Positions 1-64,000 of a stretch of 64,000 bases of DNA are shown here, one piece after another. The DNA comes from a virus (lineage: Duplodnaviria; Heunggongvirae; Uroviricota; Caudoviricetes), in IMG/VR virus record IMGVR_UViG_3300025117_000034. One strand, written 5' to 3'. The notes under the pieces were generated by a model, which was not told the origin of the DNA, searched no databases, and saw only the letters and a program-made list of their open reading frames with translations. The number at the start of each line of letters is the position of its first letter. Positions within the stretch are counted from its first letter, which is position 1. The translations under genes and the position numbers were made by a program.

Positions 1-457
1 GCTGGATAAGCTGACAGTGCCACCCCTGCCACATGAATGTTTCATTACCTCTCACAGGATGAGGCTCAAAGAAGGTCTCAAGGTTGGCATCAAAGCCCTC
101 CATACTCTCGAGACCACCCCGTAAACTCTTGTCCCATAAGTCCGCAAGTACACGTTCGTTGGCAATGAGACACGGCGCAACACTGCTACTTGCACGATTC
201 CTCCAATTGGTTGGCCGCTTCATCCAGTCATAGCGGAGGAATGCCATCTGTTCCAACCCACCTATGTGATCACCATGCAGATGGGAGATATAGATGTCAT
301 TGATATCATTGACAGAGATACCAGCCCTGTGCAATGCAGCAGGAGCCTGATACCCATAGTCAATGAGCATAGTCCTGCCGCACTCCTCCAGCATGAAACA
401 TTGGTTGAAGTTGACATTACTAAATGCGTTGCCACAGCCCAACACTGTTACTTTCAT
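1..457 (-). CDS. MBL-fold metallo-hydrolase (partial; C-terminus beyond window start)
   Basis: Own minus-strand translation from ATG ~457 gives MKVTVLGCGNAFS...ISHLHGDHIGG, with the HxHxDH metallo-beta-lactamase motif. AGGAG RBS 8 nt upstream. No stop before the window edge. Starts 4 nt after the JAB gene stop. Confidence 0.55.
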   Translation of the reverse strand, partial: MKVTVLGCGNAFSNVNFNQCFMLEECGRTMLIDYGYQAPAALHRAGISVNDINDIYISHLHGDHIGGLEQMAFLRYDWMKRPTNWRNRASSSVAPCLIANERVLADLWDKSLRGGLESMEGFDANLETFFEPHPVRGNETFMWQGWHCQLIQ

Positions 458-460
458 AGA

Positions 461-1660
461 TTACACTCCTGTGTGCTCATTAGGTGATTCAATATTTATG
501 TCCTTGTACACTGACGTGAACAGATCAACTGCATCAATGACATTAACGCACGTCCCGCAGTAGTGGCCACCAAGGCATTCCTTGCCCTCACCGCACATAG
601 GCAATGAACCTTCAAGGTTGTAAGCCTTGTAACCCTTGCTGTCAAAGATACTCTTGACCCAATCTGCGAGCTTGTTATTGTGCTTGCAGTCAAAGCAGTC
701 ATTCACACAACCTACGTTACAATTTGCGCAGAAGTGGATATCTGTTTCGGGGGGTGCACTTTCAGCAACCGTCCCGTCCATCGGGTATTCGTCGTCAAAG
801 TTTTCGACAACCGTAACATGCGGGTTAGCATTATCTCGAAAGTTCCCCCGCGTGACGCGGCTCCCCGTGAAAACGTCGTTGTCATACCCGTCCCAGTCAC
901 GCTGCCCATGATACCCAGCAAGAAGACTGCCTTGTGAAGGCGGGGTATACGGTGGGTAGTTGTATGTAGGCTTGACAATGCGCTCAATGTAGTCCGTGAC
1001 CACATCCTTGACCTGTGCATACTCAATGTTGACCTTGATATTCTTGTAGAGGAACTTGCCACAAGGAGTCATGGCCTTGGCAGTGGCAACATAGTTGATC
1101 TCACTGCCCTTCTTGGACAGGACAATGCTATAGTTATAGAGGTTGCGGCACTGCAGATCATCCTGGCCACTATGGAACGACCCCATATCATTGTGGCTAT
1201 GCACCACACCATTGAAACCAGACCCGTCACCATCCACGATTTCCACCATGGTCTTGGTAACTTTCTGCTTCGGGAAGTCCCACTCGGTAATAACACCAGC
1301 ATCATTGACGTTATAGATCATCAACCATTCGTCAGTGGGCAAACGATTCATAAGGTCAGCCCAGATTGCCCACAGCTCAGGAGGAACCACAAGGTCTTTC
1401 GGTGTGGTTGCCTCACTGCAGGCGGTGATACAGGCACTCTTGATACCCAGCGCATCCTTGATACTCTGTTTAGCAGGGTCAGCAACGGTAGTGGCAGCAG
1501 GCGGCATAAGAGAACTCTCCCTTCCAGTAGTGTTAGCAGGCTGTCTGAATCCAACAACACGGGGTGCCGGAGCAGGCGCACCTGCAGCTTTAATGTATTT
1601 CATGTTAGTCTCCACTCTCCTTTTTTCTAAAGCCTTCTTCCAGGCTTTTTTCCTTCCCAT
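461..1660 (-). CDS. JAB/MPN (JAMM) metalloprotease with C-terminal Cys-rich zinc-finger region
   Basis: Has E...HSH-x7-S-x2-D (MVEIV...VVHSHNDMGSFHSGQDD), an exact JAMM motif. C-terminal CxxC/CxxxC clusters. AAGGGG RBS. Follows the E1 gene by 12 nt. Confidence 0.8.
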   Translation of the reverse strand: MGRKKAWKKALEKRRVETNMKYIKAAGAPAPAPRVVGFRQPANTTGRESSLMPPAATTVADPAKQSIKDALGIKSACITACSEATTPKDLVVPPELWAIWADLMNRLPTDEWLMIYNVNDAGVITEWDFPKQKVTKTMVEIVDGDGSGFNGVVHSHNDMGSFHSGQDDLQCRNLYNYSIVLSKKGSEINYVATAKAMTPCGKFLYKNIKVNIEYAQVKDVVTDYIERIVKPTYNYPPYTPPSQGSLLAGYHGQRDWDGYDNDVFTGSRVTRGNFRDNANPHVTVVENFDDEYPMDGTVAESAPPETDIHFCANCNVGCVNDCFDCKHNNKLADWVKSIFDSKGYKAYNLEGSLPMCGEGKECLGGHYCGTCVNVIDAVDLFTSVYKDINIESPNEHTGV

Positions 1661-1671
1661 AAGTGCACCCC

Positions 1672-2775
1672 TTATTGGACGTTAACACCTGCAGCTTGGA
1701 ATTTCGGCTTGAGCAGCTCCATTGCCTGCTTGAGAGCATCCCACTTTTGCTGCTGGAAAATAGTGGTGGGCAAAGTATTGACCATCTCCTGACAGTCAAA
1801 GGAGGCAAATGCATGGATGATGGTAGTATTGGTTACGGAGTGTTCCGGCTCAGCATCAAGAAGACGAGCTCGGATTTCTTCGTCATACCTGCCACGAGCT
1901 AAACAGTCATGTATGTCATCATCCCAATTGCCTTCACGTATCAGATCAGAAACACTATCAGGTGAGTAGTACTCGCAGTTATCACAGTCGCCACGGTTAC
2001 AGTTGTCACAATCACCACGATGGCAATCATCACAATGACCGAGCTTCTTGTTCGCCATTACTTTGGCTTCGGCTTGCACCATGCAAGTATCCGTGAGACA
2101 ATCCTTGACAGCCTCCATAACGAAGTCGGTCACCATGGAACTGTTGCCCATGGCGAGCATGCGCATATCCTCAGTGAAGTTGACCTCACCAGCCATAACA
2201 CTGAACACCGCAAGGGATGCAGCGGTGGCGGCAGGGATTGACCACGACGGAGTAATGGTGTAACCGTTGGTCTCCTCATCAGAGAACGTGAACGGGAATG
2301 CACGGCTGACATTCAGAGTAATACCGTCGTACCCGCACCGCTGATACTGGATGTTATTCTGGCGGCACCACTTGTTAAGCAGCTGCTGTGACTTGACATT
2401 ATCCGTGCAACAGAAGATAACGCTGGCCTCATCAAGGATTGCCACGTTCTCATCAGTGATCTTTTCCTGGTAGCAGGAAACGCTGCAGTCAGGGCGAATC
2501 TTACGGATGAAATTGCGCAGCACCTCGGTCTTGAAACTCCCCACCGCACCTGATTCAAAGGGGAGGCGGTTCAGATTACTGGTCTCCAGCTTATCCATGT
2601 CGTACAATTCAAGGCTCGGGCACCCACTCATAGCCAGGAAGATTGCCACCCAGCTGCCAGTGCCACCGCAACCAACCACCACAGCCCTTGTCGGGACATT
2701 CAGAGGACGACCCAGAGCCGATTCAAGAGCAGTTTGACGTTCGTACAAAGCTCCTTCAACACGAGTAGTTTCCAT
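1672..2775 (-). CDS. E1-like adenylyltransferase (ThiF/MoeB/E1 superfamily) with C-terminal CxxC zinc motif
   Basis: VVVGCGGTGSWVAIFLAMSG...LYDMDKLETSNLNRLPF matches the ThiF Rossmann and D-x-D...SNLNRQ signature. C-terminal CDDCHRGDCDNCNRGDCDNC. Start moved to METTRV (GGAGG RBS) just after the upstream stop. Confidence 0.85.
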   Translation of the reverse strand: METTRVEGALYERQTALESALGRPLNVPTRAVVVGCGGTGSWVAIFLAMSGCPSLELYDMDKLETSNLNRLPFESGAVGSFKTEVLRNFIRKIRPDCSVSCYQEKITDENVAILDEASVIFCCTDNVKSQQLLNKWCRQNNIQYQRCGYDGITLNVSRAFPFTFSDEETNGYTITPSWSIPAATAASLAVFSVMAGEVNFTEDMRMLAMGNSSMVTDFVMEAVKDCLTDTCMVQAEAKVMANKKLGHCDDCHRGDCDNCNRGDCDNCEYYSPDSVSDLIREGNWDDDIHDCLARGRYDEEIRARLLDAEPEHSVTNTTIIHAFASFDCQEMVNTLPTTIFQQQKWDALKQAMELLKPKFQAAGVNVQ

Positions 2776-2779
2776 TATA

Positions 2780-3535
2780 CTATGTAACCTCCCCTTCTTT
2801 CTTGGTTTCTTTCTTATCAACCTTACCGAAGAACTCCTCAACACCAGTGGTCAGCTTGATGATACCCTTCTCTGCCAGATCATTGATGTTGCGCATCCCA
2901 CCATGAGTTCCAGGGCCAATGATCTTCTCAAAGGAAGGGAGCTTAAGCAGGTTATAGCTGCCACCAAGAGAAGACATATTGATTGTCTTGAGCATGCTAC
3001 GAACTTTCTTGCTGCGCTCCACTATGTCAGCATAGCTCTTGGGAGCAGGACGAATATAGGAGCTGAGTTCACCCACGCACAGAAGCTTTTCTGAGGAGTC
3101 ACCATCCCTGTCACGGACACCAAAGTTGTTGTGGAAGTGCGAGCCGACATAAGGCCACTGGGTGAAGTAGACATACTCACCGTTCGGTTCATACACTGCA
3201 CCAATGTACCCATTGAATACTGCAGGCTCAACCATCTTCCAACGCTTGCCATAGCTGTCCAGGATATACTCAATGCGAAGTTCACCTGTGTAGCCAACAA
3301 CGCACATGTAGTTACCCTTGTAGAAACGCACAGGGATCTCAGGACTGTTAATAACTGAGGGCATATTAAACTTTGACTTGCGCAGCTCCCGCATAGCCGC
3401 ATTGATCTGCTCCAGCTTGCCTTTAAATAAACGAGCTAATGAGGGAATGGGTACAGGCTTGTCCATTTCCTTGAATACTTCGACTGTCATGGTCTGCGGA
3501 GAACCATCAGCGGTGTCTTCCTCTTCGTCAGCCAT
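2780..3535 (-). CDS. hypothetical protein; candidate E2/UBC-like fold (HxHNN...LLC)
   Basis: N-terminal helix, then a beta-rich core, then SHFHNNFG...EKLLCVGEL resembling UBC HPN...ICLDIL with a longer insert. Sits between the MIB/HERC2 and E1 genes. Start chosen at MADEEED (GGAGG RBS). Confidence 0.4.
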   Translation of the reverse strand: MADEEEDTADGSPQTMTVEVFKEMDKPVPIPSLARLFKGKLEQINAAMRELRKSKFNMPSVINSPEIPVRFYKGNYMCVVGYTGELRIEYILDSYGKRWKMVEPAVFNGYIGAVYEPNGEYVYFTQWPYVGSHFHNNFGVRDRDGDSSEKLLCVGELSSYIRPAPKSYADIVERSKKVRSMLKTINMSSLGGSYNLLKLPSFEKIIGPGTHGGMRNINDLAEKGIIKLTTGVEEFFGKVDKKETKKEGEVT

Positions 3536-4610
3536 TGCCCTGACCTCCAACTCCATTTATTTCCCACACATGCTCAAACCTGAACTGACCCTGCAGCTGA
3601 GAATCCTTGTTAACACCATGAATAGCGGCAGATCTCTTGTCACGGAGCATAACCATGAATGTGTTGCACAGACCTGCAGACTTTGCCCCATTCATAAGAC
3701 GAACTAGCACTTCCCTGACACGCTTGTTCCCAAGGTCATACAACGGGACACCAAACGCTATGAGCATGACAGACTTGCCCTCACGGTAACGCTTGAATCC
3801 CTTGAGAGCTTTCTCCACCAGCTTTTTATGCTCTTTCTCAGCAGCTTCATTGGTTGAAATCACCTTGGAGTTGATAGCATCAGCAGCTTCCTTGCGCTTG
3901 GCTGCTATCTTTGCTGCATCGTGCTTGGTAACACAGCAGATATGCTTCTTAGCATCATTGTAGGCGTAGTAATAGCTGGCAGTATTGCCCCACATCACCT
4001 CAATGTTATAGATCGTTCCATCCTGTGAGGTGAAATTACGACCTACACCAATCACCCTGCCCTTGCCAGGCTTGCCATTGGTGAAATCCTGATTGCCATA
4101 GCTCCAGTCCCTGCCACGGCGAACCATCATACCAACCTTAAGCTCGGCAGGGTAGTCATCATCGGGAAGCTCAGGAGTTTCCTCCTTCTTTTCGACAGGC
4201 TTCGGTTCCTCCACAACAACGGCAGGAGCTGGGTCGTCATCAGCAAACGGATCAGGATCTTCCACTACTGCAGGTGCCGGAGTGACCAGCACAAAGTCCT
4301 GACGTTCACCACCATACAAGTAACTGTCAGTTCTGTCATTACTATCCCAACGGATTCTGTACCAACGTGAACCAGGGTAGTCTCTGTTGTCTCTTCCTAA
4401 CTCGATAATCTCACCGGCCTGCTCAACACCATGGTAATGATCCTGTGTACCCCATTGCCAGGTAAAACCACGACGAACACGGTCACCAACAGCAGGTACC
4501 CACGGTGTTGCAGCCGGTTCCTGCTGTTGAGCAGGGGCACTGTCAGCCACCGGAGGAGCCACTACTGCTGCCGGTACAGGTGCAGCTGCTGTCAAATCAC
4601 TTAGGCGCAT
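3528..4610 (-). CDS. tandem MIB/HERC2-domain protein with Ala/Pro-rich linker and unknown C-terminal domain
   Basis: Two copies of G.RVRRG..W.WG.QD..G....G.V...........Y...W (VGDRVRRGFTWQWGTQDHYHG... and VGMMVRRGRDWSYGNQDFTNG...) match the MIB/HERC2 consensus. Start MRLSDL with GGGAGGTGG RBS. Confidence 0.8.
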   Translation of the reverse strand: MRLSDLTAAAPVPAAVVAPPVADSAPAQQQEPAATPWVPAVGDRVRRGFTWQWGTQDHYHGVEQAGEIIELGRDNRDYPGSRWYRIRWDSNDRTDSYLYGGERQDFVLVTPAPAVVEDPDPFADDDPAPAVVVEEPKPVEKKEETPELPDDDYPAELKVGMMVRRGRDWSYGNQDFTNGKPGKGRVIGVGRNFTSQDGTIYNIEVMWGNTASYYYAYNDAKKHICCVTKHDAAKIAAKRKEAADAINSKVISTNEAAEKEHKKLVEKALKGFKRYREGKSVMLIAFGVPLYDLGNKRVREVLVRLMNGAKSAGLCNTFMVMLRDKRSAAIHGVNKDSQLQGQFRFEHVWEINGVGGQGNG

Positions 4611-4830
4611 CTTCCACCTCCCCACCATAGATACTCATTATCAAGCTCATTGAAACCTCAGCCCATCGTACAAAGTCAGGGAGGTAAATGTAACCACCCT
4701 TTATATCCTTGACCATATCCATACCCTCTTCGATATGATCGGCTATCTCATCAATTTCGTCATCATCAGGTGGGGCAGACTCAGCCGACACCAGCGGACT
4801 GGGCTTCCCGTTCAGTTGTGCCATATTCAT
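4597..4830 (-). CDS. small acidic hypothetical protein
   Basis: ORF track, 77 aa, D/E-rich. First gene of the colinear run feeding into the MIB/HERC2 operon. Confidence 0.5.
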   Translation of the reverse strand: MNMAQLNGKPSPLVSAESAPPDDDEIDEIADHIEEGMDMVKDIKGGYIYLPDFVRWAEVSMSLIMSIYGGEVEDAPK

Positions 4831-4846
4831 GATGTTTGGTTACCTC

Positions 4847-5086
4847 CTAGAAACTACCGAGTGTACTTTTAGCCATCGTGATAAGCTTGATGCCGAGTTC
4901 CATAAAGTGTTTGGCATCCTGTGTGGGATCACCAGTGTCAATGCTTTCAGCGAGCTCAATGATCTCGTCAAAAATGGCACCAATATCCTGAGTATCGTTG
5001 TCCTCCTCGTTGTCCTCCTCGTTACCGTCCTCGTCAATGTTCTCGTTGTAATTGCTATGCAGATCACTCAAGCGCATAATAGTCAT
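4847..5086 (-). CDS. small highly acidic hypothetical protein (MRLSDL N-terminus)
   Basis: ORF track. Start moved to MTIMRLSDL after an AGGAGG RBS. Shares the MRLSDL N-terminus with the MIB/HERC2 protein. Confidence 0.45.
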   Translation of the reverse strand: MTIMRLSDLHSNYNENIDEDGNEEDNEEDNDTQDIGAIFDEIIELAESIDTGDPTQDAKHFMELGIKLITMAKSTLGSF

Positions 5087-5317
5087 TGTGTTTCCTCCTG
5101 GGCTATGCCCTATTCCTTTGTCCACCATCCAGCTCTGTTCTCTTCAACCAAACCCACGGTAACTGTCTGACCTGTAACATCACATTGACCTGTCTGTAGA
5201 TTCAATGTTGCACTCGGCTTGCCACATGGGCACATATCCAAACCAGAGTGATTATAAGACCACCTGCTGTACTTGTCAACAGCGCACTCCTTAGTTGAGT
5301 GACTACACACTAACAAC

Positions 5318-5560
5318 CTAGGCTTGCTGTCCACTTGAATTTCCCTCCGCATTATTAAACACATGCTCATTGCCGAAGAAAGGAACACACAGCAACTGCT
5401 TAATGCCGTGACAATCCATGGGAATCTTGTTGCAATGAATCTTGTCATCTTTGTGCGGCTTGGCATGGGGACAGGATGCCCCCTTGTCCAGTGATGCACA
5501 GCCCTGCGGACTTATCCTTCCCTGACAAATGTACAGTTGTTCTTCAGCACCACTCACCAT
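5318..5560 (-). CDS. Cys-rich mini-protein, NMV(I/L)P family member (divergent)
   Basis: 80 aa, 8 Cys. C-terminal LLCVPFFGNEHVFNN resembles the family motif. Confidence 0.45.
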   Translation of the reverse strand: MVSGAEEQLYICQGRISPQGCASLDKGASCPHAKPHKDDKIHCNKIPMDCHGIKQLLCVPFFGNEHVFNNAEGNSSGQQA

Positions 5561-5810
5561 TTTGGTCTCCTTTGTTTTCAGGATCGTGTAACAACTTTGG
5601 AATTACCATGTTATCAGCATAGGGCAGACACTTGAAGAAAGGTGTTTTTCCACCAAGCTTTATGCCCCATGTACACATACCTGGTGTGTCACAATATGCA
5701 GTGCATACATGTGGAACTCTATGCCCACACCTTGCATTATGCGTTGGAGAGTGGACACAATGGCCCTGAGCTCTCCCGACACATACCATAAGCTTCTGCT
5801 CAGCATTCAA
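5544..5810 (-). CDS. Cys-rich mini-protein, NMV(I/L)P family
   Basis: 88 aa. C-terminal CLPYADNMVIPKLL. Confidence 0.55.
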   Translation of the reverse strand: MNAEQKLMVCVGRAQGHCVHSPTHNARCGHRVPHVCTAYCDTPGMCTWGIKLGGKTPFFKCLPYADNMVIPKLLHDPENKGDQNGEWC

Positions 5811-6043
5811 GGTTTGCCCACCTCCTTAGGCAGCACCATGTTATCAGCGCATGGTACACACACAGTTTTTACTATTGGCTCACTTACCCAACCACATATC
5901 TCCACATATGTGCACTCAGCACCCTGAAGCTTGTGAGGACCTCTGTGTACACATCGTATAGTATCTCCAAGTGTGGCCACTCCTTCTCTGCAATGCCCAG
6001 ACAACCATCCCGTGCACACATACCATTTAGTATCATCGCTCAA
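5807..6043 (-). CDS. Cys-rich mini-protein, NMV(I/L)P family
   Basis: 78 aa. C-terminal CVPCADNMVLPKEVGKP. ATGA-type junction with neighbours. Confidence 0.55.
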   Translation of the reverse strand: MSDDTKWYVCTGWLSGHCREGVATLGDTIRCVHRGPHKLQGAECTYVEICGWVSEPIVKTVCVPCADNMVLPKEVGKP

Positions 6044-6270
6044 CTATGACCACCCCCGTCCTTTGGAACTATGAAGTTATGTGGTGCATCTACCAAGTAA
6101 CGATCTCGTATAACAGATCGGTCACATAAAAGACTGTACCTCTTCCTGCCGTCAGGCTCTGTTATAGCTTGGGAAATGAATCCAGGATCTATCATTACTC
6201 TCCCACCACACTCTAAACATTTCTGGTCTATACCAAGCTGACCACACACTAAGTACTTTCCAATGACCAT
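6040..6270 (-). CDS. Cys-rich mini-protein (divergent, APHNFIVPKDGG)
   Basis: 76 aa, CxxC pairs. AGGAG RBS. Confidence 0.5.
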   Translation of the reverse strand: MVIGKYLVCGQLGIDQKCLECGGRVMIDPGFISQAITEPDGRKRYSLLCDRSVIRDRYLVDAPHNFIVPKDGGGHS

Positions 6271-6275
6271 AATAC

Positions 6276-6425
6276 CTAGCTCCTGAGTTCAACTTCAATG
6301 TCATCAAGGAGTTTCTGGACACTCTTGCAATACTCTTTCTTGATCTTCTGCTGCTTGTATAGTACCATGAGATCTTCAAGGAATAACCTCAGACGAATAA
6401 GCAGATCACGTGTTTGTGGTGTCAT
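6276..6425 (-). CDS. small ORF (~49 aa) below the track cutoff, ATGA-coupled
   Basis: Own translation MTPQTRDLLIRLRLFLEDLMVLYKQQKIKKEYCKSVQKLLDDIEVELRS. Its ATG overlaps the TGA of 6422..6685. Confidence 0.4.
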   Translation of the reverse strand: MTPQTRDLLIRLRLFLEDLMVLYKQQKIKKEYCKSVQKLLDDIEVELRS

Positions 6426-6685
6426 TTTAGAACCCCTTTCTCCTTAAGCCACTCACCTCTCATACCACCTTTTGGTATAACCATGTTATCATAGAACTGT
6501 ATCATTGGAACATATATTGGTTTAATAGAGCTATTGGTAAACCTCCAACAGGTGCGTTTGTCTCCAGGCTTAATAGACTTCCCAGCAAACCATATTGCAG
6601 GACGGGGTTGTGCGTATGAGCAGTTAGCACTTCTACAGTACTCACTTACATAGGCACAGATGTACGTTTCAGTACCGTGATACAT
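6422..6685 (-). CDS. Cys-rich mini-protein, NMV(I/L)P family
   Basis: 87 aa. MIQFYDNMVIPKGG. Confidence 0.55.
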   Translation of the reverse strand: MYHGTETYICAYVSEYCRSANCSYAQPRPAIWFAGKSIKPGDKRTCWRFTNSSIKPIYVPMIQFYDNMVIPKGGMRGEWLKEKGVLK

Positions 6686-6941
6686 CTATGTCCACCCCCT
6701 TGCTCTTGACCCAGTTAAAATAATGGTCACCCTCAGGTATAGCCATGTTGTCATAGTACTGGATAAGTGGAACTCTGAAATTCTTAATGTCACAACCACG
6801 TGTTTCACCAGGTTTAACACTGGTGCCCATGAACCAGTCTTCAGGCTTCTCTCTTGCGTATACACATACACCAGTGCTTTTACAATATTCACTTACATAG
6901 GCACAGATGAACCATTTAGTTTCTGATTCAGGATTAGGCAT
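6669..6941 (-). CDS. Cys-rich mini-protein, NMV(I/L)P family
   Basis: 90 aa. LIQYYDNMAIPEGDHY. Paralog of 6422..6685 (ICAYVSEYC shared). Confidence 0.55.
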   Translation of the reverse strand: MPNPESETKWFICAYVSEYCKSTGVCVYAREKPEDWFMGTSVKPGETRGCDIKNFRVPLIQYYDNMAIPEGDHYFNWVKSKGVDIDVSRY

Positions 6942-6998
6942 AGGTACTCCTTGATGATGTTGGGTGATTGGTGTAAACTACTGGGGTGAAAAGAGTTA

Positions 6999-7081
6999 TG
7001 GAGCGCACGACTGGGATCGAACCAGCATTTTCAGCTCCTGTTACGATTAACTGCTTAGAAGGCAGACTCGGCTACGTGCGC
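6999..7081 (-). tRNA. tRNA-like element with aberrant cloverleaf (possible tRNA-Arg TCT or pseudo-tRNA)
   Basis: RC gives a 7-bp acceptor stem GCGCACG/CGTGCGC, T-arm GCTGG-TTCGATC-CCAGT and an encoded CCA. The only anticodon-like hairpin is CTGC-CTTCTAA-GCAG (TCT). No D-arm can be formed. Confidence 0.45.
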
Positions 7082-7086
7082 GTTAT

Positions 7087-7551
7087 TCAAGACTTTAACC
7101 AGTGACGTATGGCATTATCAGAGACACCATATTTTCTACCTGTACCACAATATCCTAGTAATTCTACATCATTAAGCAGCATGGCAACAGAAGGTCTTTC
7201 AGCCCTTCTTTGTGATAGTCCCCAGCATTTAACGCTGCAGTACTTTTTGCTATCAATACCACAAACTGAACCACATACAGGACAAATAATAGTTTCTCTT
7301 CTAACCGGATTATGAAGTGCGCAGTGTTGGGAACTGCTGAGAACTTCTAGGTTGGCTCTAGAGTTATTTAGCTTATCTCCATCCTTGTGGTGTACGTGCT
7401 CATCTTTTCTAAGCCATCTCCCCAAGTACATCGAGGCAGCATGCCTATGATAGTACACTTTACCGTTACTAGACAAAGGGTGACCACTGTCCATAAAGTA
7501 CATGTACCCAGTACCAGTATCTAACCTTTGTTTTATGTCTTTATAATACAT
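7087..7551 (-). CDS. HNH homing endonuclease
   Basis: HHKDGDKLNNSRANLEVLSSSQHCALH is an HNH motif. Zn-binding CPVCG...C.VKC. Sits between two tRNA genes. Confidence 0.75.
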   Translation of the reverse strand: MYYKDIKQRLDTGTGYMYFMDSGHPLSSNGKVYYHRHAASMYLGRWLRKDEHVHHKDGDKLNNSRANLEVLSSSQHCALHNPVRRETIICPVCGSVCGIDSKKYCSVKCWGLSQRRAERPSVAMLLNDVELLGYCGTGRKYGVSDNAIRHWLKS

Positions 7552-7587
7552 GCTTATATTATACCATCAACAATGAACTATTTAAAG

Positions 7588-7663
7588 TGGTGGGCAAAGA
7601 CAGAATTGAACTGTCATTGACGACTTATGAGGACGCTGTTCTAAACCATTGAACTATTTGCCC
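7588..7663 (-). tRNA. tRNA-Met (anticodon CAT)
   Basis: RC: GGGCAAA-TA-GTTC-AATGGTTTA-GAAC-A-GCGTC-CTCATAA-GTCGT-CAAT-GACAG-TTCAATT-CTGTC-TTTGCCC-A-CCA. Full cloverleaf with one T-T mismatch in the anticodon stem. Confidence 0.65.
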
Positions 7664-7722
7664 TTAGAGAGGGGGCTGACCCTCGCTGGAGCCAGCCCCC
7701 AACACGTTACTACCTTACAGAA

Positions 7723-8226
7723 CTAGCCCAGGCAGATACCAGCCTTGACCGACTTGCGCACTTCAATCTCATGACCATTGAACACCGCCGGAAGGTCACC
7801 AACCTCGTCCACTTCCTCGCCATTCAGAATGATCGAGAACGAATCAACACCCTGCGAGGCAATGTCAGCCTTCAAGCGCGGCAGCACTTCGTCCGTCGGA
7901 AGAACGGTGATCTCACGGCCAAACAGCGTGTACGAAGTGCGGCTCGCAGCACCCGACAGATCACCCATGCTCATCTCCGCACCAGCCTTGACCGACTTGC
8001 GCACTTCGATGCTGTGGCCATTGAAGATAGCGGGCATATCCCCAACCTCATCAACTTCCTCGCCGTTCAGAACGATGCTGAAGCTGTCAACACCCGCAGC
8101 GGCAATGTCAGCCTTCAGGCGCGGCAGGACCTCATCCGACGGCTGCACCGTAACGTTGCGACCAAACAGCACATAGGTCGTCGTGTTCGTCGTGCCAGCC
8201 AGGTCCTGCATGTTCATGTTCGCCAT
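7723..8226 (-). CDS. tandem beta-grasp (ThiS/MoaD/ubiquitin-like) domain protein, 2 repeats each ending ...VRKSVKAG
   Basis: Two ~80-aa repeats (Y.LFGR..TV...DEVLPRLKADIA..GVDSFSI.LNGEEVDEVGD.PA.FNGH.IEVRKSVKAG). The beta-hairpin, helix, then LNGEEV...IEV...V.AG layout is like ThiS/MoaD. GAGGAG RBS. Confidence 0.5.
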   Translation of the reverse strand: MANMNMQDLAGTTNTTTYVLFGRNVTVQPSDEVLPRLKADIAAAGVDSFSIVLNGEEVDEVGDMPAIFNGHSIEVRKSVKAGAEMSMGDLSGAASRTSYTLFGREITVLPTDEVLPRLKADIASQGVDSFSIILNGEEVDEVGDLPAVFNGHEIEVRKSVKAGICLG

Positions 8227-8356
8227 GTAAATCTCTCCTCGTTACAACTAAGTTCTGCCACCAAGGGTAGCAGGTTTGAATCCTACATCTATAGCTTGTA
8301 ATGAACAGTTATATGTTACGTGCCATCCTACCCTCCCCCAGGACAGATACTACATA

Positions 8357-8575
8357 CTAGGCTTTACCTGTGTGACTAGGTTTTACTTCAACTTTGTGTA
8401 TACCAAATTCTCTGTTTAAAACTGAAGTACACTCAACTTCTACATCATCAACAAAGATATTAAATCCACGTCTATAGTCAATGGATGCTAAGTCACTAAG
8501 AATTCTCTCCCGTATTATTTCAGTTCTACCAACTGGGATAGTTTTACCGAGTATATAATAACTTGTCTTATCCAT
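8357..8575 (-). CDS. single beta-grasp (ThiS/MoaD-like) domain protein, paralog of the 7723..8226 repeats
   Basis: SYYILGKTIPVGRTEIIRERILSDLASIDYRRGFNIFVDDVEVE...HKVEVKPSHTGKA aligns with the repeat unit. Confidence 0.45.
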   Translation of the reverse strand: MDKTSYYILGKTIPVGRTEIIRERILSDLASIDYRRGFNIFVDDVEVECTSVLNREFGIHKVEVKPSHTGKA

Positions 8576-8676
8576 ATAGCACTAACCAGGAAAATTGGGG
8601 CAGCACAGGCAGACAAGAACACTGCCTTGATTTGCCCCGCATTGAGTGCAATCAAACGTTTCCATGTGGTCTCTCC

Positions 8677-9039
8677 TTATCCAAGATCTTTAAGTTTAAA
8701 ACTATTTGACCAAGGGTTCCACCCAACATCCAAGCTACTCTCAATTTTCCTTGCGTCCTCAACCAGTTTATCAATACGTTTAACACCAACTCCAGCTAAT
8801 TCCGCTAGCCTTCTCCAGTCAATCTCAATTTCCCTGCAACCCTCAACATCCATTACAATATAAGGCACTCCATCAGCCCACACATGCGTACAGTAATCAG
8901 GATTTTCAATGTAGTAGTCAATGGTAGTACGTTTGAACCTACCATCTCCGTCACTTCTCAGAAAAATGATTCTGGGATCGGGCTTAGCTTTGTAAGCCTC
9001 CCGTACTTTTTTTCTAAGGACAATATCAGTAGTGGCCAT
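8677..9039 (-). CDS. hypothetical protein
   Basis: ORF track. Start moved to MATTDIV (AAGGAGAG RBS) just after the nadE stop. Confidence 0.5.
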   Translation of the reverse strand: MATTDIVLRKKVREAYKAKPDPRIIFLRSDGDGRFKRTTIDYYIENPDYCTHVWADGVPYIVMDVEGCREIEIDWRRLAELAGVGVKRIDKLVEDARKIESSLDVGWNPWSNSFKLKDLG

Positions 9040-9050
9040 GTGGTCTCTCC

Positions 9051-9836
9051 TTAGAACAGGCGCAGGTAACAGCAAGGGTTATTGCGCTTGAAGTGAGTTG
9101 CTCTCCATCTCTTGATAATAATGTGATCCTTGTACTTCTCCGATCCATTCCAGATATGACTCTTCAGGATCTTATCCACCTCAGCGTAGCTCGATGCACC
9201 AAGCTGGTCAAGGTCGGAGTTGGTGATACCTAGTCCATCAGTAGGCACAGCTTTGATACATGCTTGCAGGGCACGTTTCTGTGCACGTGTCCCCTCATTG
9301 TCCACGATCCATTGGGCGAGCTGGTACACCTCAGTCTTCCAATAGTGCTGAATAGGTGCTATGTCGCCAACGTCCCCATGCAGAGTCCAGAAGCCAAGGA
9401 GATACTCAGTCAGGTTATCCGTGGACAGCACCGCCCCCTGGCATGAAAAGGCAGTGTTGTACAAGTGAATCATACGCACACGAGCCTTAACGTTACCTTT
9501 ACGAATTTTCTCGTTGGGTATATTCAACAAGGAAAGTTGGTGACTGCTAATTAACTCTACCTCGGAGTCAATCTCTGCTTCGAACCACCTATGAGAGTAC
9601 GTCCTACAAATGTCCCTGGCCCTCTTAAGCTCATCAGGTTTGTTAGACTTGGAAGGGAGTGAAACAAGAACCAAAGGAATACCAAGTTCCTTGTTGCAGA
9701 CATGGTAAGCAAGGGCTGCAACGAGTGCACTGTCCACACCACCACTTACACCGAGAACCAGAGACTTAAGCTGTGCCCCCTCAGTGTATCTCTTGAGCCA
9801 TGTACGTATCTTCTTCACCTCAGATTTGCAGTTCAC
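9051..9836 (-). CDS. nadE: NH3-dependent NAD+ synthetase
   Basis: SLVLGVSGGVDSALVAALA PP-loop, GNVKARVRM, TDNLTEYLLGFWTLHGDVGDIAPI and KT.VY align motif by motif with E. coli NadE. Confidence 0.9.
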   Translation of the reverse strand: MNCKSEVKKIRTWLKRYTEGAQLKSLVLGVSGGVDSALVAALAYHVCNKELGIPLVLVSLPSKSNKPDELKRARDICRTYSHRWFEAEIDSEVELISSHQLSLLNIPNEKIRKGNVKARVRMIHLYNTAFSCQGAVLSTDNLTEYLLGFWTLHGDVGDIAPIQHYWKTEVYQLAQWIVDNEGTRAQKRALQACIKAVPTDGLGITNSDLDQLGASSYAEVDKILKSHIWNGSEKYKDHIIIKRWRATHFKRNNPCCYLRLF

Positions 9837-11005
9837 ACAATCCTCCCGAACACTTGATTGAGATAGGCTAAGTAGCCATCATCCTCACACATCTGCTTGC
9901 CCTCGCTGTCACTCAGTTTGGCCACAGGTTGATACTGGCATTCCGTCATTTTTATAACACATTGCAGTGCAGGAACTCCCACATCATTGGTAAGGTTTGT
10001 ACCTATACCGAACGATGTCTTGATGTCATTACCAAACTTATTGTACAGATCAATAGCCTTGGGGATTGTCAGGCAATCCGAGAACACTGCACTCTTGGTC
10101 TTCGGGTCAATACCCATGTCCTTGTACCAACGGATCAGCTGCTCACACCAAGCATATGGATCACCACTGTCATGTCTGCATCCATCGTACAACTTGGCGA
10201 AGTACAGATCAAAGTCCTTGAGGAACGCCTTGAACCCAACAACGTCTGACAGGGCAATACCAAGATCACCACGGTACTCATCAACCCATTTCTGTAGCAT
10301 GAACTTCTGGGAATCAATGAGCCGAGGACCAAGTGCCTGACCAGCTTGGAGCCATTCATGTGCCATGGTTCCAATGGGTTTCACCCTGTGCTTCATTGCA
10401 AGGTACACATTGGATGTGCCAATGAACTTCTCAGGACATGTGCTGGCAAGGTGACCAACCACATAGTCCTGCCAGTACTTGCTGAACCTGCGCCGTGTAC
10501 CAAAGTCAGCGAACCTGAACCCTGTGGGAGCAAGGCATATATCACTGACTTTCTTGAGCAGTCGTACCTGACCCTCACCCCAGAGGATTGACTCATTCTG
10601 GGTGTGGTTGTAGTACACCTCATTGACAATGGAGAGGATGAGGGTCTCAAAGTAAATGGTCAGAAACCAGGGTCCCTCAATGGTTATACCGAGGTCCCCG
10701 TTGTCCAATGCTTTAACTGTGATGTACTTGGCATTGGGCTTGTACATCTCGAGGAAGTCAATGTAATCAGGCTTGAGGAACCTTATGGTTCGGAGGTACT
10801 CAATCTCCTGCCAATTGAACTTGAGCTCACACATCTGAATGATCTCGCTCTTGATCTCCTCAGCGAATCTGCCAAGCTCTGCCCCTGCTGTTCGGCATTT
10901 AAACTTGTACTTGACATGTGCCCCTGGGAACTGGTGAAACACAGCTTGTCCCATGCTTAATTTGTAACTGTCTAAATCTAGCAGACTTGTGATTATTCCT
11001 CCCAT
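9833..11005 (-). CDS. pncB: nicotinate phosphoribosyltransferase
   Basis: LLDLDSYKLSMGQAVFHQFPGAHVKYKFKCR matches LLDTDAYKLHMQQAVFH...EFRCR. FGTRRRFS, GTSNV..A and GTMAHEW are all conserved versus E. coli PncB. Confidence 0.9.
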   Translation of the reverse strand: MGGIITSLLDLDSYKLSMGQAVFHQFPGAHVKYKFKCRTAGAELGRFAEEIKSEIIQMCELKFNWQEIEYLRTIRFLKPDYIDFLEMYKPNAKYITVKALDNGDLGITIEGPWFLTIYFETLILSIVNEVYYNHTQNESILWGEGQVRLLKKVSDICLAPTGFRFADFGTRRRFSKYWQDYVVGHLASTCPEKFIGTSNVYLAMKHRVKPIGTMAHEWLQAGQALGPRLIDSQKFMLQKWVDEYRGDLGIALSDVVGFKAFLKDFDLYFAKLYDGCRHDSGDPYAWCEQLIRWYKDMGIDPKTKSAVFSDCLTIPKAIDLYNKFGNDIKTSFGIGTNLTNDVGVPALQCVIKMTECQYQPVAKLSDSEGKQMCEDDGYLAYLNQVFGRIV

Positions 11006-11670
11006 AGAACACGTCCGTCAAGGATAGGAGCAAGCCCTGTGATCTTGTCAATGAATCTGACGTTCTTGCCAGCAAAGCGTTTCTTGGTGTCCTCCACTGC
11101 TGTGTCACCAATACCCCTGCAGGCAGCGAGGTTGATGACCACACGGAAGCCAGCGGACACAAGCTGCTCAGAGGTGGTAGCCACGCAGTAATTAGTGGCA
11201 AGGCCCCCAACGATCACCAGCTTAATCCCCTTGCTGAACAGGAACTCAATGACCCCTGTGCTCAGCTTGTTGAACAGATCATGGAAGCATGCGCCGTACG
11301 GGTGGAGATTAGGCTCACAGCCCTTCCATACAAAAAAGTCGTACTCCGTAACATCAGGAAGACCATCCAGCAACTCACAGCCAGTGCTGCCTGTTACACA
11401 ATGGGACGGCCAGTGAATGTCCACATTGGGAAGACCAACAGGGGAAAACGGGGGGTGATCACCATCAGCGTTCCACATAGCCCAAGCAGGGTGGGCATCC
11501 TTGGAGCCAACGCGATAAGCAGCGAACAATGCCTGCTTGTTAAGTTCATTGACGATCTCAAGAGCCCCAGGGACAGGGAGCTCAGCAGGGCAGAGTTCAC
11601 TGAACCCCTTCTGAGCATCCACATCAAAGCTGGCAATGTATTTCTTGTCAATAGCCATATCTTGTGCCAC
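10993..11670 (-). CDS. pncA: nicotinamidase / isochorismatase-family hydrolase (PncA-like)
   Basis: FDVDAQKGF Asp, Lys, and catalytic Cys in ATNYCVATT, plus the isochorismatase fold pattern. Overlaps the pncB start. Confidence 0.75.
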   Translation of the reverse strand: MAQDMAIDKKYIASFDVDAQKGFSELCPAELPVPGALEIVNELNKQALFAAYRVGSKDAHPAWAMWNADGDHPPFSPVGLPNVDIHWPSHCVTGSTGCELLDGLPDVTEYDFFVWKGCEPNLHPYGACFHDLFNKLSTGVIEFLFSKGIKLVIVGGLATNYCVATTSEQLVSAGFRVVINLAACRGIGDTAVEDTKKRFAGKNVRFIDKITGLAPILDGRVLWEE

Positions 11671-11675
11671 CTTTC

Positions 11676-11945
11676 TTAGAGAGAGCTAAAAAATTTGTGC
11701 ATCCTCCACAGCAAACCACCATCAAAGTCCTTGCAATGATTGTCGTAGTTACGCTCATTACAAGAGCTTTGAAATATGGATTTCTTTTCAATGCAGTGAT
11801 CTTCAATGATGATGTTACTCTCATGAATACAGAAATGAAATGGAGACCCGATGGTGTATCTATGGAAGATACACTTAGAACAGTACACCTTAACAGGCTC
11901 AACTTTTTTCTCGTTTTCATTTACACCAAGATCGGATAGCTTCAT
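11676..11945 (-). CDS. Cys-rich mini-protein (MKLSDL family)
   Basis: 89 aa. MKLSDLG...KVYCSKCIF. Paralog of the next gene. Confidence 0.55.
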   Translation of the reverse strand: MKLSDLGVNENEKKVEPVKVYCSKCIFHRYTIGSPFHFCIHESNIIIEDHCIEKKSIFQSSCNERNYDNHCKDFDGGLLWRMHKFFSSL

Positions 11946-12250
11946 TATTTCTCCTTCTCATCGAAGTACCCAAGGAACCGTTTGACACGGAACATAAACT
12001 TTCCCTTGAAGTTCTTGCACTTGTTGTCACCATTGAGGAACAGGCACATCTCATCGGAAATTTTATTGTAACTACGCCGCAACGGGCTTGAGTAGCCAAC
12101 CATGTTTGACGGGTGCACACAAGTGCTGAGTGTCAGTTGGTGGACTTTTTCCTCCATATAAATGCATTCTTCGCAGTACACCTTGGGAGTATTGTCAATA
12201 ACCTTAGGAGTATTGTCAATAACCTTAGGTTCAAAGTCGGTGAGTTTCAT
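11945..12250 (-). CDS. Cys-rich mini-protein (MKLTDF; contains 7-aa tandem PKVIDNT repeat)
   Basis: Start moved to MKLTDFEPKVIDNTPKVIDNTPKVYCEECIY. A 21-nt direct repeat at 12185..12230. Confidence 0.55.
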   Translation of the reverse strand: MKLTDFEPKVIDNTPKVIDNTPKVYCEECIYMEEKVHQLTLSTCVHPSNMVGYSSPLRRSYNKISDEMCLFLNGDNKCKNFKGKFMFRVKRFLGYFDEKEK

Positions 12251-12387
12251 TGGATATCCTTCTCCAGACATAAGAGATGAGTGTTCAAACTGATAGACAC
12301 AAGCATTACCCAGATTGCAGTGTTATAGTCTTTTTCAAGAGCACAGGTAGCGGACAAGACGATAAGAAACGTGGATATAAGTTTCAT
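12247..12387 (-). CDS. small ORF (~46 aa) with N-terminal signal-peptide-like segment, translationally coupled
   Basis: Own translation MKLISTFLIVLSATCALEKDYNTAIWVMLVSISLNTHLLCLEKDIQ. TGATG overlap upstream and ATGA overlap downstream. Confidence 0.35.
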   Translation of the reverse strand: MKLISTFLIVLSATCALEKDYNTAIWVMLVSISLNTHLLCLEKDIQ

Positions 12388-12692
12388 CAGAGCACCTGCC
12401 CACAGCTTCCACAATACTTGACATCCGTGCCATTCTCAGCAGCACACTTGGGGCACACCCGAACTTCAATGGCCGACCCCACAGCCCCTCCAACCACGTA
12501 CCCAGCAACCCCACCAATCACAGCGTTCCATTGGTTCTCTTTGGAGCTGTCGCCCACCTGATACCCAGCCACGGTACCAATGGCAGCTCCGGCCACCTGG
12601 CTCTGCTGCGTGGTACTGCAACCCTGGGCCATCAGGATAACCAGCAATGCACTCAAGGTGAAACAGCCACACATAAGCAATCGACGAATCAT
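12387..12692 (-). CDS. lipoprotein with glycine-zipper segment and C-terminal zinc ribbon
   Basis: Signal and lipobox ...LVILMAQGC. GAAIGTVAGYQVG...GGVAGYVVGGAVG glycine zipper. CPKC...CGSC. Confidence 0.6.
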   Translation of the reverse strand: MIRRLLMCGCFTLSALLVILMAQGCSTTQQSQVAGAAIGTVAGYQVGDSSKENQWNAVIGGVAGYVVGGAVGSAIEVRVCPKCAAENGTDVKYCGSCGQVL

Positions 12693-12703
12693 TGTACACC
12701 CCC

Positions 12704-12910
12704 TTAGTATTTTTTTATCACCATGTTCTCAGCTACTCTAACAACAGTAACGCCATGAATTACTCCACCATCTCGCTGGCATGCGTGTCGTCTATGGCTG
12801 TCAGCATAGATGTTCCAGTTATTTGGATGATCTATGTTACACCCATGTTGGTTCCACTTACATTTACCATTTACAAAGTCCCGACAGATCCAGTAGTCGA
12901 GCTCAGGCAT
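12704..12910 (-). CDS. Cys-rich mini-protein, NMV(I/L) family
   Basis: 68 aa. ...VVRVAENMVIKKY. Confidence 0.5.
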   Translation of the reverse strand: MPELDYWICRDFVNGKCKWNQHGCNIDHPNNWNIYADSHRRHACQRDGGVIHGVTVVRVAENMVIKKY

Positions 12911-13124
12911 AGGGTTTCCCCTTTACTATCACCATGTTCTCAGCGTATGCTACCAAAGGAACTTTTGCATATGAATTGCCCCTGGTGCAATGTACAGGAG
13001 TGCCTTTAATATAATACTCATACCACGTACTATCTGAGCCACGTGGCTTTCGAACCTCACACCCAAAGGGTGCCCAGGTACATATGCCCTTTGCGAAGTC
13101 TGAGCAGATAAATTGCTCATCCAT
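12903..13124 (-). CDS. Cys-rich mini-protein, NMV(I/L) family
   Basis: 73 aa. ...AYAENMVIVKGKPYA. AAGGAGG RBS. Confidence 0.55.
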   Translation of the reverse strand: MDEQFICSDFAKGICTWAPFGCEVRKPRGSDSTWYEYYIKGTPVHCTRGNSYAKVPLVAYAENMVIVKGKPYA

Positions 13125-13126
13125 TG

Positions 13127-13243
13127 TTAACCCTCCTTACTATTAATCCTTGTAATCACAAGCACCATATGCAGGAGACTTGCCACGCTCAGGCATAGGA
13201 TCATCATGCTTCCAAGCATTGCATAGATATTGATTGTTTCCAT
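13127..13243 (-). CDS. small hydrophobic ORF (~38 aa, one TM)
   Basis: Own translation METINIYAMLGSMMILCLSVASLLHMVLVITRINSKEG. GAGGGTGG RBS. Its stop sits inside the RBS of the next gene. Confidence 0.3.
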   Translation of the reverse strand: METINIYAMLGSMMILCLSVASLLHMVLVITRINSKEG

Positions 13244-13277
13244 ACACCACCCTCTCTTAGTATTGTACTACCTGGAG

Positions 13278-13490
13278 CTACAGTTTGTCAATCATGTCCT
13301 GAATCTTGTAGAGAATAGTGTTGTGAACACCTGTACTGGAGAGCTCTTTGTAGAGTAGCTTCAACTGATTTCTTACCTGAATGATCTCAATAGCTCTGAG
13401 TGATAGCGTAGTCCCAACCTCCTCAAGTGCGGTTGATATTGTTATCATTAGCTTGCCACCTGCACCACTCTCTTGTTGCATTGAGAGCAA
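13278..13490 (-). CDS. hypothetical protein
   Basis: ORF track, 70 aa. Confidence 0.4.
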   Translation of the reverse strand: MLSMQQESGAGGKLMITISTALEEVGTTLSLRAIEIIQVRNQLKLLYKELSSTGVHNTILYKIQDMIDKL

Positions 13491-13614
13491 TACCTTTCCT
13501 GTAGAAGAGTCTCTCGTTCCCTCACCACAACTTCATTTAGTACAATTCTTTGGATCCCCTCAAATGGCTCTGACCACCTACCCCAACTGTGAATCCCTAA
13601 CCAGCACAGTAGTT

Positions 13615-14547
13615 TCATTTCAGTCCCTCCTCCACTTCCTCATTGAACTTAACCAGTCGCCTGTTGCAACCATACAGACACTTATCGCATTTCTCAGGCT
13701 TGTCAGTGTACACTTGATCCCTGTACAGATGCGAACAGGTGTACTCGTTGCCAGCAGTGCTCAGCACCCTCTCACTCATTGATATGTAGCATGTCCCAGC
13801 AGTGTTCTGTGGGAACCGAACACCTTGAATGATCCTTTGCTTGGCATCCAAAGTCTCCTTGATCAGTTCAAGTGATTCCCTGTCAAGTTCATTGTAAAGC
13901 TTGGGCATCACCTCATCAAAGAAGCAATCCACGTCCTCATCAGTCATCATGTAGACAGGGTTGGTGCCCTTGTACACAGAGAAGAACACTGCGTATGCCT
14001 TGTGGAATTCCCTGGCCGCAAACTGGGCAAACTCAACGGACTGCTTGTAGTTTGCCTTGCTCAGCGTGAAGGTAACGCTGACACCATTGTTAACCTCAAC
14101 TGCCTTCTTGATGTTACCAAGCACCCTGGCATGTGCACCAGGAACCCCCACTGTTTTATCCCAGGACTCTGCATCACAGCTATCAAGGGATACCTTGAGC
14201 CGTCCAACGTGCTCAGCTGGCGGCTCAATGAAAGCATTGGTGTTCAGGTTGAACCTGTACCGCTTGCTGTTCTCACGGATCAATGGATACAGCCATGGAA
14301 CCAGTGACGGCTCCCCTCCCGTGATGTGGAACAGGGCTGTGCTGCCATACTTTTCAAGGGCTTCCCTGAAGCGTTCCTCAGCCAGTGTTGTACAGGAGAT
14401 AGGATGCTTACAGTATCCGCACTTGAAGTTACACTTGTTAGTGATGAACACTGCCACCCTGCGGACAGGTGGGTTTTGCCCAGACTTCAGTGCTGCCACT
14501 GTTTCCTTAACTCGTCGTTCAAAGTCATCCCAATACAAGGAAGACAT
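13615..14547 (-). CDS. radical SAM enzyme, MoaA/viperin-like (CNFKCGYC, ITGGEPSL, C-terminal CxxC..C)
   Basis: ITNKCNFKCGYC matches MoaA ITDVCNFRCTYC and viperin CNYKCGFC. HITGGEPSL matches LTGGEPSL. NLNTNAF. C-terminal CDKCLYGCNRRLV resembles MoaA CATCNRLRV. Confidence 0.75.
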   Translation of the reverse strand: MSSLYWDDFERRVKETVAALKSGQNPPVRRVAVFITNKCNFKCGYCKHPISCTTLAEERFREALEKYGSTALFHITGGEPSLVPWLYPLIRENSKRYRFNLNTNAFIEPPAEHVGRLKVSLDSCDAESWDKTVGVPGAHARVLGNIKKAVEVNNGVSVTFTLSKANYKQSVEFAQFAAREFHKAYAVFFSVYKGTNPVYMMTDEDVDCFFDEVMPKLYNELDRESLELIKETLDAKQRIIQGVRFPQNTAGTCYISMSERVLSTAGNEYTCSHLYRDQVYTDKPEKCDKCLYGCNRRLVKFNEEVEEGLK

Positions 14548-14556
14548 AGCTGCACC

Positions 14557-14781
14557 TCAATGTTCAAGGTTAAATGCTGCGTATATTCCTGCTGACACAC
14601 AACACATAAGTACCCCTATGGCAAAGGGGAGAAAGGCTCTGTCAATGAGAACAACGCTATCACCGAAGTACACCCAGCGATACCAGTTAGCACCCATAAG
14701 GAGGATGCCAGGGACAGCTGAGGCAAGTCCTGCCCCAGCGGTGATACAGAACAGATACTTCCTAGGATCACGCCGCATCAT
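14557..14781 (-). CDS. small membrane protein (2 TM)
   Basis: 74 aa with hydrophobic stretches. Immediately upstream of the radical SAM gene. Confidence 0.5.
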   Translation of the reverse strand: MMRRDPRKYLFCITAGAGLASAVPGILLMGANWYRWVYFGDSVVLIDRAFLPFAIGVLMCCVSAGIYAAFNLEH

Positions 14782-15014
14782 CGCACCCCCCAGAGCTTGG
14801 CGAGCTCACGCGTGATCTCGTCCTCGTCAGAGGGAGCAGGTCCGATCTCAGCCACCTCACTGATCGGACGGATCGAGGAGAGATCAGCCTTGCGGAGATG
14901 ATGGGTCTCGGTAATTCCAGAAGCCCTGAGAATCGAGATCTGCACCATGGGAACCTTCTTGCGTGTGTATTCATTGAGCACCTTGTATACCCCATCCAGA
15001 TTTGCCATCTTCAT
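14778..15014 (-). CDS. hypothetical protein
   Basis: ORF track, 78 aa, ATGA junction. Confidence 0.45.
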   Translation of the reverse strand: MKMANLDGVYKVLNEYTRKKVPMVQISILRASGITETHHLRKADLSSIRPISEVAEIGPAPSDEDEITRELAKLWGVR

Positions 15015-15016
15015 TG

Positions 15017-15202
15017 TTACATGCCCTCCTTGTCAAGCTGGCGAGCCTTGACTATTGCTTCCTCAATGTCATCAAAGACATAGTTAAGCTGGATCCCCAT
15101 ATCAACGTCACCAATGTCAACATCCTCCACGGTAAGAACATTGTGCCCCTTATCCGTGGTAACTATGATCTTAGCCATGATCCACATCCCCAAGGGTGCC
15201 AA
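15017..15202 (-). CDS. hypothetical protein
   Basis: ORF track, 61 aa. The true start may be the internal MAKIIV. Confidence 0.4.
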   Translation of the reverse strand: MAPLGMWIMAKIIVTTDKGHNVLTVEDVDIGDVDMGIQLNYVFDDIEEAIVKARQLDKEGM

Positions 15203-15389
15203 GGAGCACCTTCCGTGCCAGGGCCTGGTTCATATCTGTGACTGTCTCTGCAATAGCTTTGCTAAGTGGCTCATCCTTGACCACCATGAGCGTGGCAAAG
15301 GACTTGAGAGCCAGGGCCCAGTCGGGATCTGAATACTCCATTTGAATTGCCACACTGTTCACCTTGTCAATCAGACTCGCGTTAACCAT
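15171..15389 (-). CDS. hypothetical protein
   Basis: ORF track, 72 aa. Confidence 0.4.
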   Translation of the reverse strand: MVNASLIDKVNSVAIQMEYSDPDWALALKSFATLMVVKDEPLSKAIAETVTDMNQALARKVLLGTLGDVDHG

Positions 15390-15401
15390 TGTAGGTTCCT
15401 C

Positions 15402-15728
15402 CTAGTCGATCCATTTGCGTACCCCTTTCCACTTGGGCAGGTGCTTGATGTATAGTGACACAGATGTGTAGGCATCGAACAGATACTGTGGGACATGGTT
15501 CATCCATTTGTACCATGGGATAACCAGCCACCCTGTGTACCTGCTCTCTACCTGTTTGATATCAGGGCCTAATGTAATCCGTGCCTGTGTGAATCCCTTG
15601 TAGTACCTGTACACAAGGTACATCTTCTTCCTGTAGCGACGTGCTATTTGCTCCTGACTAAAGGTTGGTATTGCCACGCTGCACACCTCCTCGTACTTAG
15701 TATAGGTAAAGCTTAATGGGGCCAGCAA
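15402..15728 (-). CDS. hypothetical protein
   Basis: ORF track, 108 aa. Confidence 0.5.
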   Translation of the reverse strand: MLAPLSFTYTKYEEVCSVAIPTFSQEQIARRYRKKMYLVYRYYKGFTQARITLGPDIKQVESRYTGWLVIPWYKWMNHVPQYLFDAYTSVSLYIKHLPKWKGVRKWID

Positions 15729-15837
15729 AGGAGATATTTATCGGGAGGGTGTACAGATAGATACGTACCCTTGCCGACCCTTTAAGCTAATCCTATCTAT
15801 GTAATGTGCTTCCTCTATGGATGTATGTTACTCTTGC

Positions 15838-16056
15838 TTACTTGGTGTCAGCCGTGGTAGCCCATGTGGCAGCCTCACGGGTGGCAATATAAATGTCTTC
15901 AGGCGACCCAGACTTGTTGATCATCTCAGCGTTGGAAAGCAGGAGGGTCTGTGCAACACTGACTCCCGACTTGAGAGTGATAAAGTCATGCTTCAGAACT
16001 TCATTGGTCATCTTGTTGATGATGAAAAATTCCGTAGCCTTATATTCCTGTGCCAT
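15838..16056 (-). CDS. hypothetical protein
   Basis: ORF track 15838..16161. Start moved to MAQEYK (AAGGAG RBS) to clear the upstream stop. Confidence 0.4.
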   Translation of the reverse strand: MAQEYKATEFFIINKMTNEVLKHDFITLKSGVSVAQTLLLSNAEMINKSGSPEDIYIATREAATWATTADTK

Positions 16057-16112
16057 TTCAGTCTCCTTGACTTCAGTATTGGTTGACTCCACTTCGCTTT
16101 CACTGCTACTGA

Positions 16113-16658
16113 TTATCTCAACAGTGCTACCTGCTGTGTGATCACTGGGATTTCTATACACAGACCAGCTATAACTGTACTTCCCTGACGGCTGTAGCTT
16201 ATGGGGTGTTCCAATATGGTTGGGATCTTGTGGTGCACATAGGCTATGCCTTTGTCCACGTTAATCTCAGCCACCATACCCTCAAGTACACTCTTGTCCC
16301 TATGGGTAACCCGAACCATATCCCCAACCTGGAGAAGCCTGTTCCTATTAATAACCTTGTCAGGATTGTACTCCTCGACCAATGAGAATGTGGAACTAGA
16401 GCTACTCCCTATTTTCGTGTAATACTTGTACTTCACCCCGTTAACCACTGGACAAGTACCAATTGGGATTAGTGTTTGGGAAAAGCTGTTCAAGTTCTGG
16501 ACATTATGGAACAACCAGAAGGTGCCAATCACCACTTTTCCCACCACAGCAATGACATCCCACTTCCCTGTAGTACTGCGGAAGTCCAGCTTCATCCCGA
16601 CTCGTACTGAGTCAAACACTTCTGAAACTTTGTACCTCTTACCCATCTCAAAGTTCAT
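16113..16658 (-). CDS. hypothetical protein
   Basis: ORF track, 181 aa. Confidence 0.5.
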   Translation of the reverse strand: MNFEMGKRYKVSEVFDSVRVGMKLDFRSTTGKWDVIAVVGKVVIGTFWLFHNVQNLNSFSQTLIPIGTCPVVNGVKYKYYTKIGSSSSSTFSLVEEYNPDKVINRNRLLQVGDMVRVTHRDKSVLEGMVAEINVDKGIAYVHHKIPTILEHPISYSRQGSTVIAGLCIEIPVITQQVALLR

Positions 16659-16688
16659 GCTCTCACCTCCTCTCCATTCAAGTCATTG

Positions 16689-16988
16689 CTATTCCCGCCG
16701 CTTCCTGATAGCAGATGCAGCCATGTTACCAGCGACAGCAAGCCCACCCGCTTCACGGATGGCATTGAGATGCTTGGCCAGAGACATCGAGATATACAGG
16801 CCATCATCGCCATCGCTCTCACAGTTCATAAGCACTGTGTGCTCCGTTGCACCTGGGGTGTTACGCATAATCAAGTCGGCCTCAGCCAGCTCCTCAGTGG
16901 TGTAGTACCACTCCAGCTCGTCAGAATCAAAGATGCCCAGATAGAACTTGTTATACGGAGATTTGTTACCCTCGAGTATCATTACCAT
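16689..16988 (-). CDS. hypothetical protein
   Basis: ORF track, 99 aa. AAGGAGGG RBS. Confidence 0.5.
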   Translation of the reverse strand: MVMILEGNKSPYNKFYLGIFDSDELEWYYTTEELAEADLIMRNTPGATEHTVLMNCESDGDDGLYISMSLAKHLNAIREAGGLAVAGNMAASAIRKRRE

Positions 16989-17003
16989 TGCGATCCCTCC
17001 TTC

Positions 17004-17135
17004 TTAGTTTACCAGCTCTTCAACAATGTTGTTACCCACTTTCCAGTAATAAGTCCAGCCACCCCCTTTGCGTGACCGTGCATACATGAACCATCCGAAT
17101 ACCTCTCCGAACTTTTTATAGATAGGTGAGCTCAT
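17004..17135 (-). CDS. small ORF (~43 aa), ATGA-coupled to the repeat-protein gene
   Basis: Own translation MSSPIYKKFGEVFGWFMYARSRKGGGWTYYWKVGNNIVEELVN. Its ATG overlaps the TGA of 17132..18157. Confidence 0.3.
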   Translation of the reverse strand: MSSPIYKKFGEVFGWFMYARSRKGGGWTYYWKVGNNIVEELVN

Positions 17136-18157
17136 ACCTTTATCTCCTTGATCACTCTGCATTTACTGACCCGCACTTTTCCTTCCTGGATGGCAAGGAT
17201 ATCCTTCATATCAACTTCGCATGCCAAGTAACAATCAATGAACTCCCTGTCCCAGTAGTGCAGATGGGACAGGTGTATTCCTGAAGCACAGGATTTCTTT
17301 GGGTCCCTGTCAGGATTTTTAACCCTTACCACCTCTCCTACATGGTAAATGAAGTCAATGTTATACTGAGAGTAGAAACCCCTTAGACTCTTGTAAACTG
17401 ATTTAAACAGGATCACCTTCCCATTGACTGGGAAGTGTAGAGTCTGAGCATACAGGGAGTGTTGTTTATTATTACCCCCTGTGATATCCTGTGCTAAGTT
17501 ACCAACTATAAAGTGTGACTCTCCGGTACGAGAATTGCCATACACCCAAGCATTGCCTGACACCTGAGCATCGCCATACACCCGAGAATTGCCATACACC
17601 CAAGCATTGCCTGACACCTGAGCATTGCCTGACACCTGAGCATCGCCATACACCCGAGAATTGCCATACACCCAAGCATTGCCTGACACCCAAGCATTGC
17701 CTGACACCCGAGCATTGCCTGACACCTGAGCATTGCCATACACCCAAGCATTGCCTGACACCTGAGCATTGCCTGACACCTGAGCATTGCCTGACACCTG
17801 AGCATCACCATACACCCGAGCATTGCCATACACCCGAGCATCACCATACACCCGAGCATCACCATACACCCAAGCATTGCCTGACACCTGAGCATTGCCT
17901 GACACCTGAGCATCGCCTGACACCCGAGCATCGCCTGACACCCGAGCATCGCCTGACACCCGAGCATCACCATACACCCGAGCATCACCATACACCCAAG
18001 CATCACCATACACCCAAGCATTGCCCTCATGGCTAAGGTTGGACTCTTTCTCTACAAAGCCACCTTTGTCTCCAGCTTTGACATTGGAGAAGTCCTTAAG
18101 GGCTATTACCCTGTGCAGACCACTAACTTCCTTTTTACCTAGTTTGTACTTTTCCAT
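17132..18157 (-). CDS. hexapeptide-repeat (left-handed beta-helix-like) protein with ~30 tandem G(D/N)A(R/Q/W)V(S/Y) repeats
   Basis: 341 aa. The central 180 aa are perfect hexad repeats (VYGDARVSGNAQVSGNAWVYG...). Non-repetitive N- and C-terminal domains. Confidence 0.7.
   Translation of the reverse strand: MEKYKLGKKEVSGLHRVIALKDFSNVKAGDKGGFVEKESNLSHEGNAWVYGDAWVYGDARVYGDARVSGDARVSGDARVSGDAQVSGNAQVSGNAWVYGDARVYGDARVYGNARVYGDAQVSGNAQVSGNAQVSGNAWVYGNAQVSGNARVSGNAWVSGNAWVYGNSRVYGDAQVSGNAQVSGNAWVYGNSRVYGDAQVSGNAWVYGNSRTGESHFIVGNLAQDITGGNNKQHSLYAQTLHFPVNGKVILFKSVYKSLRGFYSQYNIDFIYHVGEVVRVKNPDRDPKKSCASGIHLSHLHYWDREFIDCYLACEVDMKDILAIQEGKVRVSKCRVIKEIKV
17500..18040. repeat. ~30 tandem copies of an 18-nt coding repeat (gcattgcctgacacc[tc][ga]a variants)
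   Basis: Seen directly in the sequence. It encodes the hexad repeats and generates the spurious alt-frame ORFs 17499..18036. Confidence 0.85.
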
Positions 18158-18166
18158 TATCTCCTC

Positions 18167-18598
18167 CTAGAATCCCATGAGTTTCATAGTGCTACGACGT
18201 TCCTCGGGGGTAGCGTCACCCCAGATCACCTGAGTCATCAGATACAGGGAACGATCTTCAGCAAAGTAATAGCTGGCGACTTGGAACTTATCAGCGACCA
18301 GCACGTAACTCCCTGGCTTCAGGTAAGTTACATTGTCGAACTGCTTCTTCTCTTCATTCCAGGGCCAGCTAATGCGACTCATATCCCGTCGCACTGCCGC
18401 CCGAAGAACGCTGCCGTCCTCGTCTTCCTTGAGGACACGGAGGGTTCCTGTGGGACTAACCTTGCCAGGGTTGGGCAGGTCTTCACGGCTGTCAGTGTCC
18501 ATGGTCATAATGTCAATGCCTGTGGGTACATAGCCACAGGGGTCAGCCAGTTCCGCAATGGGAACCTCTTGGATCGTGATCTCATTGTCGCCACTCAT
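18167..18598 (-). CDS. hypothetical protein
   Basis: ORF track, 143 aa. Confidence 0.5.
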   Translation of the reverse strand: MSGDNEITIQEVPIAELADPCGYVPTGIDIMTMDTDSREDLPNPGKVSPTGTLRVLKEDEDGSVLRAAVRRDMSRISWPWNEEKKQFDNVTYLKPGSYVLVADKFQVASYYFAEDRSLYLMTQVIWGDATPEERRSTMKLMGF

Positions 18599-18660
18599 GA
18601 TTGTCGCTCCTTGTTACTACTAGTGATTTGTTGTTCTACCTGGGATCCTGCAAGGCAGGA

Positions 18661-18894
18661 TCATAATGGATCAGCCTGTACTCCGTTCACCATTTCCTTG
18701 TCTACCAACTTGAAATGTTCTGCACCCTCACCTGTGGAATGGCATGAGATACAAGGCTGACCAAATAAATCTACATCCCTGTGAACACAGTTAATACATA
18801 GGTCAGTGTGCTCATGGTCCACCTCACCATCCTCCGTCAATATAAGCCTAGTCATCGTTGCCCACCTGAAGACCTCTCCAGCTCCACCACCCAC
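18661..18894 (-). CDS. zinc-ribbon mini-protein (DKE(E/M)V family)
   Basis: CINCVHRD...CISCHSTG...FKLVDKEMV. Confidence 0.5.
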   Translation of the reverse strand: MGGGAGEVFRWATMTRLILTEDGEVDHEHTDLCINCVHRDVDLFGQPCISCHSTGEGAEHFKLVDKEMVNGVQADPL

Positions 18895-19087
18895 CGTCCA
18901 CTTCTTCCTTGTCCTTCAGTTTAAACAGTAGCACATCGTTCTCACCACTACCATTGCTGCACAGACAGCATGGCTCATCCTCAGTGTCACATTCTGCATA
19001 GGCACAGTTGCCACAATGCTCCATGTCGATTGTGCCATTGGCATTCAGATAAAGCTTTGACATTACTGTGCTCACCTCCTCTCTCAT
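18848..19087 (-). CDS. zinc-ribbon mini-protein (DKEEV family)
   Basis: CGNCAYAEC...CCLCSNG...FKLKDKEEV. Confidence 0.5.
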   Translation of the reverse strand: MREEVSTVMSKLYLNANGTIDMEHCGNCAYAECDTEDEPCCLCSNGSGENDVLLFKLKDKEEVDGGWWSWRGLQVGNDD

Positions 19088-19090
19088 TAG

Positions 19091-19369
19091 TTAACCATTG
19101 AAGCCATGCATGCCTATCATGCCACAGACAGGGCATGCTGCCCATTTGAATCCCTTGCCTAGCACAGGCATCCTGGGTGCCCAATGCACATTGTCATCCT
19201 TGTCAAGTAACAGGTACTCCCAACTTCTTAACCACTCACTAGGCTTATCGTGCTTAGCAAGGTTAATATTGTCTGCCACCGGAATGGCAACGATGTCCCT
19301 TACCTTGCTGCGTTGCTTACAGTGACTGCAGCAATGTGTGTTGTCTGGATTTGAATCAAAGATACTCAT
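19091..19369 (-). CDS. Cys-rich mini-protein (CxHCK...ACPxC...HG family)
   Basis: 92 aa. Paralog of 19988..20260. Confidence 0.5.
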   Translation of the reverse strand: MSIFDSNPDNTHCCSHCKQRSKVRDIVAIPVADNINLAKHDKPSEWLRSWEYLLLDKDDNVHWAPRMPVLGKGFKWAACPVCGMIGMHGFNG

Positions 19370-19563
19370 GTCACCACCCCCTCATAGCTCTTCTCCTTAA
19401 GCACCATGTTCTCTGCGTACTCTATGCAGCCTACCACCTTGTCAGCCTGTGGACAATACGCTTCATCACAATGTCCTGGAGTTATTGTGACATGCGGGTT
19501 ATAGCATTGGCAGCATGGGTTTACACAGTCACCTCTGCCCTCACAGATATACTTGATGGTCAT
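19366..19563 (-). CDS. Cys-rich mini-protein, NMV(I/L) family
   Basis: ...CIEYAENMVLKEKSYEG. Confidence 0.5.
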   Translation of the reverse strand: MTIKYICEGRGDCVNPCCQCYNPHVTITPGHCDEAYCPQADKVVGCIEYAENMVLKEKSYEGVVT

Positions 19564-19787
19564 ACTGTGTAGTCTCCTCTCTCTACCCTCTCAATGTCCT
19601 CCTTGTTAGGCGGCTCAAAGCCAGGGTTATCCTCACCCATGTATACACGTGGCCAACAAGACGAGCAGGGTTCAACACCGATACTTACACAGTAGTGTTT
19701 GCATCTTGCGCACCTCTTGAGCACTATACCACTTTTATCAAGCATGAGCACATTTTGTGTCATCCTGCACCCACCTCCTCGCTCCAA
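19560..19787 (-). CDS. zinc-ribbon mini-protein (paralog pair with 19760..19984)
   Basis: KRCARCKHY...EPCSSCWPRVYMGEDNPGFEPPNKEDIE. Confidence 0.55.
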   Translation of the reverse strand: MERGGGCRMTQNVLMLDKSGIVLKRCARCKHYCVSIGVEPCSSCWPRVYMGEDNPGFEPPNKEDIERVERGDYTV

Positions 19788-19984
19788 TTACTTATGAACT
19801 CAATGTTCTCCTTGTTGGGGGCCTCAAAGCCTGGATTGCCCTCACCCATGTATACACGTGGCCAGCAAGACGAGCAGGGTTCAAGCGTTATACTATGTGA
19901 ATAGTACTTACAACTTGTGCACCTAGGTACAACTCTGCCTTTTCTTAACTCTATGTAGTTAGAGTTGAACTGATGGGTAGCCAT
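19760..19984 (-). CDS. zinc-ribbon mini-protein (paralog of 19560..19787)
   Basis: RCTSCKYY...EPCSSCWPRVYMGEGNPGFEAPNKENIE. Confidence 0.55.
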   Translation of the reverse strand: MATHQFNSNYIELRKGRVVPRCTSCKYYSHSITLEPCSSCWPRVYMGEGNPGFEAPNKENIEFISNWSEEVGAG

Positions 19985-19987
19985 GGC

Positions 19988-20260
19988 TCAGCTCCCCCAG
20001 CCATGATAGTTAATCTTACTACACCTAGGGCAAGCTGTCAGGTAATGATCCCCTTTGATGGCCAGCTCCAACATCCTACCAATCCCTGTAACCCAAGTGC
20101 AATCAAAGTTAGGCAGGACTACCAGGAAGTTCTTGTATGAGTGTGGCAGGATTGAGTTCTCAGCAAGTGGTACCAGGGATGTCTCTGATACTGGGATCTC
20201 AATATCACAATGCTTGCATCTGTGCAGACACAGATTCATCTTACGTATGTCATAGCTCAT
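19988..20260 (-). CDS. Cys-rich mini-protein (paralog of 19091..19369)
   Basis: CLHRCKHCD...ACPRCSKINYHGWGS. Confidence 0.5.
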   Translation of the reverse strand: MSYDIRKMNLCLHRCKHCDIEIPVSETSLVPLAENSILPHSYKNFLVVLPNFDCTWVTGIGRMLELAIKGDHYLTACPRCSKINYHGWGS

Positions 20261-20280
20261 TTAGGCTAACCTCCTTTCTC

Positions 20281-20466
20281 TTACCCGTGGTACACAATAC
20301 GAACTACCTTCTCCTTGTCCTGTACCTCGAACCTTACTGTGGATCCAGTACTGTGGCAAGTACGACAAGGCTCACTCGCTAAGGACACGTCAATGTGCTT
20401 ACAGCTACCACATCTCTTGAGCACATTGTTACCCCTTACATAAAGTGTGTACTTCATAGTCATCAT
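20281..20466 (-). CDS. zinc-ribbon mini-protein (DKEKV)
   Basis: KRCGSCKH...CRTCHSTG...FEVQDKEKV. GGAGGG RBS. Confidence 0.5.
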   Translation of the reverse strand: MMTMKYTLYVRGNNVLKRCGSCKHIDVSLASEPCRTCHSTGSTVRFEVQDKEKVVRIVYHG

Positions 20467-20486
20467 TAGCTTAGCCCTCCGTTAGC

Positions 20487-20666
20487 TTAGTATATGTAGA
20501 GTCCTACTATGTCCTCCTTGTCCACCATTTCAAATCCTGATGCATCGTCACCACTAACGCAGCAGGAAAGGCATGGCTCTATCTCGCCGTTGACTGCATA
20601 CCATTTGCAGTTAGCACATGACCTTTCTATAGCACCATTCCATATGGAGATTTTGTACTTCCTCAT
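20487..20666 (-). CDS. zinc-ribbon mini-protein (~59 aa) below the track cutoff, DKEDIV family
   Basis: Own translation MRKYKISIWNGAIERSCANCKWYAVNGEIEPCLSCCVSGDDASGFEMVDKEDIVGLYIY. Confidence 0.45.
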   Translation of the reverse strand: MRKYKISIWNGAIERSCANCKWYAVNGEIEPCLSCCVSGDDASGFEMVDKEDIVGLYIY

Positions 20667-20669
20667 AGC

Positions 20670-20894
20670 TTAGCCCTCCCTCTTCTCCACTGCCTTACCC
20701 TTGAGTACCATGTTGTCTTGGTACTCAATGCAGCGCACAGGCTTGCCATGATTAGCACAGTTACAAGTGTGCTCACATAAAGCACTGTACTCATGGGGCT
20801 TCTGTGATAGATAGCATATGCACTCTGAGGTACAGCCTACGCTAAGCATTGCCTCGCAGATCATAAGCTTGGGCTTATTAGAATTCATAGTCAC
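20670..20894 (-). CDS. Cys-rich mini-protein, NMV(I/L) family
   Basis: ...CIEYQDNMVLKGKAVEK. Confidence 0.5.
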   Translation of the reverse strand: MTMNSNKPKLMICEAMLSVGCTSECICYLSQKPHEYSALCEHTCNCANHGKPVRCIEYQDNMVLKGKAVEKREG

Positions 20895-21111
20895 CTCCCA
20901 TCTCGCTCACCTTACCAATCTCCTCTTTGTCCACCATCTCAAAGTAGGGCTTGTTAAAGTTAGTGCTTGTACATGGTGTATTGTAGAACGCTGCCAGGCA
21001 ATCCGCACATGGGAAATACTGTGATCTCACGTGTACATGCCTGCAGCTCTCACACATGTACAGCATTGTCCCTTTGTTCGTAAGGGTTAAGCTCCTTACA
21101 CCGAGATCCAT
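20878..21111 (-). CDS. zinc-ribbon mini-protein (DKEEI)
   Basis: CESCRHVH...CADC...FEMVDKEEIGKV. Confidence 0.5.
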   Translation of the reverse strand: MDLGVRSLTLTNKGTMLYMCESCRHVHVRSQYFPCADCLAAFYNTPCTSTNFNKPYFEMVDKEEIGKVSEMGGDYEF

Positions 21112-21114
21112 AGC

Positions 21115-21360
21115 TTAGCCTCCTCCATTGTAATTCCTCCCAGCTGTGCCTAGCACCTCCTCCTTATCAATGACCTCAAAGAAGGGCTTGGCAAGTAAGC
21201 CATTGTGATCCTGGGCCGGAGTACCAATGAGCCCTAGGCATTCCCTACATGGCCCTCCTGCATCTATAGGGAGATCCATGTTCTTACAGCTGACACAGAA
21301 CCTTTTGACTGTGCCAGCACTGGTGAACTCTAATACTTTGTGTTGTGGCACTGGCATCAT
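21115..21360 (-). CDS. zinc-ribbon mini-protein (DKEEV)
   Basis: CVSCKNMD...CRECLG...FEVIDKEEVLG. Confidence 0.5.
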   Translation of the reverse strand: MMPVPQHKVLEFTSAGTVKRFCVSCKNMDLPIDAGGPCRECLGLIGTPAQDHNGLLAKPFFEVIDKEEVLGTAGRNYNGGG

Positions 21361-21366
21361 CTTAGA

Positions 21367-21966
21367 TTACCTCCCCTCCTCATCATACCAATGATTCTGC
21401 TGTATGTAGAGCACAGCTTCCTCAATGGTGTTGAACTTTTCTACCCACATCTCCATGCTATAGCAAGTCTTGGTGAGCACTGACTTCTTCATATCCTTGT
21501 CAACCTTAAGCTTATAGACACCATGCTCTGACAAGGTTTCCTCAAAGATGTCAATAGGGATCTTGTTACCAATAGGCTTCAGATAGGGCAGGATAAACTT
21601 AAGTCCTTTCACTGTAGCATTGAAGGACTTCTTGGATCCCTTTGTCAGGGATATCCTGATGCACACCTGCTCTGTCTCATCGAAGTACCCAGTTGAACCC
21701 AGGCCAATCTTAGCCAGCTTCTTATCCCGTTCATTGTGCTTCACCGTGCTACCATTGCCATCCTCTTGGAGCAGCCATGACCAGCTATTACCAGTAGCTG
21801 CCCTGATAGTATCCAGTTGATCCCTTAGGCCACGGAGCTCATTGTAGAGCTCCCTAATCCTGGCATCAATGGGCTCCTTCTGAATGAACATGAGCTTCCT
21901 CTCGGCCTCCACTGATTTAATCTTGGCCTCAAGCTCTGCAGCCTTTGCCTCGCTAGATTTACTCAT
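21367..21966 (-). CDS. hypothetical protein with N-terminal coiled coil
   Basis: ORF track, 199 aa. Heptad-like AKAAELEAKIKSVEAERK. Confidence 0.5.
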   Translation of the reverse strand: MSKSSEAKAAELEAKIKSVEAERKLMFIQKEPIDARIRELYNELRGLRDQLDTIRAATGNSWSWLLQEDGNGSTVKHNERDKKLAKIGLGSTGYFDETEQVCIRISLTKGSKKSFNATVKGLKFILPYLKPIGNKIPIDIFEETLSEHGVYKLKVDKDMKKSVLTKTCYSMEMWVEKFNTIEEAVLYIQQNHWYDEEGR

Positions 21967-22148
21967 TGCTTAACCTCCGATGAAAGTATTACCTTGGTGA
22001 ACTTATGATTACCACTGCTGGGGTTAATCTCTATTACCCAGTTAGCCGTGACAGTACCAACAAAGTCAATGCTATGATTATCAACAAGGTTATCAACGAG
22101 GATCTTTGCTATCTCCTCTGTTGAAAGCTCCACTGATAATGTACCCAT
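21963..22148 (-). CDS. hypothetical mini-protein
   Basis: ORF track. Preceded by the conserved GGAGGTGACAAAGCAATG-type initiation region. Confidence 0.45.
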   Translation of the reverse strand: MGTLSVELSTEEIAKILVDNLVDNHSIDFVGTVTANWVIEINPSSGNHKFTKVILSSEVKQ

Positions 22149-22155
22149 TGCTTTG

Positions 22156-22335
22156 TCACCTCCCCTCTATTATCTTAATCTCAACCCTGACTGGCTGCAC
22201 AGAGTTGTTCATATTACCTGAACGCTTCTGTAACCCACAGTAATCCCTTGCCCTATCCCTTGTAGAGAATAGCATAGCAAGGTCACCCCAAGTGATAACC
22301 TCTCCATTGTAGGCCAAAGCCCAAGCAGTACTCAT
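22156..22335 (-). CDS. small ORF (~59 aa) below the track cutoff
   Basis: Own translation MSTAWALAYNGEVITWGDLAMLFSTRDRARDYCGLQKRSGNMNNSVQPVRVEIKIIEGR. AAGGAGGTGACAAAGCA-ATG initiation region. Its stop lies in the next gene's RBS. Confidence 0.45.
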   Translation of the reverse strand: MSTAWALAYNGEVITWGDLAMLFSTRDRARDYCGLQKRSGNMNNSVQPVRVEIKIIEGR

Positions 22336-22351
22336 TGCTTTGTCACCTCCT

Positions 22352-22549
22352 TTACCATTTCACTCTTTTTGTTTGGCTATACTCGTAGCCACAAAGGAAA
22401 CAGAACACCTCATCCACTGTCTCAAAGGATCCCAGCATTAAACTCTTGTCATCCTTGAGAGTTATCTTACTCTTTACTTCCCATGTTACACCGAAGGACA
22501 TCATTCTCTGCTTGCATAGTTCCCACTTTGATACATCATAGGCATTCAT
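22352..22549 (-). CDS. hypothetical mini-protein
   Basis: ORF track. Same conserved initiation region. Confidence 0.45.
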   Translation of the reverse strand: MNAYDVSKWELCKQRMMSFGVTWEVKSKITLKDDKSLMLGSFETVDEVFCFLCGYEYSQTKRVKW

Positions 22550-22758
22550 TGCTTTGTCACCTCCCTCTCCATTTCATTCAGTGCTTCCTGTATAGTACTG
22601 CTAACACCACGTGGTACATTCCTCCCAGTTAATCTATTGGTGAGCACCTCCTTGTCTGCAAGTGTAAAGTTGGAGGCCCTTATACAGTGTAGGCAGGGCT
22701 CATCAAGAACTGATACTATCCTGTGCCTGCATGCTGAGCATCTGAATAATATTCTCAT
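22546..22758 (-). CDS. zinc-ribbon mini-protein (DKEVL)
   Basis: FRCSACRHR...EPCLHC...TLADKEVL. Confidence 0.5.
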   Translation of the reverse strand: MRILFRCSACRHRIVSVLDEPCLHCIRASNFTLADKEVLTNRLTGRNVPRGVSSTIQEALNEMEREVTKQ

Positions 22759-22775
22759 TGCTCTGTGCCACCTCC

Positions 22776-23009
22776 CTACCCTTTCATTGGACTGGGGATA
22801 TACATGTTCTCCCCAACCATTCTGAATCTGATCATCTCAATTGGTGACTCAGAGAGTATAGCTCCCATGATGGGAGGGTAGCCACACATTGCTACCTTGA
22901 TAGCCAGCCCCTGCTTTGTCAAGGACTTAGCTGTGATGGACCCGTCCTCCTTGATTACCTCAAAGTGGATGAGAGGGCCTTGAATGCTTTTACCTATCCA
23001 TGTCTCCAT
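22776..23009 (-). CDS. hypothetical mini-protein
   Basis: ORF track. Conserved initiation region cattgttgctcacctcc. Confidence 0.45.
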   Translation of the reverse strand: METWIGKSIQGPLIHFEVIKEDGSITAKSLTKQGLAIKVAMCGYPPIMGAILSESPIEMIRFRMVGENMYIPSPMKG

Positions 23010-23218
23010 TGTTGCTCACCTCCTTTCGTTCCAGCTTCTCCTTCACTGCTGTCTCAATGAACCTAAGCACAGGCTCATCAAAGCAGAAGACATCAGAGGA
23101 GCATATCATCTGCCCACAGAAGCAATCATGGGCGTAGCTGTTCTTGAAGTGCTCATTCCCTACCTTTGTGGCAATGGCACATAACCTTTCAATGACTTCA
23201 TCCTTGACCATTTCTTGG
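22990..23218 (-). CDS. Cys-containing mini-protein
   Basis: Track ORF 22990..23382 trimmed to start at MVKDEV, which follows GGGGGTGACCAAGAA and the stop of 23219..23401. Confidence 0.4.
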
Positions 23219-23401
23219 TCACCCCCTTTCCCAGTAGATAGTATCCAGTACAATCTCATCAACCACTTTGTCAATACCTTTACGGGTAATTTCCTCACTG
23301 GATGCAGGAAGCTTATCCAAGCATATAGTATGAATACCCATACCTGCAAGTTTTTTCCCAGCAAGGTCAAGCACTTCACCACTGATGTTCATTGTTGTCA
23401 C
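23219..23401 (-). CDS. hypothetical mini-protein
   Basis: ORF track. Conserved initiation region cattgttgtcaccccc. Confidence 0.45.
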   Translation of the reverse strand: MTTMNISGEVLDLAGKKLAGMGIHTICLDKLPASSEEITRKGIDKVVDEIVLDTIYWERG

Positions 23402-23609
23402 CCCCTTTAAGGAAACTCATGCAGTTAAGCTTGTCCGCTGTCTCCTGCACAGACCTGTATGGACCCCGTGTAACAAGTCTCCTTTGCTCACAGGTATCGT
23501 ATACCCAGGAGTCCAAGGGTAGGCATGTCTTGCCTTCGTTTCCGTGGATCTCCTCAAGCCTGTAACTGTTTACACATATTACAGGCTTGTACTTCACTGG
23601 TATCTTCAT
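23376..23609 (-). CDS. hypothetical mini-protein
   Basis: ORF track. Conserved initiation region cattgcttagtcacctcc. Confidence 0.45.
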   Translation of the reverse strand: MKIPVKYKPVICVNSYRLEEIHGNEGKTCLPLDSWVYDTCEQRRLVTRGPYRSVQETADKLNCMSFLKGGDNNEHQW

Positions 23610-23794
23610 TGCTTAGTCACCTCCTTTCACTTTTCCTCCCACTTGACCTCTGGGTTAGTTGTTGTCCTTCCCACTTAGGCGGGAGGGGTACAGCACTGTT
23701 TCCCACTGGCTTACCATAAGGAGTATTACTGGTATAACAGTGCTTACATAAGTTCCACTACGTAGTTGAACTTATGACAGTGGGAGGGAATTGA

Positions 23795-23893
23795 TTACTT
23801 GTTGTAATACGTGCACGACCATTCACCAATAGTGCAGCCACTGTCTTCCCAGTACTCACAATACCTGCACTCACTGCAGTAATAGATAGTCAC
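23795..23893 (-). CDS. candidate 32-aa Cys-rich peptide (GTG start)
   Basis: AAGGAGG, 6 nt, then GTG ACT... gives VTIYYCSECRYCEYWEDSGCTIGEWSCTYYNK. Last minus-strand ORF before the strand switch. Confidence 0.25.
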   Translation of the reverse strand: MTIYYCSECRYCEYWEDSGCTIGEWSCTYYNK

Positions 23894-23957
23894 TGCGGGC
23901 CTCCTTGAAATCAAGTTTCACATTTTTAACAATACACCTCTAAGAGAGGTGAGCAAA

Positions 23958-24407
23958 ATGAGTGACATAAGTATCCACCTAAACTTCGTTCCCATAACAA
24001 CAGGTAAATCATATGGAAGAAATGGTAAGTACACATTCCTCAGCAAGGCTGGTCAGGAATGTTCTAAGGCTATCAAAGATGCTTGGTGTTCTGCTGGGTC
24101 ACCTATGATGCTTGGTGTACCTAGACTTAAGGTTTCAATAGAGTACGGAATAGTTAGCAATGCTAGAAGAGACCTAGACAATATGTGCAAGCTACTTATT
24201 GATACTCTGGTAAAGTGCGGGTGCATAAAGGATGATTCCTATATTGATGATCTCCACCTTGTGAAGAAGAACAGCTCTACCTCCTATACAGATATAGTTA
24301 TCTCTGAGTTACTAGATGAAGAGTTCAATGATATAGCAGATAACTTAGAAGCAGAGCTTAGTACACTTGAACCTATAAGTGTATCCTTTGAAGAGCTTAT
24401 AGACTAG
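23958..24407 (+). CDS. rusA: RusA-family Holliday-junction resolvase
   Basis: RRDLDNMCKLLIDTLVKCGCIKDDSYIDDLHLVK matches the RusA core RRDLDNLLKALLDAL...DDS. GAGAGGTGAG RBS. Only plus-strand gene in the window. Confidence 0.8.
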   Translation: MSDISIHLNFVPITTGKSYGRNGKYTFLSKAGQECSKAIKDAWCSAGSPMMLGVPRLKVSIEYGIVSNARRDLDNMCKLLIDTLVKCGCIKDDSYIDDLHLVKKNSSTSYTDIVISELLDEEFNDIADNLEAELSTLEPISVSFEELID

Positions 24408-24675
24408 TCAACCCCACCAACCATTCCCAACAGTACAACCACTACCACAAGGCCATACCCTACAACAATGGCCCATTGAATCCTACGAAGTACTCTGCTC
24501 TTTGCTGCCGTCCTTGGCGTGAGTATATACATTGTACCCTCCTTGTTAGGTTTCCCAGCTAACTCTATAAGGCACGGTCAACAGTGCCAGGCTATCACCC
24601 CTGCCTGCTACCGTGCCCTAAGAATTACTGAGCCAAATTATTTTTTGAGTGCTCTGTTTCCGTGACAGTGATACT

Positions 24676-24715
24676 AAACAGAAAGGGGCACAAGGTCAAC
24701 TGCCCCCTGTGCCCC
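24676..24715 (-). terminator. rho-independent terminator for the minus-strand moron gene
   Basis: GGGGCACA...TGTGCCCC 8-bp GC stem, followed on the minus strand by TTTCTGTTT. Confidence 0.55.
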
Positions 24716-24749
24716 TCTGCTTACTCCTTGCTGCTGTGCTACTTACTGA

Positions 24750-25271
24750 TTACTTCTTGGCGATGCGCTGCTCCTTGACAACCTCGACCTGACCCTTGGC
24801 CATCAGGGCATTGGCGATCTTCGCACCAAAGGCCTTCTTCAGGCCCGCTGCCGTGGCCGTGACGGCAACGATACCATTGTGCGCGTCCTCGACCTTGACT
24901 TCGCCCGTCGGCTTCACAGCGTCACTGTAGAGCCCTTCCACGCCCGTCAGCTCCTGCAGCTTCTGTGCCGTGGTGAAGGCCGCTTCCCGCAGCTGTGCCG
25001 TGTCCGTGAGCTTCACCTGCTCGACCTCTTCCACCGGCAGAAGCCCAGCGTCCACAATGGCCTGCAGCGTCTCGCTCTGCACAGCCATGGCATCCTTGAC
25101 CGCATCCCGCGCAGCCGTCACCGCCCGCCGCTGATCGGCCAGAAGGGCCCGCAGCTCCCGATGGGACTTCTGCTTCAACTGCGCCAGCAACGCCGAGTCC
25201 TTGACACTGGGCTCACCTGCGACAAGCTCAAAGCCTGCCGGTACAACACTGTTCAACAATGCATTAGCCAT
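24750..25271 (-). CDS. hypothetical Ala/Glu/Lys/Val-rich protein on a GC-rich island (moron)
   Basis: The ORF is clearly more GC-rich than its flanks. Start moved to MANALL (AAGGGG RBS). Terminator downstream and hairpins upstream. Confidence 0.5.
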   Translation of the reverse strand: MANALLNSVVPAGFELVAGEPSVKDSALLAQLKQKSHRELRALLADQRRAVTAARDAVKDAMAVQSETLQAIVDAGLLPVEEVEQVKLTDTAQLREAAFTTAQKLQELTGVEGLYSDAVKPTGEVKVEDAHNGIVAVTATAAGLKKAFGAKIANALMAKGQVEVVKEQRIAKK

Positions 25272-25351
25272 GATGCTAACCCCTTGTACTACATGGGTGC
25301 TACCCCGCCCCGCCAATGGCAGTTATATTGGGATAGGTCACCCATTGCTAC

Positions 25352-25389
25352 AGATACAACAATGCCGTCAATGGTTGCGGATACATTGA
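25352..25389. repeat. perfect 14-bp inverted repeat (caatgccgtcaatg/cattgacggcattg) plus adjacent GC hairpin 25419..25447
   Basis: Seen directly. Lies at the boundary between the GC-rich island and an AT-rich gene-poor stretch. Confidence 0.6.
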
Positions 25390-25872
25390 CGGCATTGTAT
25401 ACTTTGTTTTAATTGGTTGGGCAAAGTTGAACCCCGCCGGACATTGATTGGCGGGGTTACATGGTAAGCATAACTCTAACCTTGTGAGGGGTTTCTATTC
25501 CCTCTGACTTCCTCTGACACCATAAGTATACCATAGGGGGGGACCCGCCCGACCGAGCTCCTTCCCAATCACCGAACTCCACCAATATCCAGGCCACAAA
25601 GCCAAACTCAACTATCCTAGCGAACCCCAACCCACCCAATCACACTATACAAAATATGTACATAGCCCTACAAAAAATGCACAGTCCTACCCAGCAAACC
25701 CTCCCAGTTATAACATAACTCTATAAGAATATACCTGGTAAGTTTAGTTACCAGTGTACACCCTAGATGTTCAATTATTGAACGATGGATCTCTAAGTAC
25801 ATCAAGGTAGGAACTTGTATAGCAGTACTTATTAAATGTTCTTACTAGTCTTTACCCTACAAATTAGGTATC

Positions 25873-26028
25873 ACTATGAGAGATATATATGAGAGATATA
25901 CATGTCATCCACAGGTGTTCCGTATACTGCATCTGCATAGTCAGCTATACAATCCATATCCTCTTTATTTACACCCAAGTTTATAGCTGTCTTTAGTGCT
26001 AGATCTATTCTTTCCTGTCGTGTCATAG
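25873..26028 (-). CDS. small ORF (~49 aa) with KEDM motif, possibly decayed
   Basis: Own translation MTRQERIDLALKTAINLGVNKEDMDCIADYADAVYGTPVDDM... An adjacent frame-shifted paralogous segment (LGIDKENMDSVIETLRECGI) suggests decay. Confidence 0.25.
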
Positions 26029-26090
26029 TTACTAGATACCACATTCCCTCAAAGTTTCTATTACAGAATCCATATTCTCTTTATCTATAC

Positions 26091-26270
26091 CTAGGAATCT
26101 ATCCATTGTACATCCCTTGGATCAAATGAATACACATAATTAAGTTCTTTACATAGATCTATAGCTCTTCTTATTAGGATATGCATATCTTCCTTATGAG
26201 TTCCATAGTCTTGTTGTTCAATTCTAATAACTTTAGTTAGGTTAACAGTTCTTGTAGTCACTATACTCAT
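26091..26270 (-). CDS. small ORF (~59 aa) with KEDM motif, ATGA-coupled
   Basis: Own translation MSIVTTRTVNLTKVIRIEQQDYGTHKEDMHILIRRAIDLCKELNYVYSFDPRDVQWIDS. Its ATG overlaps the TGA of 26267..26545. Coordinates are approximate (+/-2). Confidence 0.35.
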   Translation of the reverse strand: MSIVTTRTVNLTKVIRIEQQDYGTHKEDMHILIRRAIDLCKELNYVYSFDPRDVQWIDS

Positions 26271-26545
26271 TGTTCTATCTCCCTATTAAACTCTTCGAGT
26301 GCCTTCTGTGCTACTCTGGCAGAGTACTCCCCATCTTCCGAGATAGATATATTTTCCAATGCCTTATGCATTATGTTGTTCTGTCGGTTTAAGTTATGGT
26401 TTACAGCAATTACTTCCCGGCACTTTTCTTCCCAAGACGTTATATTAGGCACACCCCTCACGAAATCAATTCCTCTTCTACTAGGTGGAGGAGGTGGTGT
26501 AGGTTTAACTGCGTCAACCGGACGTGGTATAGGTTGTTTCCTCAT
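26267..26545 (-). CDS. hypothetical protein (Pro-rich segment)
   Basis: ORF track, 92 aa. Confidence 0.45.
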   Translation of the reverse strand: MRKQPIPRPVDAVKPTPPPPPSRRGIDFVRGVPNITSWEEKCREVIAVNHNLNRQNNIMHKALENISISEDGEYSARVAQKALEEFNREIEQ

Positions 26546-26730
26546 TGTTCTTTCCTCTCTATACGTTCTCCTATCTCATAATCATTTGGGTCTTCGGTAC
26601 AACCTGCTAACCACAATACTGGTCTACTTAGGCGTTCGTACCTCGCTACTACCCACTCTGATTTCTTATCCTTACTCTTAACCCAATAGTAACCATCAGT
26701 TAGATCTTTCAATTCTAGCCCCCATTTCAT
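26542..26730 (-). CDS. mini-protein, GYYWVKSK family
   Basis: Tandem paralog pair: GYYWVKSKDKKSEWVVARYE...VLWLAG..EDPNDYEIGERIER. Confidence 0.5.
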   Translation of the reverse strand: MKWGLELKDLTDGYYWVKSKDKKSEWVVARYERLSRPVLWLAGCTEDPNDYEIGERIERKEQ

Positions 26731-26884
26731 AGTCCTTTGGATCTTCGTCTACATCCCAACCTGTTATCCACAAAACTCCTTTTCTTAAACAGTTCTTATC
26801 TGGTTCATACCTAGCTACTTCCCATTCAGAGTCCTTATTAATCTTAGACTTAACCCAATAGTAACCAGCTATGGCGTTCTTCAT
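26696..26884 (-). CDS. mini-protein, GYYWVKSK family
   Basis: GYYWVKSKINKDSEWEVARYE...VLWITG..EDPKDYEMGARIER. Confidence 0.5.
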   Translation of the reverse strand: MKNAIAGYYWVKSKINKDSEWEVARYEPDKNCLRKGVLWITGWDVDEDPKDYEMGARIERSN

Positions 26885-26905
26885 TCAATGCGCTCTCCTG
26901 TGTCT

Positions 26906-27190
26906 TCAAATGTATATGTACTTTACCTTCTGTCTATCTGCCCTGTATACAATGCTACGCATATACTTAGCAGTATCAAGTGGATAAGGATCTGTATACA
27001 TAATCCTTCTACATCTTAGCCTTTGCTCTTTGCATTCCTCAAGTACTTTGGCTATGACTTCCTTGATGTCTTCCTCTGTAAACTCCACAGGTATATCATA
27101 CTTGGATACATGTTTCTCTGTGTTTATAACGGACTCCCTCTCCTGCTCTTTACTATCCCAATCCTCATATACAACACAAGTGTGGTTCAT
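26906..27190 (-). CDS. hypothetical protein
   Basis: ORF track, 94 aa. Confidence 0.5.
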   Translation of the reverse strand: MNHTCVVYEDWDSKEQERESVINTEKHVSKYDIPVEFTEEDIKEVIAKVLEECKEQRLRCRRIMYTDPYPLDTAKYMRSIVYRADRQKVKYIYI

Positions 27191-27193
27191 TTA

Positions 27194-27334
27194 TTAACCC
27201 TTTCTAAACAGTACGCAGTACAACACCAAAATGGGTACCCAAACAGGAGACAGTATTATGACAGAGCAAATAACTCCAATAGTCAAGCTGATTAACCCAT
27301 CTATACTGCTGTTCCCTGTAATACGCATTGTCAT
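27194..27334 (-). CDS. small hydrophobic ORF (~46 aa, TM)
   Basis: Own translation MTMRITGNSSIDGLISLTIGVICSVIILSPVWVPILVLYCVLFRKG. Starts 1 nt after the upstream TAG. Its stop abuts the next ATG. Confidence 0.3.
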   Translation of the reverse strand: MTMRITGNSSIDGLISLTIGVICSVIILSPVWVPILVLYCVLFRKG

Positions 27335-27487
27335 CTATCTGTCCTCTCCCTCTCTGTTCCATCCAGTGTCTGGATAAGCTGGATAGAAGTTTATGAAGTT
27401 ATCTACATGTATTATCATGTTCTCTTTATGTACATTGAAGTCTCTGAATGCTACAATTAGATCCTCCATGAATTGCCTGTTTATCAT
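27335..27487 (-). CDS. small ORF (~50 aa), VHKENM family, ATGA-coupled
   Basis: Own translation MINRQFMEDLIVAFRDFNVHKENMIIHVDNFINFYPAYPDTGWNREGEDR. Confidence 0.35.
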   Translation of the reverse strand: MINRQFMEDLIVAFRDFNVHKENMIIHVDNFINFYPAYPDTGWNREGEDR

Positions 27488-27678
27488 ATAGCTACCTGGC
27501 CCTCTTCATCATCCCACACAATACGAACTCTACGTGGGTTAACAATAAAGGAGCTACGTGCCTGAGCTTGGGCTATGCTTATGTCTATATGTTCCTTGTT
27601 CACTCCCCATCTCTGACATTGCTCTATGAGTTCTTCCCCTTTAATTACATAATAGGTATCCATAAGACTAGCCATCAA
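27484..27678 (-). CDS. hypothetical protein
   Basis: ORF track, 64 aa. Confidence 0.45.
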   Translation of the reverse strand: MMASLMDTYYVIKGEELIEQCQRWGVNKEHIDISIAQAQARSSFIVNPRRVRIVWDDEEGQVAI

Positions 27679-27806
27679 TCAATGATCCTTCATATAAACT
27701 CTTTATTACATCTACATTAACATATATATGCATATCTTCTTTATCCCTAGGTATAATCGGACCAGGTACCTCATATCTATAGCCCTGCACATGCTCTATG
27801 TGGTAC

Positions 27807-27962
27807 CTAAGCAGTTGAGTGATTGTCCATTTCATTGGCTACCTCCTCATAGAAATGTGTAACCCAGTTGGGCAGTGAATCATGTGCACACATATTCTCT
27901 TTATGTACACCAAAGGATTGCAGCCCTCTTATGAATAACTCAATCCTTCCCAGGTTTATCAT
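27807..27962 (-). CDS. small ORF (~51 aa), VHKENM family, TGATG-coupled
   Basis: Own translation MINLGRIELFIRGLQSFGVHKENMCAHDSLPNWVTHFYEEVANEMDNHSTA. Paralog of 27335..27487. Confidence 0.35.
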   Translation of the reverse strand: MINLGRIELFIRGLQSFGVHKENMCAHDSLPNWVTHFYEEVANEMDNHSTA

Positions 27963-28270
27963 CACGGTACCAATGTATCTCCTCTATCCCTCGCTACCTT
28001 CTTTATCATATCTAAGTCTATATAACAGTGCATTCTCTCTTTGTGTATAACATAGGTATTACTAGCTGGCCTACTATAAATAGGTATCTGTACCCCATTG
28101 ACAAATGTCTTCATGATAAGCAATGCACTACATACTCCAGGAGGTAATGCAGCGGTCTCTGGAATACCCTCAAAGTCATCATCTACGTCATCCTCAAAGT
28201 CTTCTGAATCCCAATCATTATCAAGCAGTATCATTAGTATATCCTGTTCCAGATCCAGGGTGATGGCCAT
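27962..28270 (-). CDS. acidic hypothetical protein
   Basis: ORF track, 102 aa. Confidence 0.45.
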   Translation of the reverse strand: MAITLDLEQDILMILLDNDWDSEDFEDDVDDDFEGIPETAALPPGVCSALLIMKTFVNGVQIPIYSRPASNTYVIHKERMHCYIDLDMIKKVARDRGDTLVP

Positions 28271-28440
28271 ATGTACATACTGAACTCCTCTGCCGCATCA
28301 TCACAAGAATCCTTCAGCACAACCTTTAAGTAGTTACTCATATCCTCTTTGTGCACATTACGTAGATGACCATTAGGACCAAGTCTTATAGCAACAGCAT
28401 CAATAATCTTGTGCTCGTTCTTACCAGTTATGAGTATCAT
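28234..28440 (-). CDS. hypothetical protein (internal NVHKEDM motif)
   Basis: ORF track. ATGA overlap with the upstream stop. Confidence 0.45.
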   Translation of the reverse strand: MILITGKNEHKIIDAVAIRLGPNGHLRNVHKEDMSNYLKVVLKDSCDDAAEEFSMYIWPSPWIWNRIY

Positions 28441-28637
28441 TGAGGTGTACCATCAGGCCCCATAAAGATGAACTTCTCTATCATATTTTCCTTGTTTGTG
28501 CATGGGAAGTACGAAGTAATTATGTCACTTATGTCCTTAACAGACGGGACAGTGCCATACGAAACCTCCACAACTGTGGAGAAGCTAGCACTGAGGTAGT
28601 CATTACCAACGTAGGTCATATTAAAAGCTATCTCCAT
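28437..28637 (-). CDS. hypothetical protein
   Basis: ORF track, 66 aa. Confidence 0.45.
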   Translation of the reverse strand: MEIAFNMTYVGNDYLSASFSTVVEVSYGTVPSVKDISDIITSYFPCTNKENMIEKFIFMGPDGTPQ

Positions 28638-28668
28638 GTCTATATTATACCATAGATTAGATTAACAA

Positions 28669-29067
28669 TCAAGGGGTTGATGGAGGATCATCCACGAATT
28701 GTATCTGCCCTGTGTACATTGGAGTATATGTACCCCTGCTAACATTGTATCTATACATGGAATCCATTGCCTTAACGAATGCAGCATGTGCTTCCCCTGC
28801 ATCCCTTATGAGCACGTTCTTATAATGCATACCATCCTTGTCTATCTTAAGGATCTCCTCACCACCTATCGTAAACACTACATTATCATGTGGCTGGGGA
28901 TCCTGATAAACGTAACCAGTGCTAACTGTGCTACGTGCATGCCAAGGTTCATATATAACACGAGTGTCCAGAGCTCCCCAATCAATAGTATCAGCACTAT
29001 GTATGGTATACGCGTACCGCTGATGAATAGAAGTATCCCCAGTTGTGTCTCCACCTGTCCAGTCCAT
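28669..29067 (-). CDS. hypothetical protein
   Basis: ORF track, 132 aa. Confidence 0.5.
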   Translation of the reverse strand: MDWTGGDTTGDTSIHQRYAYTIHSADTIDWGALDTRVIYEPWHARSTVSTGYVYQDPQPHDNVVFTIGGEEILKIDKDGMHYKNVLIRDAGEAHAAFVKAMDSMYRYNVSRGTYTPMYTGQIQFVDDPPSTP

Positions 29068-29364
29068 TTAATCCACCCGCCCTTTCAATAATGCATCCGC
29101 GTACTTAAGTATATTCTCTTTATTTACATAGGAGTTAAGTCTCTCAATCTTCCTTCTCAATATTTCCCTTGGATAGAAGTACAGCCTAACACCAAGAGAC
29201 GTACCTATGTTATCCTCCTGATCTATACTCAGTATTGAGCATGGAATATGCTCTGGTGGTACTGTTATATCAGTAAAAATAAAAGGTGATATATATGGTT
29301 GTTCATTGTCTATAAAGGGTAACTCAAAGCTAATGGTAGTTTCTCCTGCTAGTATGCGCTCCAT
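29068..29364 (-). CDS. hypothetical protein (C-terminal RLNSYVNKENILKY)
   Basis: ORF track. C-terminus paralogous to that of 29370..29780. Confidence 0.5.
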   Translation of the reverse strand: MERILAGETTISFELPFIDNEQPYISPFIFTDITVPPEHIPCSILSIDQEDNIGTSLGVRLYFYPREILRRKIERLNSYVNKENILKYADALLKGRVD

Positions 29365-29369
29365 AGTTA

Positions 29370-29780
29370 TTACCTCAACTGCTTAGTGTACTTACTCATA
29401 TCCTCTTTGTTCACGTACTCATTAAGCCTTATAATCCTATACTTTATATCCTCACCAACAATCTTATTGATGAACACACGCTGCATTGTGTGACCATTCC
29501 ATATATTGAGAAAGCTACCCTGCTGACCAAGGTAAGTATCATCAGACCCATACCTATAGTCCATCCAGAAGACCTGACCAGTAGTACGATCCATAGGCTG
29601 GACAGATACAACATCTTCCAACCAACTATTCCAGAACTCCTGGCTGTATCTTCTGTTAGTATTTGGTCCTAGAGCTTGCGTAAGCATGGATACTCCGACA
29701 AAAGCGGCTTCTGTAACTCTCTCAACAGTATACTCTATATAGTTGTTTACTGTACTTATAACGTTAGATACAATGGACAT
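29370..29780 (-). CDS. hypothetical protein carrying a major-capsid-protein (gp23-like) N-terminal fragment
   Basis: EDVVSVQPMDRTTGQVFWMDYRYG is near-identical to DDIVSVQPMDRKTGQVFWLDYQYE in the MCP gene 48451..49932. C-terminal RLNEYVNKEDMSKY. Confidence 0.5.
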   Translation of the reverse strand: MSIVSNVISTVNNYIEYTVERVTEAAFVGVSMLTQALGPNTNRRYSQEFWNSWLEDVVSVQPMDRTTGQVFWMDYRYGSDDTYLGQQGSFLNIWNGHTMQRVFINKIVGEDIKYRIIRLNEYVNKEDMSKYTKQLR

Positions 29781-29782
29781 TA

Positions 29783-30073
29783 CTACTTAGCTCTCAGCTG
29801 ATCAATCTCAGCCTGGGCATAGCCAAGCTCCCTTGACACACGGGACAACTCCTTGAGTGCCAGGTTCAATTGATCCCTTGTACTGATCTCCCTGTCAACT
29901 GCCTCGCATACATAGCGATACGCAGGGGTGTAGTACTGGCTATGGAAAGGGATCCTCTGCTGCAGAGCTGACTTCCTGGTGTTGCACTCTGCAGCTGTAC
30001 TGATAGCAGCCATCTGCATCCTATATAATTCTATGGAGTTAAGGTGCTCGTTGCTCTCAAACTGGTTGTCCAT
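29783..30073 (-). CDS. hypothetical protein
   Basis: ORF track, 96 aa. Confidence 0.5.
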   Translation of the reverse strand: MDNQFESNEHLNSIELYRMQMAAISTAAECNTRKSALQQRIPFHSQYYTPAYRYVCEAVDREISTRDQLNLALKELSRVSRELGYAQAEIDQLRAK

Positions 30074-30335
30074 TATTGTTAACCTCCGTTGACCACGACT
30101 GGATCATATCAAACACTCTACTTCCTACAGGGAACACATTGGGTTGAATGTACCTAGGATTAAAGAGAGGAATATAATTGTGCATGTGTTCCTTGTCTAC
30201 ACATAAACGCCTACATGAAACCACTATACGGCACATACCCTCATAGGAGATCATGTGATCAGCATTAGTAACTGCACGAGGTACGCATCCAAGTATTGAG
30301 CCCATATGTACGTCTGCTATAGTTAATGATCTCAC
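30057..30335 (-). CDS. hypothetical protein
   Basis: ORF track, 92 aa. Confidence 0.45.
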   Translation of the reverse strand: MRSLTIADVHMGSILGCVPRAVTNADHMISYEGMCRIVVSCRRLCVDKEHMHNYIPLFNPRYIQPNVFPVGSRVFDMIQSWSTEVNNNGQPV

Positions 30336-30386
30336 TGGATCTCTCCTGTCCTATACTTACATTGTACTACATATCTCCTTTATATT

Positions 30387-30815
30387 CTAGTCTTCTGGAT
30401 AATAGTTCTTGTTACCATGCCTGTGCTCGTCATCCATATCATTAGCTTCTCTCTCAGCTATAGCCTTCTTCTTGCGCAGCTCTGCCTCAATGGAATCAAT
30501 GGGCCACACCATACACTGCTCCCGCTTGTATGTGTCGGAGAAGATGCACTGCTCATCAGGTAGCATGTTGCAGAACTTAACCTGTAATGTTTCCGGTACG
30601 TTATCATAGCTCTTACGCATTACATCCACAGCTTCCTCTGGGCTTGATGCCTTGATAGCCCCAACCATAATGTCATTCATGTCACAGTCCATACCAGTGA
30701 TCCACCAAGGACCATGGTACTCAAACTCCTTCTTGCTACAAGGAGAGATCCAGCTTAGGAAGTACGTGTGCTTAGGTAGTTCCTTCTTAGTCCTCTTCTT
30801 AACTCTACTAGCCAT
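30387..30815 (-). CDS. hypothetical protein
   Basis: ORF track, 142 aa. Confidence 0.5.
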   Translation of the reverse strand: MASRVKKRTKKELPKHTYFLSWISPCSKKEFEYHGPWWITGMDCDMNDIMVGAIKASSPEEAVDVMRKSYDNVPETLQVKFCNMLPDEQCIFSDTYKREQCMVWPIDSIEAELRKKKAIAEREANDMDDEHRHGNKNYYPED

Positions 30816-31369
30816 TAAACCTTACCCTCCCTAGCGAACCGTTCTAGTATGATCCATGCCTTTGCACTGATCATTGCACTGCTATCCTTAAGTAGATCTG
30901 AAACCTCTGCTCGAGTTGCTACATAAGTAGTTATGTCCTCTGAGTCCTGTAGGTCAGGTTCTCCTACACCACCACGTGCCTCACAGTATACAATGGCTAT
31001 AGCTTCATCTGTAAGGCCAGCTGAGTTATACACAAAAGGACTTACACGATTTATACCGAAGAGTGAAAACCCTGTCTCTTCCTTGATCTCCCTGTATGCT
31101 GCGTCCTCAACGCTCTCCCCATCATCTATGAGCCCTGCAGGGAACCCCCACTCGTAGCCGCCAAGAGGTGCCCTGTACTCCCTAGTGATAATAATGTTGT
31201 CACCTATGGTAGCCACAATCATTACAGCGTTGACACCAGTACGCCTTGTGACGAACTGCCAATGCTTTGTGTTACCCTTGATCTCATATGTCCTATCAAT
31301 GAAGGACAGGTGGTTGGTACCAGCTAGGAGCTCATCACCGTCCCCTAGCTTTATTGGATTACGTCTCAT
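30815..31369 (-). CDS. Nudix hydrolase, ADP-ribose pyrophosphatase-like
   Basis: Nudix box GGYEWGFPAGLIDDGESVEDAAYREIKEETG (G-x5-E-x7-REuxEExG). Overall layout as in ADPRase/NudF. Confidence 0.8.
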   Translation of the reverse strand: MRRNPIKLGDGDELLAGTNHLSFIDRTYEIKGNTKHWQFVTRRTGVNAVMIVATIGDNIIITREYRAPLGGYEWGFPAGLIDDGESVEDAAYREIKEETGFSLFGINRVSPFVYNSAGLTDEAIAIVYCEARGGVGEPDLQDSEDITTYVATRAEVSDLLKDSSAMISAKAWIILERFAREGKV

Positions 31370-31386
31370 GTGTAACTCCTTTAAAA

Positions 31387-31458
31387 TGGAGGGAGTGGCG
31401 AGACTTGAACTCGCAACCCCATGATCAGTGGTGCTCTATCCATTGAGCTACCTGCCCA
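31387..31458 (-). tRNA. tRNA-like element / degenerate tRNA (perfect D- and T-arms, 3-bp anticodon stem, mismatched acceptor)
   Basis: RC: GGGCAGG-TA-GCTC-AATGGATA-GAGC-A-CCA-CTGATCA-TGG-GGTT-GCGAG-TTCAAGT-CTCGC-CACTCCC-T-CCA. The acceptor pairs at only 4 of 7 positions. Anticodon would be GAT. Confidence 0.35.
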
Positions 31459-31580
31459 TAAATGCGCTGGCATCTATTATCAACCACTCACTCGCTCAGC
31501 TGTGGGCCTCATAGCTAGCGGCTGTTTATTACTGCGTGGTCTGAACACCACACCCCTACGGATCAGCGCATGTATAACTG

Positions 31581-32405
31581 TTAAGGAACCTGAATCATTG
31601 CTGTAGTGTTGTTTCCTAGAACCGTGGTAGGCATTGCACCATTCCATCTCTCAATCCAACGCAGCTGAAGAACCTGTGGGCTCTGAGCCAGGGCCTGGGC
31701 AGTAAGACGGATAGCCTCAGCCTTACCCTTGGCTTCAGCAATGGCCTGATCAGCTTCAAACCTAACCTGCGCTAGCTTGTTCTCTGCTGCTAGAGCATTC
31801 TGCTCTGCTGTAACCTTGGCCTCAACGGCAGCATTGAAGCTGGGAGAGAAGTCGAAGTTAACAATGTTAAGCTCGTCCACTACAATACCCATGGGGGCAA
31901 GCTTCTCACGCAGTAGAACCTTGATAGCCTCGCGCACCTCTTCACGCTTGGTAACCAGTTCCTCTGCTGTATAACGTGCTGTCACTGACTTCACTGATTC
32001 CTGCAGGGCAGGGTCAATCATACGATCCTTGAAGTCAACACCGAACTGCTGGTAGATAGTTGCCACTGCCTCAGGCTTAATGTTAAAGTTAAGAGCCACA
32101 ACACTATGCACTATCTGAAGATCCTTGGATGCTGCAGAGGCTTCAGTCTGCTTCTTCTGAACACGAACGTCAGCAATGATAACTTCCTGCACGAACGGGA
32201 TCTTAATGTATAGACCTTCACCCTTTACGTCTGAGGACACTGCACCGAACGTAGTAGTAACACCACGCTCACCAGCCCCTACAATACCGAACGTACCACT
32301 GATAGCACATAGAACTAGAACAACCAACACACCACCTACAACAACCTTCCAATTAACAAAGTCCATTGCCTCTCCTTTTATTACCCTCTTGCGGGGTGAT
32401 ATCAT
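31581..32405 (-). CDS. SPFH/band-7 (prohibitin/HflC/stomatin-like) domain protein
   Basis: N-terminal TM, then GLYIKIPFVQEV...TARYTAEELVTKREEV...LAPMGIVVDELNIVNFDFS...AEQNA...EA.GKAEA, a typical SPFH domain with a coiled coil. Confidence 0.85.
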   Translation of the reverse strand: MISPRKRVIKGEAMDFVNWKVVVGGVLVVLVLCAISGTFGIVGAGERGVTTTFGAVSSDVKGEGLYIKIPFVQEVIIADVRVQKKQTEASAASKDLQIVHSVVALNFNIKPEAVATIYQQFGVDFKDRMIDPALQESVKSVTARYTAEELVTKREEVREAIKVLLREKLAPMGIVVDELNIVNFDFSPSFNAAVEAKVTAEQNALAAENKLAQVRFEADQAIAEAKGKAEAIRLTAQALAQSPQVLQLRWIERWNGAMPTTVLGNNTTAMIQVP

Positions 32406-32911
32406 TTTGCTACCTTCTTAGTCACAACATGAGTACACTCAATGTTACTTGGATCACTGCTCATATCATATAGCTGTGCATAAAGAGATGGTGTAAGCCC
32501 TGACTGCCTTCTTCCAGAAGCCAGCTCTCTCCTTCTGATATCAGCTACACGTTCCTTGTATGATGGGTGGTGGTGAATTTGATTAAGATTTTTCTCAATT
32601 CTCACCACCCTACTTAAGAAGTCCAAGTGCTCACAGTTAACACCATTCTTTTTAAGCTCTTCTCTCTTCTGACGATACTTGTTAACACTATACTTATCAA
32701 TGATCTTCTGCAGGCTATCAGTCTTCTTAACCAAGCCAACCTTAGTGCCAACACTGATCAACCCAAGCACAGCCTTGTTGATTAGATCAGTACGCTCCTC
32801 ACCAGATAGAGTAGCGATGTGCTTATCATATGCCCAGTAACCTAGCAGCCCAGCGACGGGCGTTCCAAAACCGTAGACAAAGAACTTGATTACAAAACTC
32901 TCAAAGTCCAT
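32402..32911 (-). CDS. membrane protein, ATGA-coupled partner of the SPFH gene
   Basis: 169 aa. N-terminal hydrophobic helices. Overlaps the SPFH start. Confidence 0.5.
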   Translation of the reverse strand: MDFESFVIKFFVYGFGTPVAGLLGYWAYDKHIATLSGEERTDLINKAVLGLISVGTKVGLVKKTDSLQKIIDKYSVNKYRQKREELKKNGVNCEHLDFLSRVVRIEKNLNQIHHHPSYKERVADIRRRELASGRRQSGLTPSLYAQLYDMSSDPSNIECTHVVTKKVAK

Positions 32912-32968
32912 GTGAATTCTCCTCTAGCTCTTGTTAATATTGTACTACTAGCTGGAAGAGATTTAAAG

Positions 32969-33289
32969 CTAGAATCTATTATTAGGTGAGGTACCGAACA
33001 GGAACAACTCTCGGTACAATGGGTTGGTCGAGGAGGGATCTACACTTACTGTTACTGGTGCATTCTCTGTAGGCTGATCATCTGAGTTTAACTCTTGGAG
33101 CACCAATGTGGTGGGTACGTTTACATCAATGGCATCTACTCTGTACTCGGAACCTACCTTGCGATCAACTACAATGTCCCCTGGCTTAAGGTAGACACCG
33201 TTGTACATGTGGGTAGCAGGGTCATACTTGATAGCGTTGGAGTCCATGGACTCCTTCAAGTACTTGAGGATGAGAAGCTCTTTAGACAT
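32969..33289 (-). CDS. hypothetical protein
   Basis: ORF track, 106 aa. Confidence 0.5.
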   Translation of the reverse strand: MSKELLILKYLKESMDSNAIKYDPATHMYNGVYLKPGDIVVDRKVGSEYRVDAIDVNVPTTLVLQELNSDDQPTENAPVTVSVDPSSTNPLYRELFLFGTSPNNRF

Positions 33290-33674
33290 TGCCAGTCTCT
33301 GATGCTGTGTTGGCTACCTCTGTCTGATAGCTGGCTAGGAATGTATCGAGCTCTGTAAGTGAATCACGTAGTCCTTGGATGTGCTCGAAGGACTTCTCAA
33401 GTGACTTGCTATCTGACTTGCTTAGCTGTGACAAGGTGTGTGCTAGTACTGTCATGCTCTTCAGTACTTCTGATGCCCTTGAGCCAACCTCTGGCAGCTT
33501 ATGCAGGGCAAAGTTATCTGCCTTCACTGGCTGGTTGAGTGCGTCTACCTCATCTGACCCAAAGGTAACCTGTGTGTGACCATCGCCTGTCGGAGTTGTT
33601 ACTCTGTCCTTGGGACCAGTGAAGTCAACCACATCTTCTCGTAGCATCTTGAGCAACTGAATAGTAGCTTGCAT
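33282..33674 (-). CDS. hypothetical protein
   Basis: ORF track, 130 aa. Promoter-like ATGTATAAGTAA motif upstream. Confidence 0.5.
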   Translation of the reverse strand: MQATIQLLKMLREDVVDFTGPKDRVTTPTGDGHTQVTFGSDEVDALNQPVKADNFALHKLPEVGSRASEVLKSMTVLAHTLSQLSKSDSKSLEKSFEHIQGLRDSLTELDTFLASYQTEVANTASETGNV

Positions 33675-33722
33675 GTAGTATCCTCTTACTCGTTATGTGA
33701 TAATGTATAAGTAAAAGGTTGC

Positions 33723-33974
33723 CTATTTAAACCACCATTCTTTATCCTGGTAGCTCTGTCCTATACTCTTATCAGCGTGGCACTTAATGTGACATGTGCA
33801 CTCTGTAAGCTTAACCATCTCTAGCTGCTTGACCACCTGCTTATCCCTGTCAAACATATAGAATCCCCTGCCCTCTACCACGTCAACGAAGTTATCCTCT
33901 ATGTCCTTGCGACCTATAACCACAGTCTGTCCAGGACATATGGATAGGATGAGCTCCTTAATTACATCACTCAT
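33723..33974 (-). CDS. hypothetical protein
   Basis: ORF track, 83 aa. Confidence 0.45.
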   Translation of the reverse strand: MSDVIKELILSICPGQTVVIGRKDIEDNFVDVVEGRGFYMFDRDKQVVKQLEMVKLTECTCHIKCHADKSIGQSYQDKEWWFK

Positions 33975-34200
33975 CTAGATCTAACTCCTTGAATCCAATA
34001 CAGGTCTTAGCGTCAACCTCAGCAGCTTGTACCTCGAACTCACGGAACATACCTTCACGTGGGTTATCAGTCCAGTATGATACCTGATAGGTGATAACGT
34101 TGTTGCGTCCTATAGTTACTCCCACAACAAAGCCAGTGAGCTCAGGGCATAGGACAAAGCTAACCTGTGTTCCGATTGGATAGATCTCTAAGGTTTCCAT
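33967..34200 (-). CDS. hypothetical protein
   Basis: ORF track, 77 aa. Confidence 0.45.
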   Translation of the reverse strand: METLEIYPIGTQVSFVLCPELTGFVVGVTIGRNNVITYQVSYWTDNPREGMFREFEVQAAEVDAKTCIGFKELDLDE

Positions 34201-34243
34201 TTAGTTCTCCTATCTATATTGTACTACTGGCGAGCACAAACTT

Positions 34244-34675
34244 CTACTCTGGATTTGTAGCACCAGGAACAGGGACATTAGTTGGCTTCTGTACACTGAC
34301 ATCAACTGCTCCAGGTACTGGCTTGTTCCCTGCCTTCTTATCGTTAAGGGCCCGCTGTGCACGTTCAAACTGATCCTTGGTTACTGTGGTGGGTACTGGC
34401 ATACCCTGCTCCATCTCACCCATTGGATCCTTAAAGATAACCCCATCAGCAGTGGTCTCGTAAGGCACGTTACGCTCTAGCATATCCATGGTTTCATCAA
34501 GGCTTGCCTCACTGGTTGGATAGGAAGCATTGCTCTTGCTACCTTCCCCGCCAACGAAGTTACCGTGCTGGTCATAGCCACCAGCAGCTGGGTCATCCGC
34601 AGATGTATAGTGTGTGGTCACTGCTTCCTTGACTGACTTAAGTAGCCCACGAATGTCCTTGATCATTGTCCTCAC
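34244..34675 (-). CDS. hypothetical protein
   Basis: ORF track, 143 aa. Promoter-like motif upstream. Confidence 0.5.
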   Translation of the reverse strand: MRTMIKDIRGLLKSVKEAVTTHYTSADDPAAGGYDQHGNFVGGEGSKSNASYPTSEASLDETMDMLERNVPYETTADGVIFKDPMGEMEQGMPVPTTVTKDQFERAQRALNDKKAGNKPVPGAVDVSVQKPTNVPVPGATNPE

Positions 34676-34755
34676 CTCTGTACTTGTTATGATGTAAATG
34701 TATAAGTAAAAAGGGAGATGCCTTGATGGGCACCTCCCCTGTGTACTCAGTGTTG

Positions 34756-35040
34756 TTACGGACGGATGATGCGGCTCTGCTGCTTCTCATGTGCATCCTG
34801 TACTGCGCTCATGTGTAGGTCAAGCACAACCCAGTTAAGCATGCCAGCAATGTCCACAGGTGATAGATTGAACTCGCTCATGTACTTATTGATAGTGGTA
34901 ATGATCTCTACATATGCTTCCTTCTTAGCCATGTTGTACTGAACGAAACGATCAACAGCTGGCTTCTCACTTGCAGCAGCTTCCTCCATGGGTGTTGGCT
35001 GTGTATCTCCACCGATTACTTTGCTCTCATCTTCTGACAT
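34756..35040 (-). CDS. hypothetical protein
   Basis: ORF track, 94 aa. Confidence 0.5.
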   Translation of the reverse strand: MSEDESKVIGGDTQPTPMEEAAASEKPAVDRFVQYNMAKKEAYVEIITTINKYMSEFNLSPVDIAGMLNWVVLDLHMSAVQDAHEKQQSRIIRP

Positions 35041-35070
35041 AACTATCTCCTGTCCGTATTGTTAGTGACT

Positions 35071-35529
35071 CTAACGGTCACTTCTGTTTAGATAATCACG
35101 CTCAGTGTTAACATGGGTCTTGCCATCACCCTCTACAATGACGGTCTGCTCACCACGGATCACTGCTTGCCAGTCAATACTAAGTGCTTGATGCGGTGTG
35201 TTAAGCGGAGCCTCAGTGATTGTGGACGCTGGGTTGTCACCGACTATCTGATACTGTGACTGATAATCCCAACCATAATGATTACCATTGTTCTCGGTGT
35301 TACCATTAGCTTGCTCAGGTAGGCTAATACCAATTGCGTCCTCTACACGACCACGTACTTCCTGCTCAACCCTGTCACGTACCTCTCGACCAATAGCCCT
35401 GCCCATGTCACGCAGGACACCTTTGGTGTAGGTGGTGTCAGTCTTTGTAAGCTTGTGCATCTCATCAGCAAAGGTGGGTGTGTACAGAAGGAATACTGAT
35501 AACGCTGCAACGATAAGACGAGTCTTCAT
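35071..35529 (-). CDS. secreted/periplasmic hypothetical protein (signal peptide)
   Basis: MKTRLIVAALSVFLLYTPTFA signal peptide, then a repeat REVRDRVEQEVRGRVED. Confidence 0.55.
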   Translation of the reverse strand: MKTRLIVAALSVFLLYTPTFADEMHKLTKTDTTYTKGVLRDMGRAIGREVRDRVEQEVRGRVEDAIGISLPEQANGNTENNGNHYGWDYQSQYQIVGDNPASTITEAPLNTPHQALSIDWQAVIRGEQTVIVEGDGKTHVNTERDYLNRSDR

Positions 35530-35597
35530 GTCCGTCTCCTTTCCTCTATGATTATATTATACTACAGTTGTTTATAAATGTCAAGCTGAATTACTAA

Positions 35598-35957
35598 CTA
35601 GGCTCCCATACCAGCTGGTGTTACTGCTGCTGACCCTGGACTGTTAGCTCCAACCATACCGCCTGTTGGAGTCTCTGCCCCCACTGAAGGAGGATTACCT
35701 GGAGGTGACTGAGTGCCACCCTCTGGCCTCTGGGTCTGCTGCTGAGCTTGTGGGTTAGCCTGAACGAACTGCTGGATGGCTTCGCCAATCTCTGTCAAGG
35801 TCTTCACTGCCTGTTCACGAACCGGACCTTCTTTATATGTGGTGCACACTGTAAGCAGCTCTGTGATGTCACGTTTAATGTTGTTAAAGAACTCAAGGGG
35901 AACCCGATCCTTCTCAAGCATCTCTACCAGGTTCTTCATGTTAAACCGTGTTCCCAT
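35598..35957 (-). CDS. hypothetical protein
   Basis: ORF track, 119 aa. Confidence 0.5.
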   Translation of the reverse strand: MGTRFNMKNLVEMLEKDRVPLEFFNNIKRDITELLTVCTTYKEGPVREQAVKTLTEIGEAIQQFVQANPQAQQQTQRPEGGTQSPPGNPPSVGAETPTGGMVGANSPGSAAVTPAGMGA

Positions 35958-36151
35958 GCTTCAACTCCTGAAAATTTTTTAGGTGCTCTTATTCCGTCAC
36001 TGTGATACTAAACAGGATTTTGTATCACGTATTTAAAAGACTTATGACTTCAGTTTTCTAAATCTAAATTGTCTGTTTCCGTCACTGTGATATCTAAATT
36101 TAATAGGTACTAGCCTTAGATGTCACGCAGTAGTGTATAAGAAAATAGTTA

Positions 36152-36748
36152 CTAAGCTACTTTAACTTTACACACCCATGCAGCCTGGAGGAATGGATCA
36201 GCAAGCAGTGGTCGTAGTAGGTATCTCCGGCTACATTCCTCTATATGATTCTCTGTAATCTCGCAGCAAGGCCACACCTTACCACGCATCTCCTTATTAA
36301 AGAATGTCATATCAGGTGCATAGTCATGAGCCATAATAATATCCCCAACCTTAAGGAATTGGGAGAAGTGATTGAACTCACCAATCTTGTTACCATTGTC
36401 GCATAGTAGAACTGTGATGCCATCCTGCCTGATCATATCAGAGATCTCTTTTAGTGTATCACTTGCAAAGATATCCTTGAACCGCATATCAACACCGAGC
36501 TTATCCAGTACTGACTTGTCAAACAATGAGTTAGCAATGTCGTAGGAGATTACAGAGCAACCTGCTGTTAGGCTGTATAAACCAAGGAATGTAGTGAGCC
36601 CACCATTGAGAGCACCTAGCTCAATGACACGAGCTGGCTTCACAGTCTTGAAGAGCATATCAAAAGCCTCAAGAGCATACTCGTTCTGTGACATTGGGTA
36701 CCCAAGGAAGTCAAGCCTACCTGAATTACCAACAACACTATGCTTCAT
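36152..36748 (-). CDS. class I SAM-dependent methyltransferase (CmcI/Methyltransf_24-like)
   Basis: ARVIELGALNGGLTTF resembles motif I. Size and position fit the glycan cluster. Confidence 0.45.
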   Translation of the reverse strand: MKHSVVGNSGRLDFLGYPMSQNEYALEAFDMLFKTVKPARVIELGALNGGLTTFLGLYSLTAGCSVISYDIANSLFDKSVLDKLGVDMRFKDIFASDTLKEISDMIRQDGITVLLCDNGNKIGEFNHFSQFLKVGDIIMAHDYAPDMTFFNKEMRGKVWPCCEITENHIEECSRRYLLRPLLADPFLQAAWVCKVKVA

Positions 36749-37454
36749 ACGTGAACTCCTTTAGCTCAAACACTGGTTTAAACGTGGCATTAGTTGTGAA
36801 TGACTTTGCATTACTGTGTATACCATTGATACCTATATGGTTACTACGTGAGTGACCAGGAACAACATTGAACATATTGTTCCTCTCAATGATCCTTCGT
36901 ATGTTCCAGTCCCAACCACCTGGAGTTCCTGTAGCCTTACCACTTGAGTAATCAAAGTCCCATGTGTTACGCAGATACGTATTCCATCTGTCCTTCCATG
37001 TCATCCATACCCAGCAGGTTAGCAATCCTAATTTTCTAAATGCATATGGGTTATCCTCTTGCACCGTTTCATTCCTACCACTGACAACCATCACATCCTT
37101 CTGATCCTTGAACAACTTATCAGCTGCAGTGAACATATCAATGATATCATTAGATACAATGAAGTCTTCCTCTGCCAGTACTACACTATCTGAATGTTCA
37201 AACCCACGCTCCAAAGCATTCCAGCTGTTCTTTGCACAACCAATGACTCCCTCATTAACATTGATTGTTACATCACCCACTGAAGAGTTATGACAGAACG
37301 AATCAAGGACAGCAATCATCTCCTTGAGCTTGTCAGTCTTCTCTATATTGAATATCATCTTTACCTTATCAAGATTGTTAACTGCTGCCCAGGAATTCAT
37401 AGTCTCAACAAAGTAATCAACTCTGTTGAATGCAGTGAATGTTATGCAAAGCAT
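36738..37454 (-). CDS. glycosyltransferase, GT2-like (GT-A fold)
   Basis: N-terminal CITFTAFNRVDYFVETMNS resembles GT2 IPTYNR. Acidic EED motif. Confidence 0.45.
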   Translation of the reverse strand: MLCITFTAFNRVDYFVETMNSWAAVNNLDKVKMIFNIEKTDKLKEMIAVLDSFCHNSSVGDVTINVNEGVIGCAKNSWNALERGFEHSDSVVLAEEDFIVSNDIIDMFTAADKLFKDQKDVMVVSGRNETVQEDNPYAFRKLGLLTCWVWMTWKDRWNTYLRNTWDFDYSSGKATGTPGGWDWNIRRIIERNNMFNVVPGHSRSNHIGINGIHSNAKSFTTNATFKPVFELKEFTYEA

Positions 37455-38065
37455 GTGGCTCTGTACCCCTCCATGATTACCTCTAGTATGTTCTCATCCT
37501 TTGTAGCCATGAACAGACCACGATCTGTTCTCTCGTTGTCCCGCTGTTCACAATCATGTACCCAGTAATAACTTGGGTCATTAACTATAACGTTGTACAA
37601 CGTTATAGTTAATGCGCAACCACCGAGCTTTAGGTTAACCGAGTTGGTGTCATGAGCTACCAATAGCCTAGGTAGTTCTGGCTTAGCTATGATAGCTTTC
37701 CACTCCTCCTGGGTTGGAGCAAGGCGATGGTCGCTGTCCAGGAACACAACATCAAAGGGTGGGTTGATACGTATGGCATCAGCACCCTTACCATGGAAGA
37801 TCTCATGCCCACCAATAACCTTTATTGCCTGTGGCTGAAAGTTAATGTCAGCGAACATAGCTCTAAGGATATGCCCCTTGTTGGCTGCATCAACGAACAC
37901 AGAGCTCGACACACCCTTCCACGAGCCAGACTCCAATGATGATAGCCATGGCCCACCAACAGGGTTGCTCAACACGTAGTGCATCCACTCTAAATGCCTC
38001 GTGTCAATTGACATACCAATGTCGAAGTCTGTCACACCTAGCTCAGCAAAGTTAATGTTACTCAT
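37442..38065 (-). CDS. methyltransferase-like protein (DVVFLDSDH motif)
   Basis: FDVVFLDSDH resembles class I O-MTase DFVFIDADH. Confidence 0.4.
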   Translation of the reverse strand: MSNINFAELGVTDFDIGMSIDTRHLEWMHYVLSNPVGGPWLSSLESGSWKGVSSSVFVDAANKGHILRAMFADINFQPQAIKVIGGHEIFHGKGADAIRINPPFDVVFLDSDHRLAPTQEEWKAIIAKPELPRLLVAHDTNSVNLKLGGCALTITLYNVIVNDPSYYWVHDCEQRDNERTDRGLFMATKDENILEVIMEGYRATCFA

Positions 38066-38723
38066 TGTGCACGTTCAGTCTGCTCAGTGCCGCAACCCTT
38101 AAGTCCTTGTCCACTGAAGTAAGGTGTGCAAGGAAGTCACCCTCAGCCCATGGATCCAAAGCCAATGGTTGAACAAAAGCTGGCACAGCATTTAGGATAC
38201 GACGATTTAGAATATTAATATAGTACCTTGTGTGTGGCACAGTCTTGAGCACTTCCCTTACTGCACCTTGATCCTGCTCATAGACTGCACGTGAGTACTT
38301 AAGCAAAGAGCTAGCAAGGTCCAGCAGTTCATTACCTCTAGTGGTATTCATCCACACAAAGTTACCCATAGAGAAGTTACTGTAGGGCTGGTCAATAGGA
38401 TGGTTACCCCAGTCAGTAGATGCATACAAGCATTTCTGACCGTCAATGTTATGCAGGGTCTTAATCAGAGTCATGATGTCAATGAACTGATTAGTTATAA
38501 CTGCATCAGCATCAAGCCATAGTACAGCATCATACCCTTGCTGAAACAGTTCCTTGATTAAACGTAGCTTCTGCCAAGATGGCAGACCAAACTCTTCTGG
38601 GTAGTCAACGTTACACTTAAATGATAGCCCGTACTTCTCAGCGTACCATTCTTTACCCTGCTTGGTACGTGCACCCATCCATGCAAAGTCTTCCCTGTAA
38701 CCTGTAAGCAATACGGTATTCAT
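38058..38723 (-). CDS. nucleotide-sugar glycosyltransferase (GT-A, DxD)
   Basis: YDAVLWLDADAV carries a DxD motif. Confidence 0.5.
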   Translation of the reverse strand: MNTVLLTGYREDFAWMGARTKQGKEWYAEKYGLSFKCNVDYPEEFGLPSWQKLRLIKELFQQGYDAVLWLDADAVITNQFIDIMTLIKTLHNIDGQKCLYASTDWGNHPIDQPYSNFSMGNFVWMNTTRGNELLDLASSLLKYSRAVYEQDQGAVREVLKTVPHTRYYINILNRRILNAVPAFVQPLALDPWAEGDFLAHLTSVDKDLRVAALSRLNVHNE

Positions 38724-38731
38724 GTAATCTC

Positions 38732-39463
38732 CTAGTTAAATGTGTAGCGGCCTGAGATACCATCAAAGATGCAGTTGGGACACTTGATATACGATTCCTG
38801 CGCAAAGGGAAGCCCTAGGCCGATGCGAACTGACATAGGCATACTTTGGTTACCAATGAAATATCGTGCGTCCTTGAGCCTCTGAGCTAGCACCAATGCG
38901 TTCTCACAGGGGTAATAGGGGATGTCAATCTCAAAGGTCTTACTGAACACCTCGTGCTCAAACGGTGTGCCTACGAACTCTGCCTTGTCCCTACACATAC
39001 CAGCAAGGGTTACCCACATGATATAGGCTGTGTGATATCTAAGACTTCTGTTAACAACTATCTCTCTGACAGGAGCTCTACCACTATCAGGAACCTCAAT
39101 CCAAGGTATAATCTCTTTATCAGATAGATCTAGATTGAAGTACTTAAGATGGGACTGAGCTAGGTTCTCTTGATTATCTGCCCTAAGCCTTGTTCTAAAG
39201 CCATTTAGATTTACATTGATCTTCTGTGATACATACTTCTCTACGCCATGTATGTAAGGCTGAGCTTCAATCAGCGGCTTAAGGAAGTTATAACAAGTGT
39301 CATTGAACTTAAGGTGCCACCCAGATCCAAGCTGCCGGTTAACAAACGGATCGTTTCCACCCCCGCTAGTATCCAGATACAGTACTCCACCACCCATTGC
39401 GCGTATCGTTGGAAGCGCATATACAATGTCCCCCATGTCTCCTGAATGTAAAAAGGTCTTCAC
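38732..39463 (-). CDS. GT9-like (heptosyltransferase-fold) glycosyltransferase, tentative
   Basis: SGDMGDIVYALPTIRAM resembles GT9 LGDV...P..RAL. C-terminal FIGNQSMPMSV resembles VGNDSGPMHLA. Confidence 0.4.
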   Translation of the reverse strand: MKTFLHSGDMGDIVYALPTIRAMGGGVLYLDTSGGGNDPFVNRQLGSGWHLKFNDTCYNFLKPLIEAQPYIHGVEKYVSQKINVNLNGFRTRLRADNQENLAQSHLKYFNLDLSDKEIIPWIEVPDSGRAPVREIVVNRSLRYHTAYIMWVTLAGMCRDKAEFVGTPFEHEVFSKTFEIDIPYYPCENALVLAQRLKDARYFIGNQSMPMSVRIGLGLPFAQESYIKCPNCIFDGISGRYTFN

Positions 39464-39672
39464 TTTTTGTGCTCCTTCTTAATCTGCAACATATTCTTGG
39501 ATCTGGTCTTTAGCCAATGCTTGGACACTTTATCACCACACTGAAGGCACACTATGAACTTCTCTTCATTTAGTTTCTGGTGGAATGTTGTACGCTGTAC
39601 TGCTACTTCTACACTACCCCTGTCAGGGTTTTCTATTAGTTTACCACAGTCATCACAGAACGTAGCTTGCAT
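39460..39672 (-). CDS. zinc-ribbon mini-protein
   Basis: CDDCGK...CLQCGDK. Confidence 0.45.
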   Translation of the reverse strand: MQATFCDDCGKLIENPDRGSVEVAVQRTTFHQKLNEEKFIVCLQCGDKVSKHWLKTRSKNMLQIKKEHKK

Positions 39673-39711
39673 ACCATCTCCTCTGTCCTCTTACATTATA
39701 CTACTAGGAGA

Positions 39712-41091
39712 TTACTTTTTTAAGGTGGTGTACACAAGAACAGCTGCAGTGTAAGCTGACTTAGCCTTTACTCTATCCTCATCTGTTAGATCTGGTGACT
39801 TAACTATCTTGGGATCAGACAGTGATCCAACAAGCATGATAGCCCTGTAGAGCTTATTCATTGCCATGTCATCTTTACTTAAGTCAATGACATCCTTGAA
39901 CTCAGACAGGTCAATGGCACTAAAGTTATTCTTAAGCAGGAATATCTCACCGCTTCCCAGTGGTGTACTGGTGCTTGTCTTGGTGTTAACCAGTGCTGAC
40001 TTGCCATTAGGTTGTATCCTATCTAGAAGTTCCACACCAAAGTCTATCTGTTCCTGAAGCAGTACTAGCTTATCCTCTGGTGTGACATCAGCTTCAATAG
40101 GTTCTTTGTCGGCTTCAGCTGGCTCCTCAACTGGAGCACTAGGTTCTTCAACGTCTACCTCGGACTCTGGCTCAGCTTCCTCGCCATCCTCATCAGGTAC
40201 GTTGACATCTTCCTCACCCTGGTCTTCAGCTGCAGCCTCAAGTAGATCATTGATGGTGTACTTAGTACCAGATGCTGTGTTGATAATGTACACAGCTGTC
40301 TCCACATCCTCAAAGGTTTCAATGCTATTCATAACTTCTCTGAGCACTGACTCCTCATTACCTTCAATGTCTTCTTCCTTCTCACCAGTAAAGGCGGCAA
40401 GGAATGCCCTAAGCTTTGACTCAGAGATGCCTGACTCAAGATAGTTAAGCAGAGCTTCCTTCTGCATGTTAAGGGTATGCACGTCACCCTTGGCAGTAGG
40501 CTTCTCTACAGGCTTCTCATATGAACTTGTGTCCTCTGGGGGTGCGACAGGTTCCTCAGCTGGTGCTTCATCTGGTACATCCTCAGCAGGCTTGTCAGCA
40601 GTTGTCTCGGTAATACCAACCAGTCTCCTGGTTATGGGTAGGGTATTGAATCCAGCTTTAGATAATGAACCAGATAGAGCCAGCGTACTATCAATGAGAT
40701 CATCAAAGAGTGGCTCTTCAATACCCTCTGAACGAATGGTGGCTAGTATTGATTCCACAATGCTGGCCAGTTTATCAATGCCAGTCTTAACTCCCTTTAC
40801 GTACTCAGCTTCCACAGTCTTATTGTGCTCATCATCCTCTGCGTCTACATCGTCAGCCCAGTCTTCGTTACCGATCCAATCAAAGATACTGCCAACAACA
40901 TTAGTCAATGCTTCGAAGTCATCTTCAATGTCGGGTATTGATTCCTCAGGGATCTTATCTAATATCTTGGTAGACGCAGCTTGAGCTGAGGACAGAAGAT
41001 CCTCAGCAGATTTCTCAAGGGAATCCTGCGCAGCTTTCACTTCTTTATTATTAGTATCTGGGAACTCTATTGCTAACTCCAAAGGCCGCAT
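39712..41091 (-). CDS. highly acidic protein (candidate scaffold/internal virion protein)
   Basis: 459 aa with very high D/E content. First gene of the structural block. Confidence 0.55.
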   Translation of the reverse strand: MRPLELAIEFPDTNNKEVKAAQDSLEKSAEDLLSSAQAASTKILDKIPEESIPDIEDDFEALTNVVGSIFDWIGNEDWADDVDAEDDEHNKTVEAEYVKGVKTGIDKLASIVESILATIRSEGIEEPLFDDLIDSTLALSGSLSKAGFNTLPITRRLVGITETTADKPAEDVPDEAPAEEPVAPPEDTSSYEKPVEKPTAKGDVHTLNMQKEALLNYLESGISESKLRAFLAAFTGEKEEDIEGNEESVLREVMNSIETFEDVETAVYIINTASGTKYTINDLLEAAAEDQGEEDVNVPDEDGEEAEPESEVDVEEPSAPVEEPAEADKEPIEADVTPEDKLVLLQEQIDFGVELLDRIQPNGKSALVNTKTSTSTPLGSGEIFLLKNNFSAIDLSEFKDVIDLSKDDMAMNKLYRAIMLVGSLSDPKIVKSPDLTDEDRVKAKSAYTAAVLVYTTLKK

Positions 41092-41099
41092 CTATCTAC

Positions 41100-42089
41100 C
41101 TAACCTTTAGCAGTTGGTGTGCTGTTAGCTGGACCCTGCTGTTTAATAAACTTCTTGGATACTCTGTTGAGCTCAATCATCTTGCTGTTGATGAAGCTCT
41201 TGTCCTCATCAGCAGCATTCTTTTGAATGGCATCAGCCAGTCTTAGGATGAAGTCCACAGCGTTATCATCGCCGTTCTCAAGCTTCTGGATGTAGCCGAA
41301 CATCTCTTTGTTTAACTCATCTATTCTTTCGTTGTCAGAGTACTTCCTGGCTATACTAATGCACAGCTCCTTAGCTGCCTTGAGTGCACCCTTTAGCCTG
41401 TCAGTAGCCACTGGCTCATCTACGCTCTTGACATCCTTGTTGCTTACTGGTTCCTGGCCAAGAGCTGTTAGACTTGCCTGGATGTCTGCCAGTGCTGACT
41501 TGAGAACGCCTGAAAACTCTGGCTTGGATGACATCAAGGCTGCTACATTCTCAGGTAGGGTAACCTTAGAGAACGTGGTGTACAACTCATTGAGCTTGGT
41601 TAGGGCTTCAGCATCCGTAGCGGCTGACTTGATAGCTGTGTTAGTATCAAGCAGTGCGGAGTCCAGCTGTGCTACCATGGTATCAATGGCATTGATAAGC
41701 TCAGGGTCTTCAACCCCGTCCTTCAATGATTCATAGGACACAACAATGTTACGCAGCTTGCCAAGGACTTCAGCAAACCGCTGTCTCTTATAGTCAGCTT
41801 CCATCAGCACTGCATCATTGATACTCTCAAGCACAGAGATAACATCCATGATACCTGGGCATGACAACTTGGAAACCCTGTCCCGTGCATCTGATGCGCA
41901 CTCTAGAATTGCACGGATACCCTCTGAGCGAATTGACTCAGAGGCGTACCCACAAAGAAGCACACCTTCTACGTGCCCACTGATCTTGTCAGCATCAGCA
42001 CGTAGAAGTTCTTTGGTACCTGAATCCTCAAGTGCATCACAAGCTACCTTGAAGTCCTGCACTAAGCTTTGCATAGCACTGTGTCCCAT
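41100..42089 (-). CDS. alpha-helical hypothetical protein
   Basis: ORF track, 329 aa. Confidence 0.55.
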   Translation of the reverse strand: MGHSAMQSLVQDFKVACDALEDSGTKELLRADADKISGHVEGVLLCGYASESIRSEGIRAILECASDARDRVSKLSCPGIMDVISVLESINDAVLMEADYKRQRFAEVLGKLRNIVVSYESLKDGVEDPELINAIDTMVAQLDSALLDTNTAIKSAATDAEALTKLNELYTTFSKVTLPENVAALMSSKPEFSGVLKSALADIQASLTALGQEPVSNKDVKSVDEPVATDRLKGALKAAKELCISIARKYSDNERIDELNKEMFGYIQKLENGDDNAVDFILRLADAIQKNAADEDKSFINSKMIELNRVSKKFIKQQGPANSTPTAKG

Positions 42090-42101
42090 TTGTACACCTA
42101 T

Positions 42102-45100
42102 CTACCGACGTGTATTGTACTGTAGTGCACGGAAGATAACTGACTCATTACAAACCTGGCAGCTCTCTTCCTTCTTTGGCTCATCCTTAGCTGGCTCTTC
42201 CACTTCTAGTTCATCAGTGTCTGCATCAGCAACGTCAGTGTCAACATCCTCTTCATTGTCTGACTCTGCATCTGCAGTGGCTTCCTCTGCGTCACTGATC
42301 AGTGCATCAAGATCTTCAGCAAGACCATCACGCTTCTCTTTCATCTTGGCAATGTCAGCTGCATCTGCACCAGCTGCCTCTGCCTCAGAGATCTTGGTGT
42401 CAACTTCGGCAAGCTTGTCGGCTGCTGAGCCAGCTTCATCCCAAGCATCCTCACCAATGTCCATGCTGTCAAACTCATCTGATGGTGCGCTCTCTGGAAC
42501 TGCAGGCACATCCATAGCCAAGCTTGACTCTACCTCACCTGCTGGAGAATCCATACTCTGTGAACCGCCAATGCCGCTGAACTCTTCTGTTGCTTTCTTC
42601 ATCTTGCTCTCTCCTCGTAATGTCGCCTGTGATCTGCTTGGTCCGAACATAGCAGATAAGTGCCCAGCCTGAACTGGGTTACCTTGTGCATCTGTGGTTA
42701 GTACGTTGCCTTTGTTGTCAACTTCTTTGCCCTTTACATCACCAACATAACTGAATGGTTCCTCTGTATCATCACCAGTCTTCTTGTAGTTTACGTTGGT
42801 CTGCCACAAGAAGCTGTTAACTACACGACCTAGATCCTTCAGGCTCTTCTCAAGCAACCCTCTCGAGGTAAGGTCAAAGCTAGGTAGCTTACTAACATCT
42901 ATAATAAACTCCTTCTTTAGTTCCTCTGTAAGAGTGGGGGTTGTGCCTGACGGTACTTCCTCAGTTGCTCCCCAATTGTACGCAAGAAGTTCATCGGCCT
43001 CAACACCACTTGACAATGCACTCTTTAGATACTCATAGTCAAAGGTCTTCTCGGTCTCTACCTGCTTGTCTGATACCATCTTGTTAATGTTTTCTACTTC
43101 CTTGTAGAGTACTTCAAATGATCTTAACAGGCGATTGGTTACACGGTACAGTCTCTCGTAGGTTGAAGAGGATAGCTCAAGGAAGAACTTGATTGCGTTG
43201 TCCATCTTCTTTGGGCCAGTCAAGCCAGCGAGCTGCTGGTTGAGTAGATCAAGCAGACGGGCTTCTTCCTTGGAAGTAGCAACCCTGGCCTTCTTACCTA
43301 CACGTTTTAGATAATCACTAATCACTGCATCAATCTGTTCCGCAGCCTGTACAACTGTCTGAGTCTGTAGCTCACCAGTTTCCTTCTTACCATCAGTTGT
43401 GAACTGGAAGTTCTTCAATGAGCTTCTGAAATCTCTATATGGCTGACCATACTCAAGAAGGTTAACTGTGCCCTCTGGTGTGTCAAAGACAAAGAAATCT
43501 TTCTTCATAGACTTGCCAAGCACAGGGAAGATATCGCTGATGTACACGTCACCTGCAGGTGTTTCAGATACACCTAGGTATTTTGTTCCTGTGCCTGCTG
43601 CTGTCTTAAATGCATCCTTGAAAGCATCATTGATATCAGCACCCTTTGATGATTCCTTCTCAGCTGCAAGTGTTGCATTGGCTACACGCTCGTAGTCAAG
43701 GGTGCTCTCGAACCTTCTGTATGCATCACGGATCTCATTGGCATCCTGTACGAACTGATCCTTAGCTGTGCGTAGGTTGTTAAGAGCAGTGTTAAAGTCT
43801 GCGCCCATGTCTAGCACATCATCAGCTACATCCTTCTTTACTTTGGCACGGGCTTCAGCAAAGATGCTGACACTCTCGTACTTAAGTGGCTTGCCCTGCA
43901 TGTACGCTTCCATACAGGTGAACCATGTGTACACTGCGCTGATGCTATATGTGGCATCATGCACACCAACAACAGTGTTGTTATCAGTCAGATATACAAC
44001 TGACCAAGCTCCAGGCTTACGGATGAAGCGCAGCTTAGTAACAAGGACATCAGCTGCTTTGCCCTTGATCCTCAGGCTGTCAACGATCATCTTCCTTGCC
44101 TGTGCAGCATCTGAAGAACCAGACTTGGATGACTGCACTGCACTGGCAATGTTACGCTGAGCCAAGCTTACACTGAATGGTGTATAGTCGGAGTACTTGC
44201 GTACAATATCATTGTAGTACCCAACTAGATACAAAGACATATTGCGTAGAATAACATTATGGGTCTCAACAGGAACTGCATCTCTAACCTGCTTACCCTC
44301 TTTCTGCACGAACTCTTTCATCACATTTGCTTTGGCTGGGTTCTTGGTATCTGGAACCTTGTCACCAATGCTGAACTCAATACTGAGGATCTTACCAGAG
44401 TTCTTTGAGATGACTGCATTGCTGAAGTCAGTGGCAATCTTCTTGCCGATTGACGAGACAAAGTGTTTAGCTACGCCCTTCTTGGTGGCTAGTAGTTCTT
44501 CGCTCTCACCAAAGGATTCATTGGGAATCTCAAATGCTTTCTGTGCATTCTTGTCACCCTCAACAAATGCCTTGGTGGCAACCTGCATATCACTCAAGCA
44601 CAAGCTCTGGTCATAGTTAAGGAAGCTTGAAGCCACAGACTTATCCTTGAAGAAGTCAAATACTTCCTTTGGTGATGCTGTGTTCTTACGCTTCTGGTAC
44701 TCATCTTCCTTCTCGCCAGCCTGCTTTGGAACTGACAACTCAAGGTTCTTACCATCAGCTGACCAGCGAATAGGAAAGGTTCCAGGGGCAGCAACAGCCA
44801 TACGCATGGAGATCTGTCTGACAATCTCAAACACTTTCATGCTTGACTCTAACAAAGCATTGTTGGCTGCAGCAAGCTTCCGGATAGAAACCTTTAGTGC
44901 GGCTATGAACTTCTGATCAACTTCTTTATGGCTAATGATAATATCTTTGTATGTATGTAACAGGTCTACCTGTTCTTTAACCACACCACGATTGGTGGTC
45001 TGCTCAGTGTTAGCCTGCTCGTAAGCATCCCACAGCTTCTGTGCGTCCATTCCCTCGTAGGTATCAAACAGCTTATCGCCAGCTCGTGAGCTGACAGCAT

Positions 45101-46118
45101 CATCCTTTGAGTACTTGTACACAAAGTGGAGGGTTGTTACTGGACTCTGGCGACCAACCTTCTTACTATATGATCTCCAGTTAAGAGTATAGAAGTCACC
45201 ACTTGATGCAGAGATCTTCTGTGCCCCAGTCTTGTCAGCATTGGGATCAAGGTTCTCACCTGTCTCAATAGCTGCCTGCTGAGCAACATAAAGATCCTCA
45301 AGGGTTCTGGTGTCATCAATCTGCTTCTGTGATGTACCTTTCTCCTTGACCTTTGTCTTGGCTGCTTTCTTATCTTCCTTACCCTTCTTATAGATATCAA
45401 TGTATTTGTAGTAGTCGTTGTTCTTTGTATCAATAGCATCAAGCAAACGCTTGGTGAAGTACTCGTTGCGCTCAATATCATTTAGATATACATTAGCTGT
45501 TGTAATACTGGACTCTGATGGTTCAGGTCTTAGTGCACCAAAGTCCTGACCATACCGTGATTTCAGAATTGACTTGAAAGCATTGAGCTTACCTGCAACT
45601 GTCTTGCCCTCTCCAACCCTCTCAATGCCGATCTCATCACGAATATAATCAAGCAGTGCTTCCCTGCCCTTCAACGCAATCTTATCAGCTACTGATGCAT
45701 TGCCAACAATGCCAGCCAGCTCAGCTAGCTGGTTGTCGTCACTGATCAAACTGGCTGCATCTCTTACCTGCTTCTTAAGTATGGCCAGCTTCTTAACCAG
45801 GTCAGGGATCTCCTGGGCTTTGGCTGTTGAGATATTAATGAAGTCAAAGTACTCCTTTGGAACCCCAGCTTCAACAAGGGCATTGGATACTTCGCTGTAG
45901 GACTGATCATCAATGACTGAAGCTGCAATGTCTGCTGTTAGCTTGTTCTTGTCTTTGCCATAGCGAGCAACACGGTCTGCACCTAGGATCTTATCACTTA
46001 CTTTGGCTAGGGCACTTGAGTCTAAATCCTTTAGTAGATTGGAGATGACAGACTTCTTGTACTCAAAAAGTCCAGGAGCTGCCTCAAGCGCAATTGTAGT
46101 ATCTTTTGTTTCAGACAT
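42102..46118 (-). CDS. large (1338 aa) hypothetical protein with acidic C-terminal tail, probable virion protein
   Basis: Single uninterrupted ORF. Promoter-like GTATATAACTAAAC motif upstream. Acidic DEEDVDTDVADADTDE tail with CQVCNES. Confidence 0.6.
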   Translation of the reverse strand: MSETKDTTIALEAAPGLFEYKKSVISNLLKDLDSSALAKVSDKILGADRVARYGKDKNKLTADIAASVIDDQSYSEVSNALVEAGVPKEYFDFINISTAKAQEIPDLVKKLAILKKQVRDAASLISDDNQLAELAGIVGNASVADKIALKGREALLDYIRDEIGIERVGEGKTVAGKLNAFKSILKSRYGQDFGALRPEPSESSITTANVYLNDIERNEYFTKRLLDAIDTKNNDYYKYIDIYKKGKEDKKAAKTKVKEKGTSQKQIDDTRTLEDLYVAQQAAIETGENLDPNADKTGAQKISASSGDFYTLNWRSYSKKVGRQSPVTTLHFVYKYSKDDAVSSRAGDKLFDTYEGMDAQKLWDAYEQANTEQTTNRGVVKEQVDLLHTYKDIIISHKEVDQKFIAALKVSIRKLAAANNALLESSMKVFEIVRQISMRMAVAAPGTFPIRWSADGKNLELSVPKQAGEKEDEYQKRKNTASPKEVFDFFKDKSVASSFLNYDQSLCLSDMQVATKAFVEGDKNAQKAFEIPNESFGESEELLATKKGVAKHFVSSIGKKIATDFSNAVISKNSGKILSIEFSIGDKVPDTKNPAKANVMKEFVQKEGKQVRDAVPVETHNVILRNMSLYLVGYYNDIVRKYSDYTPFSVSLAQRNIASAVQSSKSGSSDAAQARKMIVDSLRIKGKAADVLVTKLRFIRKPGAWSVVYLTDNNTVVGVHDATYSISAVYTWFTCMEAYMQGKPLKYESVSIFAEARAKVKKDVADDVLDMGADFNTALNNLRTAKDQFVQDANEIRDAYRRFESTLDYERVANATLAAEKESSKGADINDAFKDAFKTAAGTGTKYLGVSETPAGDVYISDIFPVLGKSMKKDFFVFDTPEGTVNLLEYGQPYRDFRSSLKNFQFTTDGKKETGELQTQTVVQAAEQIDAVISDYLKRVGKKARVATSKEEARLLDLLNQQLAGLTGPKKMDNAIKFFLELSSSTYERLYRVTNRLLRSFEVLYKEVENINKMVSDKQVETEKTFDYEYLKSALSSGVEADELLAYNWGATEEVPSGTTPTLTEELKKEFIIDVSKLPSFDLTSRGLLEKSLKDLGRVVNSFLWQTNVNYKKTGDDTEEPFSYVGDVKGKEVDNKGNVLTTDAQGNPVQAGHLSAMFGPSRSQATLRGESKMKKATEEFSGIGGSQSMDSPAGEVESSLAMDVPAVPESAPSDEFDSMDIGEDAWDEAGSAADKLAEVDTKISEAEAAGADAADIAKMKEKRDGLAEDLDALISDAEEATADAESDNEEDVDTDVADADTDELEVEEPAKDEPKKEESCQVCNESVIFRALQYNTRR

Positions 46119-46158
46119 TTAAGTACCTCTTAGTATACTTACTTACAGAAGTATATAA

Positions 46159-46503
46159 CTAAACCGTCTTTAGACCTAGATCACTTGGAACAGTTACCAT
46201 GACCCCACCGATGTTAACTGGGATACCTTGATCCTCACCACAGCTCTCATCATCAACCACATCTACAGCAGCTGGCATAGCATCCATTCCCATAGCCTGA
46301 GCCATCTGCAGCATGGCTGGATCCTTGATTGATGCTGTGCTGTTGGATACATTGACAACAATGATGATAGGCTGCACACCATCTGCACCACCCATCATTG
46401 CCATATCCTGATCCATTATATCCTGAGGGAACTGCTGCTGACCATGCCCCAGAAGACTCTGGAGCTGGTCAATGGGAACTACTTGAACCTGTGGCTGAGC
46501 CAT
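46159..46503 (-). CDS. hypothetical protein
   Basis: ORF track, 114 aa. Confidence 0.5.
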   Translation of the reverse strand: MAQPQVQVVPIDQLQSLLGHGQQQFPQDIMDQDMAMMGGADGVQPIIIVVNVSNSTASIKDPAMLQMAQAMGMDAMPAAVDVVDDESCGEDQGIPVNIGGVMVTVPSDLGLKTV

Positions 46504-46508
46504 ATATA

Positions 46509-47363
46509 CTACTGACCCTTCTTGATACGGGAGATAATGTCATCAAGGTTATCTTCATCAGGGGTATGAATGGCTTCATCCTGGGTTACATCGTTGTTGT
46601 TACCCAGCTCATCAAGCTCTTCCTTCTCGTCTTCAGTACCCTCTTCTTCAGCGTCCTTCTCTGCAGCCCTAACTTCCTTGTTAAGATCGGTTTCGAGATC
46701 CTCAATGATAGGAGGTAGGTCGCTAACATCAATTGCCTTAATGCGAGCAAGGATCTCCTCAATGATATCCTCGCCTTCCTTCTCTGACTCCTGCATGATC
46801 TGGCGCATCTCTTCAGCCTTCGAGCGCAGGTTAACTGCGAGCTCATCAGCCTTCTCTTCGATAAGATCTAGGATTTCTTCCCATCTTTCTTCAAGGACTT
46901 TCTTTTTGTCCGAAGCTTCATCAGGTTCAGAATCTCCATGGCGGTCATCTTTATCTTCGTCATCAGCGTCTTCTGAGTCTTCTTTGGTTTCTTTGTTGAA
47001 ATCTTCTGAGTCACTACCTTCTTTTTCTTTGTCATCATTATCATCCTTATCTTCAAACATAGCAGTATAAAACTCGTCATCGAGTTCCTCTTCAAAGTTC
47101 TCCACAGTTGATACCTTGATACCGTCTGGCATACCCTTGATGGTATCTGGTGGAATATTTACTAGTGACGTAGCATAGCCATCGCACCCGTCAACGGAGC
47201 ACTTGTCAATGCGTTCATCATCTTCCTTGAAAGCTAGGAGCACACTGTTGCTGATGCCTGAGATTAGACGACAGGTATTACAGATAGGGGCATAGATAGT
47301 CCCGTCACTGTTCTTGATAACCTTGGCATCAACGAACTCTAAACCCTTGAATTCAATAGACAT
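46509..47363 (-). CDS. Zn-binding N-terminus plus acidic C-terminal region protein
   Basis: CNTCRL...CSVDGCDG, then a D/E/K-rich tail. Confidence 0.55.
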   Translation of the reverse strand: MSIEFKGLEFVDAKVIKNSDGTIYAPICNTCRLISGISNSVLLAFKEDDERIDKCSVDGCDGYATSLVNIPPDTIKGMPDGIKVSTVENFEEELDDEFYTAMFEDKDDNDDKEKEGSDSEDFNKETKEDSEDADDEDKDDRHGDSEPDEASDKKKVLEERWEEILDLIEEKADELAVNLRSKAEEMRQIMQESEKEGEDIIEEILARIKAIDVSDLPPIIEDLETDLNKEVRAAEKDAEEEGTEDEKEELDELGNNNDVTQDEAIHTPDEDNLDDIISRIKKGQ

Positions 47364-47375
47364 TGTGTTCCTCCA

Positions 47376-47636
47376 CTACTTTTTCTTTTTGGTTTTCTTA
47401 GCAGCCTTAGTGGGCTGTGCTTCAGTCTCTTCTAGTTTATTAATAACTTCTTCAGCTGTCTCATTTGTGAAGGACATAATCTTTGATCCGTCACGGAATA
47501 TATCACAGACACCAAGAAGGTACTGGATGTTACCTACATAGGTTGTAGTCATCTGACAGTTTGGCTGAAGCACAATGCTGCTGACTCCTGTGTTAACTGC
47601 TACTGCCTCGTCACTCTTATTGTGTACTTGGTACAT
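47376..47636 (-). CDS. hypothetical protein
   Basis: ORF track, 86 aa, KKTKKKK tail. Confidence 0.45.
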   Translation of the reverse strand: MYQVHNKSDEAVAVNTGVSSIVLQPNCQMTTTYVGNIQYLLGVCDIFRDGSKIMSFTNETAEEVINKLEETEAQPTKAAKKTKKKK

Positions 47637-47646
47637 TAGTTTAATC

Positions 47647-48372
47647 CTACCTAATAGAAGGCATTGGAATGGCCTTAGCCAACTGCTGCTCCAAGCGTTC
47701 CTTACTTGCTAGACCTTCTTGCTTAATGCTTGCACCCTGTACATCAAGACCTACCGCTGTTGCCTTGGATAGTATTTCGCCCTGCCTCAACTGGAACAAA
47801 GCTAGTGAGTACTCTTTGATCCAACGGAATGCAAACCTATCCTGCAAACGATAATTAGGTGAGAATGGATGAGCAGGGATCTCTCTCTTGTATGTAACAA
47901 ACAATGACACTGCGCCATAAGGCATCTGGTTTACTGTTAGTCTGCCAATCTCCTGGAAGAATCTCCAGTCAAACCTGAGCCCAAAGTACTGACGATACTG
48001 GGCCAGAAACTGTCTTGTAAGGATTAGCTGCTGCATATCACGGTACTGACCGCCACCACCAGTCAGCATCTTATCTGTCCAGTTTAAAAGAATAAGGTCA
48101 GTGATACTGTCAACGCTGCCAACTTCACTGACCATGTTAGGTACACGAGGAATAACATCTACAACTGAGATAGCATTAAGATCTGTCATATCAATAACAG
48201 CAGATCTGTTCTGCCCTATTGTTGGGCTGATCTCATCACAGCGTGTCTCGCCACACTCACAGTTAAAATAATCTAAAGCATGGGCTACACAACTCTCTGG
48301 TGTCCCAGGTTCAATTGTAGGAATCGGTTGAAAGTAATTATCTAAATAGTCTACTATATAGCTTAGTAGCAT
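47647..48372 (-). CDS. hypothetical protein
   Basis: ORF track, 241 aa. Confidence 0.55.
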   Translation of the reverse strand: MLLSYIVDYLDNYFQPIPTIEPGTPESCVAHALDYFNCECGETRCDEISPTIGQNRSAVIDMTDLNAISVVDVIPRVPNMVSEVGSVDSITDLILLNWTDKMLTGGGGQYRDMQQLILTRQFLAQYRQYFGLRFDWRFFQEIGRLTVNQMPYGAVSLFVTYKREIPAHPFSPNYRLQDRFAFRWIKEYSLALFQLRQGEILSKATAVGLDVQGASIKQEGLASKERLEQQLAKAIPMPSIR

Positions 48373-48450
48373 GAGGGCTCCTACCTATGAAAAAAGGAGC
48401 TGAGCTTTTACGCCCAGCTCCTTTATTTGAATCAAGTTACTTACTAACTA

Positions 48451-49932
48451 CTACACCCACCGGATGCTGCTCTTCACGAAGAAGCCGTCGTTCAGCATTG
48501 TCTGGGCATTCTTTGTGATCACGCCACGTTCATATTCCATGTTCCCTACTGGATATGGATCAGTGACCATGATTGGAATGAATGGAAGCCATGCATAACC
48601 GGCTTCGATCCAGCTGTTACCCTTTGCGCCCATGACATACTCATTGTCACCATACGCTAGGTTACGGTAGATGTCCCAACGATCCATCAACCGACCAACC
48701 TTGTGTGGACCTGTAGGTGGCTGCATGCCGTTGTTCTCAACCTTGAACATTGTGTTAGGCATTGACATGATCAGGTTGCAAACTTCGTTACCTGCACCCA
48801 GCCATGTGCCCTGGATACGCCGTGTGGTCTTGTAGATCTGTGAACTTTCGCGCTGTAGATGCTTCACGAAGTCCTGGGCGCGTTCCATTTCGCTGATGAA
48901 CACTGGGTTAGCTGCTAGGAAGCGGTCTGCACCGGCTAGAGTTGATGCAGGAGCCTGTGCCATAATGTCGTCCAGAACTAGCTGGTCGATTTCGGCGCGG
49001 AGCTCACCGGCGAGAATTGCGATTGCTTCGTCGTCAATGCTCTTGCCATAGTGCTGCTCTAGTTCGAATGCTGAGTCAAGCAACCAATTCATTGCTAGCT
49101 GACGCTTCTGTGCTACCACGACTGCCTCACGGATTGCGAGCTTCACGCGGCCAGTGTTGGCTGGGCGACTTTCGAAGTCGAACTCATAGCTTGCAACTGT
49201 TAGTGCATTGGTCTGAGGAACGAACGCAACACCAACGTTGAAGGTACCAATTGCCTGGGTGTTGTCATGAACGATTGTTACTGTGTCAACGCCATCAGTG
49301 ATGGTGAATGAACTAGCTGCTGCAGTGCCAGTGAAGGTACGAACAGCTGCACCATCCCAGTAACCAACAGTAACAGTAGCCCCAGTCTTGAATGGGAAAT
49401 GCTCGAAGCTGTGTTCATAGTTGGTACCAATTGCACCAAAGGCTGCAATAGGCTCGCCCTGAACGATGTCTGAGCTGAAGTACTTATAGGCATTACCATT
49501 GTTACGGAGACCAGTAACCTTCTGTGCATGGAACATTGTGTCGCCTGGGCGAATGATACCCTGGCCTGTTTCATACTGGTAGTCTAGCCAGAAGACCTGA
49601 CCAGTCTTACGATCCATAGGCTGAACGCTAACAATGTCGTCTAGGATTGAGCTTGGGATCAGTGCGCTGATCAGCTCGAAACCATGACGAATGTAGGTGC
49701 CTAGGTCTGAAGTGGTTAGCCCTTCAGTCTTTAGGTAACCGCGTTTCTTTGCAATCCCTTCGAAGTAAGCCTGGGTATTGGTGAGGCACTGCCCTAGAAC
49801 TGCTTCAACGTTCTCAGGTAGGTTGCGGCCATGAGCTGTCTTGTAGAAGCTCTGGACTGCTTCCAGGTGTTTCTTGAATTTGCTGTTGGCAGCTTTGCAA
49901 CCCTGCTCAACTAGCTGTGTGTGATTTGCCAT
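48451..49932 (-). CDS. major capsid protein, T4 gp23-like (HK97 fold)
   Basis: LDDIVSVQPMDRKTGQVFWLDYQY matches T4 gp23 FDICGVQPMNSPTGQVFALRAVYG. VAQKRQLAMNWLLDSAFELE matches IEAKSRQLKAAYSIELAQDL. Promoter-like motif about 110 nt upstream. Confidence 0.85.
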   Translation of the reverse strand: MANHTQLVEQGCKAANSKFKKHLEAVQSFYKTAHGRNLPENVEAVLGQCLTNTQAYFEGIAKKRGYLKTEGLTTSDLGTYIRHGFELISALIPSSILDDIVSVQPMDRKTGQVFWLDYQYETGQGIIRPGDTMFHAQKVTGLRNNGNAYKYFSSDIVQGEPIAAFGAIGTNYEHSFEHFPFKTGATVTVGYWDGAAVRTFTGTAAASSFTITDGVDTVTIVHDNTQAIGTFNVGVAFVPQTNALTVASYEFDFESRPANTGRVKLAIREAVVVAQKRQLAMNWLLDSAFELEQHYGKSIDDEAIAILAGELRAEIDQLVLDDIMAQAPASTLAGADRFLAANPVFISEMERAQDFVKHLQRESSQIYKTTRRIQGTWLGAGNEVCNLIMSMPNTMFKVENNGMQPPTGPHKVGRLMDRWDIYRNLAYGDNEYVMGAKGNSWIEAGYAWLPFIPIMVTDPYPVGNMEYERGVITKNAQTMLNDGFFVKSSIRWV

Positions 49933-50041
49933 CTGTGTTCTCCCTTTTGGGTTTTAGTTTTCACTGCTTTTTATAACTAGGTGGTTTCGCTCTTGCCTCA
50001 AGTAGAAAGTCTCACACTTAAGAACTTTGCTAACCAAATAG

Positions 50042-50056
50042 GTATATAAGTAATTC
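50042..50056 (-). promoter_or_regulatory. conserved promoter-like motif GTATATAAGTAATTC (plus-strand reading) ~110 nt upstream of the MCP gene
   Basis: The same 15-mer occurs at 59217..59231. Related ATGTATAAGTAA occurs at 33703, 34698, 54632, 46151 and 36133, always just upstream of minus-strand gene starts. Confidence 0.45.
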
Positions 50057-50064
50057 AGAGAATG

Positions 50065-51537
50065 TTAACGCCGAGCTGACTTCTTTATAACATTTGTCAG
50101 GCGATTAACTTCAGGATCAACCTGCTTGCCTAGCTCGTCCTCGATCTCACGCTGAATATTCTCAACCTTAATCATCTCTGTAGGTAGTGCTTCCTTCATT
50201 GTTTCGTGTAGCTCAGTGTAACGCTGCTCAACCATCTTGACTTCCTTAACTGACTTGCACGATTCAACAAGGCTGCGGAACTCATCATTGTTAGTCTGGC
50301 CTAGATTCTTTAGTACTGCCTCACCAGCCAGCTTAACCTCTACCTCTTCATTGGTACCCTGTAGTTCCTTAACCTTAGCTGTAAGACGAGTAATAGCTGA
50401 CTCGTAGCGGGCCTTCATCTCATCTGCTGCAGCAAGCTTTGCCTTCTGGTCATTGATCATATCACGCATCTTCTCAATAGCCACAACTGACTTCTCCGTA
50501 AGGACTTCGCCAGTTGACTCAGTGCTGTTGAGCTTCTCACGCATACGACCAACAAGGCCATCTGCTAGCTGGACCTGACGATCAGCCTCTGCCTTAACCT
50601 CTTCCATCTTAACTGAGCTCTCTGCAATCTTAGAGCGTAGGTCCTTGGCTGTGTTAATGAAGCTTTCACGCATCTTTAGATAATTGCTCTTCACTGTGTC
50701 AATCTTAGCAGTGAAGGATGCAACCTCTTCATTAGCCTTAGCTAGCTGCTCCTGGAGATCAACCTTTTCTTTTGCTGCCTTCTCAAGTAGTTCCTGGACT
50801 TCTGTGCTTTCCATTGGGTTGATCTCCTTCTCAGTGGTGGTCTCTTCTTTAGGTGCCTCAACTACTGGCTCTGCTACTACTTCCTTAACTGCTTCCTCTG
50901 TAACTTTCTTGTAGCCAAGTGCTTCCATAATAACCTTGGAATCATCAGAGTTAGACTTAGCGATACTTTCCATAAGTGACTTAGCACCCTTTCTAATATC
51001 CAATGATTCGCCAATAGGCTTTAGTACTGCACACTTAACTGAGGGATCAATGACATAATCCCAACCGAAGATCTCACCTTCATTGATGTCTTCGAACTCA
51101 CCGTTGTACTCTGATACAGCAAGAGCACGTGAGCTAACACCTAGGCGAACACCTGCATCTAGAAGAACTTTAACGTCACGACCAGCTGAGGTATTGAATA
51201 CTTCAACTTTACCCATGACGTTGTTGCCTTCAACACGAAGGCTTGTGATTGCATGTGAGGTTAGGTTCTCAAAGAATGAACCATCATCAAGGTTACGTGG
51301 GTGTGAGTACTGACCAAGTAGTAGCTTGCCTTCAAGCTTCTCTTTGGTTGATTCCTGATTGAGCCATGTGTCCCAGAACTTCTTAGTGTACCGACGCTTG
51401 TTCTGGTTGGCAGTATCAATCTGCTGAACGATACCTTCATAAGTGCCTATGATAGCTGGGTTACTGGTAATGCCAGCAACAGCTGTGAAGCCACCAGTAC
51501 TCTCACAAGCTACTGTAAGCATTTTCTTATCGCTCAT
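50065..51537 (-). CDS. candidate prohead protease/scaffold protein (gp21/gp22-position)
   Basis: Sits between the candidate portal and the MCP as in T4. Long E/K-rich coiled-coil C-terminal half. Confidence 0.4.
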   Translation of the reverse strand: MSDKKMLTVACESTGGFTAVAGITSNPAIIGTYEGIVQQIDTANQNKRRYTKKFWDTWLNQESTKEKLEGKLLLGQYSHPRNLDDGSFFENLTSHAITSLRVEGNNVMGKVEVFNTSAGRDVKVLLDAGVRLGVSSRALAVSEYNGEFEDINEGEIFGWDYVIDPSVKCAVLKPIGESLDIRKGAKSLMESIAKSNSDDSKVIMEALGYKKVTEEAVKEVVAEPVVEAPKEETTTEKEINPMESTEVQELLEKAAKEKVDLQEQLAKANEEVASFTAKIDTVKSNYLKMRESFINTAKDLRSKIAESSVKMEEVKAEADRQVQLADGLVGRMREKLNSTESTGEVLTEKSVVAIEKMRDMINDQKAKLAAADEMKARYESAITRLTAKVKELQGTNEEVEVKLAGEAVLKNLGQTNNDEFRSLVESCKSVKEVKMVEQRYTELHETMKEALPTEMIKVENIQREIEDELGKQVDPEVNRLTNVIKKSARR

Positions 51538-52021
51538 TATTGGTTACCTCTAGTCCTAAAATGTATTTCATTCCTTCGATTGCAAATGCATAATCTGATT
51601 GCTCACATACTTTTCTGAGTATATTATTAAACCGTTGGAAGATAGACTTAACATTTCCCAGCTTCTCAAATTCAATAAACAGATGTGTCATTGCGCTAGA
51701 CACTATCTTGTTCATGCTCTCTTCCTGCAGGCTTCCAGACAACACTCTCTGGAAGTTACGGAAGAATGGTTTGTCCTTGGAGTACTCCCTAAAGTGGGAT
51801 AGGAATAGTGCCTCCTGAAGGACACACAAATCCTCTGTCTTGAATAAGTTAAGATTATCTAGGACGAAGGATTCATTTGTTTGAATAAGGTTCTTCAGAT
51901 AGGAAAGGTCTTCGCTACTACTCTTTGCTTTGTACCTCTTTACTCTTTCCTTTACTATCTGAAACTCGTACAAACTTTCTAACTTCCTTGAAGTCATACT
52001 TGCCCTTACCTTTGTCTTCAT
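51527..52021 (-). CDS. hypothetical protein
   Basis: ORF track, 164 aa. Overlaps the end of the upstream gene. Confidence 0.4.
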   Translation of the reverse strand: MKTKVRASMTSRKLESLYEFQIVKERVKRYKAKSSSEDLSYLKNLIQTNESFVLDNLNLFKTEDLCVLQEALFLSHFREYSKDKPFFRNFQRVLSGSLQEESMNKIVSSAMTHLFIEFEKLGNVKSIFQRFNNILRKVCEQSDYAFAIEGMKYILGLEVTNNER

Positions 52022-53780
52022 ATTTATCTGGCGTAGCCGCCGTTACATCCTTGTTATCAGTTGGGGTTAGCTCACCAAACAACTTGGTTAGCTTGGTCTT
52101 CTTCTCCATCTTGATCTCACCTAGTGTCTTTTCCTTCTGTGCTAGGAACTGATCAAGCGGGATACCCTCTGGAGGCATAGCACCAGGGGTCATAGGTGAC
52201 GCTCCTGGAGCAGCTGGGCCTGCCTCTGGTCCTGGGACAGGTGCTGGTGCACCTAGGTCAATACCGCCACCTACGCCTCCTAGAGCACCACCCATTGGTG
52301 TACCCTGTGGTGCTGCACCAAGCTCAGTCTCAACCTTCTTAAGGATATCATTTACATCAAAGTCATTTAGGTTAAGATGCTTGATTGCCCACTTAGCAAA
52401 CTTGTAACGATCATACTCAACCCCAACGCCTTCAAGCAACCGAGCAAACTCAGAGAGGAACCCAATGATTGTCTTGGTTGTCTCTGCCCGTGACAGATCT
52501 TCCGCTGTGGTAACTGATGCAGTGTTTAGGTCAAAGTCATGACGAAGTAGTAGTGGATCACGATAAGCTAAATGGATACGGCATATACGTTTAATACCCC
52601 ACAGTACCTGCATCTTAATACGCCGTACTGTACGTGCATAACGCATAGACATCATGTACAAATTATCAGAGTTAAGTCCACCCATATCAGCAGTGATGCC
52701 AATGAACGGAGGTGGTACTTTGAAACTCCCATAGAGCTTGTTGCGCATATATTCAATGTCAATAATGCCTGAAACTGAGGGATCTTCGCTCCAGTCTTCA
52801 TGAGTTATATCCCCACCATCCTTAGACATAGGAATATAAATGGGCTCAGAAGCTGACAATGCTTTAGCCTGCTGCTGATAGATACTCTCATTAGGAGAGA
52901 AGCTGGATGTGTACTCAAAGCGATTAATAACTCTGTCAAAGTACTCGCGCTGCTGAGCCTTTGGAACTGCATCCATGTTGATCTTTACAATCATTGGACG
53001 ACTGATCTTGGCATTGCGGTACAGCACCATTGAGTCTTCCATCATGTTAAGCTTGCGCCATGTGAGGATTGACTGGCTTAGCAGAGGATCACCATAGGTT
53101 CCTTCTTTGATGCTTCCGTAGAACAGACGCTCACGAAGTCTCTGAGTACCATTACGGAAATGTGCAAACTGCCATGGAGTAAAATAAGTTACCTCATTAT
53201 GATCCTGGCTGAATGCAGCTGACGAGAATGCGAATAGGCTACCATTCTTTTCATATCTCTTAATAAGTTTTGGATGGATGTCGTAATCTAAATTTGTAAC
53301 ACCATGACCACGTTCGCCATCAACCTTAACGAAGTGGTCACCATACTTAATATGTTGGAACGTGATAGACCATACACGCTCAAGAATACCTGAGGACTCA
53401 AGGAACTCATCAACGATATCACGAACCTTACTGTTAAGGCATGAGCACCAAATATGATTATCCTTACCCTCTAGAACATCACCAAAGGCATCCTCAGCAT
53501 ACAGCTCAAGGACTGAGTTAACGATTGAGTCATAGGACATATCTTCAATCTGCACGTATACTTGGTCACGTGAAGCTGCTGGCTTTACGTAGTCCTGATA
53601 GAACTGGAACATCTTGTTGGATGTCTGTACCTGTAAGTACTCACCATCCTGTACGTCAGCAGCTTTGGCTAGAGCCTCATTACCACCAGTTCCAAAGTAT
53701 TCGTTCTTAGGAACTAGTGCTGGAAGTGCCTCGACTTTAACTTTCTTTTTACGGCGAACTACTGGACTCTTAGGTTCCAT
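51918..53780 (-). CDS. candidate portal protein (by size/position)
   Basis: 620 aa. Upstream of the protease/scaffold and MCP. No motif verified. Confidence 0.4.
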   Translation of the reverse strand: MEPKSPVVRRKKKVKVEALPALVPKNEYFGTGGNEALAKAADVQDGEYLQVQTSNKMFQFYQDYVKPAASRDQVYVQIEDMSYDSIVNSVLELYAEDAFGDVLEGKDNHIWCSCLNSKVRDIVDEFLESSGILERVWSITFQHIKYGDHFVKVDGERGHGVTNLDYDIHPKLIKRYEKNGSLFAFSSAAFSQDHNEVTYFTPWQFAHFRNGTQRLRERLFYGSIKEGTYGDPLLSQSILTWRKLNMMEDSMVLYRNAKISRPMIVKINMDAVPKAQQREYFDRVINRFEYTSSFSPNESIYQQQAKALSASEPIYIPMSKDGGDITHEDWSEDPSVSGIIDIEYMRNKLYGSFKVPPPFIGITADMGGLNSDNLYMMSMRYARTVRRIKMQVLWGIKRICRIHLAYRDPLLLRHDFDLNTASVTTAEDLSRAETTKTIIGFLSEFARLLEGVGVEYDRYKFAKWAIKHLNLNDFDVNDILKKVETELGAAPQGTPMGGALGGVGGGIDLGAPAPVPGPEAGPAAPGASPMTPGAMPPEGIPLDQFLAQKEKTLGEIKMEKKTKLTKLFGELTPTDNKDVTAATPDKYEDKGKGKYDFKEVRKFVRVSDSKGKSKEVQSKE

Positions 53781-53783
53781 ATC

Positions 53784-54602
53784 TTATAGATCCCATTCTT
53801 TAGCTGAGGTATCTTCTATTATCCCTGACTTAACAAGCTTGCTCTCCTGGCCTATAACAGAAATGCCAGCTTCACTTATGTCCTTCATATCAATAGAGTT
53901 ACTACCTGTTGCATTTAGATTACCACCAATGCGCATAGGCAAACCAATAGCACTGGTAAGACCACAGTTATTCAATGTTAGGTCACCCTCGATAATTCCA
54001 ACTGGACGTTCAGCAACGCCGCCTGACACACTACCCTTCTTGAACTTCATGTTGGTTAGTGTCAAGCTGCTGTCAAGTCTCTGCGGCATACCAGCTAGAG
54101 TGAACTCCCGCTGCATGTTTGGTGTTACAATAATCTCAATTAGGCCCTTACCAGTTGGCTGTGCAAAACCAGTGAAGTCCTTAGCCATAATGTATACACT
54201 GTTCAGTTTGATATCACCAGACACCTTTGTTGGGAATCCAGCAAAGGACTTAATGACACAGTTGTTCAGTGTGAAGTTACCGTTGATCTCTTGAGGAAAG
54301 TTCTGGAATGAGGCTAGAACAGCATTAGATATTACTAATGAAACATCACATGCGTCAATCTTAACTGGAAGAATACCATTGGTTAAGGTTGGATTTGTTA
54401 GTCTTAGTTCCTTCTTGCCAACCTGCCTCTGACCTGAAGGAAGATCCTCCACAGGAGCAAAGTTACCATCCTGCAGGGTTAGTACATCTGTCTCTTGATT
54501 GTAATCAGCGAAGGCTAAATTCTTGATATCATTACCTTTGTCTGAGTCAGCTGCACCAATAGCAATAAGACCAAGTATCATATCTTTAGGGGATCGTGCC
54601 AT
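53784..54602 (-). CDS. leucine-rich-repeat-like protein
   Basis: Repeated ~22-aa units of the form L.LNNC.I.SFAGFP..V.GD..L. Confidence 0.4.
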   Translation of the reverse strand: MARSPKDMILGLIAIGAADSDKGNDIKNLAFADYNQETDVLTLQDGNFAPVEDLPSGQRQVGKKELRLTNPTLTNGILPVKIDACDVSLVISNAVLASFQNFPQEINGNFTLNNCVIKSFAGFPTKVSGDIKLNSVYIMAKDFTGFAQPTGKGLIEIIVTPNMQREFTLAGMPQRLDSSLTLTNMKFKKGSVSGGVAERPVGIIEGDLTLNNCGLTSAIGLPMRIGGNLNATGSNSIDMKDISEAGISVIGQESKLVKSGIIEDTSAKEWDL

Positions 54603-54840
54603 TTATGTCTCCTGATGTAACTACACAACATATGTATAAGTAAGGGAAAAAAAGAAGCTAGGGGGTTACCCTAGCTTCACGCTGACGGATTGGTTTGACT
54701 CTGTACTATATAGCTTGCCACACTCAGTACAACGCTTTACTCCAGGTGTTCTTGTGTCTTCGAACAATGCACATACATGTTTGTCACAAGCGCACGTATC
54801 CTTCCTGCACCAACCTTCGTTGTTACCACAACAGTTCATA

Positions 54841-55029
54841 CTATTTGCCCTCCTGTTCCTTTAGGGCATCCTCTGCTGTACGTGTAATCTTTAGCTTTGC
54901 ATCGTACTGGTCTAAAGGAAGAACAAACTTTGTTTCCCCACGGTTAATTGCGTCAAGGATATTGGGGATAACATCACTTGCTAACTGAAGAATCAACTTA
55001 ACTAGTTCAGGATCAATCTTAGTAGACAT
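54841..55029 (-). CDS. hypothetical mini-protein
   Basis: ORF track, 62 aa. Confidence 0.35.
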   Translation of the reverse strand: MSTKIDPELVKLILQLASDVIPNILDAINRGETKFVLPLDQYDAKLKITRTAEDALKEQEGK

Positions 55030-55042
55030 GTTCTATCTCCTT

Positions 55043-55498
55043 TTACTGTTGGACGGCAGTAAGAAGATTCTGCCCTTCAACAAGAATACCTGTGATGTTT
55101 GCAAGTGCTGAATTAATAAGAGCTTCCTTAGCTGACATCTTACTTTCAATCTGTGATACTGATGCTGCATCTCCAGCCTGATCTGCCGTAGCAAGCTGCT
55201 GTAACATCCCAGCGTAAACCTTTAATACCTCTGTTAATGCATTCTGAGATGCTCTGAACTTAGCATCAACTGAACTCCAACTGTTCCACTGTGCATCTGT
55301 CATCATACCAGCAATCTTTGCTTTAGCAAATGCATCTTGGGTATTATACCATGTAGCACGTGTGGTCATCATGGTATTAGTGCTAACCTGCAGAAACTTG
55401 TTTGTTACCTGACCATCCTGAATATAGTACTTTGTACCAACACATCCTGGAGCAGCTAGAATAGCACAGAGTAGAACCAAACCCAACAGTTTCTTCAT
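55043..55498 (-). CDS. lipoprotein (candidate o-spanin-position gene)
   Basis: MKKLLGLVLLCAILAAPGC signal plus lipobox. Confidence 0.5.
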   Translation of the reverse strand: MKKLLGLVLLCAILAAPGCVGTKYYIQDGQVTNKFLQVSTNTMMTTRATWYNTQDAFAKAKIAGMMTDAQWNSWSSVDAKFRASQNALTEVLKVYAGMLQQLATADQAGDAASVSQIESKMSAKEALINSALANITGILVEGQNLLTAVQQ

Positions 55499-55507
55499 AC
55501 GTTCCTC

Positions 55508-55918
55508 CTAGCCCTTTGATGGCTTAGCATAAGTTACAATCTTTGCAATGATAACAGGCATGTACTCTTTACCAAGAATAGCTAGAATATCCATACCCTT
55601 TGTCTTGCCCAGATTGATTGCAATCTTAGTTGCCTCGTCACGTGCTTCAAGGATATCCTTCTTTTTAAGCTTGCCCTTCTTTGCCTTCAACGCACGAACA
55701 GTTTCAACGTACACCTGCTCAACTGCAACCTCTACTAGCTTGTAGGCTTCCTCATACAGATCGTTCTTCTTACGGAGTGCCTCTGTCTTCTTTGCTGCCC
55801 ACATCTTAAAAGCTGCCCAAACTGGGGCACCAACTACTGCAAGAACGCCAAACACATACTGCCAAAGATCTGCTTGGGTCAATGCATTTACTAATGCTGC
55901 CTTAATTTCTGGTGTCAT
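55508..55918 (-). CDS. type II membrane coiled-coil protein (i-spanin-like)
   Basis: N-terminal TM LWQYVFGVLAVVGAPVWAAF, then a K/E-rich helical periplasmic domain. Confidence 0.4.
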   Translation of the reverse strand: MTPEIKAALVNALTQADLWQYVFGVLAVVGAPVWAAFKMWAAKKTEALRKKNDLYEEAYKLVEVAVEQVYVETVRALKAKKGKLKKKDILEARDEATKIAINLGKTKGMDILAILGKEYMPVIIAKIVTYAKPSKG

Positions 55919-56178
55919 TTAACACCTCCTAGAATAGTATACAAATAAATTGATACCAAGAATAACATAATGCCAGCAAGATCTGCAAATAAATCCCATA
56001 AATCACAGCAGTGTGGTGGGTTATAGTGATCCCACATTTCCTTTGCTGCGCCAATACCCAGAGCTACAGCGCACACAAACAACACTGAACTGAGTGATTG
56101 TCCATACAGCAGGACCCAGCAGATTATGAAGCTTACCAAGGCGTGAAGAATTTTGTCCTTAAATTTCATGTCTACCAT
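55915..56178 (-). CDS. small multi-TM protein (holin-like)
   Basis: 87 aa with 3 hydrophobic segments. ATGA-coupled upstream of the i-spanin-like gene. Confidence 0.4.
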   Translation of the reverse strand: MVDMKFKDKILHALVSFIICWVLLYGQSLSSVLFVCAVALGIGAAKEMWDHYNPPHCCDLWDLFADLAGIMLFLVSIYLYTILGGVK

Positions 56179-56453
56179 GTGAACCAGGATTTAATTATGC
56201 TCCATGCAGATGGCTTCTTGTCCTCATCTGACATGAAATCTCTAACTGCGTTATCCATGGCTCTCTTTCTATTAAATGAAAACGAGCTATACAGCATCTT
56301 TATGATGGAGTGCAGCTCTTTACTGCACTCTGAACAAAGTTCCAGATCACCTAAGTATACCAGCTTATTATCTAAATCGTTCTTAGTCAAAAGCTTAAAA
56401 CACTTATCACAGATTGTCTTTTTCATTGAGCACACCTCTAACCCTTTGCTCAA
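56172..56453 (-). CDS. zinc-ribbon protein
   Basis: CDKC...CSEC. Confidence 0.45.
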   Translation of the reverse strand: MSKGLEVCSMKKTICDKCFKLLTKNDLDNKLVYLGDLELCSECSKELHSIIKMLYSSFSFNRKRAMDNAVRDFMSDEDKKPSAWSIIKSWFTW

Positions 56454-56468
56454 TGTATAACTAAAAAG

Positions 56469-58781
56469 TTATGCAGCACCAACCATAAGTTCGAAGGCTC
56501 TGACTGCAGCACCCCATGTAAACATCTGAGCCTTCTTAATACCAGCCTCTGACTTCTTCTTCAGTGTCTCACGATCATCATACGAGTTACGCATATGAGC
56601 TACAAGTGAGTCCATACTTGGCTGAAGATTGAACCAGCCATTGTCTGTATCCTTTGCATCAATGTATGCTGGAGCTCCACAAGCAACTGTGCTGCAGGTT
56701 ACCAAGTAACTTGTATCCTTTGAAGTGAAATCCATACTACCACCACCGGCTGTGATAATAGCTGGTGTACCTACAGCCATAGCCTCAAGAGCGCATAGGT
56801 TGAACCCTTCTCCACGGTTGGGACTAACTACTACATTGGCCCTCTTGTACAACCCAGCGATAGCTTCCTGTGGCATGAATGAATCCATCACAGTAATGCG
56901 CGGATAATTCTCCTTGCCCTGCATGTGCTGCCGAACCTGCTGCACAAAGTTAGGCATGTTAGGAGCCTGCAGTGTCTTGATAACAAGGGCAACATTGTCT
57001 GACTTGCTAAATGCTTTTGTATATGCATCCAGAACATAGCTAACACCCTTGCGGCTATCAACTGACATTAGACTACCAAGCATAAGGATTACAAATGTAT
57101 CTTTCTTGATGTCAGAGAAATCATGTGGCGTGGCATCAGTGTTGAACACTGACTGGTTGTACCCCAGACCCATGCCTTTAACCTTTTCTTTTGGAACACC
57201 TGAGCCAGTGAATACAAACTCCTCATGCTTGGACAAAGGCATAACATAGTGCAAACCTGGGTTCCATGATTCCTGGACCCACGACTTAGGAAGGTTCTGC
57301 CATTCATAAGGAACAAGATTTACATTTGTCCGACCAACCATAAGCTTACTGTCTAGTGGATAGGATACTCTCAGGTGGTAATCAAAGTTACGGTGTGCAT
57401 AGCTATTGTAGCATGCTGTACGTGCTAGCTCCTTGTTCTGGTTCCAGTGATCCACTGTGAAGTTAGTGTGCTCTACAACATACCCACGTTTGCTGAACTC
57501 CTCAGCTAGTGCCCTGCACACTACTCCGTAAGAGAATGTTGGGCTATCATTACCCTGGATAAGAATGCTACGAGCCGTACTACCAATAAAACACCCTCTT
57601 GGCTCATTTTCTACACAAACTATATTCTCAACCAAATCAACCCACTGCTTCTGAATTACTGGTGCACTATACTTTGCAATGATGTACTCACGCATCGCAG
57701 TCTTTTCTTCTTCAATGGAAACATTGTTCTTCCATGTCTGGTACATCACCTCGAGTGCTTCAGCTGCTTTGTCCGTGTCCATCAATGGACGATCAACACC
57801 AAGGTCTGGCTGGATGTCAAAGGCAATTGGATCAATAAGAACTCCATGGTTGTCAATGATCTCAGGCATAGTTGAGCTCTTGGTAGTGATATTGACAACA
57901 CCACATGCCATTGTCTCAATCAGTGTTACTCCGAATCCTTCTGACGCTGATGGCAAACAATGTACATCTGCCATGTTCATTAGGCTGACCAGTTCTTCTG
58001 TGGAGCACTGCAGCTTACTTGATAGACCACATGAGTCCTTCACACCAAAACGTTCAATCAGGTAAGGAAGGTTGTACCCTGTCTGAAGATTAGTTGACAC
58101 AGTACTCACGTCAGTGTGCATAATAAGAACTGCATCCTTCTTGTCTTTTACGAACTTAGCCCACGCACGAATAAGAAGATCAGGACGCTTTCTCCACTGG
58201 TTACGCGAAACAAATAGTGCTACAAACTTGTCCTCGAAGCCACCCTTCTTCTTAAGCTCCTTCTTGTCTGCTACAGGCTTGAACACTTCAGTATCAACAC
58301 CCAGATAAATAGTTGAAACAGTGTGCTCATTAGGATGTTTATCTAAATACGTGCTATATATTCTCTTGCCATAATCAGCCATGAATACAAGATGCTTACG
58401 GAACCAGATCTGGCTATGAACTGCAGGCTCATTGATTGGCTCGCAGTCAACCGCCACCCAGTGAATACAACGGTTACGCCACTTCTCAGGCAGCTTTGCA
58501 ATATCCATTGTCCAGCTAAACTCAGCAACTGAAATAATTACATCTGGCTGCTCAACAAGAATGATGTGATAGATCTCGTGGTACTCACTTGTACCCTTCA
58601 CACCATATAGCTTCCAATGTGGCTGGAACATTGAGATACCTTGGTCCTTTGCATTGAACCCAATGGACACAACCTCGCTACCATTGTTAATGAACCCGTT
58701 TGCAATTAGTCTGATCTGGTTTGAGAACCCTGTGTGTTGAGCCGGAGAATCGCCAATGATTAGAATCTTACGCACATGCAT
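56469..58781 (-). CDS. dual-domain GT4 (GT-B) glycosyltransferase
   Basis: Two E-x7-E GT4 signatures: EGFGVTLIETMACGV and EGFNLCALEAMAVGTPAI. Confidence 0.75.
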   Translation of the reverse strand: MHVRKILIIGDSPAQHTGFSNQIRLIANGFINNGSEVVSIGFNAKDQGISMFQPHWKLYGVKGTSEYHEIYHIILVEQPDVIISVAEFSWTMDIAKLPEKWRNRCIHWVAVDCEPINEPAVHSQIWFRKHLVFMADYGKRIYSTYLDKHPNEHTVSTIYLGVDTEVFKPVADKKELKKKGGFEDKFVALFVSRNQWRKRPDLLIRAWAKFVKDKKDAVLIMHTDVSTVSTNLQTGYNLPYLIERFGVKDSCGLSSKLQCSTEELVSLMNMADVHCLPSASEGFGVTLIETMACGVVNITTKSSTMPEIIDNHGVLIDPIAFDIQPDLGVDRPLMDTDKAAEALEVMYQTWKNNVSIEEEKTAMREYIIAKYSAPVIQKQWVDLVENIVCVENEPRGCFIGSTARSILIQGNDSPTFSYGVVCRALAEEFSKRGYVVEHTNFTVDHWNQNKELARTACYNSYAHRNFDYHLRVSYPLDSKLMVGRTNVNLVPYEWQNLPKSWVQESWNPGLHYVMPLSKHEEFVFTGSGVPKEKVKGMGLGYNQSVFNTDATPHDFSDIKKDTFVILMLGSLMSVDSRKGVSYVLDAYTKAFSKSDNVALVIKTLQAPNMPNFVQQVRQHMQGKENYPRITVMDSFMPQEAIAGLYKRANVVVSPNRGEGFNLCALEAMAVGTPAIITAGGGSMDFTSKDTSYLVTCSTVACGAPAYIDAKDTDNGWFNLQPSMDSLVAHMRNSYDDRETLKKKSEAGIKKAQMFTWGAAVRAFELMVGAA

Positions 58782-58841
58782 CTCCTATGTGGTTTTTACT
58801 TACACTTATATTATACTAGGTAGGAGGTATTTTTTAAAGTG

Positions 58842-59183
58842 TTACTTTAAGATTAGTTTGTATAATGCAGCAGCAATGGCACCTATTGTGGTTGTGCCTA
58901 AAATCATAAGGAGTTTGTTATGCCAGGATACCTGCTGCTGTACTGCAATGAACTCTGGGTTGTACTTCTCGCAATGTGCATCTCTTTTATTTACTCTCTC
59001 AGTTAGGTTCTTAATCTCTGTCTGCATACCAACTAGAGTTGAGATAGCTTCTCTTACTTCCTTGGCAAAGGAGTGCGCCATCTCACGTATCTCCCTGATA
59101 TCCTGCGAGATATTACCTACAGTGTTCTCGATGTTGTTAACCTGGGACTTCACCGCGTTCATCTCTTGATCATCAGGTGCCAT
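58842..59183 (-). CDS. coiled-coil protein with C-terminal TM
   Basis: ORF track, 113 aa. Promoter-like GTATATAAGTAATTC motif upstream. Confidence 0.5.
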   Translation of the reverse strand: MAPDDQEMNAVKSQVNNIENTVGNISQDIREIREMAHSFAKEVREAISTLVGMQTEIKNLTERVNKRDAHCEKYNPEFIAVQQQVSWHNKLLMILGTTTIGAIAAALYKLILK

Positions 59184-59418
59184 TGTTGTTCCCTCGTGCT
59201 GTAGTTATTGCCTGAGTATATAAGTAATTCTAAAACAAGGTGTCAATTTGTAACCATTGCTCTGCGGTAAAGTCCCCATCAACAAGGGAATAGCCAAGCT
59301 CACAGGTAACAGCGAGTAATGACACTCCTGTTAGTTCCTTTATAGCGGTGTGAAGTTCCTCGGATATAACCCACGAGCTATTGTTGAATTTTCGTTCTTC
59401 TCTCATATGTCTGCTCCA

Positions 59419-61035
59419 CTAAATGTATTTAATGTTTATACAAACCTTGCCAGGAATGATTGACGCTGTGTTTCCGGTAGTACCAATACATACCTCAGTT
59501 GAAGCTGTGACATTACCGTTCACAATGTCGTTAACACTTATGTTCACTGTAGGTGTTAGGTCAACGTAATCCGTAGCATTAGTTGATATATCCCCACTGT
59601 AGTAAGAAACTCCATTAACAATAATCTTAATTCTACCATATGCAGGTACTCCTGCGTTATCTGTCTTCAAGCCAAAACAAGAGTTTCCCATAGCAGCAAC
59701 TACTGTCTCTGAACCCCAAACGTTAATTAATGGGACTCTTATTTGAGTTGTTGTTCCTGTCTTGTACGCAGGGTAACCGTCAACAGATGTAGTAACAGTT
59801 GTATTTACGTCTCTAAGTACGAACGCTCTTGTCATTGGTGAATCATCTAGCGTGTCTAATGCTGCTTGTACAGTGGTGTCTGCTGTTGACAAACGCTTAC
59901 TGAAATTAGTAGTGTCTGGCGCAATCGCTGTCGCAGGGTGTGAGTTAGCATCTGTACGGTTAGATAGCGCAGAGTGTGACGTGGCTGAAACAATACCACT
60001 AAGCACTGACCTTGTACCAATCAGACGATTAACAGACTCAATTACAGTGTAGAACGAAGTACCTGCCACTGTTCCACGCTTGCAGACAATCTGATATAGT
60101 GGGGCAAGTTCTCTAAATGGTACATGTGCCCCCCATGAGATAGCTGTGGCAAATGAAGCTGCTGACGCAGTTGCGCTTGATGTGTGGAGAACCTGTCCTT
60201 GGATAAATACCATCTTGTGTTTATTGTCTATTGTAGGTACTGCACATACCCACACGTTGAACCAACTATTGATTGTGCTGATTTCTGTGTTTGTCCAATT
60301 ACCACCCGACAACTGATTATAGAACGGGTTGGTTGTGTTGTTGATAAATGGAGTGTTACTGTCTTGCCAATCCCACTCGCCAGTCACATCTGCCCCACTG
60401 CGATACCAACAGTTATAGGAAGTATTAGCTGACACAGCGGGGATAGTAGTGTACAGGTCTTCGTCTGCAATAACCCCTGTGCCCACTGTTGGTTGAACAT
60501 CAACAAGGACATTTGAGTTGACGGTGTAGCTTGAAATAGCAAACCCGCTTGTAACCCGTGTACCCTCGTGAGTGTGCTCGTACAGGTGAGTTGCATTGCT
60601 CATACCACTTGAAGCAGGGTGTCTCTCATCCATTAGGATTCCCTTGCCTGTAGTGGCATTATAGTACACTGCTGCTATCGGGGCATCGTCTACTAAATTC
60701 CAAGATGCTGTGTTAAATGTAACTGCTCCACTGCTAAGTACCTGCAAGAAGTATGAGTCGGTGACATCAACATGGTTAAAGGTCTGAGTAGGCAGTGGAT
60801 ACTTTACCCCTGCCACATACGCCGATGCACCGTTAGCAGACATGGTAACAACCATATTAGCCGAGTCATACGCAAGGGATACCGCTGTGTTGTTGTCTAT
60901 GCCGTTGTAGTTTGTCAATGACGATTGAGTGTCAGTTATCTTAGACCCATTAACGCCAATAAGAGTACTCGACAGGTTCTCGTAGGTATTGGCTGACACC
61001 TTATCATCGAATTTATGCTGACCAAAATATTCCAT
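59419..61035 (-). CDS. tail fibre / receptor-binding protein candidate
   Basis: 538 aa, S/T/N/G-rich, beta-rich composition. Adjacent to the fibre genes. Confidence 0.5.
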   Translation of the reverse strand: MEYFGQHKFDDKVSANTYENLSSTLIGVNGSKITDTQSSLTNYNGIDNNTAVSLAYDSANMVVTMSANGASAYVAGVKYPLPTQTFNHVDVTDSYFLQVLSSGAVTFNTASWNLVDDAPIAAVYYNATTGKGILMDERHPASSGMSNATHLYEHTHEGTRVTSGFAISSYTVNSNVLVDVQPTVGTGVIADEDLYTTIPAVSANTSYNCWYRSGADVTGEWDWQDSNTPFINNTTNPFYNQLSGGNWTNTEISTINSWFNVWVCAVPTIDNKHKMVFIQGQVLHTSSATASAASFATAISWGAHVPFRELAPLYQIVCKRGTVAGTSFYTVIESVNRLIGTRSVLSGIVSATSHSALSNRTDANSHPATAIAPDTTNFSKRLSTADTTVQAALDTLDDSPMTRAFVLRDVNTTVTTSVDGYPAYKTGTTTQIRVPLINVWGSETVVAAMGNSCFGLKTDNAGVPAYGRIKIIVNGVSYYSGDISTNATDYVDLTPTVNISVNDIVNGNVTASTEVCIGTTGNTASIIPGKVCINIKYI

Positions 61036-61175
61036 TATTGTTTTACCTCCGCTATCACTTCTATTACTGTGCTCACCATCTCACCAACTATATAAGGTGG
61101 TGTGTTCTCCACTATAACAGACCATCAACACTCTTAGTGTCTGACAGAGTTATATCACCTATGGAGCGCATATAA

Positions 61176-63572
61176 CTACCCTACCACTGTCACATAGCAA
61201 TTAACAGTGTTACCACTGAAATCAACCACTACATTGTTTGTATCGTTGTAACTAACCTTCCAAGGAATTACAACTTCATTGTTTGAGATAACTGTTACCT
61301 GGGGATACGCTACAGCAAGAGCATGGTTAACAGTGTAGAATGTATTGGCTGTGAGGTTAGGTGATTCATAGGTGCGTGAAACTCTTGCCCCCTCAATCAT
61401 TACCCCAGTGTTAAACGTAGTTCCACCGTTGTGTGACACGGTAGCTACATCCAGTGCACCACCAATAATAGAGGTGGTTGTAGCTGCATTGGACGAGAAT
61501 ATAATACCCTCATCTGTGAACCTCACATTTGCATTATCAGCCGTGATTTGCAGGTTAGCGGAAATCTGCATCTCTCCCGATAAGTGACTGATAGTAGCTA
61601 CATCTAAAGCACCACCAATAATAGAAGTTGAAGTAGCAGAGTTGGACGATAGAATAATACCTTCATCGGTGATGCGTACATTGCCATTGTCACCTGTAAT
61701 CTGAATGTTGGCTGAAATCTGCATCTCACTTGTTAGGTGGCTAATTGTGGCTACATCAAGTGCGCCACCTATAATCGAAGTACTCGTAGCGGAGTTAGAA
61801 GAAAGAACAATCCCCTCATCAGTGAAGCGAACATTTGCGTTATCGGCAGTGATTTGCAAGTTAGCTGAAATCTGCATCTCGCTTGATAGGTGGGAGATGG
61901 TAGCTACGTCCAAGGACTTGTTAGCAGATATTAGAACATCACTAAACAACTCAATACTATCCTCTGCCCTTAGCGTTATGATTCCTGGGTCTGTAAATAG
62001 AATGGCATTGTCATTTGCGCCAAACTGAAATCCATAGCCATTGCCTGTACCCTCTATCTGCATACCCTGATTTAGTGTTATACCTGTTACTACATTGGTA
62101 CCACCACTATGTGATATTGTGGTTACATCCAGGGTACCATTTGCGGTTAGTGTCACAGTATTTGTACCAAGATCAAACAGAAGTGCTGTGTTACCCTCGC
62201 CTACTTGTAGGGTATCTCCACCACCACCCATTAGAATCTTGTAAACTCTCCACTCGTCTGTGTTGTTCTGTGCCCCTACGTTACCCCATATTTGAACCTC
62301 TGTGGCTGTTATCCCTATCTGCCCATTGTGTGATACAGTGGTTACATCAAGAGTGCCAGCAATAGCAGTGTTACCACTGAGTTCAATTAGGTCTTCAGTA
62401 ATATTAACCTCAATAGAACCTGAGGCAACGTCAAAGTTGATACCGTTCTTAGCTGAAATATTAGCCCAGCCATCATCACCAAGAGCTAGTGATGTTGGCT
62501 CTGCTGACACTGCATTTAGATTGAAGTTTGCCGCTGTCAGATTAATGGTACTGTTATGGCTAACAGTAGCTACGTCAAGTGCACCACCAATAATAGAGGT
62601 AGTTGTAGCTACATTTGATGATAGGATAATGCCTTCATCAGTGATACGAACATTACCATTATCTCCTGTAATCTGAAGGTTAGCTGAAATTTGCATCTCG
62701 CTTGTCAGATGGCTAATAGTGGCTACATCGAGAACACCATTTGTGGTGACAGTAACAATCTCTGCATTAAGGTTAATGTAGGGGTAAGAAACTGCGAAGC
62801 TATCTGAGTCATAGTTCATGTCAATGGTGTAGCCGTCGCCGCTGCCGATAAGGATGTTACCTGTATGAGCAATGGTGGCTACGTCTAGTGTACCATTTGC
62901 TGTAATGTTTACGAAAGGTGAGTTTAGGTCAATATAACTAGCAGCATTTAACTCAATACCACTGTCATCCCACAACTTAATAACAGAACCAGCGTTGTTT
63001 GACAGAGTAATAATTGACACGGTTGATGTACCACCAATGTCAATATTACCGCTATGACTAATAGTAGCAACGTCAAGCGTTGAGTTTATACTTACCAGAG
63101 GTGATACAAGGTTAATTAGGTCATCCCCACCAACAATCTCAATCTTTACTCCGTTTGAACCCTGAAGAGTAAGATTGTCAACTGCACTTGCATCAATGTT
63201 ACCGGCTTCAATTACCATATCAACAGCATTGATAGGAGTGTTAAATGTTACACCACCATTGTGGCTAATGGTATGGACATCAAGTAAACCAATAATGTTA
63301 ACTGTATCAGCAAAGTAGGAGTTTCCATTAACTGTTAGTGTATCAAAAGGCTCATCACCGAGAACAGTGTTACCGCTTGCATGTAGATTACCACTAATCT
63401 CAATACTGTTTACTGTTACAACGTCACCTGCAACATATAAATCAGCAGCAACAAGTCTTCCATTAACCGACACATCTTGCATAATAACTGTAGCAAGGTT
63501 AACAGTGTTGGTAGCTGTTAAGTTATTGAATACAGAATCATTAGCAGTAATATTACCAAGTATACGTGACAT
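61176..63572 (-). CDS. tail fibre / tailspike-like protein with internal ~50-aa repeats
   Basis: Four copies of ALDVATISHL.SEMQISANLQITADNANVRFTDEGIILSSN.ATSTSIIGG. C-terminal ...TVVG shared with the next fibre gene. Confidence 0.6.
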   Translation of the reverse strand: MSRILGNITANDSVFNNLTATNTVNLATVIMQDVSVNGRLVAADLYVAGDVVTVNSIEISGNLHASGNTVLGDEPFDTLTVNGNSYFADTVNIIGLLDVHTISHNGGVTFNTPINAVDMVIEAGNIDASAVDNLTLQGSNGVKIEIVGGDDLINLVSPLVSINSTLDVATISHSGNIDIGGTSTVSIITLSNNAGSVIKLWDDSGIELNAASYIDLNSPFVNITANGTLDVATIAHTGNILIGSGDGYTIDMNYDSDSFAVSYPYINLNAEIVTVTTNGVLDVATISHLTSEMQISANLQITGDNGNVRITDEGIILSSNVATTTSIIGGALDVATVSHNSTINLTAANFNLNAVSAEPTSLALGDDGWANISAKNGINFDVASGSIEVNITEDLIELSGNTAIAGTLDVTTVSHNGQIGITATEVQIWGNVGAQNNTDEWRVYKILMGGGGDTLQVGEGNTALLFDLGTNTVTLTANGTLDVTTISHSGGTNVVTGITLNQGMQIEGTGNGYGFQFGANDNAILFTDPGIITLRAEDSIELFSDVLISANKSLDVATISHLSSEMQISANLQITADNANVRFTDEGIVLSSNSATSTSIIGGALDVATISHLTSEMQISANIQITGDNGNVRITDEGIILSSNSATSTSIIGGALDVATISHLSGEMQISANLQITADNANVRFTDEGIIFSSNAATTTSIIGGALDVATVSHNGGTTFNTGVMIEGARVSRTYESPNLTANTFYTVNHALAVAYPQVTVISNNEVVIPWKVSYNDTNNVVVDFSGNTVNCYVTVVG
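61436..61900. repeat. 3 tandem ~150-nt coding repeats (4th copy at ~62555..62705)
   Basis: Seen directly (e.g. gctacatc...caccaataatagaggt...gaaatctgcatctc). Confidence 0.8.
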
Positions 63573-63582
63573 TTATATTCTC

Positions 63583-64000
63583 CTACCCTACCACTGAAAT
63601 CGTTACATCATAAGAAGCATTGAAGCTAACAGTTACTGAATTAGCATCTACAACATCAATGCTGTCAGCACCATACTGTTTGTTGGCTGAGTATATCTGA
63701 ACGATTGGTACCATGTTATTAACTGAATGAACAACTAGGTAGGAGCTTGCACTATTATATGTCTGGCTGAAAAAGTGTGGTACTCCTGGTGCACTAAATG
63801 AACCCGAAACTGTAAGGTCATTATCAACTAAAGCATTGTTAAAAGTAACGTCACCCAGATCAAGACCATTAGTAAACAGAACATCACCATTAAAGGTGAT
63901 TGTATTACCACTCATCTCAATTGCTGTGGTACCTGTAATGCCATCTGTAGCAGCTACAACAAGCTTTAGTTTCTTTGTTGAGCTAATACGTGAGTCAACG
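63583..64000 (-). CDS. tail fibre-like protein (partial; N-terminus beyond window end)
   Basis: The frame stays open to the window edge upstream of the listed Met. C-terminal ...TISVVG. Confidence 0.5.
   Translation of the reverse strand, partial: VDSRISSTKKLKLVVAATDGITGTTAIEMSGNTITFNGDVLFTNGLDLGDVTFNNALVDNDLTVSGSFSAPGVPHFFSQTYNSASSYLVVHSVNNMVPIVQIYSANKQYGADSIDVVDANSVTVSFNASYDVTISVVG

Follow-up and report, generated by a model that had tools for sequence, protein, structure and literature searches.

Gene string and upstream region

Five closely packed minus-strand genes occupy positions 1-4610 of the viral DNA analysed here, a stretch of 64,000 nucleotides referred to as the window (IMG/VR record IMGVR_UViG_3300025117_000034). 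The initial annotation had described an operon-like string of five genes in this region, and all five are present at the positions it gave. They encode a MIB/HERC2 protein (3528-4610/4628), a divergent E2-like protein of 258 residues (2780-3556), a compact MoeB/ThiF-type E1 (1672-2775), a JAMM/JAB metallopeptidase (461-1660), and the N-terminal 152 residues of an Apyc1-family MBL protein (1-457). The first two genes overlap by 29 nt, and the remaining gaps are 4, 11, and 3 nt. Our searches turned up neither an account of such a MIB/HERC2-led operon nor a counterpart among 50,697 phage records or in IMG/VR, in line with the novelty claimed for it at the outset.

Upstream of the string, the minus strand carries a sigma-70 consensus promoter at 5251..5279 (TTGACA-17-TATAAT), matching at 12/12 positions; the exact consensus occurs only twice in the 64 kb, with 0.01 occurrences expected from shuffles. 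Two acidic minus-strand ORFs follow. The very acidic 93-aa ORF at 4847..5128, a JGI gene call with no match in Pfam, may open the transcription unit, and the 77-aa ORF at 4597..4830 overlaps the start of the MIB/HERC2 gene and has no match in Pfam, PHROG, or PADLOC. The element itself is a phage. Its head module encodes a capsid protein of the Gp23 type together with a T4-type portal and an S77 prohead protease; the label "T4-like" fits this module only, with identity to any isolate of about 27%.

Encoded proteins and candidate modifiers

The Pfam scan matched MIB_HERC2 (PF06701) in two stretches of the first protein with 52 bits (gathering cut-off 33.5), bearing out the two domains reported initially. 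They lie at about residues 48-106 and 165-230, are joined by an acidic/Pro-rich linker, and precede an uncharacterised C-terminal domain; the protein aligns to both MIB/HERC2 domains of MIB1 (PDB 4xi6). We propose that it is an E3-like substrate adaptor, a role in the pathway that we infer only from its translational coupling to the E2-like gene.

The 258-residue protein had been read as UBC-like with an HxHNN...C motif. The first histidine (H140) and the cysteine (C160) of this motif are invariant in 17/17 sequences of the family alignment, but the second histidine and the two asparagines belong to an insertion specific to the window. Weak fold evidence and the gene position suggest that the protein is an E2, and we propose it as the thioester carrier; a link to E2s was recovered neither by Pfam (E up to 10), nor by PDB profile search, nor by hhalign against four canonical E2s.

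The E1 consists of one adenylation domain, matching the Pfam ThiF profile with E = 1.9e-30 as expected for the ThiF/MoeB-type enzyme originally proposed, and a Cys-rich C-terminal extension. Its top PDB matches are TcdA, MoeB, ThiF, MccB, and UBA3, and it shares 40-44% identity with the E1s of related loci. The ATG at 2775 is the start called by JGI and agrees with the relatives; the GTG at 2844, listed earlier as the start, is probably overlong. R13-Q14, GxGGxG, D59, SNLNR, and CCTD are invariant (15/15) and K82 is kept in 14/15; the adenylation site is intact. The G-Y..TPSW loop contains no cysteine, and C248 is invariant. The CxxC zinc module of the initial annotation comes down to one conserved C-terminal CxxC-type site, with no conserved cysteine in the crossover loop.

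The JAMM motif of the fourth protein (H154-x-H156-x7-S164-x2-D167) and E111 are invariant in 7/7 distinct family members. The identification as a JAMM metalloprotease holds on its catalytic residues, although the Pfam Prok-JAB score of 21.8 bits falls below the cut-off of 25; JAB homologues in related loci have precomputed Prok-JAB matches. The C-terminal module is Cys-rich and zinc-ribbon-like. We propose this peptidase as both maturase of the Ubl precursors and deconjugase.

The MBL gene starts 3 nt past the JAB stop codon and is cut by the window start; the complete protein of 292 aa is found in L002. It carries a SHLHGDH motif and matches Anti-Pycsar_Apyc1 with 67 bits (Pfam cut-off 50), and by this profile match it is a member of the Apyc1 anti-Pycsar family. 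Apyc1 is an anti-Pycsar phosphodiesterase (Hobbs et al. 2022, PMC9117128). The HxHxDH hydrolase of the original five-gene system is real, but because the gene is missing from all 20 related operons described below, it is better read as a separate gene, probably for a counter-defence enzyme co-transcribed with the others.

Small genes that the initial annotation had missed supply candidate ubiquitin-like (Ubl) modifiers, with a putative beta-grasp fold. The minus-strand gene at 7723..8226 encodes a two-unit precursor, in which a direct repeat of 243 nt x 2 (72% identity) places two units head to tail, each ending ...EVRKSVKAG. A second two-unit gene lies immediately past the window start. The single-unit paralogue of 72 aa at 8357..8575 (minus strand) ends ...SHTG-KA in the Ubl family alignment, and tblastn with it matched the Ubl genes of the related loci L011, L012, and L019. 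The units end in K-A/P-G plus a short tail: the terminal glycine is kept in all aligned units, and after it comes either the next unit or a short tail that varies. Between the enzyme genes and the Ubl genes within the window lie 3 kb with six small genes, an HNH endonuclease gene, and a gene for a tRNA.

The order Ubl, E2-like, E1, JAB recurs in 20 other loci, as far as each contig extends, with homologous single-unit genes directly upstream of the E2-like gene. All these loci come from uncultured bacteria, and their readable flanks are integrative or conjugative elements, often with anti-restriction genes beside the module. The neighbours include ArdA (107 bits), RadC, SSB, DUF932, PC4, and integrases, and two relatives adjoin restriction-modification and Abi genes. 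None of the 20 contains a MIB/HERC2 gene. The core is not phage-specific but a four-gene family of integrative and conjugative elements. We found no description of such a core, which would comprise, as judged from sequence, a Ubl precursor, a Cys-containing E2-like protein, a MoeB/ThiF-type E1, and a JAMM peptidase tailed by a zinc-ribbon-like module.

Possible pathway and competing explanations

We slightly favour the interpretation that the region is a complete Ubl-conjugation cassette of a large T4-type phage, which might modify host proteins early in infection for counter-defence or takeover. The grounds for conjugation are the gene string with its translational coupling, the MIB_HERC2 and ThiF matches above the Pfam cut-offs, the invariance of the E1 adenylation motifs, the JAMM catalytic residues, and H140/C160 of the E2-like protein, the terminal glycine of the Ubl units, the gene order held in 20 loci, the absence of sulfur-transfer or thiamine/Moco genes from any flank examined, and the perfect sigma-70 promoter. 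Several observations count against it. The MIB/HERC2 and MBL genes are missing from all 20 related operons, and in another phage the MIB/HERC2 domain is fused to an AAA ATPase without Ubl context. No sequence method ties the 258-residue protein to E2s, and the E1 lacks a conserved crossover-loop cysteine. The Ubl genes are distant from the enzyme genes, and their beta-grasp fold is putative.

In such a pathway, the JAMM peptidase would cut the Ubl precursors after K-A/P-G, freeing tails of 1-4 residues and perhaps splitting the fused units. The E1 would then adenylate the exposed C-terminal glycine, and the Ubl would pass to Cys160 of the E2-like protein, either from the adenylate directly or via the invariant C-terminal cysteine of the E1; we allow for both routes because of the missing loop cysteine. 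Finally, the Ubl would be attached to lysines of target proteins, a step that the JAMM enzyme may reverse. To this core, the phage would have added two two-unit modifier genes and one single-unit gene, the two-domain MIB/HERC2 protein, which might select substrates like an E3, a putative cyclic-nucleotide phosphodiesterase of the Apyc1 family directly downstream, and a consensus host-type promoter upstream.

Most likely, the cassette serves to modify proteins of the host, probably immune ones, at an early stage, for counter-defence or host takeover. This reading is suggested by the Apyc1-family gene adjacent to JAB, by NAD-salvage genes 5 kb upstream, and by the location of the relatives on integrative/conjugative elements near ArdA, RadC, SSB, DUF932, PC4, and integrases. 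The cassette could act for or against immunity, since defence systems too travel on mobile elements, and restriction-modification and Abi genes lie next to two of the relatives. Defence or superinfection exclusion by the phage or an integrative element, with Bil-like tagging that would keep structural proteins of rival phages or incoming elements from assembling, is nevertheless an unlikely explanation. It would agree with the roles in anti-phage immunity of every bacterial Ubl/E1/E2/JAB operon yet characterised (Bil, type II CBASS, 6A-MBL, and probably Bub), with an order of E2, E1, JAB, and MBL mirroring validated 6A-MBL and operon type 6a of Iyer et al. 2006, with the same two relatives, and with a two-unit Ubl reminiscent of ISG15-like BilA. 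However, the phage neighbours are of the counter-defence type (Apyc1 family, NAD salvage) and not defence genes, several relatives adjoin anti-restriction/establishment genes, and only the E1 adenylation domain matches any PADLOC defence model, the NCBIfam 6A-MBL model reaching 39.8 bits against a cut-off of 320.

JAMM trimming of sulfur-carrier precursors is established in pathways of the CysO/Mec+ type. The E1, JAB, and small proteins might serve as sulfur-carrier or C-terminal activation components, as in systems of the ThiS/MoaD/CysO/TtuB or MccB type, yielding a thiocarboxylate or adenylated peptide with which a cofactor, a nucleic acid, or a small molecule would be modified; the 258-residue protein would then be no E2. 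Such trimming (Iyer 2006) speaks for this explanation, as do the best E1 matches to TcdA, MoeB, ThiF, and MccB rather than Cap2 or Bub, the E1 loop without cysteine, and the missing sequence evidence for an E2. We regard it as improbable: rhodanese, cysteine desulfurase, ThiG/ThiH, MoaE, PP-loop thiolase, and MccB-type peptide clamp genes are all absent from the window and the related flanks examined, and a modifier multiplied and fused in tandem like polyubiquitin would have no obvious use as a catalytic sulfur carrier. Still less probable, in our view, is action on phage proteins, with a Ubl step in virion assembly or maturation like that of lambda TAPI/TAPK. Bil does show an effect on assembly when tail proteins carry an attached Ubl, but the lambda system has neither E1 nor E2, and the same core occurs on conjugative/integrative elements whose examined flanks contain no virion genes. 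In addition, the head genes, at 48-54 kb, are more than 35 kb away from the cassette, which has auxiliary genes around it and a host-type consensus promoter in front, a setting that suggests early and not late expression.

Under the conjugation interpretation, a T4-type phage would possess an apparently full Ubl-tagging kit, the core of which is otherwise seen only on bacterial mobile elements, and would extend it by a MIB/HERC2 protein of eukaryotic type and an enzyme directed against immunity.

Comparison with known systems

A similar layout is that of Bil (BilABCD; operon type 6d of Iyer et al. 2006), likewise with four separate genes for Ubl, E2, JAB/JAMM, and E1 and a Ubl ending in glycine; the two-unit phage Ubl recalls the di-beta-grasp BilA. 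In contrast to Bil, the E1s of the window and related loci have a single adenylation domain (302-367 aa) without a conserved crossover-loop cysteine, no PADLOC, Pfam, or NCBIfam model connects Bil with the E2-like, JAB, or Ubl proteins, and the genes reside on a phage or integrative element instead of a chromosomal defence locus. 6A-MBL (type 6a of Iyer et al. 2006) shares the activity order with an MBL immediately downstream, but its three enzymes form one polypeptide without a separate Ubl, whereas three genes and dedicated Ubl genes are found here. The NCBIfam cap2_3 match covers the adenylation domain only, and the MBL of the window, of the Apyc1 family, is no part of the 20 core relatives. 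In Bub (6E/DUF6527), Ubl is fused to E2 and JAB to E1, or else E2 to E1; its E2s use serine rather than cysteine, and its operons include a serine protease of the DUF6527 type. The window, by contrast, has separate genes and an E2-like cysteine that is invariant, and no DUF6527 protein was found. Type II CBASS shares E1 and E2 activities and a JAB, and the E1 adenylation domain matches PADLOC Cap2-type models. Cap2, however, is an E2-E1 fusion acting on the C-terminus of a CD-NTase without a Ubl, whereas the window has dedicated Ubl genes and no CD-NTase or effector.

Among viruses, E1+JAB pairs already exist in crAss-like phages, which the initial annotation had overlooked. In cr106_1, an E1 about 28% identical over the adenylation domain adjoins a Prok-JAB protein as here; across six genes surrounding the pair, the Pfam scan recovered Prok-JAB and ThiF alone and thus no MIB/HERC2, and neither a Ubl nor a separate E2-like gene is annotated there. 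Asgard Nidhogg viruses also carry a ThiF/E1-like gene in a virus of prokaryotes, but the report of them contains only E1-like genes. Apyc1 is likewise a phage-encoded MBL fold with HxHxDH, and the window protein exceeds the family cut-off with a modest similarity of 67 bits; co-transcription with a Ubl cassette is undescribed for Apyc1. The eukaryotic E3 ligases MIB1 (Mind bomb) and HERC2 share the domain of the first protein, present in two copies as in the substrate-binding region of MIB1. The phage protein lacks ZZ, ankyrin, RING, and HECT domains, and its C-terminal 130 aa match nothing; in contrast to these ligases, it would rely for catalysis on a separate E2-like protein of bacterial type.

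Gene string and phage setting

Five co-oriented genes on the minus strand occupy positions 1–4628 of the window. In the direction of transcription, they encode a MIB/HERC2 protein of 360 or 366 aa (3528–4610 or 4628), a 258-aa E2-like protein (2780–3556), an E1 (1672–2775), a JAB protein of 399 aa (461–1660), and an MBL protein that starts at 457 and runs past the window start after its first 152 codons. The MIB/HERC2 and E2-like genes overlap by 29 nt, and the subsequent gaps are 4, 11, and 3 nt. An exact-sequence match places the window on a 139.6-kb contig of JGI metagenome 3300025009, and L002, a locus from this contig, completes the cut-off end with a complete 292-aa MBL gene, a 73-aa ORF, and one further gene. 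The element carrying the cassette is a phage. Its head genes at 48–54 kb encode a Gp23-type capsid protein (126 bits), a T4-type portal, and an S77 prohead protease. The capsid protein shares only about 27% identity with that of any isolate, and a megablast search of window 1–9000 against 50,697 phage records returned no matches.

A perfect TTGACA-17-TATAAT promoter lies at 5251–5279 on the minus strand. The promoter is followed by an unbroken string of a 93-aa acidic ORF, a 77-aa acidic ORF, and the MIB/HERC2, E2-like, E1, JAB, and MBL genes. Exact promoter matches occur twice in the 64-kb window versus 0.01 expected; the second perfect TTGACA-N17-TATAAT promoter is found at 35556–35584 (minus strand), and there is no third. 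Such a consensus host-type promoter suggests that the gene string might be expressed early. The two highly acidic small ORFs (4597–5128, minus strand), located between the promoter and the MIB/HERC2 gene, resemble DNA-mimic anti-restriction proteins in composition only.

Several other minus-strand genes surround this string. Six successive Cys-rich paralogous ORFs of 76–90 aa (5318–6941) lie between the putative ubiquitin-like modifier (Ubl) genes and the promoter that precedes the enzyme genes. They have in common a C..G..C pattern in the N-terminal part and the motif DNM(V/A)IP(K/E) in the C-terminal part; a Pfam scan of the six gave no matches. An HNH endonuclease gene (HNH_3, 46 bits) and a tRNA-Met (CAT) at 7087–7663 separate the Ubl genes from the remaining cassette, and this stretch may have arisen when a homing endonuclease inserted into an ancestral operon and divided it. 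About 5 kb upstream of the cassette, three adjoining NAD-salvage genes (9051–11670) encode an NAD synthase (144 bits), a NAPRTase/Nampt-type phosphoribosyltransferase, and an isochorismatase-family (nicotinamidase-like) protein; no adenylyltransferase was identified. NAD reconstitution by phages is a form of counter-defence, and the trio may be such a set. Further auxiliary genes at 13615–14547 and 56469–58781 include those for a radical-SAM protein (310 aa) and a 770-aa double glycosyltransferase (phrog_2170).

Enzymes of the core and putative modifiers

The E1 matched Pfam ThiF with E = 1.9e-30 (106 bits) over a single stretch, residues 53–167 of its 390-aa form, and family members are 302–367 aa long. 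Its closest solved structures are TcdA, MoeB, ThiF, MccB, and UBA3, with Cap2 and BubCD far lower. The adenylation motifs, namely the N-terminal RQ, GxGxxG, the ribose Asp, the SNLxR Arg finger, and the TD-Asp, are invariant in all 15 distinct family sequences, with K82 kept in 14 of them, and align with E. coli MoeB. The ThiF/MoeB-type E1 proposed in the initial annotation is thereby borne out. The crossover-loop motif G171-Y172..T175-P176-S177-W178 is invariant and contains no Cys. A canonical thioester-forming Ubl-activating E1 would have a conserved catalytic Cys in this loop or in a Cys domain, and the protein does not qualify as one. The sole invariant Cys outside the core is C248, within a C-terminal G-x-C-x-D-C site.

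The catalytic set E111, H154, H156, S164, and D167 of the JAB protein (E...HxHx7Sx2D) is invariant in seven of seven sequences, and the C-terminal Cys cluster is conserved. The JAMM motif noted at the outset was thus upheld, whereas the profile match to Pfam Prok-JAB (21.8 bits) stayed below the cut-off of 25; homologues carry precomputed 'weak' Prok-JAB matches.

The E2-like protein was far more elusive. It had no match in Pfam, PHROG, PADLOC, or NCBIfam, and single-sequence, word-indexed searches of 5.8 billion proteins with it and with the two-unit Ubl gene product retrieved only the same phage. The family was opened up solely by an exhaustive phmmer run against 1.84 billion representatives, which found two distant relatives (E = 1e-5 and 4e-4). 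A later profile search extended it to 28 members, mostly 195-aa proteins from MAGs of Omnitrophota, Ignavibacteria, and similar lineages. The invariant residues are G138, H140, G146, C160, G162, N193, S196, and L197, with H140 and C160 retained in 17 of 17 sequences. In most members the His-to-Cys spacing is 12 versus 10 in UbcH5, and the Asn of the HPN motif is not conserved. Of the HxHNN...C motif first read from this sequence, the first His (H140) and the Cys (C160) are therefore family features, whereas the second His and the two Asn residues belong to an insertion specific to the window protein.

AlphaFold modelling with 28 sequences gave a mean pLDDT of 59 (core 75–85) and a pTM of 0.57, compared with a pLDDT of 35 when three sequences were used. 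In the model of mean pLDDT 59, the order of elements is a helix, a four-strand meander, a disordered loop bearing H140, C160 at a helix start, and more helices. The UBC-like topology suggested earlier may correspond to this order, a UBC/RWD-type fold comprising a helix, a four-strand meander, an active-site loop, and helices. All 28 members failed to match the UQ_con and Prok-E2 Pfam families at E up to 10, a PDB profile search with the family found nothing, hhalign against four canonical E2s gave a probability of 0.7%, and Foldseek of the 28-sequence model against PDB and BFVD found nothing at E ≤ 0.001. Because of the fold class, the invariant His/Cys pair, and the gene position, the 258-aa protein is probably a very divergent Cys-E2.

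The putative modifier genes within the window had not been located in the initial annotation. The gene at 7723–8226 encodes 167 aa in two head-to-tail 243-nt units with 72% DNA identity, both ending in ...EVRKSVKAG; this duplication was found by a direct-repeat search and missed by Tandem Repeats Finder. A 72-aa single-unit paralogue lies at 8357–8575, and a paralogous two-unit gene was found in L002 just past the window start, beyond the MBL gene and the 73-aa ORF. In every related locus, a homologous gene of 78–89 aa immediately precedes the E2-like gene. The 11 aligned units all close with K-A/P-G (or T-G), after which comes C, MLG, KA, RQ, ICLG, or the next unit. A terminal Gly with a short tail is the pattern expected of a peptidase-trimmed Ubl precursor. 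Pfam, PDB, and hhalign searches with the units gave no significant match (best DUF348, E = 0.085, and MoaD, E = 0.072), and hhalign against E. coli ThiS and MoaD gave no signal. We regard these 80-aa-class units as putative Ubl modifiers because of their size, terminus, and context.

Related loci, phage-specific genes, and possible role

The order Ubl, E2-like, E1, JAB recurs in 20 other loci (L003–L007 and L009–L022), as far as the contigs reach. Identities to the window proteins are 40–44% for E1, about 29–41% for Ubl, 29–42% for JAB, and 22–29% for the E2-like protein. These four genes make up a conserved core module that mobile elements carry, a setting seen in the loci with readable flanks. 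L011 lies in an ICE that also encodes a T4SS coupling protein, DUF932, PC4, TrbC, VirB4, and CTnDOT-type TraJ; L020 is flanked by a HerA/TrwB-like ATPase, ArdA (107 bits), and an integrase, L016 by a HerA-like ATPase and an integrase, L005 by a HerA-like ATPase and SSB, L006 by RadC, and L004 and L009 by restriction-modification and Abi genes. L006 (Woesearchaeota MAG) and L007 (Omnitrophota MAG) carry one and the same element: the 81-aa Ubl is identical in both, and RadC and the small ORFs are shared. Its presence in both an archaeal and a bacterial bin suggests a mobile element or virus, either mis-binned or shared. Beside the core of two unrelated loci lies a conserved protein of 121–123 aa ending in ...F(T)(I/F)M(M)(K)PEDY (L004 3965–4330; L005 7052–7423), with no Pfam match.

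The core family was not found among PLSDB plasmids, deposited phages, or IMG/VR. When IMG/VR was scanned with the E1, the MIB protein, and the E2-like profile, the only relative to emerge was one 24-residue E1 fragment; tblastn searches against phages with the MIB, JAB, two-unit Ubl, and a 195-aa E2-like relative, and against plasmids with the latter, gave no matches. None of the 20 related loci has MIB/HERC2, MBL, or either acidic ORF. The features specific to the phage are therefore the MIB/HERC2 protein, the MBL, Ubl genes that are both multiplied and fused, and the consensus host-type promoter.

The MIB/HERC2 protein matched Pfam PF06701 (MIB_HERC2) with 52 bits against a gathering cut-off of 33.5 in two stretches, both of which align with the MIB1 domains of PDB 4xi6, confirming the two domains recognized initially. 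Literature searches turned up no account of MIB/HERC2 from phages or prokaryotes, in line with the earlier remark that no description of a phage operon led by such a protein was known. A second, unrelated phage use of the domain is present in L008, an IMG/VR contig (UViG_3300046786_000471), where at 4961–7189 it is fused (33.7 bits) to an AAA_5 (MoxR/dynein-type) ATPase and followed by a DUF7192 protein; the domain by itself is not proof of ubiquitin chemistry. The full-length MBL matched Pfam PF23023 (Anti-Pycsar_Apyc1) with 67 bits (cut-off 50), and its HxHxDH metal site, present as SHLHGDH, was correctly read from the start. The Apyc1 family comprises phage cyclic-nucleotide phosphodiesterases that defeat Pycsar (PMC9117128), and we predict the same activity for this Apyc1-family enzyme. 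Given this family membership and the lack of an MBL gene in every relative, we do not consider the MBL an integral part of the conjugation pathway.

In the best-supported mechanism, which we infer, the JAMM protein would mature the Ubl precursors after K-A/P-G, and the E1 would adenylate the terminal Gly. The Ubl might then reach C160 in the E2-like protein, by direct transfer or by way of the C-terminal Cys of the E1, and be joined to target lysines, a modification that the JAMM protein may reverse. In the phage version, the MIB/HERC2 protein may select the targets.

For the role of the cassette, we favour counter-defence or host takeover, given the Apyc1-family and NAD-salvage genes nearby, a promoter of host-type consensus that suggests early expression, and the anti-restriction genes that adjoin the core in relatives. 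Its main rival is that mobile elements carry an exclusion system of the Bil or 6A-MBL kind, in keeping with the order E2, E1, JAB, MBL, which mirrors operon type 6a (Iyer et al. 2006), now validated as the 6A-MBL system. A ThiS/MoaD-type sulfur-carrier role, a context raised early as a possible objection, would call for partners such as ThiG/ThiH, MoaE, rhodanese, or cysteine desulfurase. It is unlikely because no partner gene was found in any flank examined, among the Pfam-scanned or precomputed neighbours in the window, L002, L004, L005, L006, L009, L011, L016, and L020. Within the counter-defence or takeover reading, the most far-reaching proposal is that a tailed phage encodes a complete E1/E2/adaptor cascade with its own polyubiquitin-like modifiers and tags and disables host immune proteins early in infection, the MIB/HERC2 protein being the substrate-selecting E3-like part. 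This proposal is tentative and, in our judgement, rather unlikely. The proteins are small and expressible, and the claim is therefore directly testable.

If true, the phage would be the first virus of prokaryotes to encode a Ubl-conjugation pathway in full. A substrate-recognition domain that has hitherto been studied in eukaryotic E3 ligases would also gain a prokaryotic or viral context, and the core on conjugative elements would constitute a new class of anti-defence or establishment system. An active cassette would show that bacterial viruses use ubiquitin-like tagging on their hosts, as eukaryotic viruses do. It would also offer a fourth, compact enzyme architecture for studying E1-to-E2 transfer without a crossover-loop cysteine, and MIB/HERC2 beside a bacterial-type E2 would bear on the origin of eukaryotic E3 substrate-binding modules.

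Comparison with known conjugation systems

Every prokaryotic operon for Ubl conjugation that has been characterised (Bil, type II CBASS, 6A-MBL, and probably Bub) is read as a host anti-phage weapon. The present cassette stands on the opposite side, borne by a phage and, in relatives, by integrative/conjugative elements beside anti-restriction genes. Membership in Bil, Bub, type II CBASS, 6A-MBL, or PRTRC was rejected on one defining feature of each. Unlike the E1 of type I or II Bil, the E1 here has a single ThiF stretch within 302–367 aa and no invariant crossover-loop Cys. Bub (6E) has a DUF6527 serine protease, Ubl-E2/JAB-E1 or E2-E1 fusions, and a Cys-less E2, whereas here the genes are separate, the E2-like Cys is invariant, and no scanned gene matched DUF6527. 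Type II CBASS combines a CD-NTase, a Cap2 E2-E1 fusion, and an effector; here the PADLOC matches cover the adenylation domain only, and neither the window flank nor L002 yielded a CD-NTase. The 6A-MBL system, similar in gene order, has a single cap2_3 polypeptide (E2-E1-JAB) in place of the three separate genes found here, and NCBIfam NF058523 (cap2_3) scored 39.8 bits against a cut-off of 320. With the PRTRC models (ParB-related, ThiF-related), the E1 scored 26.9 against a cut-off of 144.75 (PRTRC_ThiF) and a related JAB 17.8 against 101.8 (PRTRC_A).

Phage-borne E1-like genes are already known. Asgard 'Nidhogg' viruses have E1-like genes, and crAss-like phage cr106_1 (MT774378.1, L023 2303–4735) encodes adjoining Prok-JAB (28.9 bits) and ThiF proteins, the latter with an unassigned N-terminal extension of about 180 aa, perhaps an E2-like domain of the sort present in Cap2. 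In the cr106_1 record, the first gene is annotated as hypothetical with the note 'contains metalloprotease domain' and the ThiF gene as a hypothetical protein; the crAss001 and cr111_1 records call the homologous ThiF gene 'thiamine biosynthesis protein'. No phage with Ubl, E2-like, and MIB/HERC2 genes together, and no paper describing one, was found. The core constitutes a new compact family of Ubl-conjugation operons with a putative E2 and putative Ubl modifiers, and, as far as the searches reached, the cassette is the first case of its complete gene set in a phage.

Follow-up and report, generated by a model that had tools for sequence, protein, structure and literature searches.

A tailed-phage locus with double-unit ubiquitin-like genes, an E1-like enzyme and a JAB/JAMM peptidase probably encodes a protein-tagging system of its own

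The stretch of DNA analysed here, referred to as the window, comprises 64,000 nucleotides of a tailed phage (IMG/VR record IMGVR_UViG_3300025117_000034). On its minus strand lies P0001 (7723..8226), a gene for a 167-aa protein made of two ubiquitin-like (Ubl) units, an assignment based on repeat structure, the family profile and a beta-grasp model. Unit 1 (aa 4-82) is encoded at 7981-8217 and unit 2 (aa 85-163) at 7738-7974, with an AE spacer between them (7975-7980) and an ICLG tail (7726-7737) ahead of the stop codon (7723-7725), all on the minus strand. The units are 79 aa long and align without gaps at 76% identity, with a local score of 318 against 25 +/- 4.5 for shuffled sequences (z = 65), in agreement with the original prediction of two repeats of about 80 aa ending in KAG. 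Both end in KSVKAG, followed by AE-MSMGDLSG after unit 1 and by ICLG and the stop after unit 2, the very tails quoted in that prediction. An independent family profile matches the protein as two domains (E = 4.6e-36). Weak Pfam matches to Cj1289-like_C (4.5e-5, under the cut-off), Mfa_like_2 and others were discarded as sub-threshold and at odds with the fold.

P0001 is a genuine coding sequence, as indicated by its dN/dS, its Shine-Dalgarno sequence and a hairpin 3′ of the gene. Among the four phage units, taken from both double-unit genes, dN/dS is 0.09-0.26 at a dS of 0.5-1.8. The Shine-Dalgarno sequence GAGGAG (8233..8238, minus strand), 6 nt 5′ of the ATG, and the GC-rich hairpin GGGGGCTG...CAGCCCCC (7671..7700, minus strand), located 3′ of the stop codon and 5′ of a tRNA-Met gene, were both read from the sequence. 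The hairpin is likely a transcript end or a processing structure, and was missed by a consensus terminator scan because it has no T-run. The tRNA-Met gene (7588-7663) is the sole tRNA found there by Rfam and ARAGORN, and a tRNA-like stretch suspected 5′ of P0001 was accordingly dropped. GC3 reaches 0.70 in P0001 and 0.65 in the second double-unit gene, P0002, against a window mean of 0.49; together with the strong Shine-Dalgarno sequence, these values fit a protein required in stoichiometric amounts, as a hint at expression. The major capsid gene has a GC3 of just 0.54, and the high GC3 of the double-unit genes could alternatively stem from recent acquisition rather than from high expression.

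P0002 lies just beyond the window and follows the JAB gene at a distance of 1.3 kb, in a co-directional run with the E1 and JAB genes that continues from JAB through an Apyc1-like metallo-beta-lactamase (MBL) gene and a 73-aa gene to P0002. Its 161-aa product also has two units, is 80% identical to that of P0001 and ends in KAG-RQ; its spacer is AQ, where P0001 has AE, and its second unit begins with Leu, not Met. A further copy in the window (8357..8575, minus strand) encodes a divergent single-unit paralog of 72 aa, recognized by a shuffle test and the family profile, which brings the phage total to five Ubl domain copies, three of them in window ORFs. Against the two P0001 units the 72-aa ORF gives z = 9.6 and 13.7, a score reached by none of 500 shuffles, and among 1406 six-frame segments it is found at E = 7e-5 by A3, a profile made from unrelated bacterial family members alone, with zero phage sequences, whose sole further matches are the two double-unit genes. 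This neighbour is thus a third paralog, as originally proposed, and ends as described then in HTGKA (...KPSHTGKA, or HTG-KA). It has no N-terminal MNLxEL motif, its GC3 is 0.22 and it is preceded by no clear ribosome-binding site; the available phage contigs are 99.99-100% identical to one another and offer no strain variation to test it, so that its coding status rests solely on the family match. With its Gly displaced by one position, this copy may be a decaying or non-conjugatable paralog.

A profile search gave 25 matches at E <= 0.001, of which four (P0008, P0018, P0022, P0023), all large repeat proteins, were discarded as spurious. A second search with alignment A2 recovered 103 proteins, and the family now counts about 110 relatives, with zero matches in Pfam, NCBIfam, PHROG or PADLOC. 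An earlier word-indexed protein search had returned P0001 and P0002 alone, and it took the exhaustive profile search to reveal the family. Against a phage collection, neither the region nor P0001 gave a match in blastn and tblastn at the sensitivity used. At the C-terminus, a Gly stands among the last five residues in 113/113 complete family proteins, the ending being KAG in 96/113, KPG in 10/113 and GG in a single one (1/113), so that homologs do keep the C-terminal pair of small residues anticipated for them. Beyond this Gly, 54 of the 113 proteins have no tail, 36 have a single C and the remainder carry other tails of 1-4 residues, the residue following the Gly being strongly variable across the family. 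A Gly this well conserved, ahead of tails that vary from 0 to 4 residues, reads as the pattern of a Ubl precursor. The proteins form a new gene family, previously without annotation, whose reactive end is a conserved Lys-Ala-Gly.

An alignment-based model of one unit has the beta-grasp fold (beta-beta-alpha-beta-beta-beta), with pLDDT < 50 in the tail (model residues 79-83), and the fold is read from this single-unit model only. Single-sequence AlphaFold2 prediction of the 167-aa protein was unusable (pLDDT 37). The beta-grasp part of the proposed ThiS/MoaD resemblance is therefore retained; a specific affinity to ThiS/MoaD is not, given the A-G end and the lack of any match of the phage Ubl to Pfam ThiS at E <= 1 or, at the sequence level, to other Pfam or PDB entries. 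Likewise, the Prok_Ub and Multi_ubiq (Bub-type) profiles gave no match at E <= 1 in the phage proteins and one Omnitrophota member.

Two further family members, P0004 and P0005, are double-unit proteins as well. Their layouts, KAG-MDLGDL...KAG-K in P0004 and KAG-MDLADL...KAG-N in P0005, compare with KAG-AE-M...KAG-ICLG in P0001 and KAG-AQ-L...KAG-RQ in P0002; in P0004 and P0005 there is no linker, and unit 2 starts with its Met immediately after the KAG that closes unit 1. The internal junction KAG is thus kept in 4/4 double-unit proteins, the inter-unit dS in the phage being about 0.9. Directly 3′ of the P0005 gene lie the genes for protein X (see below) and E1, and directly 3′ of the P0004 gene lies an X gene, where the 1470-bp contig stops. 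Occupying the same operon slot as single units, these double units would be substrates too.

Gene linkage ties the family to a defined set of enzymes. In 20/21 sufficiently long loci, mostly from Candidatus Omnitrophota and including the complete genome NZ_CP019384.1, the genes follow the order Ubl-X-E1-JAB, with single-unit Ubl homologs directly upstream of homologs of the window X, E1 and JAB genes, and the suspected association of the Ubl genes with E1 and JAB is thereby supported. The same order occurs on two IMG/VR viral contigs found via the E1 alignment; the tighter Ubl alignment A3 found zero loci in viral contigs. Further neighbours in the operons, besides X, are SpoVG, DUF2958 and an integrase. 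In Omnitrophota and other bacteria from groundwater the family is carried on the chromosome, and the phage, of about 140 kb, is known from groundwater metagenomes.

In the phage, the enzyme genes are all on the minus strand. The E1-like adenylating enzyme (1672..2775; the ORF reaches 2844) is a 367-aa protein of the ThiF fold (Pfam ThiF, 1.9e-30) with a GCGGTG nucleotide loop, an FCCTDN motif and a C-terminal region with three CxxC, and shares 41-47% identity with the E1 proteins of the operons (E about 1e-50). These short E1 proteins (310-367 aa) have no separate catalytic-Cys domain that could be identified, so a thioester relay through the enzyme stays an inference. The JAB/JAMM metallopeptidase (461..1660, 399 aa) matches Pfam Prok-JAB at 1.9e-4, under the gathering score, and its Omnitrophota ortholog at 1.1e-6, above the cut-off; the phage protein has an intact motif H154-S-H-x7-S-x2-D167, its C-terminal region is rich in Cys, and it shares 35-41% identity with the JAB proteins of the operons (E about 1e-20 to 1e-24). 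It is a candidate for processing the Ubl precursors and for deconjugation.

Protein X (2780..3556, 258 aa) is related to the operon X proteins at up to E = 2e-13 by tblastn, with 29% identity, and its bacterial counterpart is encoded between the Ubl and E1 genes. Across nine diverse members, His140 and Cys160-x-Gly162 never vary. A search for known E2 proteins gave no Pfam, NCBIfam, PADLOC or PDB-profile match, a further homolog search yielded nothing informative, and hhalign against four eukaryotic E2 sequences returned a probability of 0.1; operon position and the invariant His and Cys make X a candidate E2-like carrier. The start of its gene is overlapped by that of a MIB_HERC2 protein (3528..4628, 366 aa), whose two domains match PF06701 in two stretches (6.8e-14, 52 bits against a cut-off of 33.5). 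The MIB/HERC2 domain is otherwise typical of eukaryotic E3 ligases, and the phage protein, which is phage-specific and has no counterpart in the bacterial operon loci, is a candidate E3-like factor for target recognition.

The N-terminal 152 codons of the Apyc1-like MBL gene fall within the window (1..457, minus strand), the gene following JAB and preceding P0002 in the full-contig gene order. It matches Pfam Anti-Pycsar_Apyc1 with 67 bits against a cut-off of 50, and on this above-cut-off match a role beside JAB as partner in a 6A-MBL-type system was rejected. The window Ubl genes are 3-5 kb from the enzyme genes, close to the 4-5 kb first estimated for their distance from the E1/JAB operon (E1 ORF end at 2775/2844), with an HNH endonuclease gene, the tRNA gene and a series of short genes for Cys-rich proteins in between, a separation that weighs against a joint system. 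The locus sits among genes of counter-defence type (Apyc1 and NAD salvage), neighbours that suggest a counter-defence purpose.

Taken together, the phage probably has a ubiquitin-like tagging system of its own, and we put the chance at roughly 60% that its Ubl proteins are polyubiquitin-like precursors from which the JAB peptidase removes what follows the Gly, and which E1 then activates for conjugation to targets. The double-unit proteins would be synthesised as such precursors; the JAMM peptidase would cut after every KAG, which would strip off the tails (ICLG, RQ or KA) and probably split the units as well; E1 would adenylate the exposed Gly carboxylate; and the modifier, taken over by a cysteine that is probably one of X, would end up during infection on lysines of proteins from the host or the phage. 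Target choice may fall to the MIB/HERC2 protein, and the JAMM enzyme would be able to reverse the modification. The analysis establishes the fold, the family, the conserved Gly and its varying tails, the gene linkage, the enzyme homology and the intact JAMM motif; precursor cleavage, thioester transfer, conjugation, the E2 role of X, the targets and the biological purpose are what we infer.

An alternative reading takes the double units as uncleaved two-domain modifiers, comparable to ISG15, FAT10 or Type I BilA, in which trimming is confined to the short C-terminal tail and the internal KAG is left over from the duplication. The two-residue spacers of P0001 and P0002 (AE, AQ) and the Leu at the start of unit 2 in P0002 would suit such a protein, and there are precedents in the Type I Bil Ubls, two fused beta-grasp domains conjugated in one piece (10.1101/2023.09.04.556158), and in the multi-beta-grasp Ubls common in Type II Bil/Bub operons, for which cutting apart is not reported (PMC11601603). 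We nevertheless consider it unlikely that the units stay joined, since KAG stands exactly at the junction in 4/4 independent double-unit proteins and is fused in P0004 and P0005, without a linker, to a complete N-terminal motif that includes the Met. A dS of about 0.9 between the phage units with a dN/dS of about 0.2 indicates in addition that the junction has long been maintained, and the highly variable post-Gly residue across the family implies that the peptidase should accept the internal junction.

Two other explanations dispense with productive tagging of proteins. If the Ubl proteins were sulfur carriers of the ThiS/MoaD/CysO/QbsE type, JAB would expose the Gly and E1 would adenylate it for a thiocarboxylate serving a thio-cofactor, a modified nucleoside or a metabolite, with no protein conjugation; the conserved operon contains neither a rhodanese nor a cysteine desulfurase, ThiG, MoaE, TtuA or CysM (ThiG, MoaE, rhodanese, CysM and TtuA being absent from the Pfam matches of operon-locus and phage-locus genes alike), the proteins end in A-G or P-G, not G-G, and Pfam ThiS is not matched. 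What does fit a conjugation system is the head-to-tail pairing of units, a partner whose Cys is invariant, and an adjoining protein with a domain of eukaryotic E3 ligases; the sulfur-carrier explanation is accordingly improbable. Still less credence is due to the idea that the phage copies are decoys or inhibitors, not productive modifiers, that jam a host Ubl-X-E1-JAB system, possibly a Bil-like defence. A chromosomal family in Omnitrophota and other groundwater bacteria, a phage that is also from groundwater, the Apyc1 and NAD-salvage surroundings, and five domain copies with two genes of very high GC3 would all be in keeping with it; the phage nevertheless encodes every enzyme of the set, the E1 being conserved and the JAMM motif intact, and the reactive KAG is kept in all phage units under purifying selection.

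To our knowledge, bacterial Ubl conjugation (CBASS Cap2/Cap3, Bil, Bub) has been studied to date as host machinery, mostly in anti-phage defence. The precursor-and-conjugation reading would place in a phage genome a full system of this type, from a family that Pfam, NCBIfam, PHROGs and PADLOC leave without annotation. Our literature search found nothing relevant on phage-encoded systems of this kind, Omnitrophota ubiquitin, PRTRC or bacterial MIB/HERC2 proteins; the system may have been described before. The work also defines a four-gene operon, widespread in Candidatus Omnitrophota, that current annotation pipelines call hypothetical. More speculatively, and at somewhat under even odds, the phage would own a complete ubiquitination-like machine, with poly-Ubl precursors, E1, a new type of E2-like carrier, a JAMM enzyme and a MIB/HERC2 selector, that tags host (e.g. 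immune) proteins or its own during infection, the reverse of Bil, with gene-encoded linear poly-Ubl in a prokaryotic virus that arose independently at least twice in the family. The double units mimicking eukaryotic polyubiquitin genes and the MIB/HERC2 partner are testable features; owing to the natural Lys-Ala-Gly end, trypsin would leave an Ala-Gly tag on modified lysines. The system bears on what phages gain from protein tagging and on the antiquity of polyubiquitin-style precursors.

Several known systems share parts of this arrangement. Eukaryotic polyubiquitin genes (UBB, UBC, UBI4) encode head-to-tail units, each ending in an activating Gly, with one or more final capping residues, and the Gly fused straight to the next Met recurs in P0004 and P0005; the phage proteins differ in having no homology to ubiquitin, two units only, KAG instead of RGG and a presumed processing by a JAMM enzyme. 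The PRTRC cassette (TIGR03735/TIGR03736) also brings ThiF-family and JAB-like proteins together on mobile, in that case conjugative, elements, and weak matches exist (window E1 to PRTRC_ThiF, 3e-6; Omnitrophota JAB to PRTRC_A, 2.6e-3), far under the family cut-offs; Ubl and X have no match there, and the ParB partner is missing here. In CysO/Mec+ and QbsE/QbsD, as in the scheme proposed for the phage, a JAMM protease removes the residues after the Gly of a beta-grasp protein for ThiF-type adenylation, and it was with these pairs that trimming by JAB was originally compared. Trimming is kept here as a reading, with Type II Bil as the nearer parallel. CysO and QbsE, unlike the phage Ubl, are single-domain and GG-ended, are encoded with sulfur-transfer or biosynthetic enzymes and form thiocarboxylates.

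Type I Bil (10.1101/2023.09.04.556158) resembles the phage locus in encoding a two-beta-grasp Ubl together with an E1 and a JAB peptidase; Bil also encodes an E2 with them. Its BilA has a C-terminal Gly, sometimes with overhangs of 2-9 aa, and the system conjugates its Ubl to proteins during phage infection (10.1101/2023.09.04.556158). The two domains of that Ubl are unlike each other, the first not being described with a reactive Gly end, whereas the phage units are near-identical and each end in KAG. The closest worked-out analogue is Type II Bil (PMC10557695; PMC11601603), judged by its parts: it combines a JAB/JAMM peptidase and an E1 with a small Ubl of the beta-grasp type and with a protein occupying the E2 position, and the Ubl has an Ala-Gly end with a short variable tail whose removal by JAB is known for Bil. 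BilA there ends in ...AG|A, with the JAB peptidase BilC cutting after the Gly, and BilA homologs bear up to nine extra residues (PMC10557695). The likeness does not extend to a detectable sequence relationship: Ubl, X and JAB have no PADLOC or Pfam matches to Bil-type models, the best 25 PADLOC matches of the phage E1 include just CBASS-type E1-E2 models, and in the PDB no Bil-type chain is found among the E1 matches at E <= 0.001 and no match at all for JAB at E <= 1. The phage family differs further in its order Ubl-X-E1-JAB, in an X unrecognisable as a BilB-type E2, in a compact ThiF/MoeB-like E1 and in the added MIB/HERC2 protein, and its carrier is a lytic-type tailed phage, not a bacterial defence island. 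Bil is a host defence against phages and the present system is encoded by a phage; by analogy, the locus is best read as a phage-borne, new variant of Bil-like bacterial ubiquitination.

The 167-aa protein encoded at 7723-8226(-), designated P0001, is composed, as originally predicted, of two repeats of about 80 aa, now delimited as 79-aa units at aa 4-82 and 85-163. The units are 76% identical without gaps, their alignment lying 65 standard deviations over shuffled controls, and both start with M-x-M-x-D-L and end in KSVKAG; the AE spacer between them and the C-terminal ICLG tail are arranged as the prediction described. The third paralog that it proposed is also recovered, the 72-aa protein of ORF 8357-8575(-) sharing 25-33% identity with either unit (z = 10-14) and ending KPSHTG-KA. 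A second double-unit protein, P0002, is encoded on the full contig just past the window start; 161 aa long, it shares 80% identity with P0001 and has the C-terminus KAG-RQ, bringing the phage total to five copies of the ubiquitin-like modifier (Ubl) domain. The closest pairs are unit 1 with unit 1 and unit 2 with unit 2 of the two proteins, so the whole double gene was duplicated later than the internal duplication. The four units of these two proteins show dN/dS of 0.09-0.26 with synonymous sites near saturation (dS 0.5-1.8), which indicates that every one of them has long been maintained by selection.

A chance or non-coding origin of the 167-aa gene was considered and excluded. The gene is served by a strong GAGGAG ribosome-binding site, and a GC-rich hairpin and then a tRNA-Met gene (7588-7663) lie 3′ of its stop codon; every gene in window positions 1-12000 is on the minus strand. 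GC3 reaches 0.70 and 0.65 in the two double-unit genes (second-highest and among the highest), compared with a window mean of 0.49 +/- 0.10. Together with the ribosome-binding site of the P0001 gene, this fits a protein needed in bulk, although the capsid gene has a GC3 of only 0.54, making recent transfer an alternative explanation. The 72-aa ORF matches the family significantly but lacks a clear ribosome-binding site; its GC3 is very low (0.22), its Gly is displaced by one position, and it may be a degenerate copy. Elsewhere in the window, ORF 24750-25316(-) departs from the phage base composition as the double-unit genes do, with the highest GC (62%) and GC3 (0.76-0.77) of the window; neither PHROG nor Pfam gave a match for its product, in which Ala, Val, Lys and Glu are abundant.

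The phage Ubl proteins match no model in Pfam, PHROG, PADLOC or NCBIfam. An exhaustive profile search of 1.8 billion representative proteins yielded mainly a family of 75-82-aa proteins, plus two further double-unit proteins from other contigs, P0004 and P0005; a follow-up search listed 103 proteins. As an independent check, a profile built from bacterial members only was run on the six-frame translation of the phage region, where it matched P0001 (E = 4.6e-36), P0002 (E = 5.4e-36) and the 72-aa ORF (E = 7e-5) and nothing else. The conserved C-terminal end expected of such modifiers is present throughout: all 113 complete family proteins carry a Gly among their last five residues. KAG is the ending in 96 of them and KPG in 10, and what comes after it is nothing in 54, a lone Cys in 36 and otherwise assorted tails of 1-4 residues. 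At the level of sequence, an invariant, putatively reactive Gly with freely varying residues after it is the signature of a Ubl precursor. The N-terminus is also strongly conserved, reading MNLNEL in 72 proteins and MNM/MSM...DL in the phage units (window 8209-8217 and 7966-7974); this motif, predicted to be disordered (pLDDT below 50) and directly preceded in double-unit proteins by the KAG of the previous unit, may serve for docking or as an acceptor site. Within P0004 and P0005, unit 1 abuts with its KAG the Met-Asp-Leu start of unit 2 without a linker, the arrangement found in eukaryotic polyubiquitin genes. The phage units, 71-82% identical among themselves, share only 26-40% identity with those of P0004 and P0005, implying that tandem fusion arose at least twice.

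Single-sequence AlphaFold2 prediction of the 167-aa protein was unusable (pLDDT 37), and a model of unit 2 from a 25-sequence unit alignment reached a pLDDT of 80.1, with low confidence in the first 12 and last five residues, which are presumably flexible. The predicted fold is the anticipated beta-grasp, running from two strands at the N-terminus through a helix and two more strands to a last one. Foldseek ranks ubiquitin, SUMO and ThiS highest (probabilities of 0.75-0.99), with scores that are modest, as expected of a 70-residue domain, and that do not favour the proposed ThiS/MoaD branch over others of the fold. A profile-to-PDB sequence search with the Ubl family found no match.

The suspected tie between the Ubl proteins and the E1 and JAB (JAMM peptidase) genes is borne out by gene order. 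Bacterial members were placed in 21 genome loci. Most of these are in Candidatus Omnitrophota bins; the others are in the completely sequenced Candidatus Velamenicoccus archaeovorus and in a small number of bins that carry the labels Planctomycetes, Ignavibacteria, Dehalococcoidia and Woesearchaeota. The survey extended to additional metagenome contigs. At each locus a 195-aa gene, termed X, comes no more than about 70-100 bases after the Ubl gene, and 20 of the 21 loci of sufficient length continue with a ThiF-family E1 and then a JAB peptidase. The exception is an Omnitrophota bin (L030), whose truncated E1 gene (about 3962-4312) stops after FCC(M)DN with no JAB gene behind, either a decayed operon copy or an assembly join. 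Homologs of all three partners are encoded in the window: its E1 is 41-47% identical to the operon E1 proteins (E about 1e-50), its JAB 35-41% identical to theirs (E about 1e-20 to 1e-24), and a previously anonymous 258-aa protein (2780-3556(-)) is the X homolog (best E = 2e-13). The P0005 gene is followed by X and E1 genes, and the P0004 gene by an X gene with which its short contig ends, so double units fill the same slot as single ones. Ubl-X-E1-JAB is present on two IMG/VR viral contigs as well, where the Ubl proteins end in KAG-N and KPG-NVLR; a Sak4-like annealing protein is encoded on one of the contigs, and one (L041) has a second, divergent X-like gene (4067-4690) about 1 kb upstream of the set. 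SpoVG-like and DUF2958 genes flank the Omnitrophota operons (L012, L014 and others), and in L012 and L014 an integrase of phage type lies close by, as do genes for a helicase, nuclease or methylase, suggesting carriage on integrative elements or in defence islands.

The phage E1 carries GCGGTG as its nucleotide loop, along with the FCCTDN motif common to the operon E1 proteins and a CxxC-rich C-terminal stretch; among characterised proteins it is closest in sequence to ThiF, MoeB and TcdA, then to the NEDD8, UBA5 and SUMO E1 enzymes. The phage JAB (461-1660(-)) retains an intact JAMM motif, H-x-H-x7-S-x2-D (residues 154-167), and has a Cys-rich C-terminal region. Nine diverse X proteins share few invariant residues, among them His140 and Cys160-x-Gly162, a pattern that, with the gene position, suggests a thioester carrier analogous to E2, from which we infer its role; no sequence method used linked X to any E2. 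Directly upstream of the X gene and overlapping its start lies the gene of a 366-aa protein (3528-4628(-)) with two MIB_HERC2 domains (52 bits; cut-off 33.5), absent from the bacterial operons examined. This domain is familiar from Mind bomb and HERC2, two E3 ligases of eukaryotes.

The analysis establishes a family of beta-grasp modifiers whose terminal Gly is invariant and whose tails vary, its strict linkage in operons to E1, a JAMM peptidase and X, and a full phage gene set. In the Type II Bil pathway, BilA is cleaved by the JAB enzyme, BilC, at the Gly97-Ala98 bond of ...V-A-G-A, after which E1 and E2 conjugate BilA to lysines (PMC10557695). By analogy, the phage JAMM enzyme would cut after KAG, removing ICLG, RQ or KA, and would probably also split the double units; E1 would adenylate the exposed Gly, after which the Ubl would be transferred first to a Cys, probably one of X, and from there to lysines of its targets, for which the MIB/HERC2 protein may act as an adaptor. 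The observation behind the original prediction is confirmed, and its interpretation as a poly-Ubl precursor trimmed by JAB is supported at the level that computation allows.

The main rival is that the double-unit proteins act uncleaved, as a two-domain modifier like ISG15; this is a minority possibility of some weight, and the fact that each of the four double proteins has kept a KAG joined to a complete following unit speaks for cleavage, short of proof. A sulfur carrier, for its part, is unlikely, given the lack of sulfur-transfer partners, the A-G rather than G-G ending, and the conservation of a Cys-bearing partner and a JAB peptidase. That the phage Ubl is a decoy against a host system of the same family is a remote possibility.

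The window belongs to a contig of roughly 139.6 kb with near-identical recoveries in many groundwater metagenomes, assigned to a tailed phage because of its major head protein, head protease and portal genes (48451-53780); a search of the GenBank phage collection found no relative at the sensitivity applied. The Ubl/enzyme cluster forms a tightly packed, co-directional run of the MIB/HERC2, X, E1, JAB and Apyc1-like metallo-beta-lactamase genes, a 73-aa gene and the P0002 gene. The genes around it, among them the Apyc1-like gene, NAD genes and, further on, an RNA ligase, are of a counter-defence kind and hint at a role in phage-host conflict. The metallo-beta-lactamase, immediately after the JAB gene (1-457(-), on past the window start; L008 17770-18648; Pfam Anti-Pycsar_Apyc1, 67 bits, cut-off 50), is probably a nuclease degrading cyclic-nucleotide immune signals, and three consecutive NAD-salvage genes, for NAD synthase (9051-9836(-)), nicotinate phosphoribosyltransferase (9833-11005(-)) and an isochorismatase-family, nicotinamidase-like protein (10993-11670(-)), could restore NAD+ that host defences have depleted. 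The Ubl genes are separated from the remainder of the cluster by the tRNA-Met gene and by an HNH endonuclease gene (7087-7551(-)), whose low GC3 (0.34) suggests a mobile insertion. Between the double-unit gene and the E1 cluster there is also a tandem array of six small (76-90 aa) Cys-rich paralogs (5318-6941(-)), most with a C-terminal DNM[VA]IPK-like motif that is degenerate in two copies, and none with a precomputed Pfam match on the contig. Further away, a 341-aa protein (17132-18157(-)) consists largely of about 30 tandem 7-residue repeats (GDARVYG / GNAQVSG) and strongly matches phrog_7964 (8e-106), whose function is unknown; a 174-aa ORF that overlaps it in another frame, with high GC3, is probably spurious.

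No sequence membership in Bil, Bub (Multi_ubiq, Prok_Ub), ThiS/MoaD or PRTRC was detectable for the phage system, PRTRC giving only weak sub-threshold matches of E1 and JAB, and a literature search found no description of such a phage system, which is not proof that none exists. What is new here is the Ubl/X/E1/JAB family, its carriage by a tailed phage, the head-to-tail double precursors and the MIB/HERC2 partner. By analogy, the system would work like the Bil and Bub bacterial ubiquitination pathways, with precursors that resemble polyubiquitin.

Follow-up and report, generated by a model that had tools for sequence, protein, structure and literature searches.

Gene content of the locus

Between positions 9051 and 11670 of the window (the whole 64-kb stretch of phage DNA that was analysed), three ORFs lie in the same direction on the minus strand and fill the interval exactly. 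They code for a PncA-like nicotinamidase (10993..11658, 221 aa), a PncB nicotinate phosphoribosyltransferase (9833..11005, 390 aa) and a NadE, a single-domain NH3-dependent NAD synthetase (9051..9836, 261 aa). The overlapping three-gene arrangement described in the first-pass annotation is real, with 13 nt shared by PncA and PncB and 4 nt by PncB and NadE on the same strand. Overlaps this tight suggest that the trio is co-expressed, within a long series of small genes that all point the same way. Scans for promoters and terminators between 8000 and 13000 gave signals at or below the shuffled expectation, so that the word operon refers here solely to gene overlap and spacing, and Rfam detected neither an NAD+ riboswitch nor any other riboswitch near the trio. 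The genes around it are of many kinds.

The presence of a T4-type portal, a prohead protease and a major head protein in the window confirms its phage origin. The phage was retrieved from groundwater metagenomes and has a genome of ~139.6 kb, contigs of 139,368 to 139,741 bp with differing start points having been found repeatedly. We have rebuilt 123,390 bp of this genome (about 88%), leaving ~16 kb (12%) outside the reconstruction. A 4 kb near-identity DNA search against 50,697 phage records produced a single 37-nt match, none of these records, from cultured phages or otherwise deposited, being closely related to the phage. The PncB search of genome contigs retrieved three uninformative loci (Lokiarchaeum, 54%, and two MAGs) and no host clue.

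Identification of the three enzymes

The longest ORF for PncA (10993-11670, 225 aa) starts at a GTG at 11670, but the gene is called from the ATG at 11658, which is preceded by AAAGGTGG. Profile scores for this protein were weak, with 29 bits against Pfam Isochorismatase PF00857 (cut-off 27) and, for the best NCBIfam model, the nicotinamidase equivalog NF008623, 60.7 bits, under the cut-off of 174. A single-sequence AlphaFold model was unusable (pLDDT 44). These figures would suit another amidohydrolase of the isochorismatase fold, in which case the unit would be just a booster of the nicotinate-to-NaMN and NaAD-to-NAD steps, a reading that we regard as highly improbable. All seven PDB matches with E<1e-3 are nicotinamidases or pyrazinamidases (top match 2WT9, 4.2e-14), and identity to E. 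coli K-12 PncA reaches 31% over 179 aa. The catalytic triad Asp18, Lys116 and Cys162 (numbered on the 225-aa ORF, as are the residues that follow) aligns with its counterparts in 2WT9 and E. coli PncA. Asp58, His60 (KDAHP) and His90 (WPSHC), the metal ligands, align with those of the solved enzymes. A metal-binding Asp/His/His set (DxH ... WPxHC) is what marks nicotinamidases within the isochorismatase fold. Both this set and the triad are conserved in phage homologues, seven of which show no variation in the catalytic Asp and Cys or in the metal-binding Asp/His and His. Moreover, linkage of this gene to PncB was seen in dozens of viral contigs. The predicted reaction is the conversion of nicotinamide into nicotinate and NH3.

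PncB scored above the cut-offs of both NF003704 (533 bits, cut-off 379) and TIGR01514 (442 bits, cut-off 269.55). It contains the Pfam domains NAPRTase_N (PF17767) and NAPRTase (PF04095), matches PDB 1YIR (P. aeruginosa PncB2) with 347.6 bits along residues 4-386 and is 41% identical to E. coli K-12 PncB over 389 aa. The motifs DFGTRRR (167), GTMAHEW (His216), RHDSGD (277) and FGIGT (332), among which are those for PRPP binding, align with 1YIR, 3OS4 and the E. coli protein. His216 occupies the phospho-histidine position, which in Salmonella PncB is the autophosphorylation site for ATP coupling. The enzyme would thus be expected to make NaMN from nicotinate and PRPP in an ATP-coupled reaction. 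Two tblastn matches of PncB to records named as phages were set aside: the record of "Acinetobacter phage MD-2021a" is a bacterial chromosome (with serB, psd and phoBR as neighbours), and the match in Moraxella phage Mcat17 is located at the end of the record and has no annotation.

NadE starts with a GTG preceded by GGGAGGA, and was recognised by TIGR00552 (148.9 bits, cut-off 63.65) and Pfam NAD_synthase (5.8e-42). Its single Pfam domain spans residues 7-253, and the glutaminase (CN-hydrolase) domain is absent. The protein carries the PP-loop S31-G-G-V-D-S36 together with KGNVKARVRM and STDNLTE..GFWTLHGD. The catalytic motifs are intact in all three proteins, so that the mutated catalytic residues which the first-pass annotation had named as a refutation are not seen, and the gene names that it proposed agree with profile matches, PDB matches and alignments to E. 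coli K-12. Its claim of a motif-by-motif match to E. coli holds only in part for NadE, where the alignment (33% identity, 181 aa) is restricted to the N-terminal two thirds. The nearest homologues are metagenomic NadE proteins of 260-290 aa with 50-58% identity, and the three contigs examined all look phage-like. The phage enzyme is a member of a short and distinct NadE subfamily, predicted to convert NaAD, ATP and free NH3 into NAD+. The NH3 released by PncA matches the NH3 used by NadE.

The best solved relative of NadE is 3FIU (78.8 bits; 67.4 bits for the next match), which we take to be the NadE of F. tularensis, an NMN synthetase; it was reportedly described as such by Sorci et al. in 2009. 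An enzyme of this Francisella type would give the route Nam->Na->NaMN->NMN, to be finished by a host NMN adenylyltransferase (NadR, NadM or the weak activity of NadD), and would explain the missing phage NadD. We consider this possibility unlikely. The advantage of 3FIU is small (11 bits), and the three residues that presumably set NaMN preference (Y27, Q133 and R236) are aligned to Ala, Phe and Ser in the phage protein, which is not the NMNS signature, a comparison that we use only as a lead. NMNS adaptation does exist, but a short NadE, that of M. jannaschii, works strictly as an NAD synthetase and shows no NMNS activity (PMC3376133). Furthermore, homologues of this NadE clade with 39-54% identity adjoin NadD-type adenylyltransferases in sequences L020, L022 and L024, which fits a NaAD-using NAD synthetase. 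A host adenylyltransferase would be required whether the enzyme makes NAD or NMN.

Recurrence of the gene trio in viral contigs

At least 215 IMG/VR contigs contain a member of this NadE clade. Among the best 80 of them, PncA, PncB and NadE are found within 6 kb of each other in 51, of which 27 also have a NadD/NadR-like gene within 6 kb and 24 have none nearby. The survey thus shows the trio to be frequent in viral contigs whatever their size, and not confined to jumbo phages. All three genes, pncA, pncB and nadE, have been listed as viral auxiliary genes (PMC12647753). PncA-PncB(-NadE) was found in four related IMG/VR phages, and close relatives by PncA and PncB (53-67% identity) have a neighbouring NadE that is just 28-29% identical to that of the window. 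From this disparity in sequence, it is apparent that NadE has been recruited next to PncAB more than once, a pattern in favour of selection for the joint function of these genes.

The adenylyltransferase step

Conversion of NaMN into NaAD requires an adenylyltransferase. The first-pass annotation had noted that NadD was missing from the operon and had pointed to the rest of the genome as the place to look for homologs of NadD, NadV or NMNAT. We have examined precomputed Pfam results for called genes around the window and Pfam scans of the larger ORFs of the window, and have searched the ORFs of all six frames, using a NadD HMM and, as phmmer query, a NadR-like protein from a phage. No NadD-like ORF was detected in or beside the operon, and no NadD, NadR, NadM, Nampt (NadV) or CTP_transf_like (NMNAT) gene in the 123,390 bp, extending the absence from the locus to about 88% of the genome. 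On this gene content, the step from NaMN to NaAD most likely depends on the NadD of the host, which would adenylylate the NaMN.

The pathway would be self-sufficient if the remaining ~16 kb encoded a NadD or NMNAT. A fraction of 12% of the genome lies there, and in roughly every second related viral locus a NadD/NadR-like gene is located within 6 kb. Still, we find this very unlikely, as in these relatives the adenylyltransferase adjoins the module rather than being distant from it. The remaining stretch is flanked by baseplate genes (gp25-like and Phage_base_V) on one side and by genes for proteins of 805 aa and 562 aa on the other, and on these grounds is probably made of tail genes. The four closest PncA/PncB relatives do not have an adenylyltransferase in their 10-kb flanks either.

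Comparison with known NAD+ routes

Clusters for the Preiss-Handler pathway (pncB-nadD-nadE, for example in Kuafu_71) have been described in "NAD-jumbo phages", and pncA has been noted in phages as well (Cui et al., Microbiome 2024; PMC11662467). As in these phages, PncB and NadE are clustered here and a deamidated route to NAD+ is predicted, on computational grounds in both cases. The differences are that the genome described here is ~139.6 kb rather than >200 kb, that PncA is an integral, overlapping first gene, and that the 88% of the genome examined yielded no nadD, making the pathway incomplete by the definition of Cui et al., in which pncB, nadD and nadE are all present.

Among the phage pathways that rebuild NAD+, NARP2 (Nampt/NadV and Nmnat, Vibrio phage KVP40; Osterman et al., bioRxiv 10.1101/2024.02.11.579819) is similar in starting from nicotinamide and PRPP and in its classical salvage chemistry, NAD+ rebuilding being predicted in our case. 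However, NARP2 is an amidated route of two steps (Nam->NMN->NAD) with its own adenylyltransferase, whereas the route proposed here is deamidated, has four steps, depends on NadE, uses PncB instead of Nampt and lacks any phage adenylyltransferase that we could find. NARP2 has also been tested against defence systems, while the present module is a candidate. No Nampt and, by Pfam or HMM, no CTP_transf_like/NMNAT gene was found in 88% of the genome. NARP1 (Adps and Namat) shares the proposed purpose, the rebuilding of NAD+ from NADase products, but works from ADPR-PP and nicotinamide by two novel reactions. Neither a Prs-like, a Namat nor a Nampt-type gene appeared in the Pfam hits around the window or in its larger ORFs, and the sole PRTase among these hits is of the PncB type. 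NARP3 (phage Bas30) is likewise a phage-encoded salvage operon, in which a PnuC transporter imports nicotinamide riboside and a NadR-like enzyme converts it (PMC13464706). Here, the called-gene Pfam hits included neither PnuC nor NadR, and phmmer with the NadR-like query was empty for the 88% of the genome. With the gene sets of NARP1-3 not found, the view taken at first pass that the route differs from NARP1 and NARP2 stands, and can be extended to NARP3.

A bacterial counterpart is the pncA-pncB1-nadE operon of P. aeruginosa (PA4918-PA4920; PMC7318152). Its three functions and their order match those of the phage trio, all in one transcription unit and with no nadD between them, but it is chromosomal, and the phage NadE comes from a different, short subfamily. 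The latter scores only 49.9 bits against 4XFD/5F23, presumably the P. aeruginosa NadE, as compared to 347.6 bits for the phage PncB against 1YIR, making en-bloc capture of a Pseudomonas-type pncA-pncB-nadE operon unlikely. Since the subfamily of its NadE differs from that accompanying the nearest relatives of its PncB, the phage unit looks, from these similarities, as if it had been assembled from parts and not copied whole from such an operon.

The novelty implied by the first-pass annotation has to be reduced in view of the published pncB-nadD-nadE phage clusters (PMC11662467) and of the dozens of IMG/VR contigs in which this trio was found. In part, then, the deamidating Preiss-Handler route was already described for phage genomes, and it is best considered a candidate for a fourth route of NAD+ reconstitution. 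The identities of the genes do support the series Nam->Na->NaMN->(NaAD)->NAD put forward in the first-pass annotation.

Possible roles during infection

Depleting NAD+ ranks among the main strategies of bacteria against phages. Three phage routes that rebuild NAD+ (NARP1-3) have been validated since 2024. We think it probable that the trio is a phage-borne Preiss-Handler (deamidating) salvage module which, by way of host NadD, would refill or enlarge the NAD+ pool during infection, with nicotinamide or nicotinate as the source. Its selective benefit, we think, most likely includes recovery from NADase defences (TIR, SIR2 and SEFIR), because nicotinamide is the product of these NADases. That rebuilding NAD+ with classical salvage enzymes defeats such defences is known for NARP2 (bioRxiv 10.1101/2024.02.11.579819) and NARP3 (PMC13464706); the literature that we searched contained no test of PncA-PncB-NadE, or of the deamidating route, as a counter-defence. 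We infer the enzyme activities, the dependence on host NadD, the co-expression and the role in immunity from sequence. On the opposite side, a route of four steps that consumes ATP in three reactions and needs PRPP and a host enzyme may be too slow against an activated NADase. Many bacteria own these same enzymes, yet NADase defences still deplete their NAD+.

The module could also be plain auxiliary metabolism, topping up NAD+ for a large phage that replicates in hosts from nutrient-poor groundwater, or complementing a salvage-deficient host, with no specific role in immunity. We see this as a serious possibility, although not one that we would expect to prove true. Cui et al. interpreted phage Preiss-Handler and salvage clusters as an NAD+ supply that complements host pathways (PMC11662467), NARP2 raises NAD+ without any defence system being present (bioRxiv 10.1101/2024.02.11.579819), and an ordinary infection by the jumbo phage PA5oct raises expression of the pncA-pncB1-nadE operon of its host (PMC7318152). 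The mixed surroundings of the NAD module would also agree with a metabolic role. Against it, there is no obvious demand for NAD+ within the phage itself, given that its DNA ligase is ATP-dependent and that the 123 kb showed no phage enzyme that consumes NAD+. Besides, with PncA the pathway can start from nicotinamide, which is specifically what NADase effectors release, and an anti-defence gene lies close by, both in this phage and in L022 (see below). The metabolic and counter-defence roles are not mutually exclusive. The trio is compact, its active sites are intact and no phage adenylyltransferase was found in the 88% of the genome, and it offers a clean construct for two questions, whether host-dependent salvage via nicotinate is faster than an NADase and whether host NadD is the bottleneck. 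With a negative answer regarding counter-defence, the module would be ordinary auxiliary metabolism.

The anti-defence gene is found at the edge of the window (1..457, minus strand) and codes for the N-terminal 152 aa of an Apyc1-like anti-Pycsar protein of the metallo-beta-lactamase fold. The translation, which contains HLHGDH, is identical to the first 152 aa of the Apyc1 whose complete gene is available in sequence L010 (11147-12025), where a precomputed Pfam match to PF23023 (Anti-Pycsar_Apyc1) was recorded. This member of a known anti-defence family is located 8.6 kb downstream of NadE, and Apyc1 also adjoins NAD genes in L022. Its proximity, along with an ADP-ribose pyrophosphatase-like Nudix gene in the same genome, makes a counter-defence role of the trio plausible from context.

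The Nudix hydrolase (30815..31369, minus strand; Pfam NUDIX 7.8e-15) resembles ADP-ribose/ADP-sugar pyrophosphatases. NUDT5, NudE and ADPRases are its best PDB matches, and NudE and YffH/AdpP its best NCBIfam models, both under cut-off. Although encoded outside the operon, it is a possible partner of the trio, with ADPR -> AMP + ribose-5-P as the reaction expected of it. The broadest proposal, that PncA-PncB-NadE and host NadD, perhaps with the Nudix, constitute a fourth, deamidating route of NAD+ reconstitution that is widespread in uncultivated phages and evades TIR, SIR2 and SEFIR NADase immunity, is put forward tentatively, and we lean somewhat against it in this full form. If true, counter-defence by this route would apply broadly, as the trio is common in viral contigs. 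In L024, a NadE-PncA-PncB-NadD-Nudix cluster includes a Nudix protein with 37% identity over 152 aa to the one described here.

Gene arrangement and enzyme assignments

Three ORFs running in one direction on the minus strand fill positions 9051-11670, which confirms the overlapping PncA, PncB and NadE genes recognized in the first-pass annotation. PncA (10993-11670; the longest ORF has 225 aa, the gene callers' ATG at 11658 gives 221 aa) overlaps PncB (9833-11005, 390 aa) by 13 nt, and PncB overlaps NadE (9051-9836, 261 aa, GTG start) by 4 nt. Shine-Dalgarno-like sequences are found 5' of PncA (AAAGGTGG) and NadE (GGGAGGA), that of PncB being weaker. Immediately 5' of PncA, on the minus strand, lies a pair of short paralogous ORFs rich in Cys (11676-11945 and 11945-12271; 89 and ~101-108 aa), conserved across all contigs of the phage and with no family match.

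Judged by its sequence, the middle gene is unambiguously PncB. It scores 533 bits with NF003704 (cut-off 379), has both NAPRTase Pfam domains, is 41% identical to E. coli K-12 PncB over 389 aa and aligns over its full length with P. aeruginosa PncB2 (1YIR, 347.6 bits). The motifs DFGTRRR, GTMAHEW, RHDSGD and FGIGT are kept, and His216 falls at the phospho-histidine position of Salmonella PncB. A chromosomal gene of the Asgard archaeon Candidatus Lokiarchaeum ossiferum (CP104013.1) is 54% identical, as close to the phage PncB as its viral relatives. Another match, deposited as 'Acinetobacter phage MD-2021a' (CAKLQH020000008.1), was rejected; this is evidently a bacterial chromosome contig, with serB, psd, phoBR and ribB around pncB.

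PncA has the isochorismatase fold, and among named families nicotinamidase matches it best, with weak scores (Pfam 29 bits, cut-off 27; NCBIfam 60.7 bits, cut-off 174) and 31% identity to E. coli K-12 PncA over 179 aa. All its PDB matches at E<1e-3 are nicotinamidases/pyrazinamidases (2WT9 at the top). Aligned with the solved enzymes and with E. coli PncA, it has the Asp-Lys-Cys triad (Asp18, Lys116 and Cys162, numbered in the 225-aa ORF) and, as metal ligands, Asp58 and His60 in KDAHP plus His90 in WPSHC; the Asp, Asp/His, His and Cys residues are invariant in an alignment of seven phage homologues. NadE is of the single-domain NH3-type (TIGR00552, 148.9 bits, cut-off 63.65), 33% identical to E. 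coli K-12 NadE across the first 181 aa only, and keeps the SGGVDS PP-loop and the remaining family motifs. Checked for mutation, as had been proposed at first pass, the catalytic residues of all three proteins are intact by alignment, and no sign of decay was seen in any of them.

The top PDB match of NadE, by 11 bits, is 3FIU, the NMN synthetase of F. tularensis, and this is the sole pointer to a Francisella-type NMN synthetase variant. Such a variant appears quite improbable, as members of the NadE clade adjoin NadD-type genes and the residue signature of NMN synthetases is absent from the phage protein. Furthermore, the short NadE of one archaeon, M. jannaschii, acts strictly as an NAD synthetase (PMC3376133).

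A deamidating salvage route is the best-supported reading, and the sequences make a strong case for the three enzymatic assignments. PncA would convert nicotinamide to nicotinate, PncB would use nicotinate, PRPP and ATP to produce NaMN, host NadD would convert this to NaAD, and NadE would form NAD+ from NaAD, ATP and NH3. The assignments and intact motifs support the biochemistry originally proposed (Nam to Na to NaMN to NAD); flux through the route and its benefit are what we infer.

The adenylylation step

The pathway requires an NaMN-to-NaAD enzyme (NadD) or an NMNAT. Pfam scans of the larger unassigned ORFs of the window revealed no adenylyltransferase, and the precomputed Pfam lists for called genes around it contained no CTP_transf_like, NadR, NadM, Nampt or PnuC. 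Joining contigs outward from both window ends gave a merged sequence of 123,390 bp (~88% of the genome). All its six-frame ORFs were searched with an HMM of E. coli NadD plus three NadD-like proteins from phages, with no hit better than E=0.1, and phmmer with a phage NadR-like protein found none in the same 123,390 bp. The reported lack of NadD can thus be extended, for NadD, Nampt and NMNAT types, to ~88% of the genome. The remaining ~16 kb, flanked by baseplate genes and two large proteins, are probably tail genes, and for these reasons the module is likely dependent on host NadD.

Recurrence in viral genomes and known systems

In four IMG/VR contigs a PncA gene adjoins a PncB gene (61-67% and 53-56% identity, respectively); in one of them a GIY-YIG homing endonuclease separates the two (L006, 9276-10001), and one lacks NadE. 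The NadE that follows PncAB in these relatives is only 28-29% identical to that of the phage. The closest relatives of this NadE (52-54%) are located on other phage-like contigs with different arrangements: NadE-PncA-PncB-NadD-Nudix (L024), PncA-x-NadE-NadD with Apyc1 nearby (L022) and NadE-x-x-PncB (L023). NadE has been recruited next to PncAB more than once. Further orders are PncA-x-PncB-NadE-AAA-x-NadD-Nudix (a 117-kb human-gut phage scaffold) and PncB-x-NadE...NadR-like-x-PncA (LR756501, a 735-kb phage).

An IMG/VR scan located the NadE clade in at least 215 viral contigs (<10 kb up to 467 kb among those surveyed, many <200 kb). PncA, PncB and NadE occur together in 51 of the best 80 loci, examined 6 kb on either side and counted as contigs rather than independent lineages, several sharing one sample. 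Within this distance a NadD- or NadR-like gene is also present in 27 of the 51 and not in 24; for full-flank loci, 39 of 59 have the trio, of which 23 also have a NadD-like gene and 16 lack one. Given the 51 loci, the trio is a recurrent viral module, and its NadD-less version is common.

Since the defining genes of NARP1, NARP2 and NARP3 (described phage NAD+ reconstitution routes) are absent from the ~88% of the genome covered, this route is none of them, and its claimed distinctness from the first two holds. Its function resembles that of the Preiss-Handler clusters of 'NAD-jumbo phages' (pncB-nadD-nadE, PMC11662467), but the phage falls outside their definition in both genome size and nadD. 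The gene order mirrors the P. aeruginosa pncA-pncB1-nadE operon (PMC7318152), but the phage NadE belongs to another subfamily, so the module looks assembled and not copied whole. The novelty initially attributed to it was overstated: pncA, pncB and nadE are already listed among viral auxiliary genes (PMC12647753), and phage NAD+ salvage modules are known and widespread (PMC11662467, PMC12647753 and the survey). What makes the module valuable is that it is compact and can be tested as a candidate fourth route of NAD+ reconstitution.

Counter-defense or metabolism

A real counter-defense benefit is possible in our assessment, falling somewhat short of probable. NADase effectors (TIR, SIR2, SEFIR) release nicotinamide, the predicted substrate of PncA, and phage-expressed classical salvage enzymes defeat NADase systems in NARP2 (bioRxiv 10.1101/2024.02.11.579819) and NARP3 (PMC13464706). 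An Apyc1-like anti-Pycsar MBL-fold gene lies 8.6 kb downstream of NadE (1-457, minus strand; full gene at 11147-12025 of contig L010), directly downstream of JAB/E1 genes, and the unrelated L022 has an Apyc1 homologue a few kb from its NAD genes. We also counted in favor a Nudix hydrolase (30815-31369, minus strand) most like ADP-ribose/ADP-sugar pyrophosphatases (NUDT5, NudE) and 37% identical to the one inside the L024 NAD cluster; it is predicted that it may recycle or destroy ADPR.

General NAD+ supply is the competing explanation, and several points speak against a counter-defense role or are neutral. The salvage pathway is long and expensive and relies on the host, the same enzymes are often present in hosts, and no NAD+-consuming phage enzyme was found in ~88% of the genome, the ligase being ATP-dependent. 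Cui et al. interpret such clusters as general supply (PMC11662467), and in an ordinary infection by PA5oct, expression of the host's own pncA-pncB1-nadE operon rises (PMC7318152). The literature searched contained no report testing the PncA-PncB-NadE route against immunity.

Nearby, the phage may encode a ubiquitin-like conjugation set. Its members on the minus strand at 461-4628 are a JAB-like protein (461-1603, with a weak match to Prok-JAB), ThiF/E1 (1672-2844, 1.9e-30), an unassigned 251-aa protein and a MIB_HERC2-domain protein (3528-4628, 6.8e-14). Two more proteins, of 167 aa (7723-8226, two ~80-aa repeats) and 72 aa (8357-8575), look ThiS/MoaD-like by eye.

The carrier phage

Among the window's gene products are a T4-type portal, a major head protein and a prohead protease (Peptidase_S77), and nearly all genes lie on a single strand. 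Many contigs from groundwater metagenomes, 139,368 to 139,741 bp long and differing in start point, encode exactly these proteins, consistent with a genome of ~139.6 kb that is complete and circularly permuted; no close relative was found among deposited phages. An HNH endonuclease (7087-7551) lies 1.5 kb downstream of NadE, and mobile endonucleases such as this and the GIY-YIG of L006 may aid movement of the module. There is a clear tRNA-Met (7588-7663), and two weak tRNA-like Rfam matches uncalled by ARAGORN (7002-7081 and 31390-31457, minus strand; 33 and 35 bits), one directly upstream of the Nudix gene. A Radical SAM protein (13615-14547), an SPFH/Band-7 protein (31581-32405), a series of genes for methyltransferases and glycosyltransferases (36152-38723) and a 770-aa double glycosyltransferase (56469-58781) suggest glycosylation or other modification of DNA or virion.
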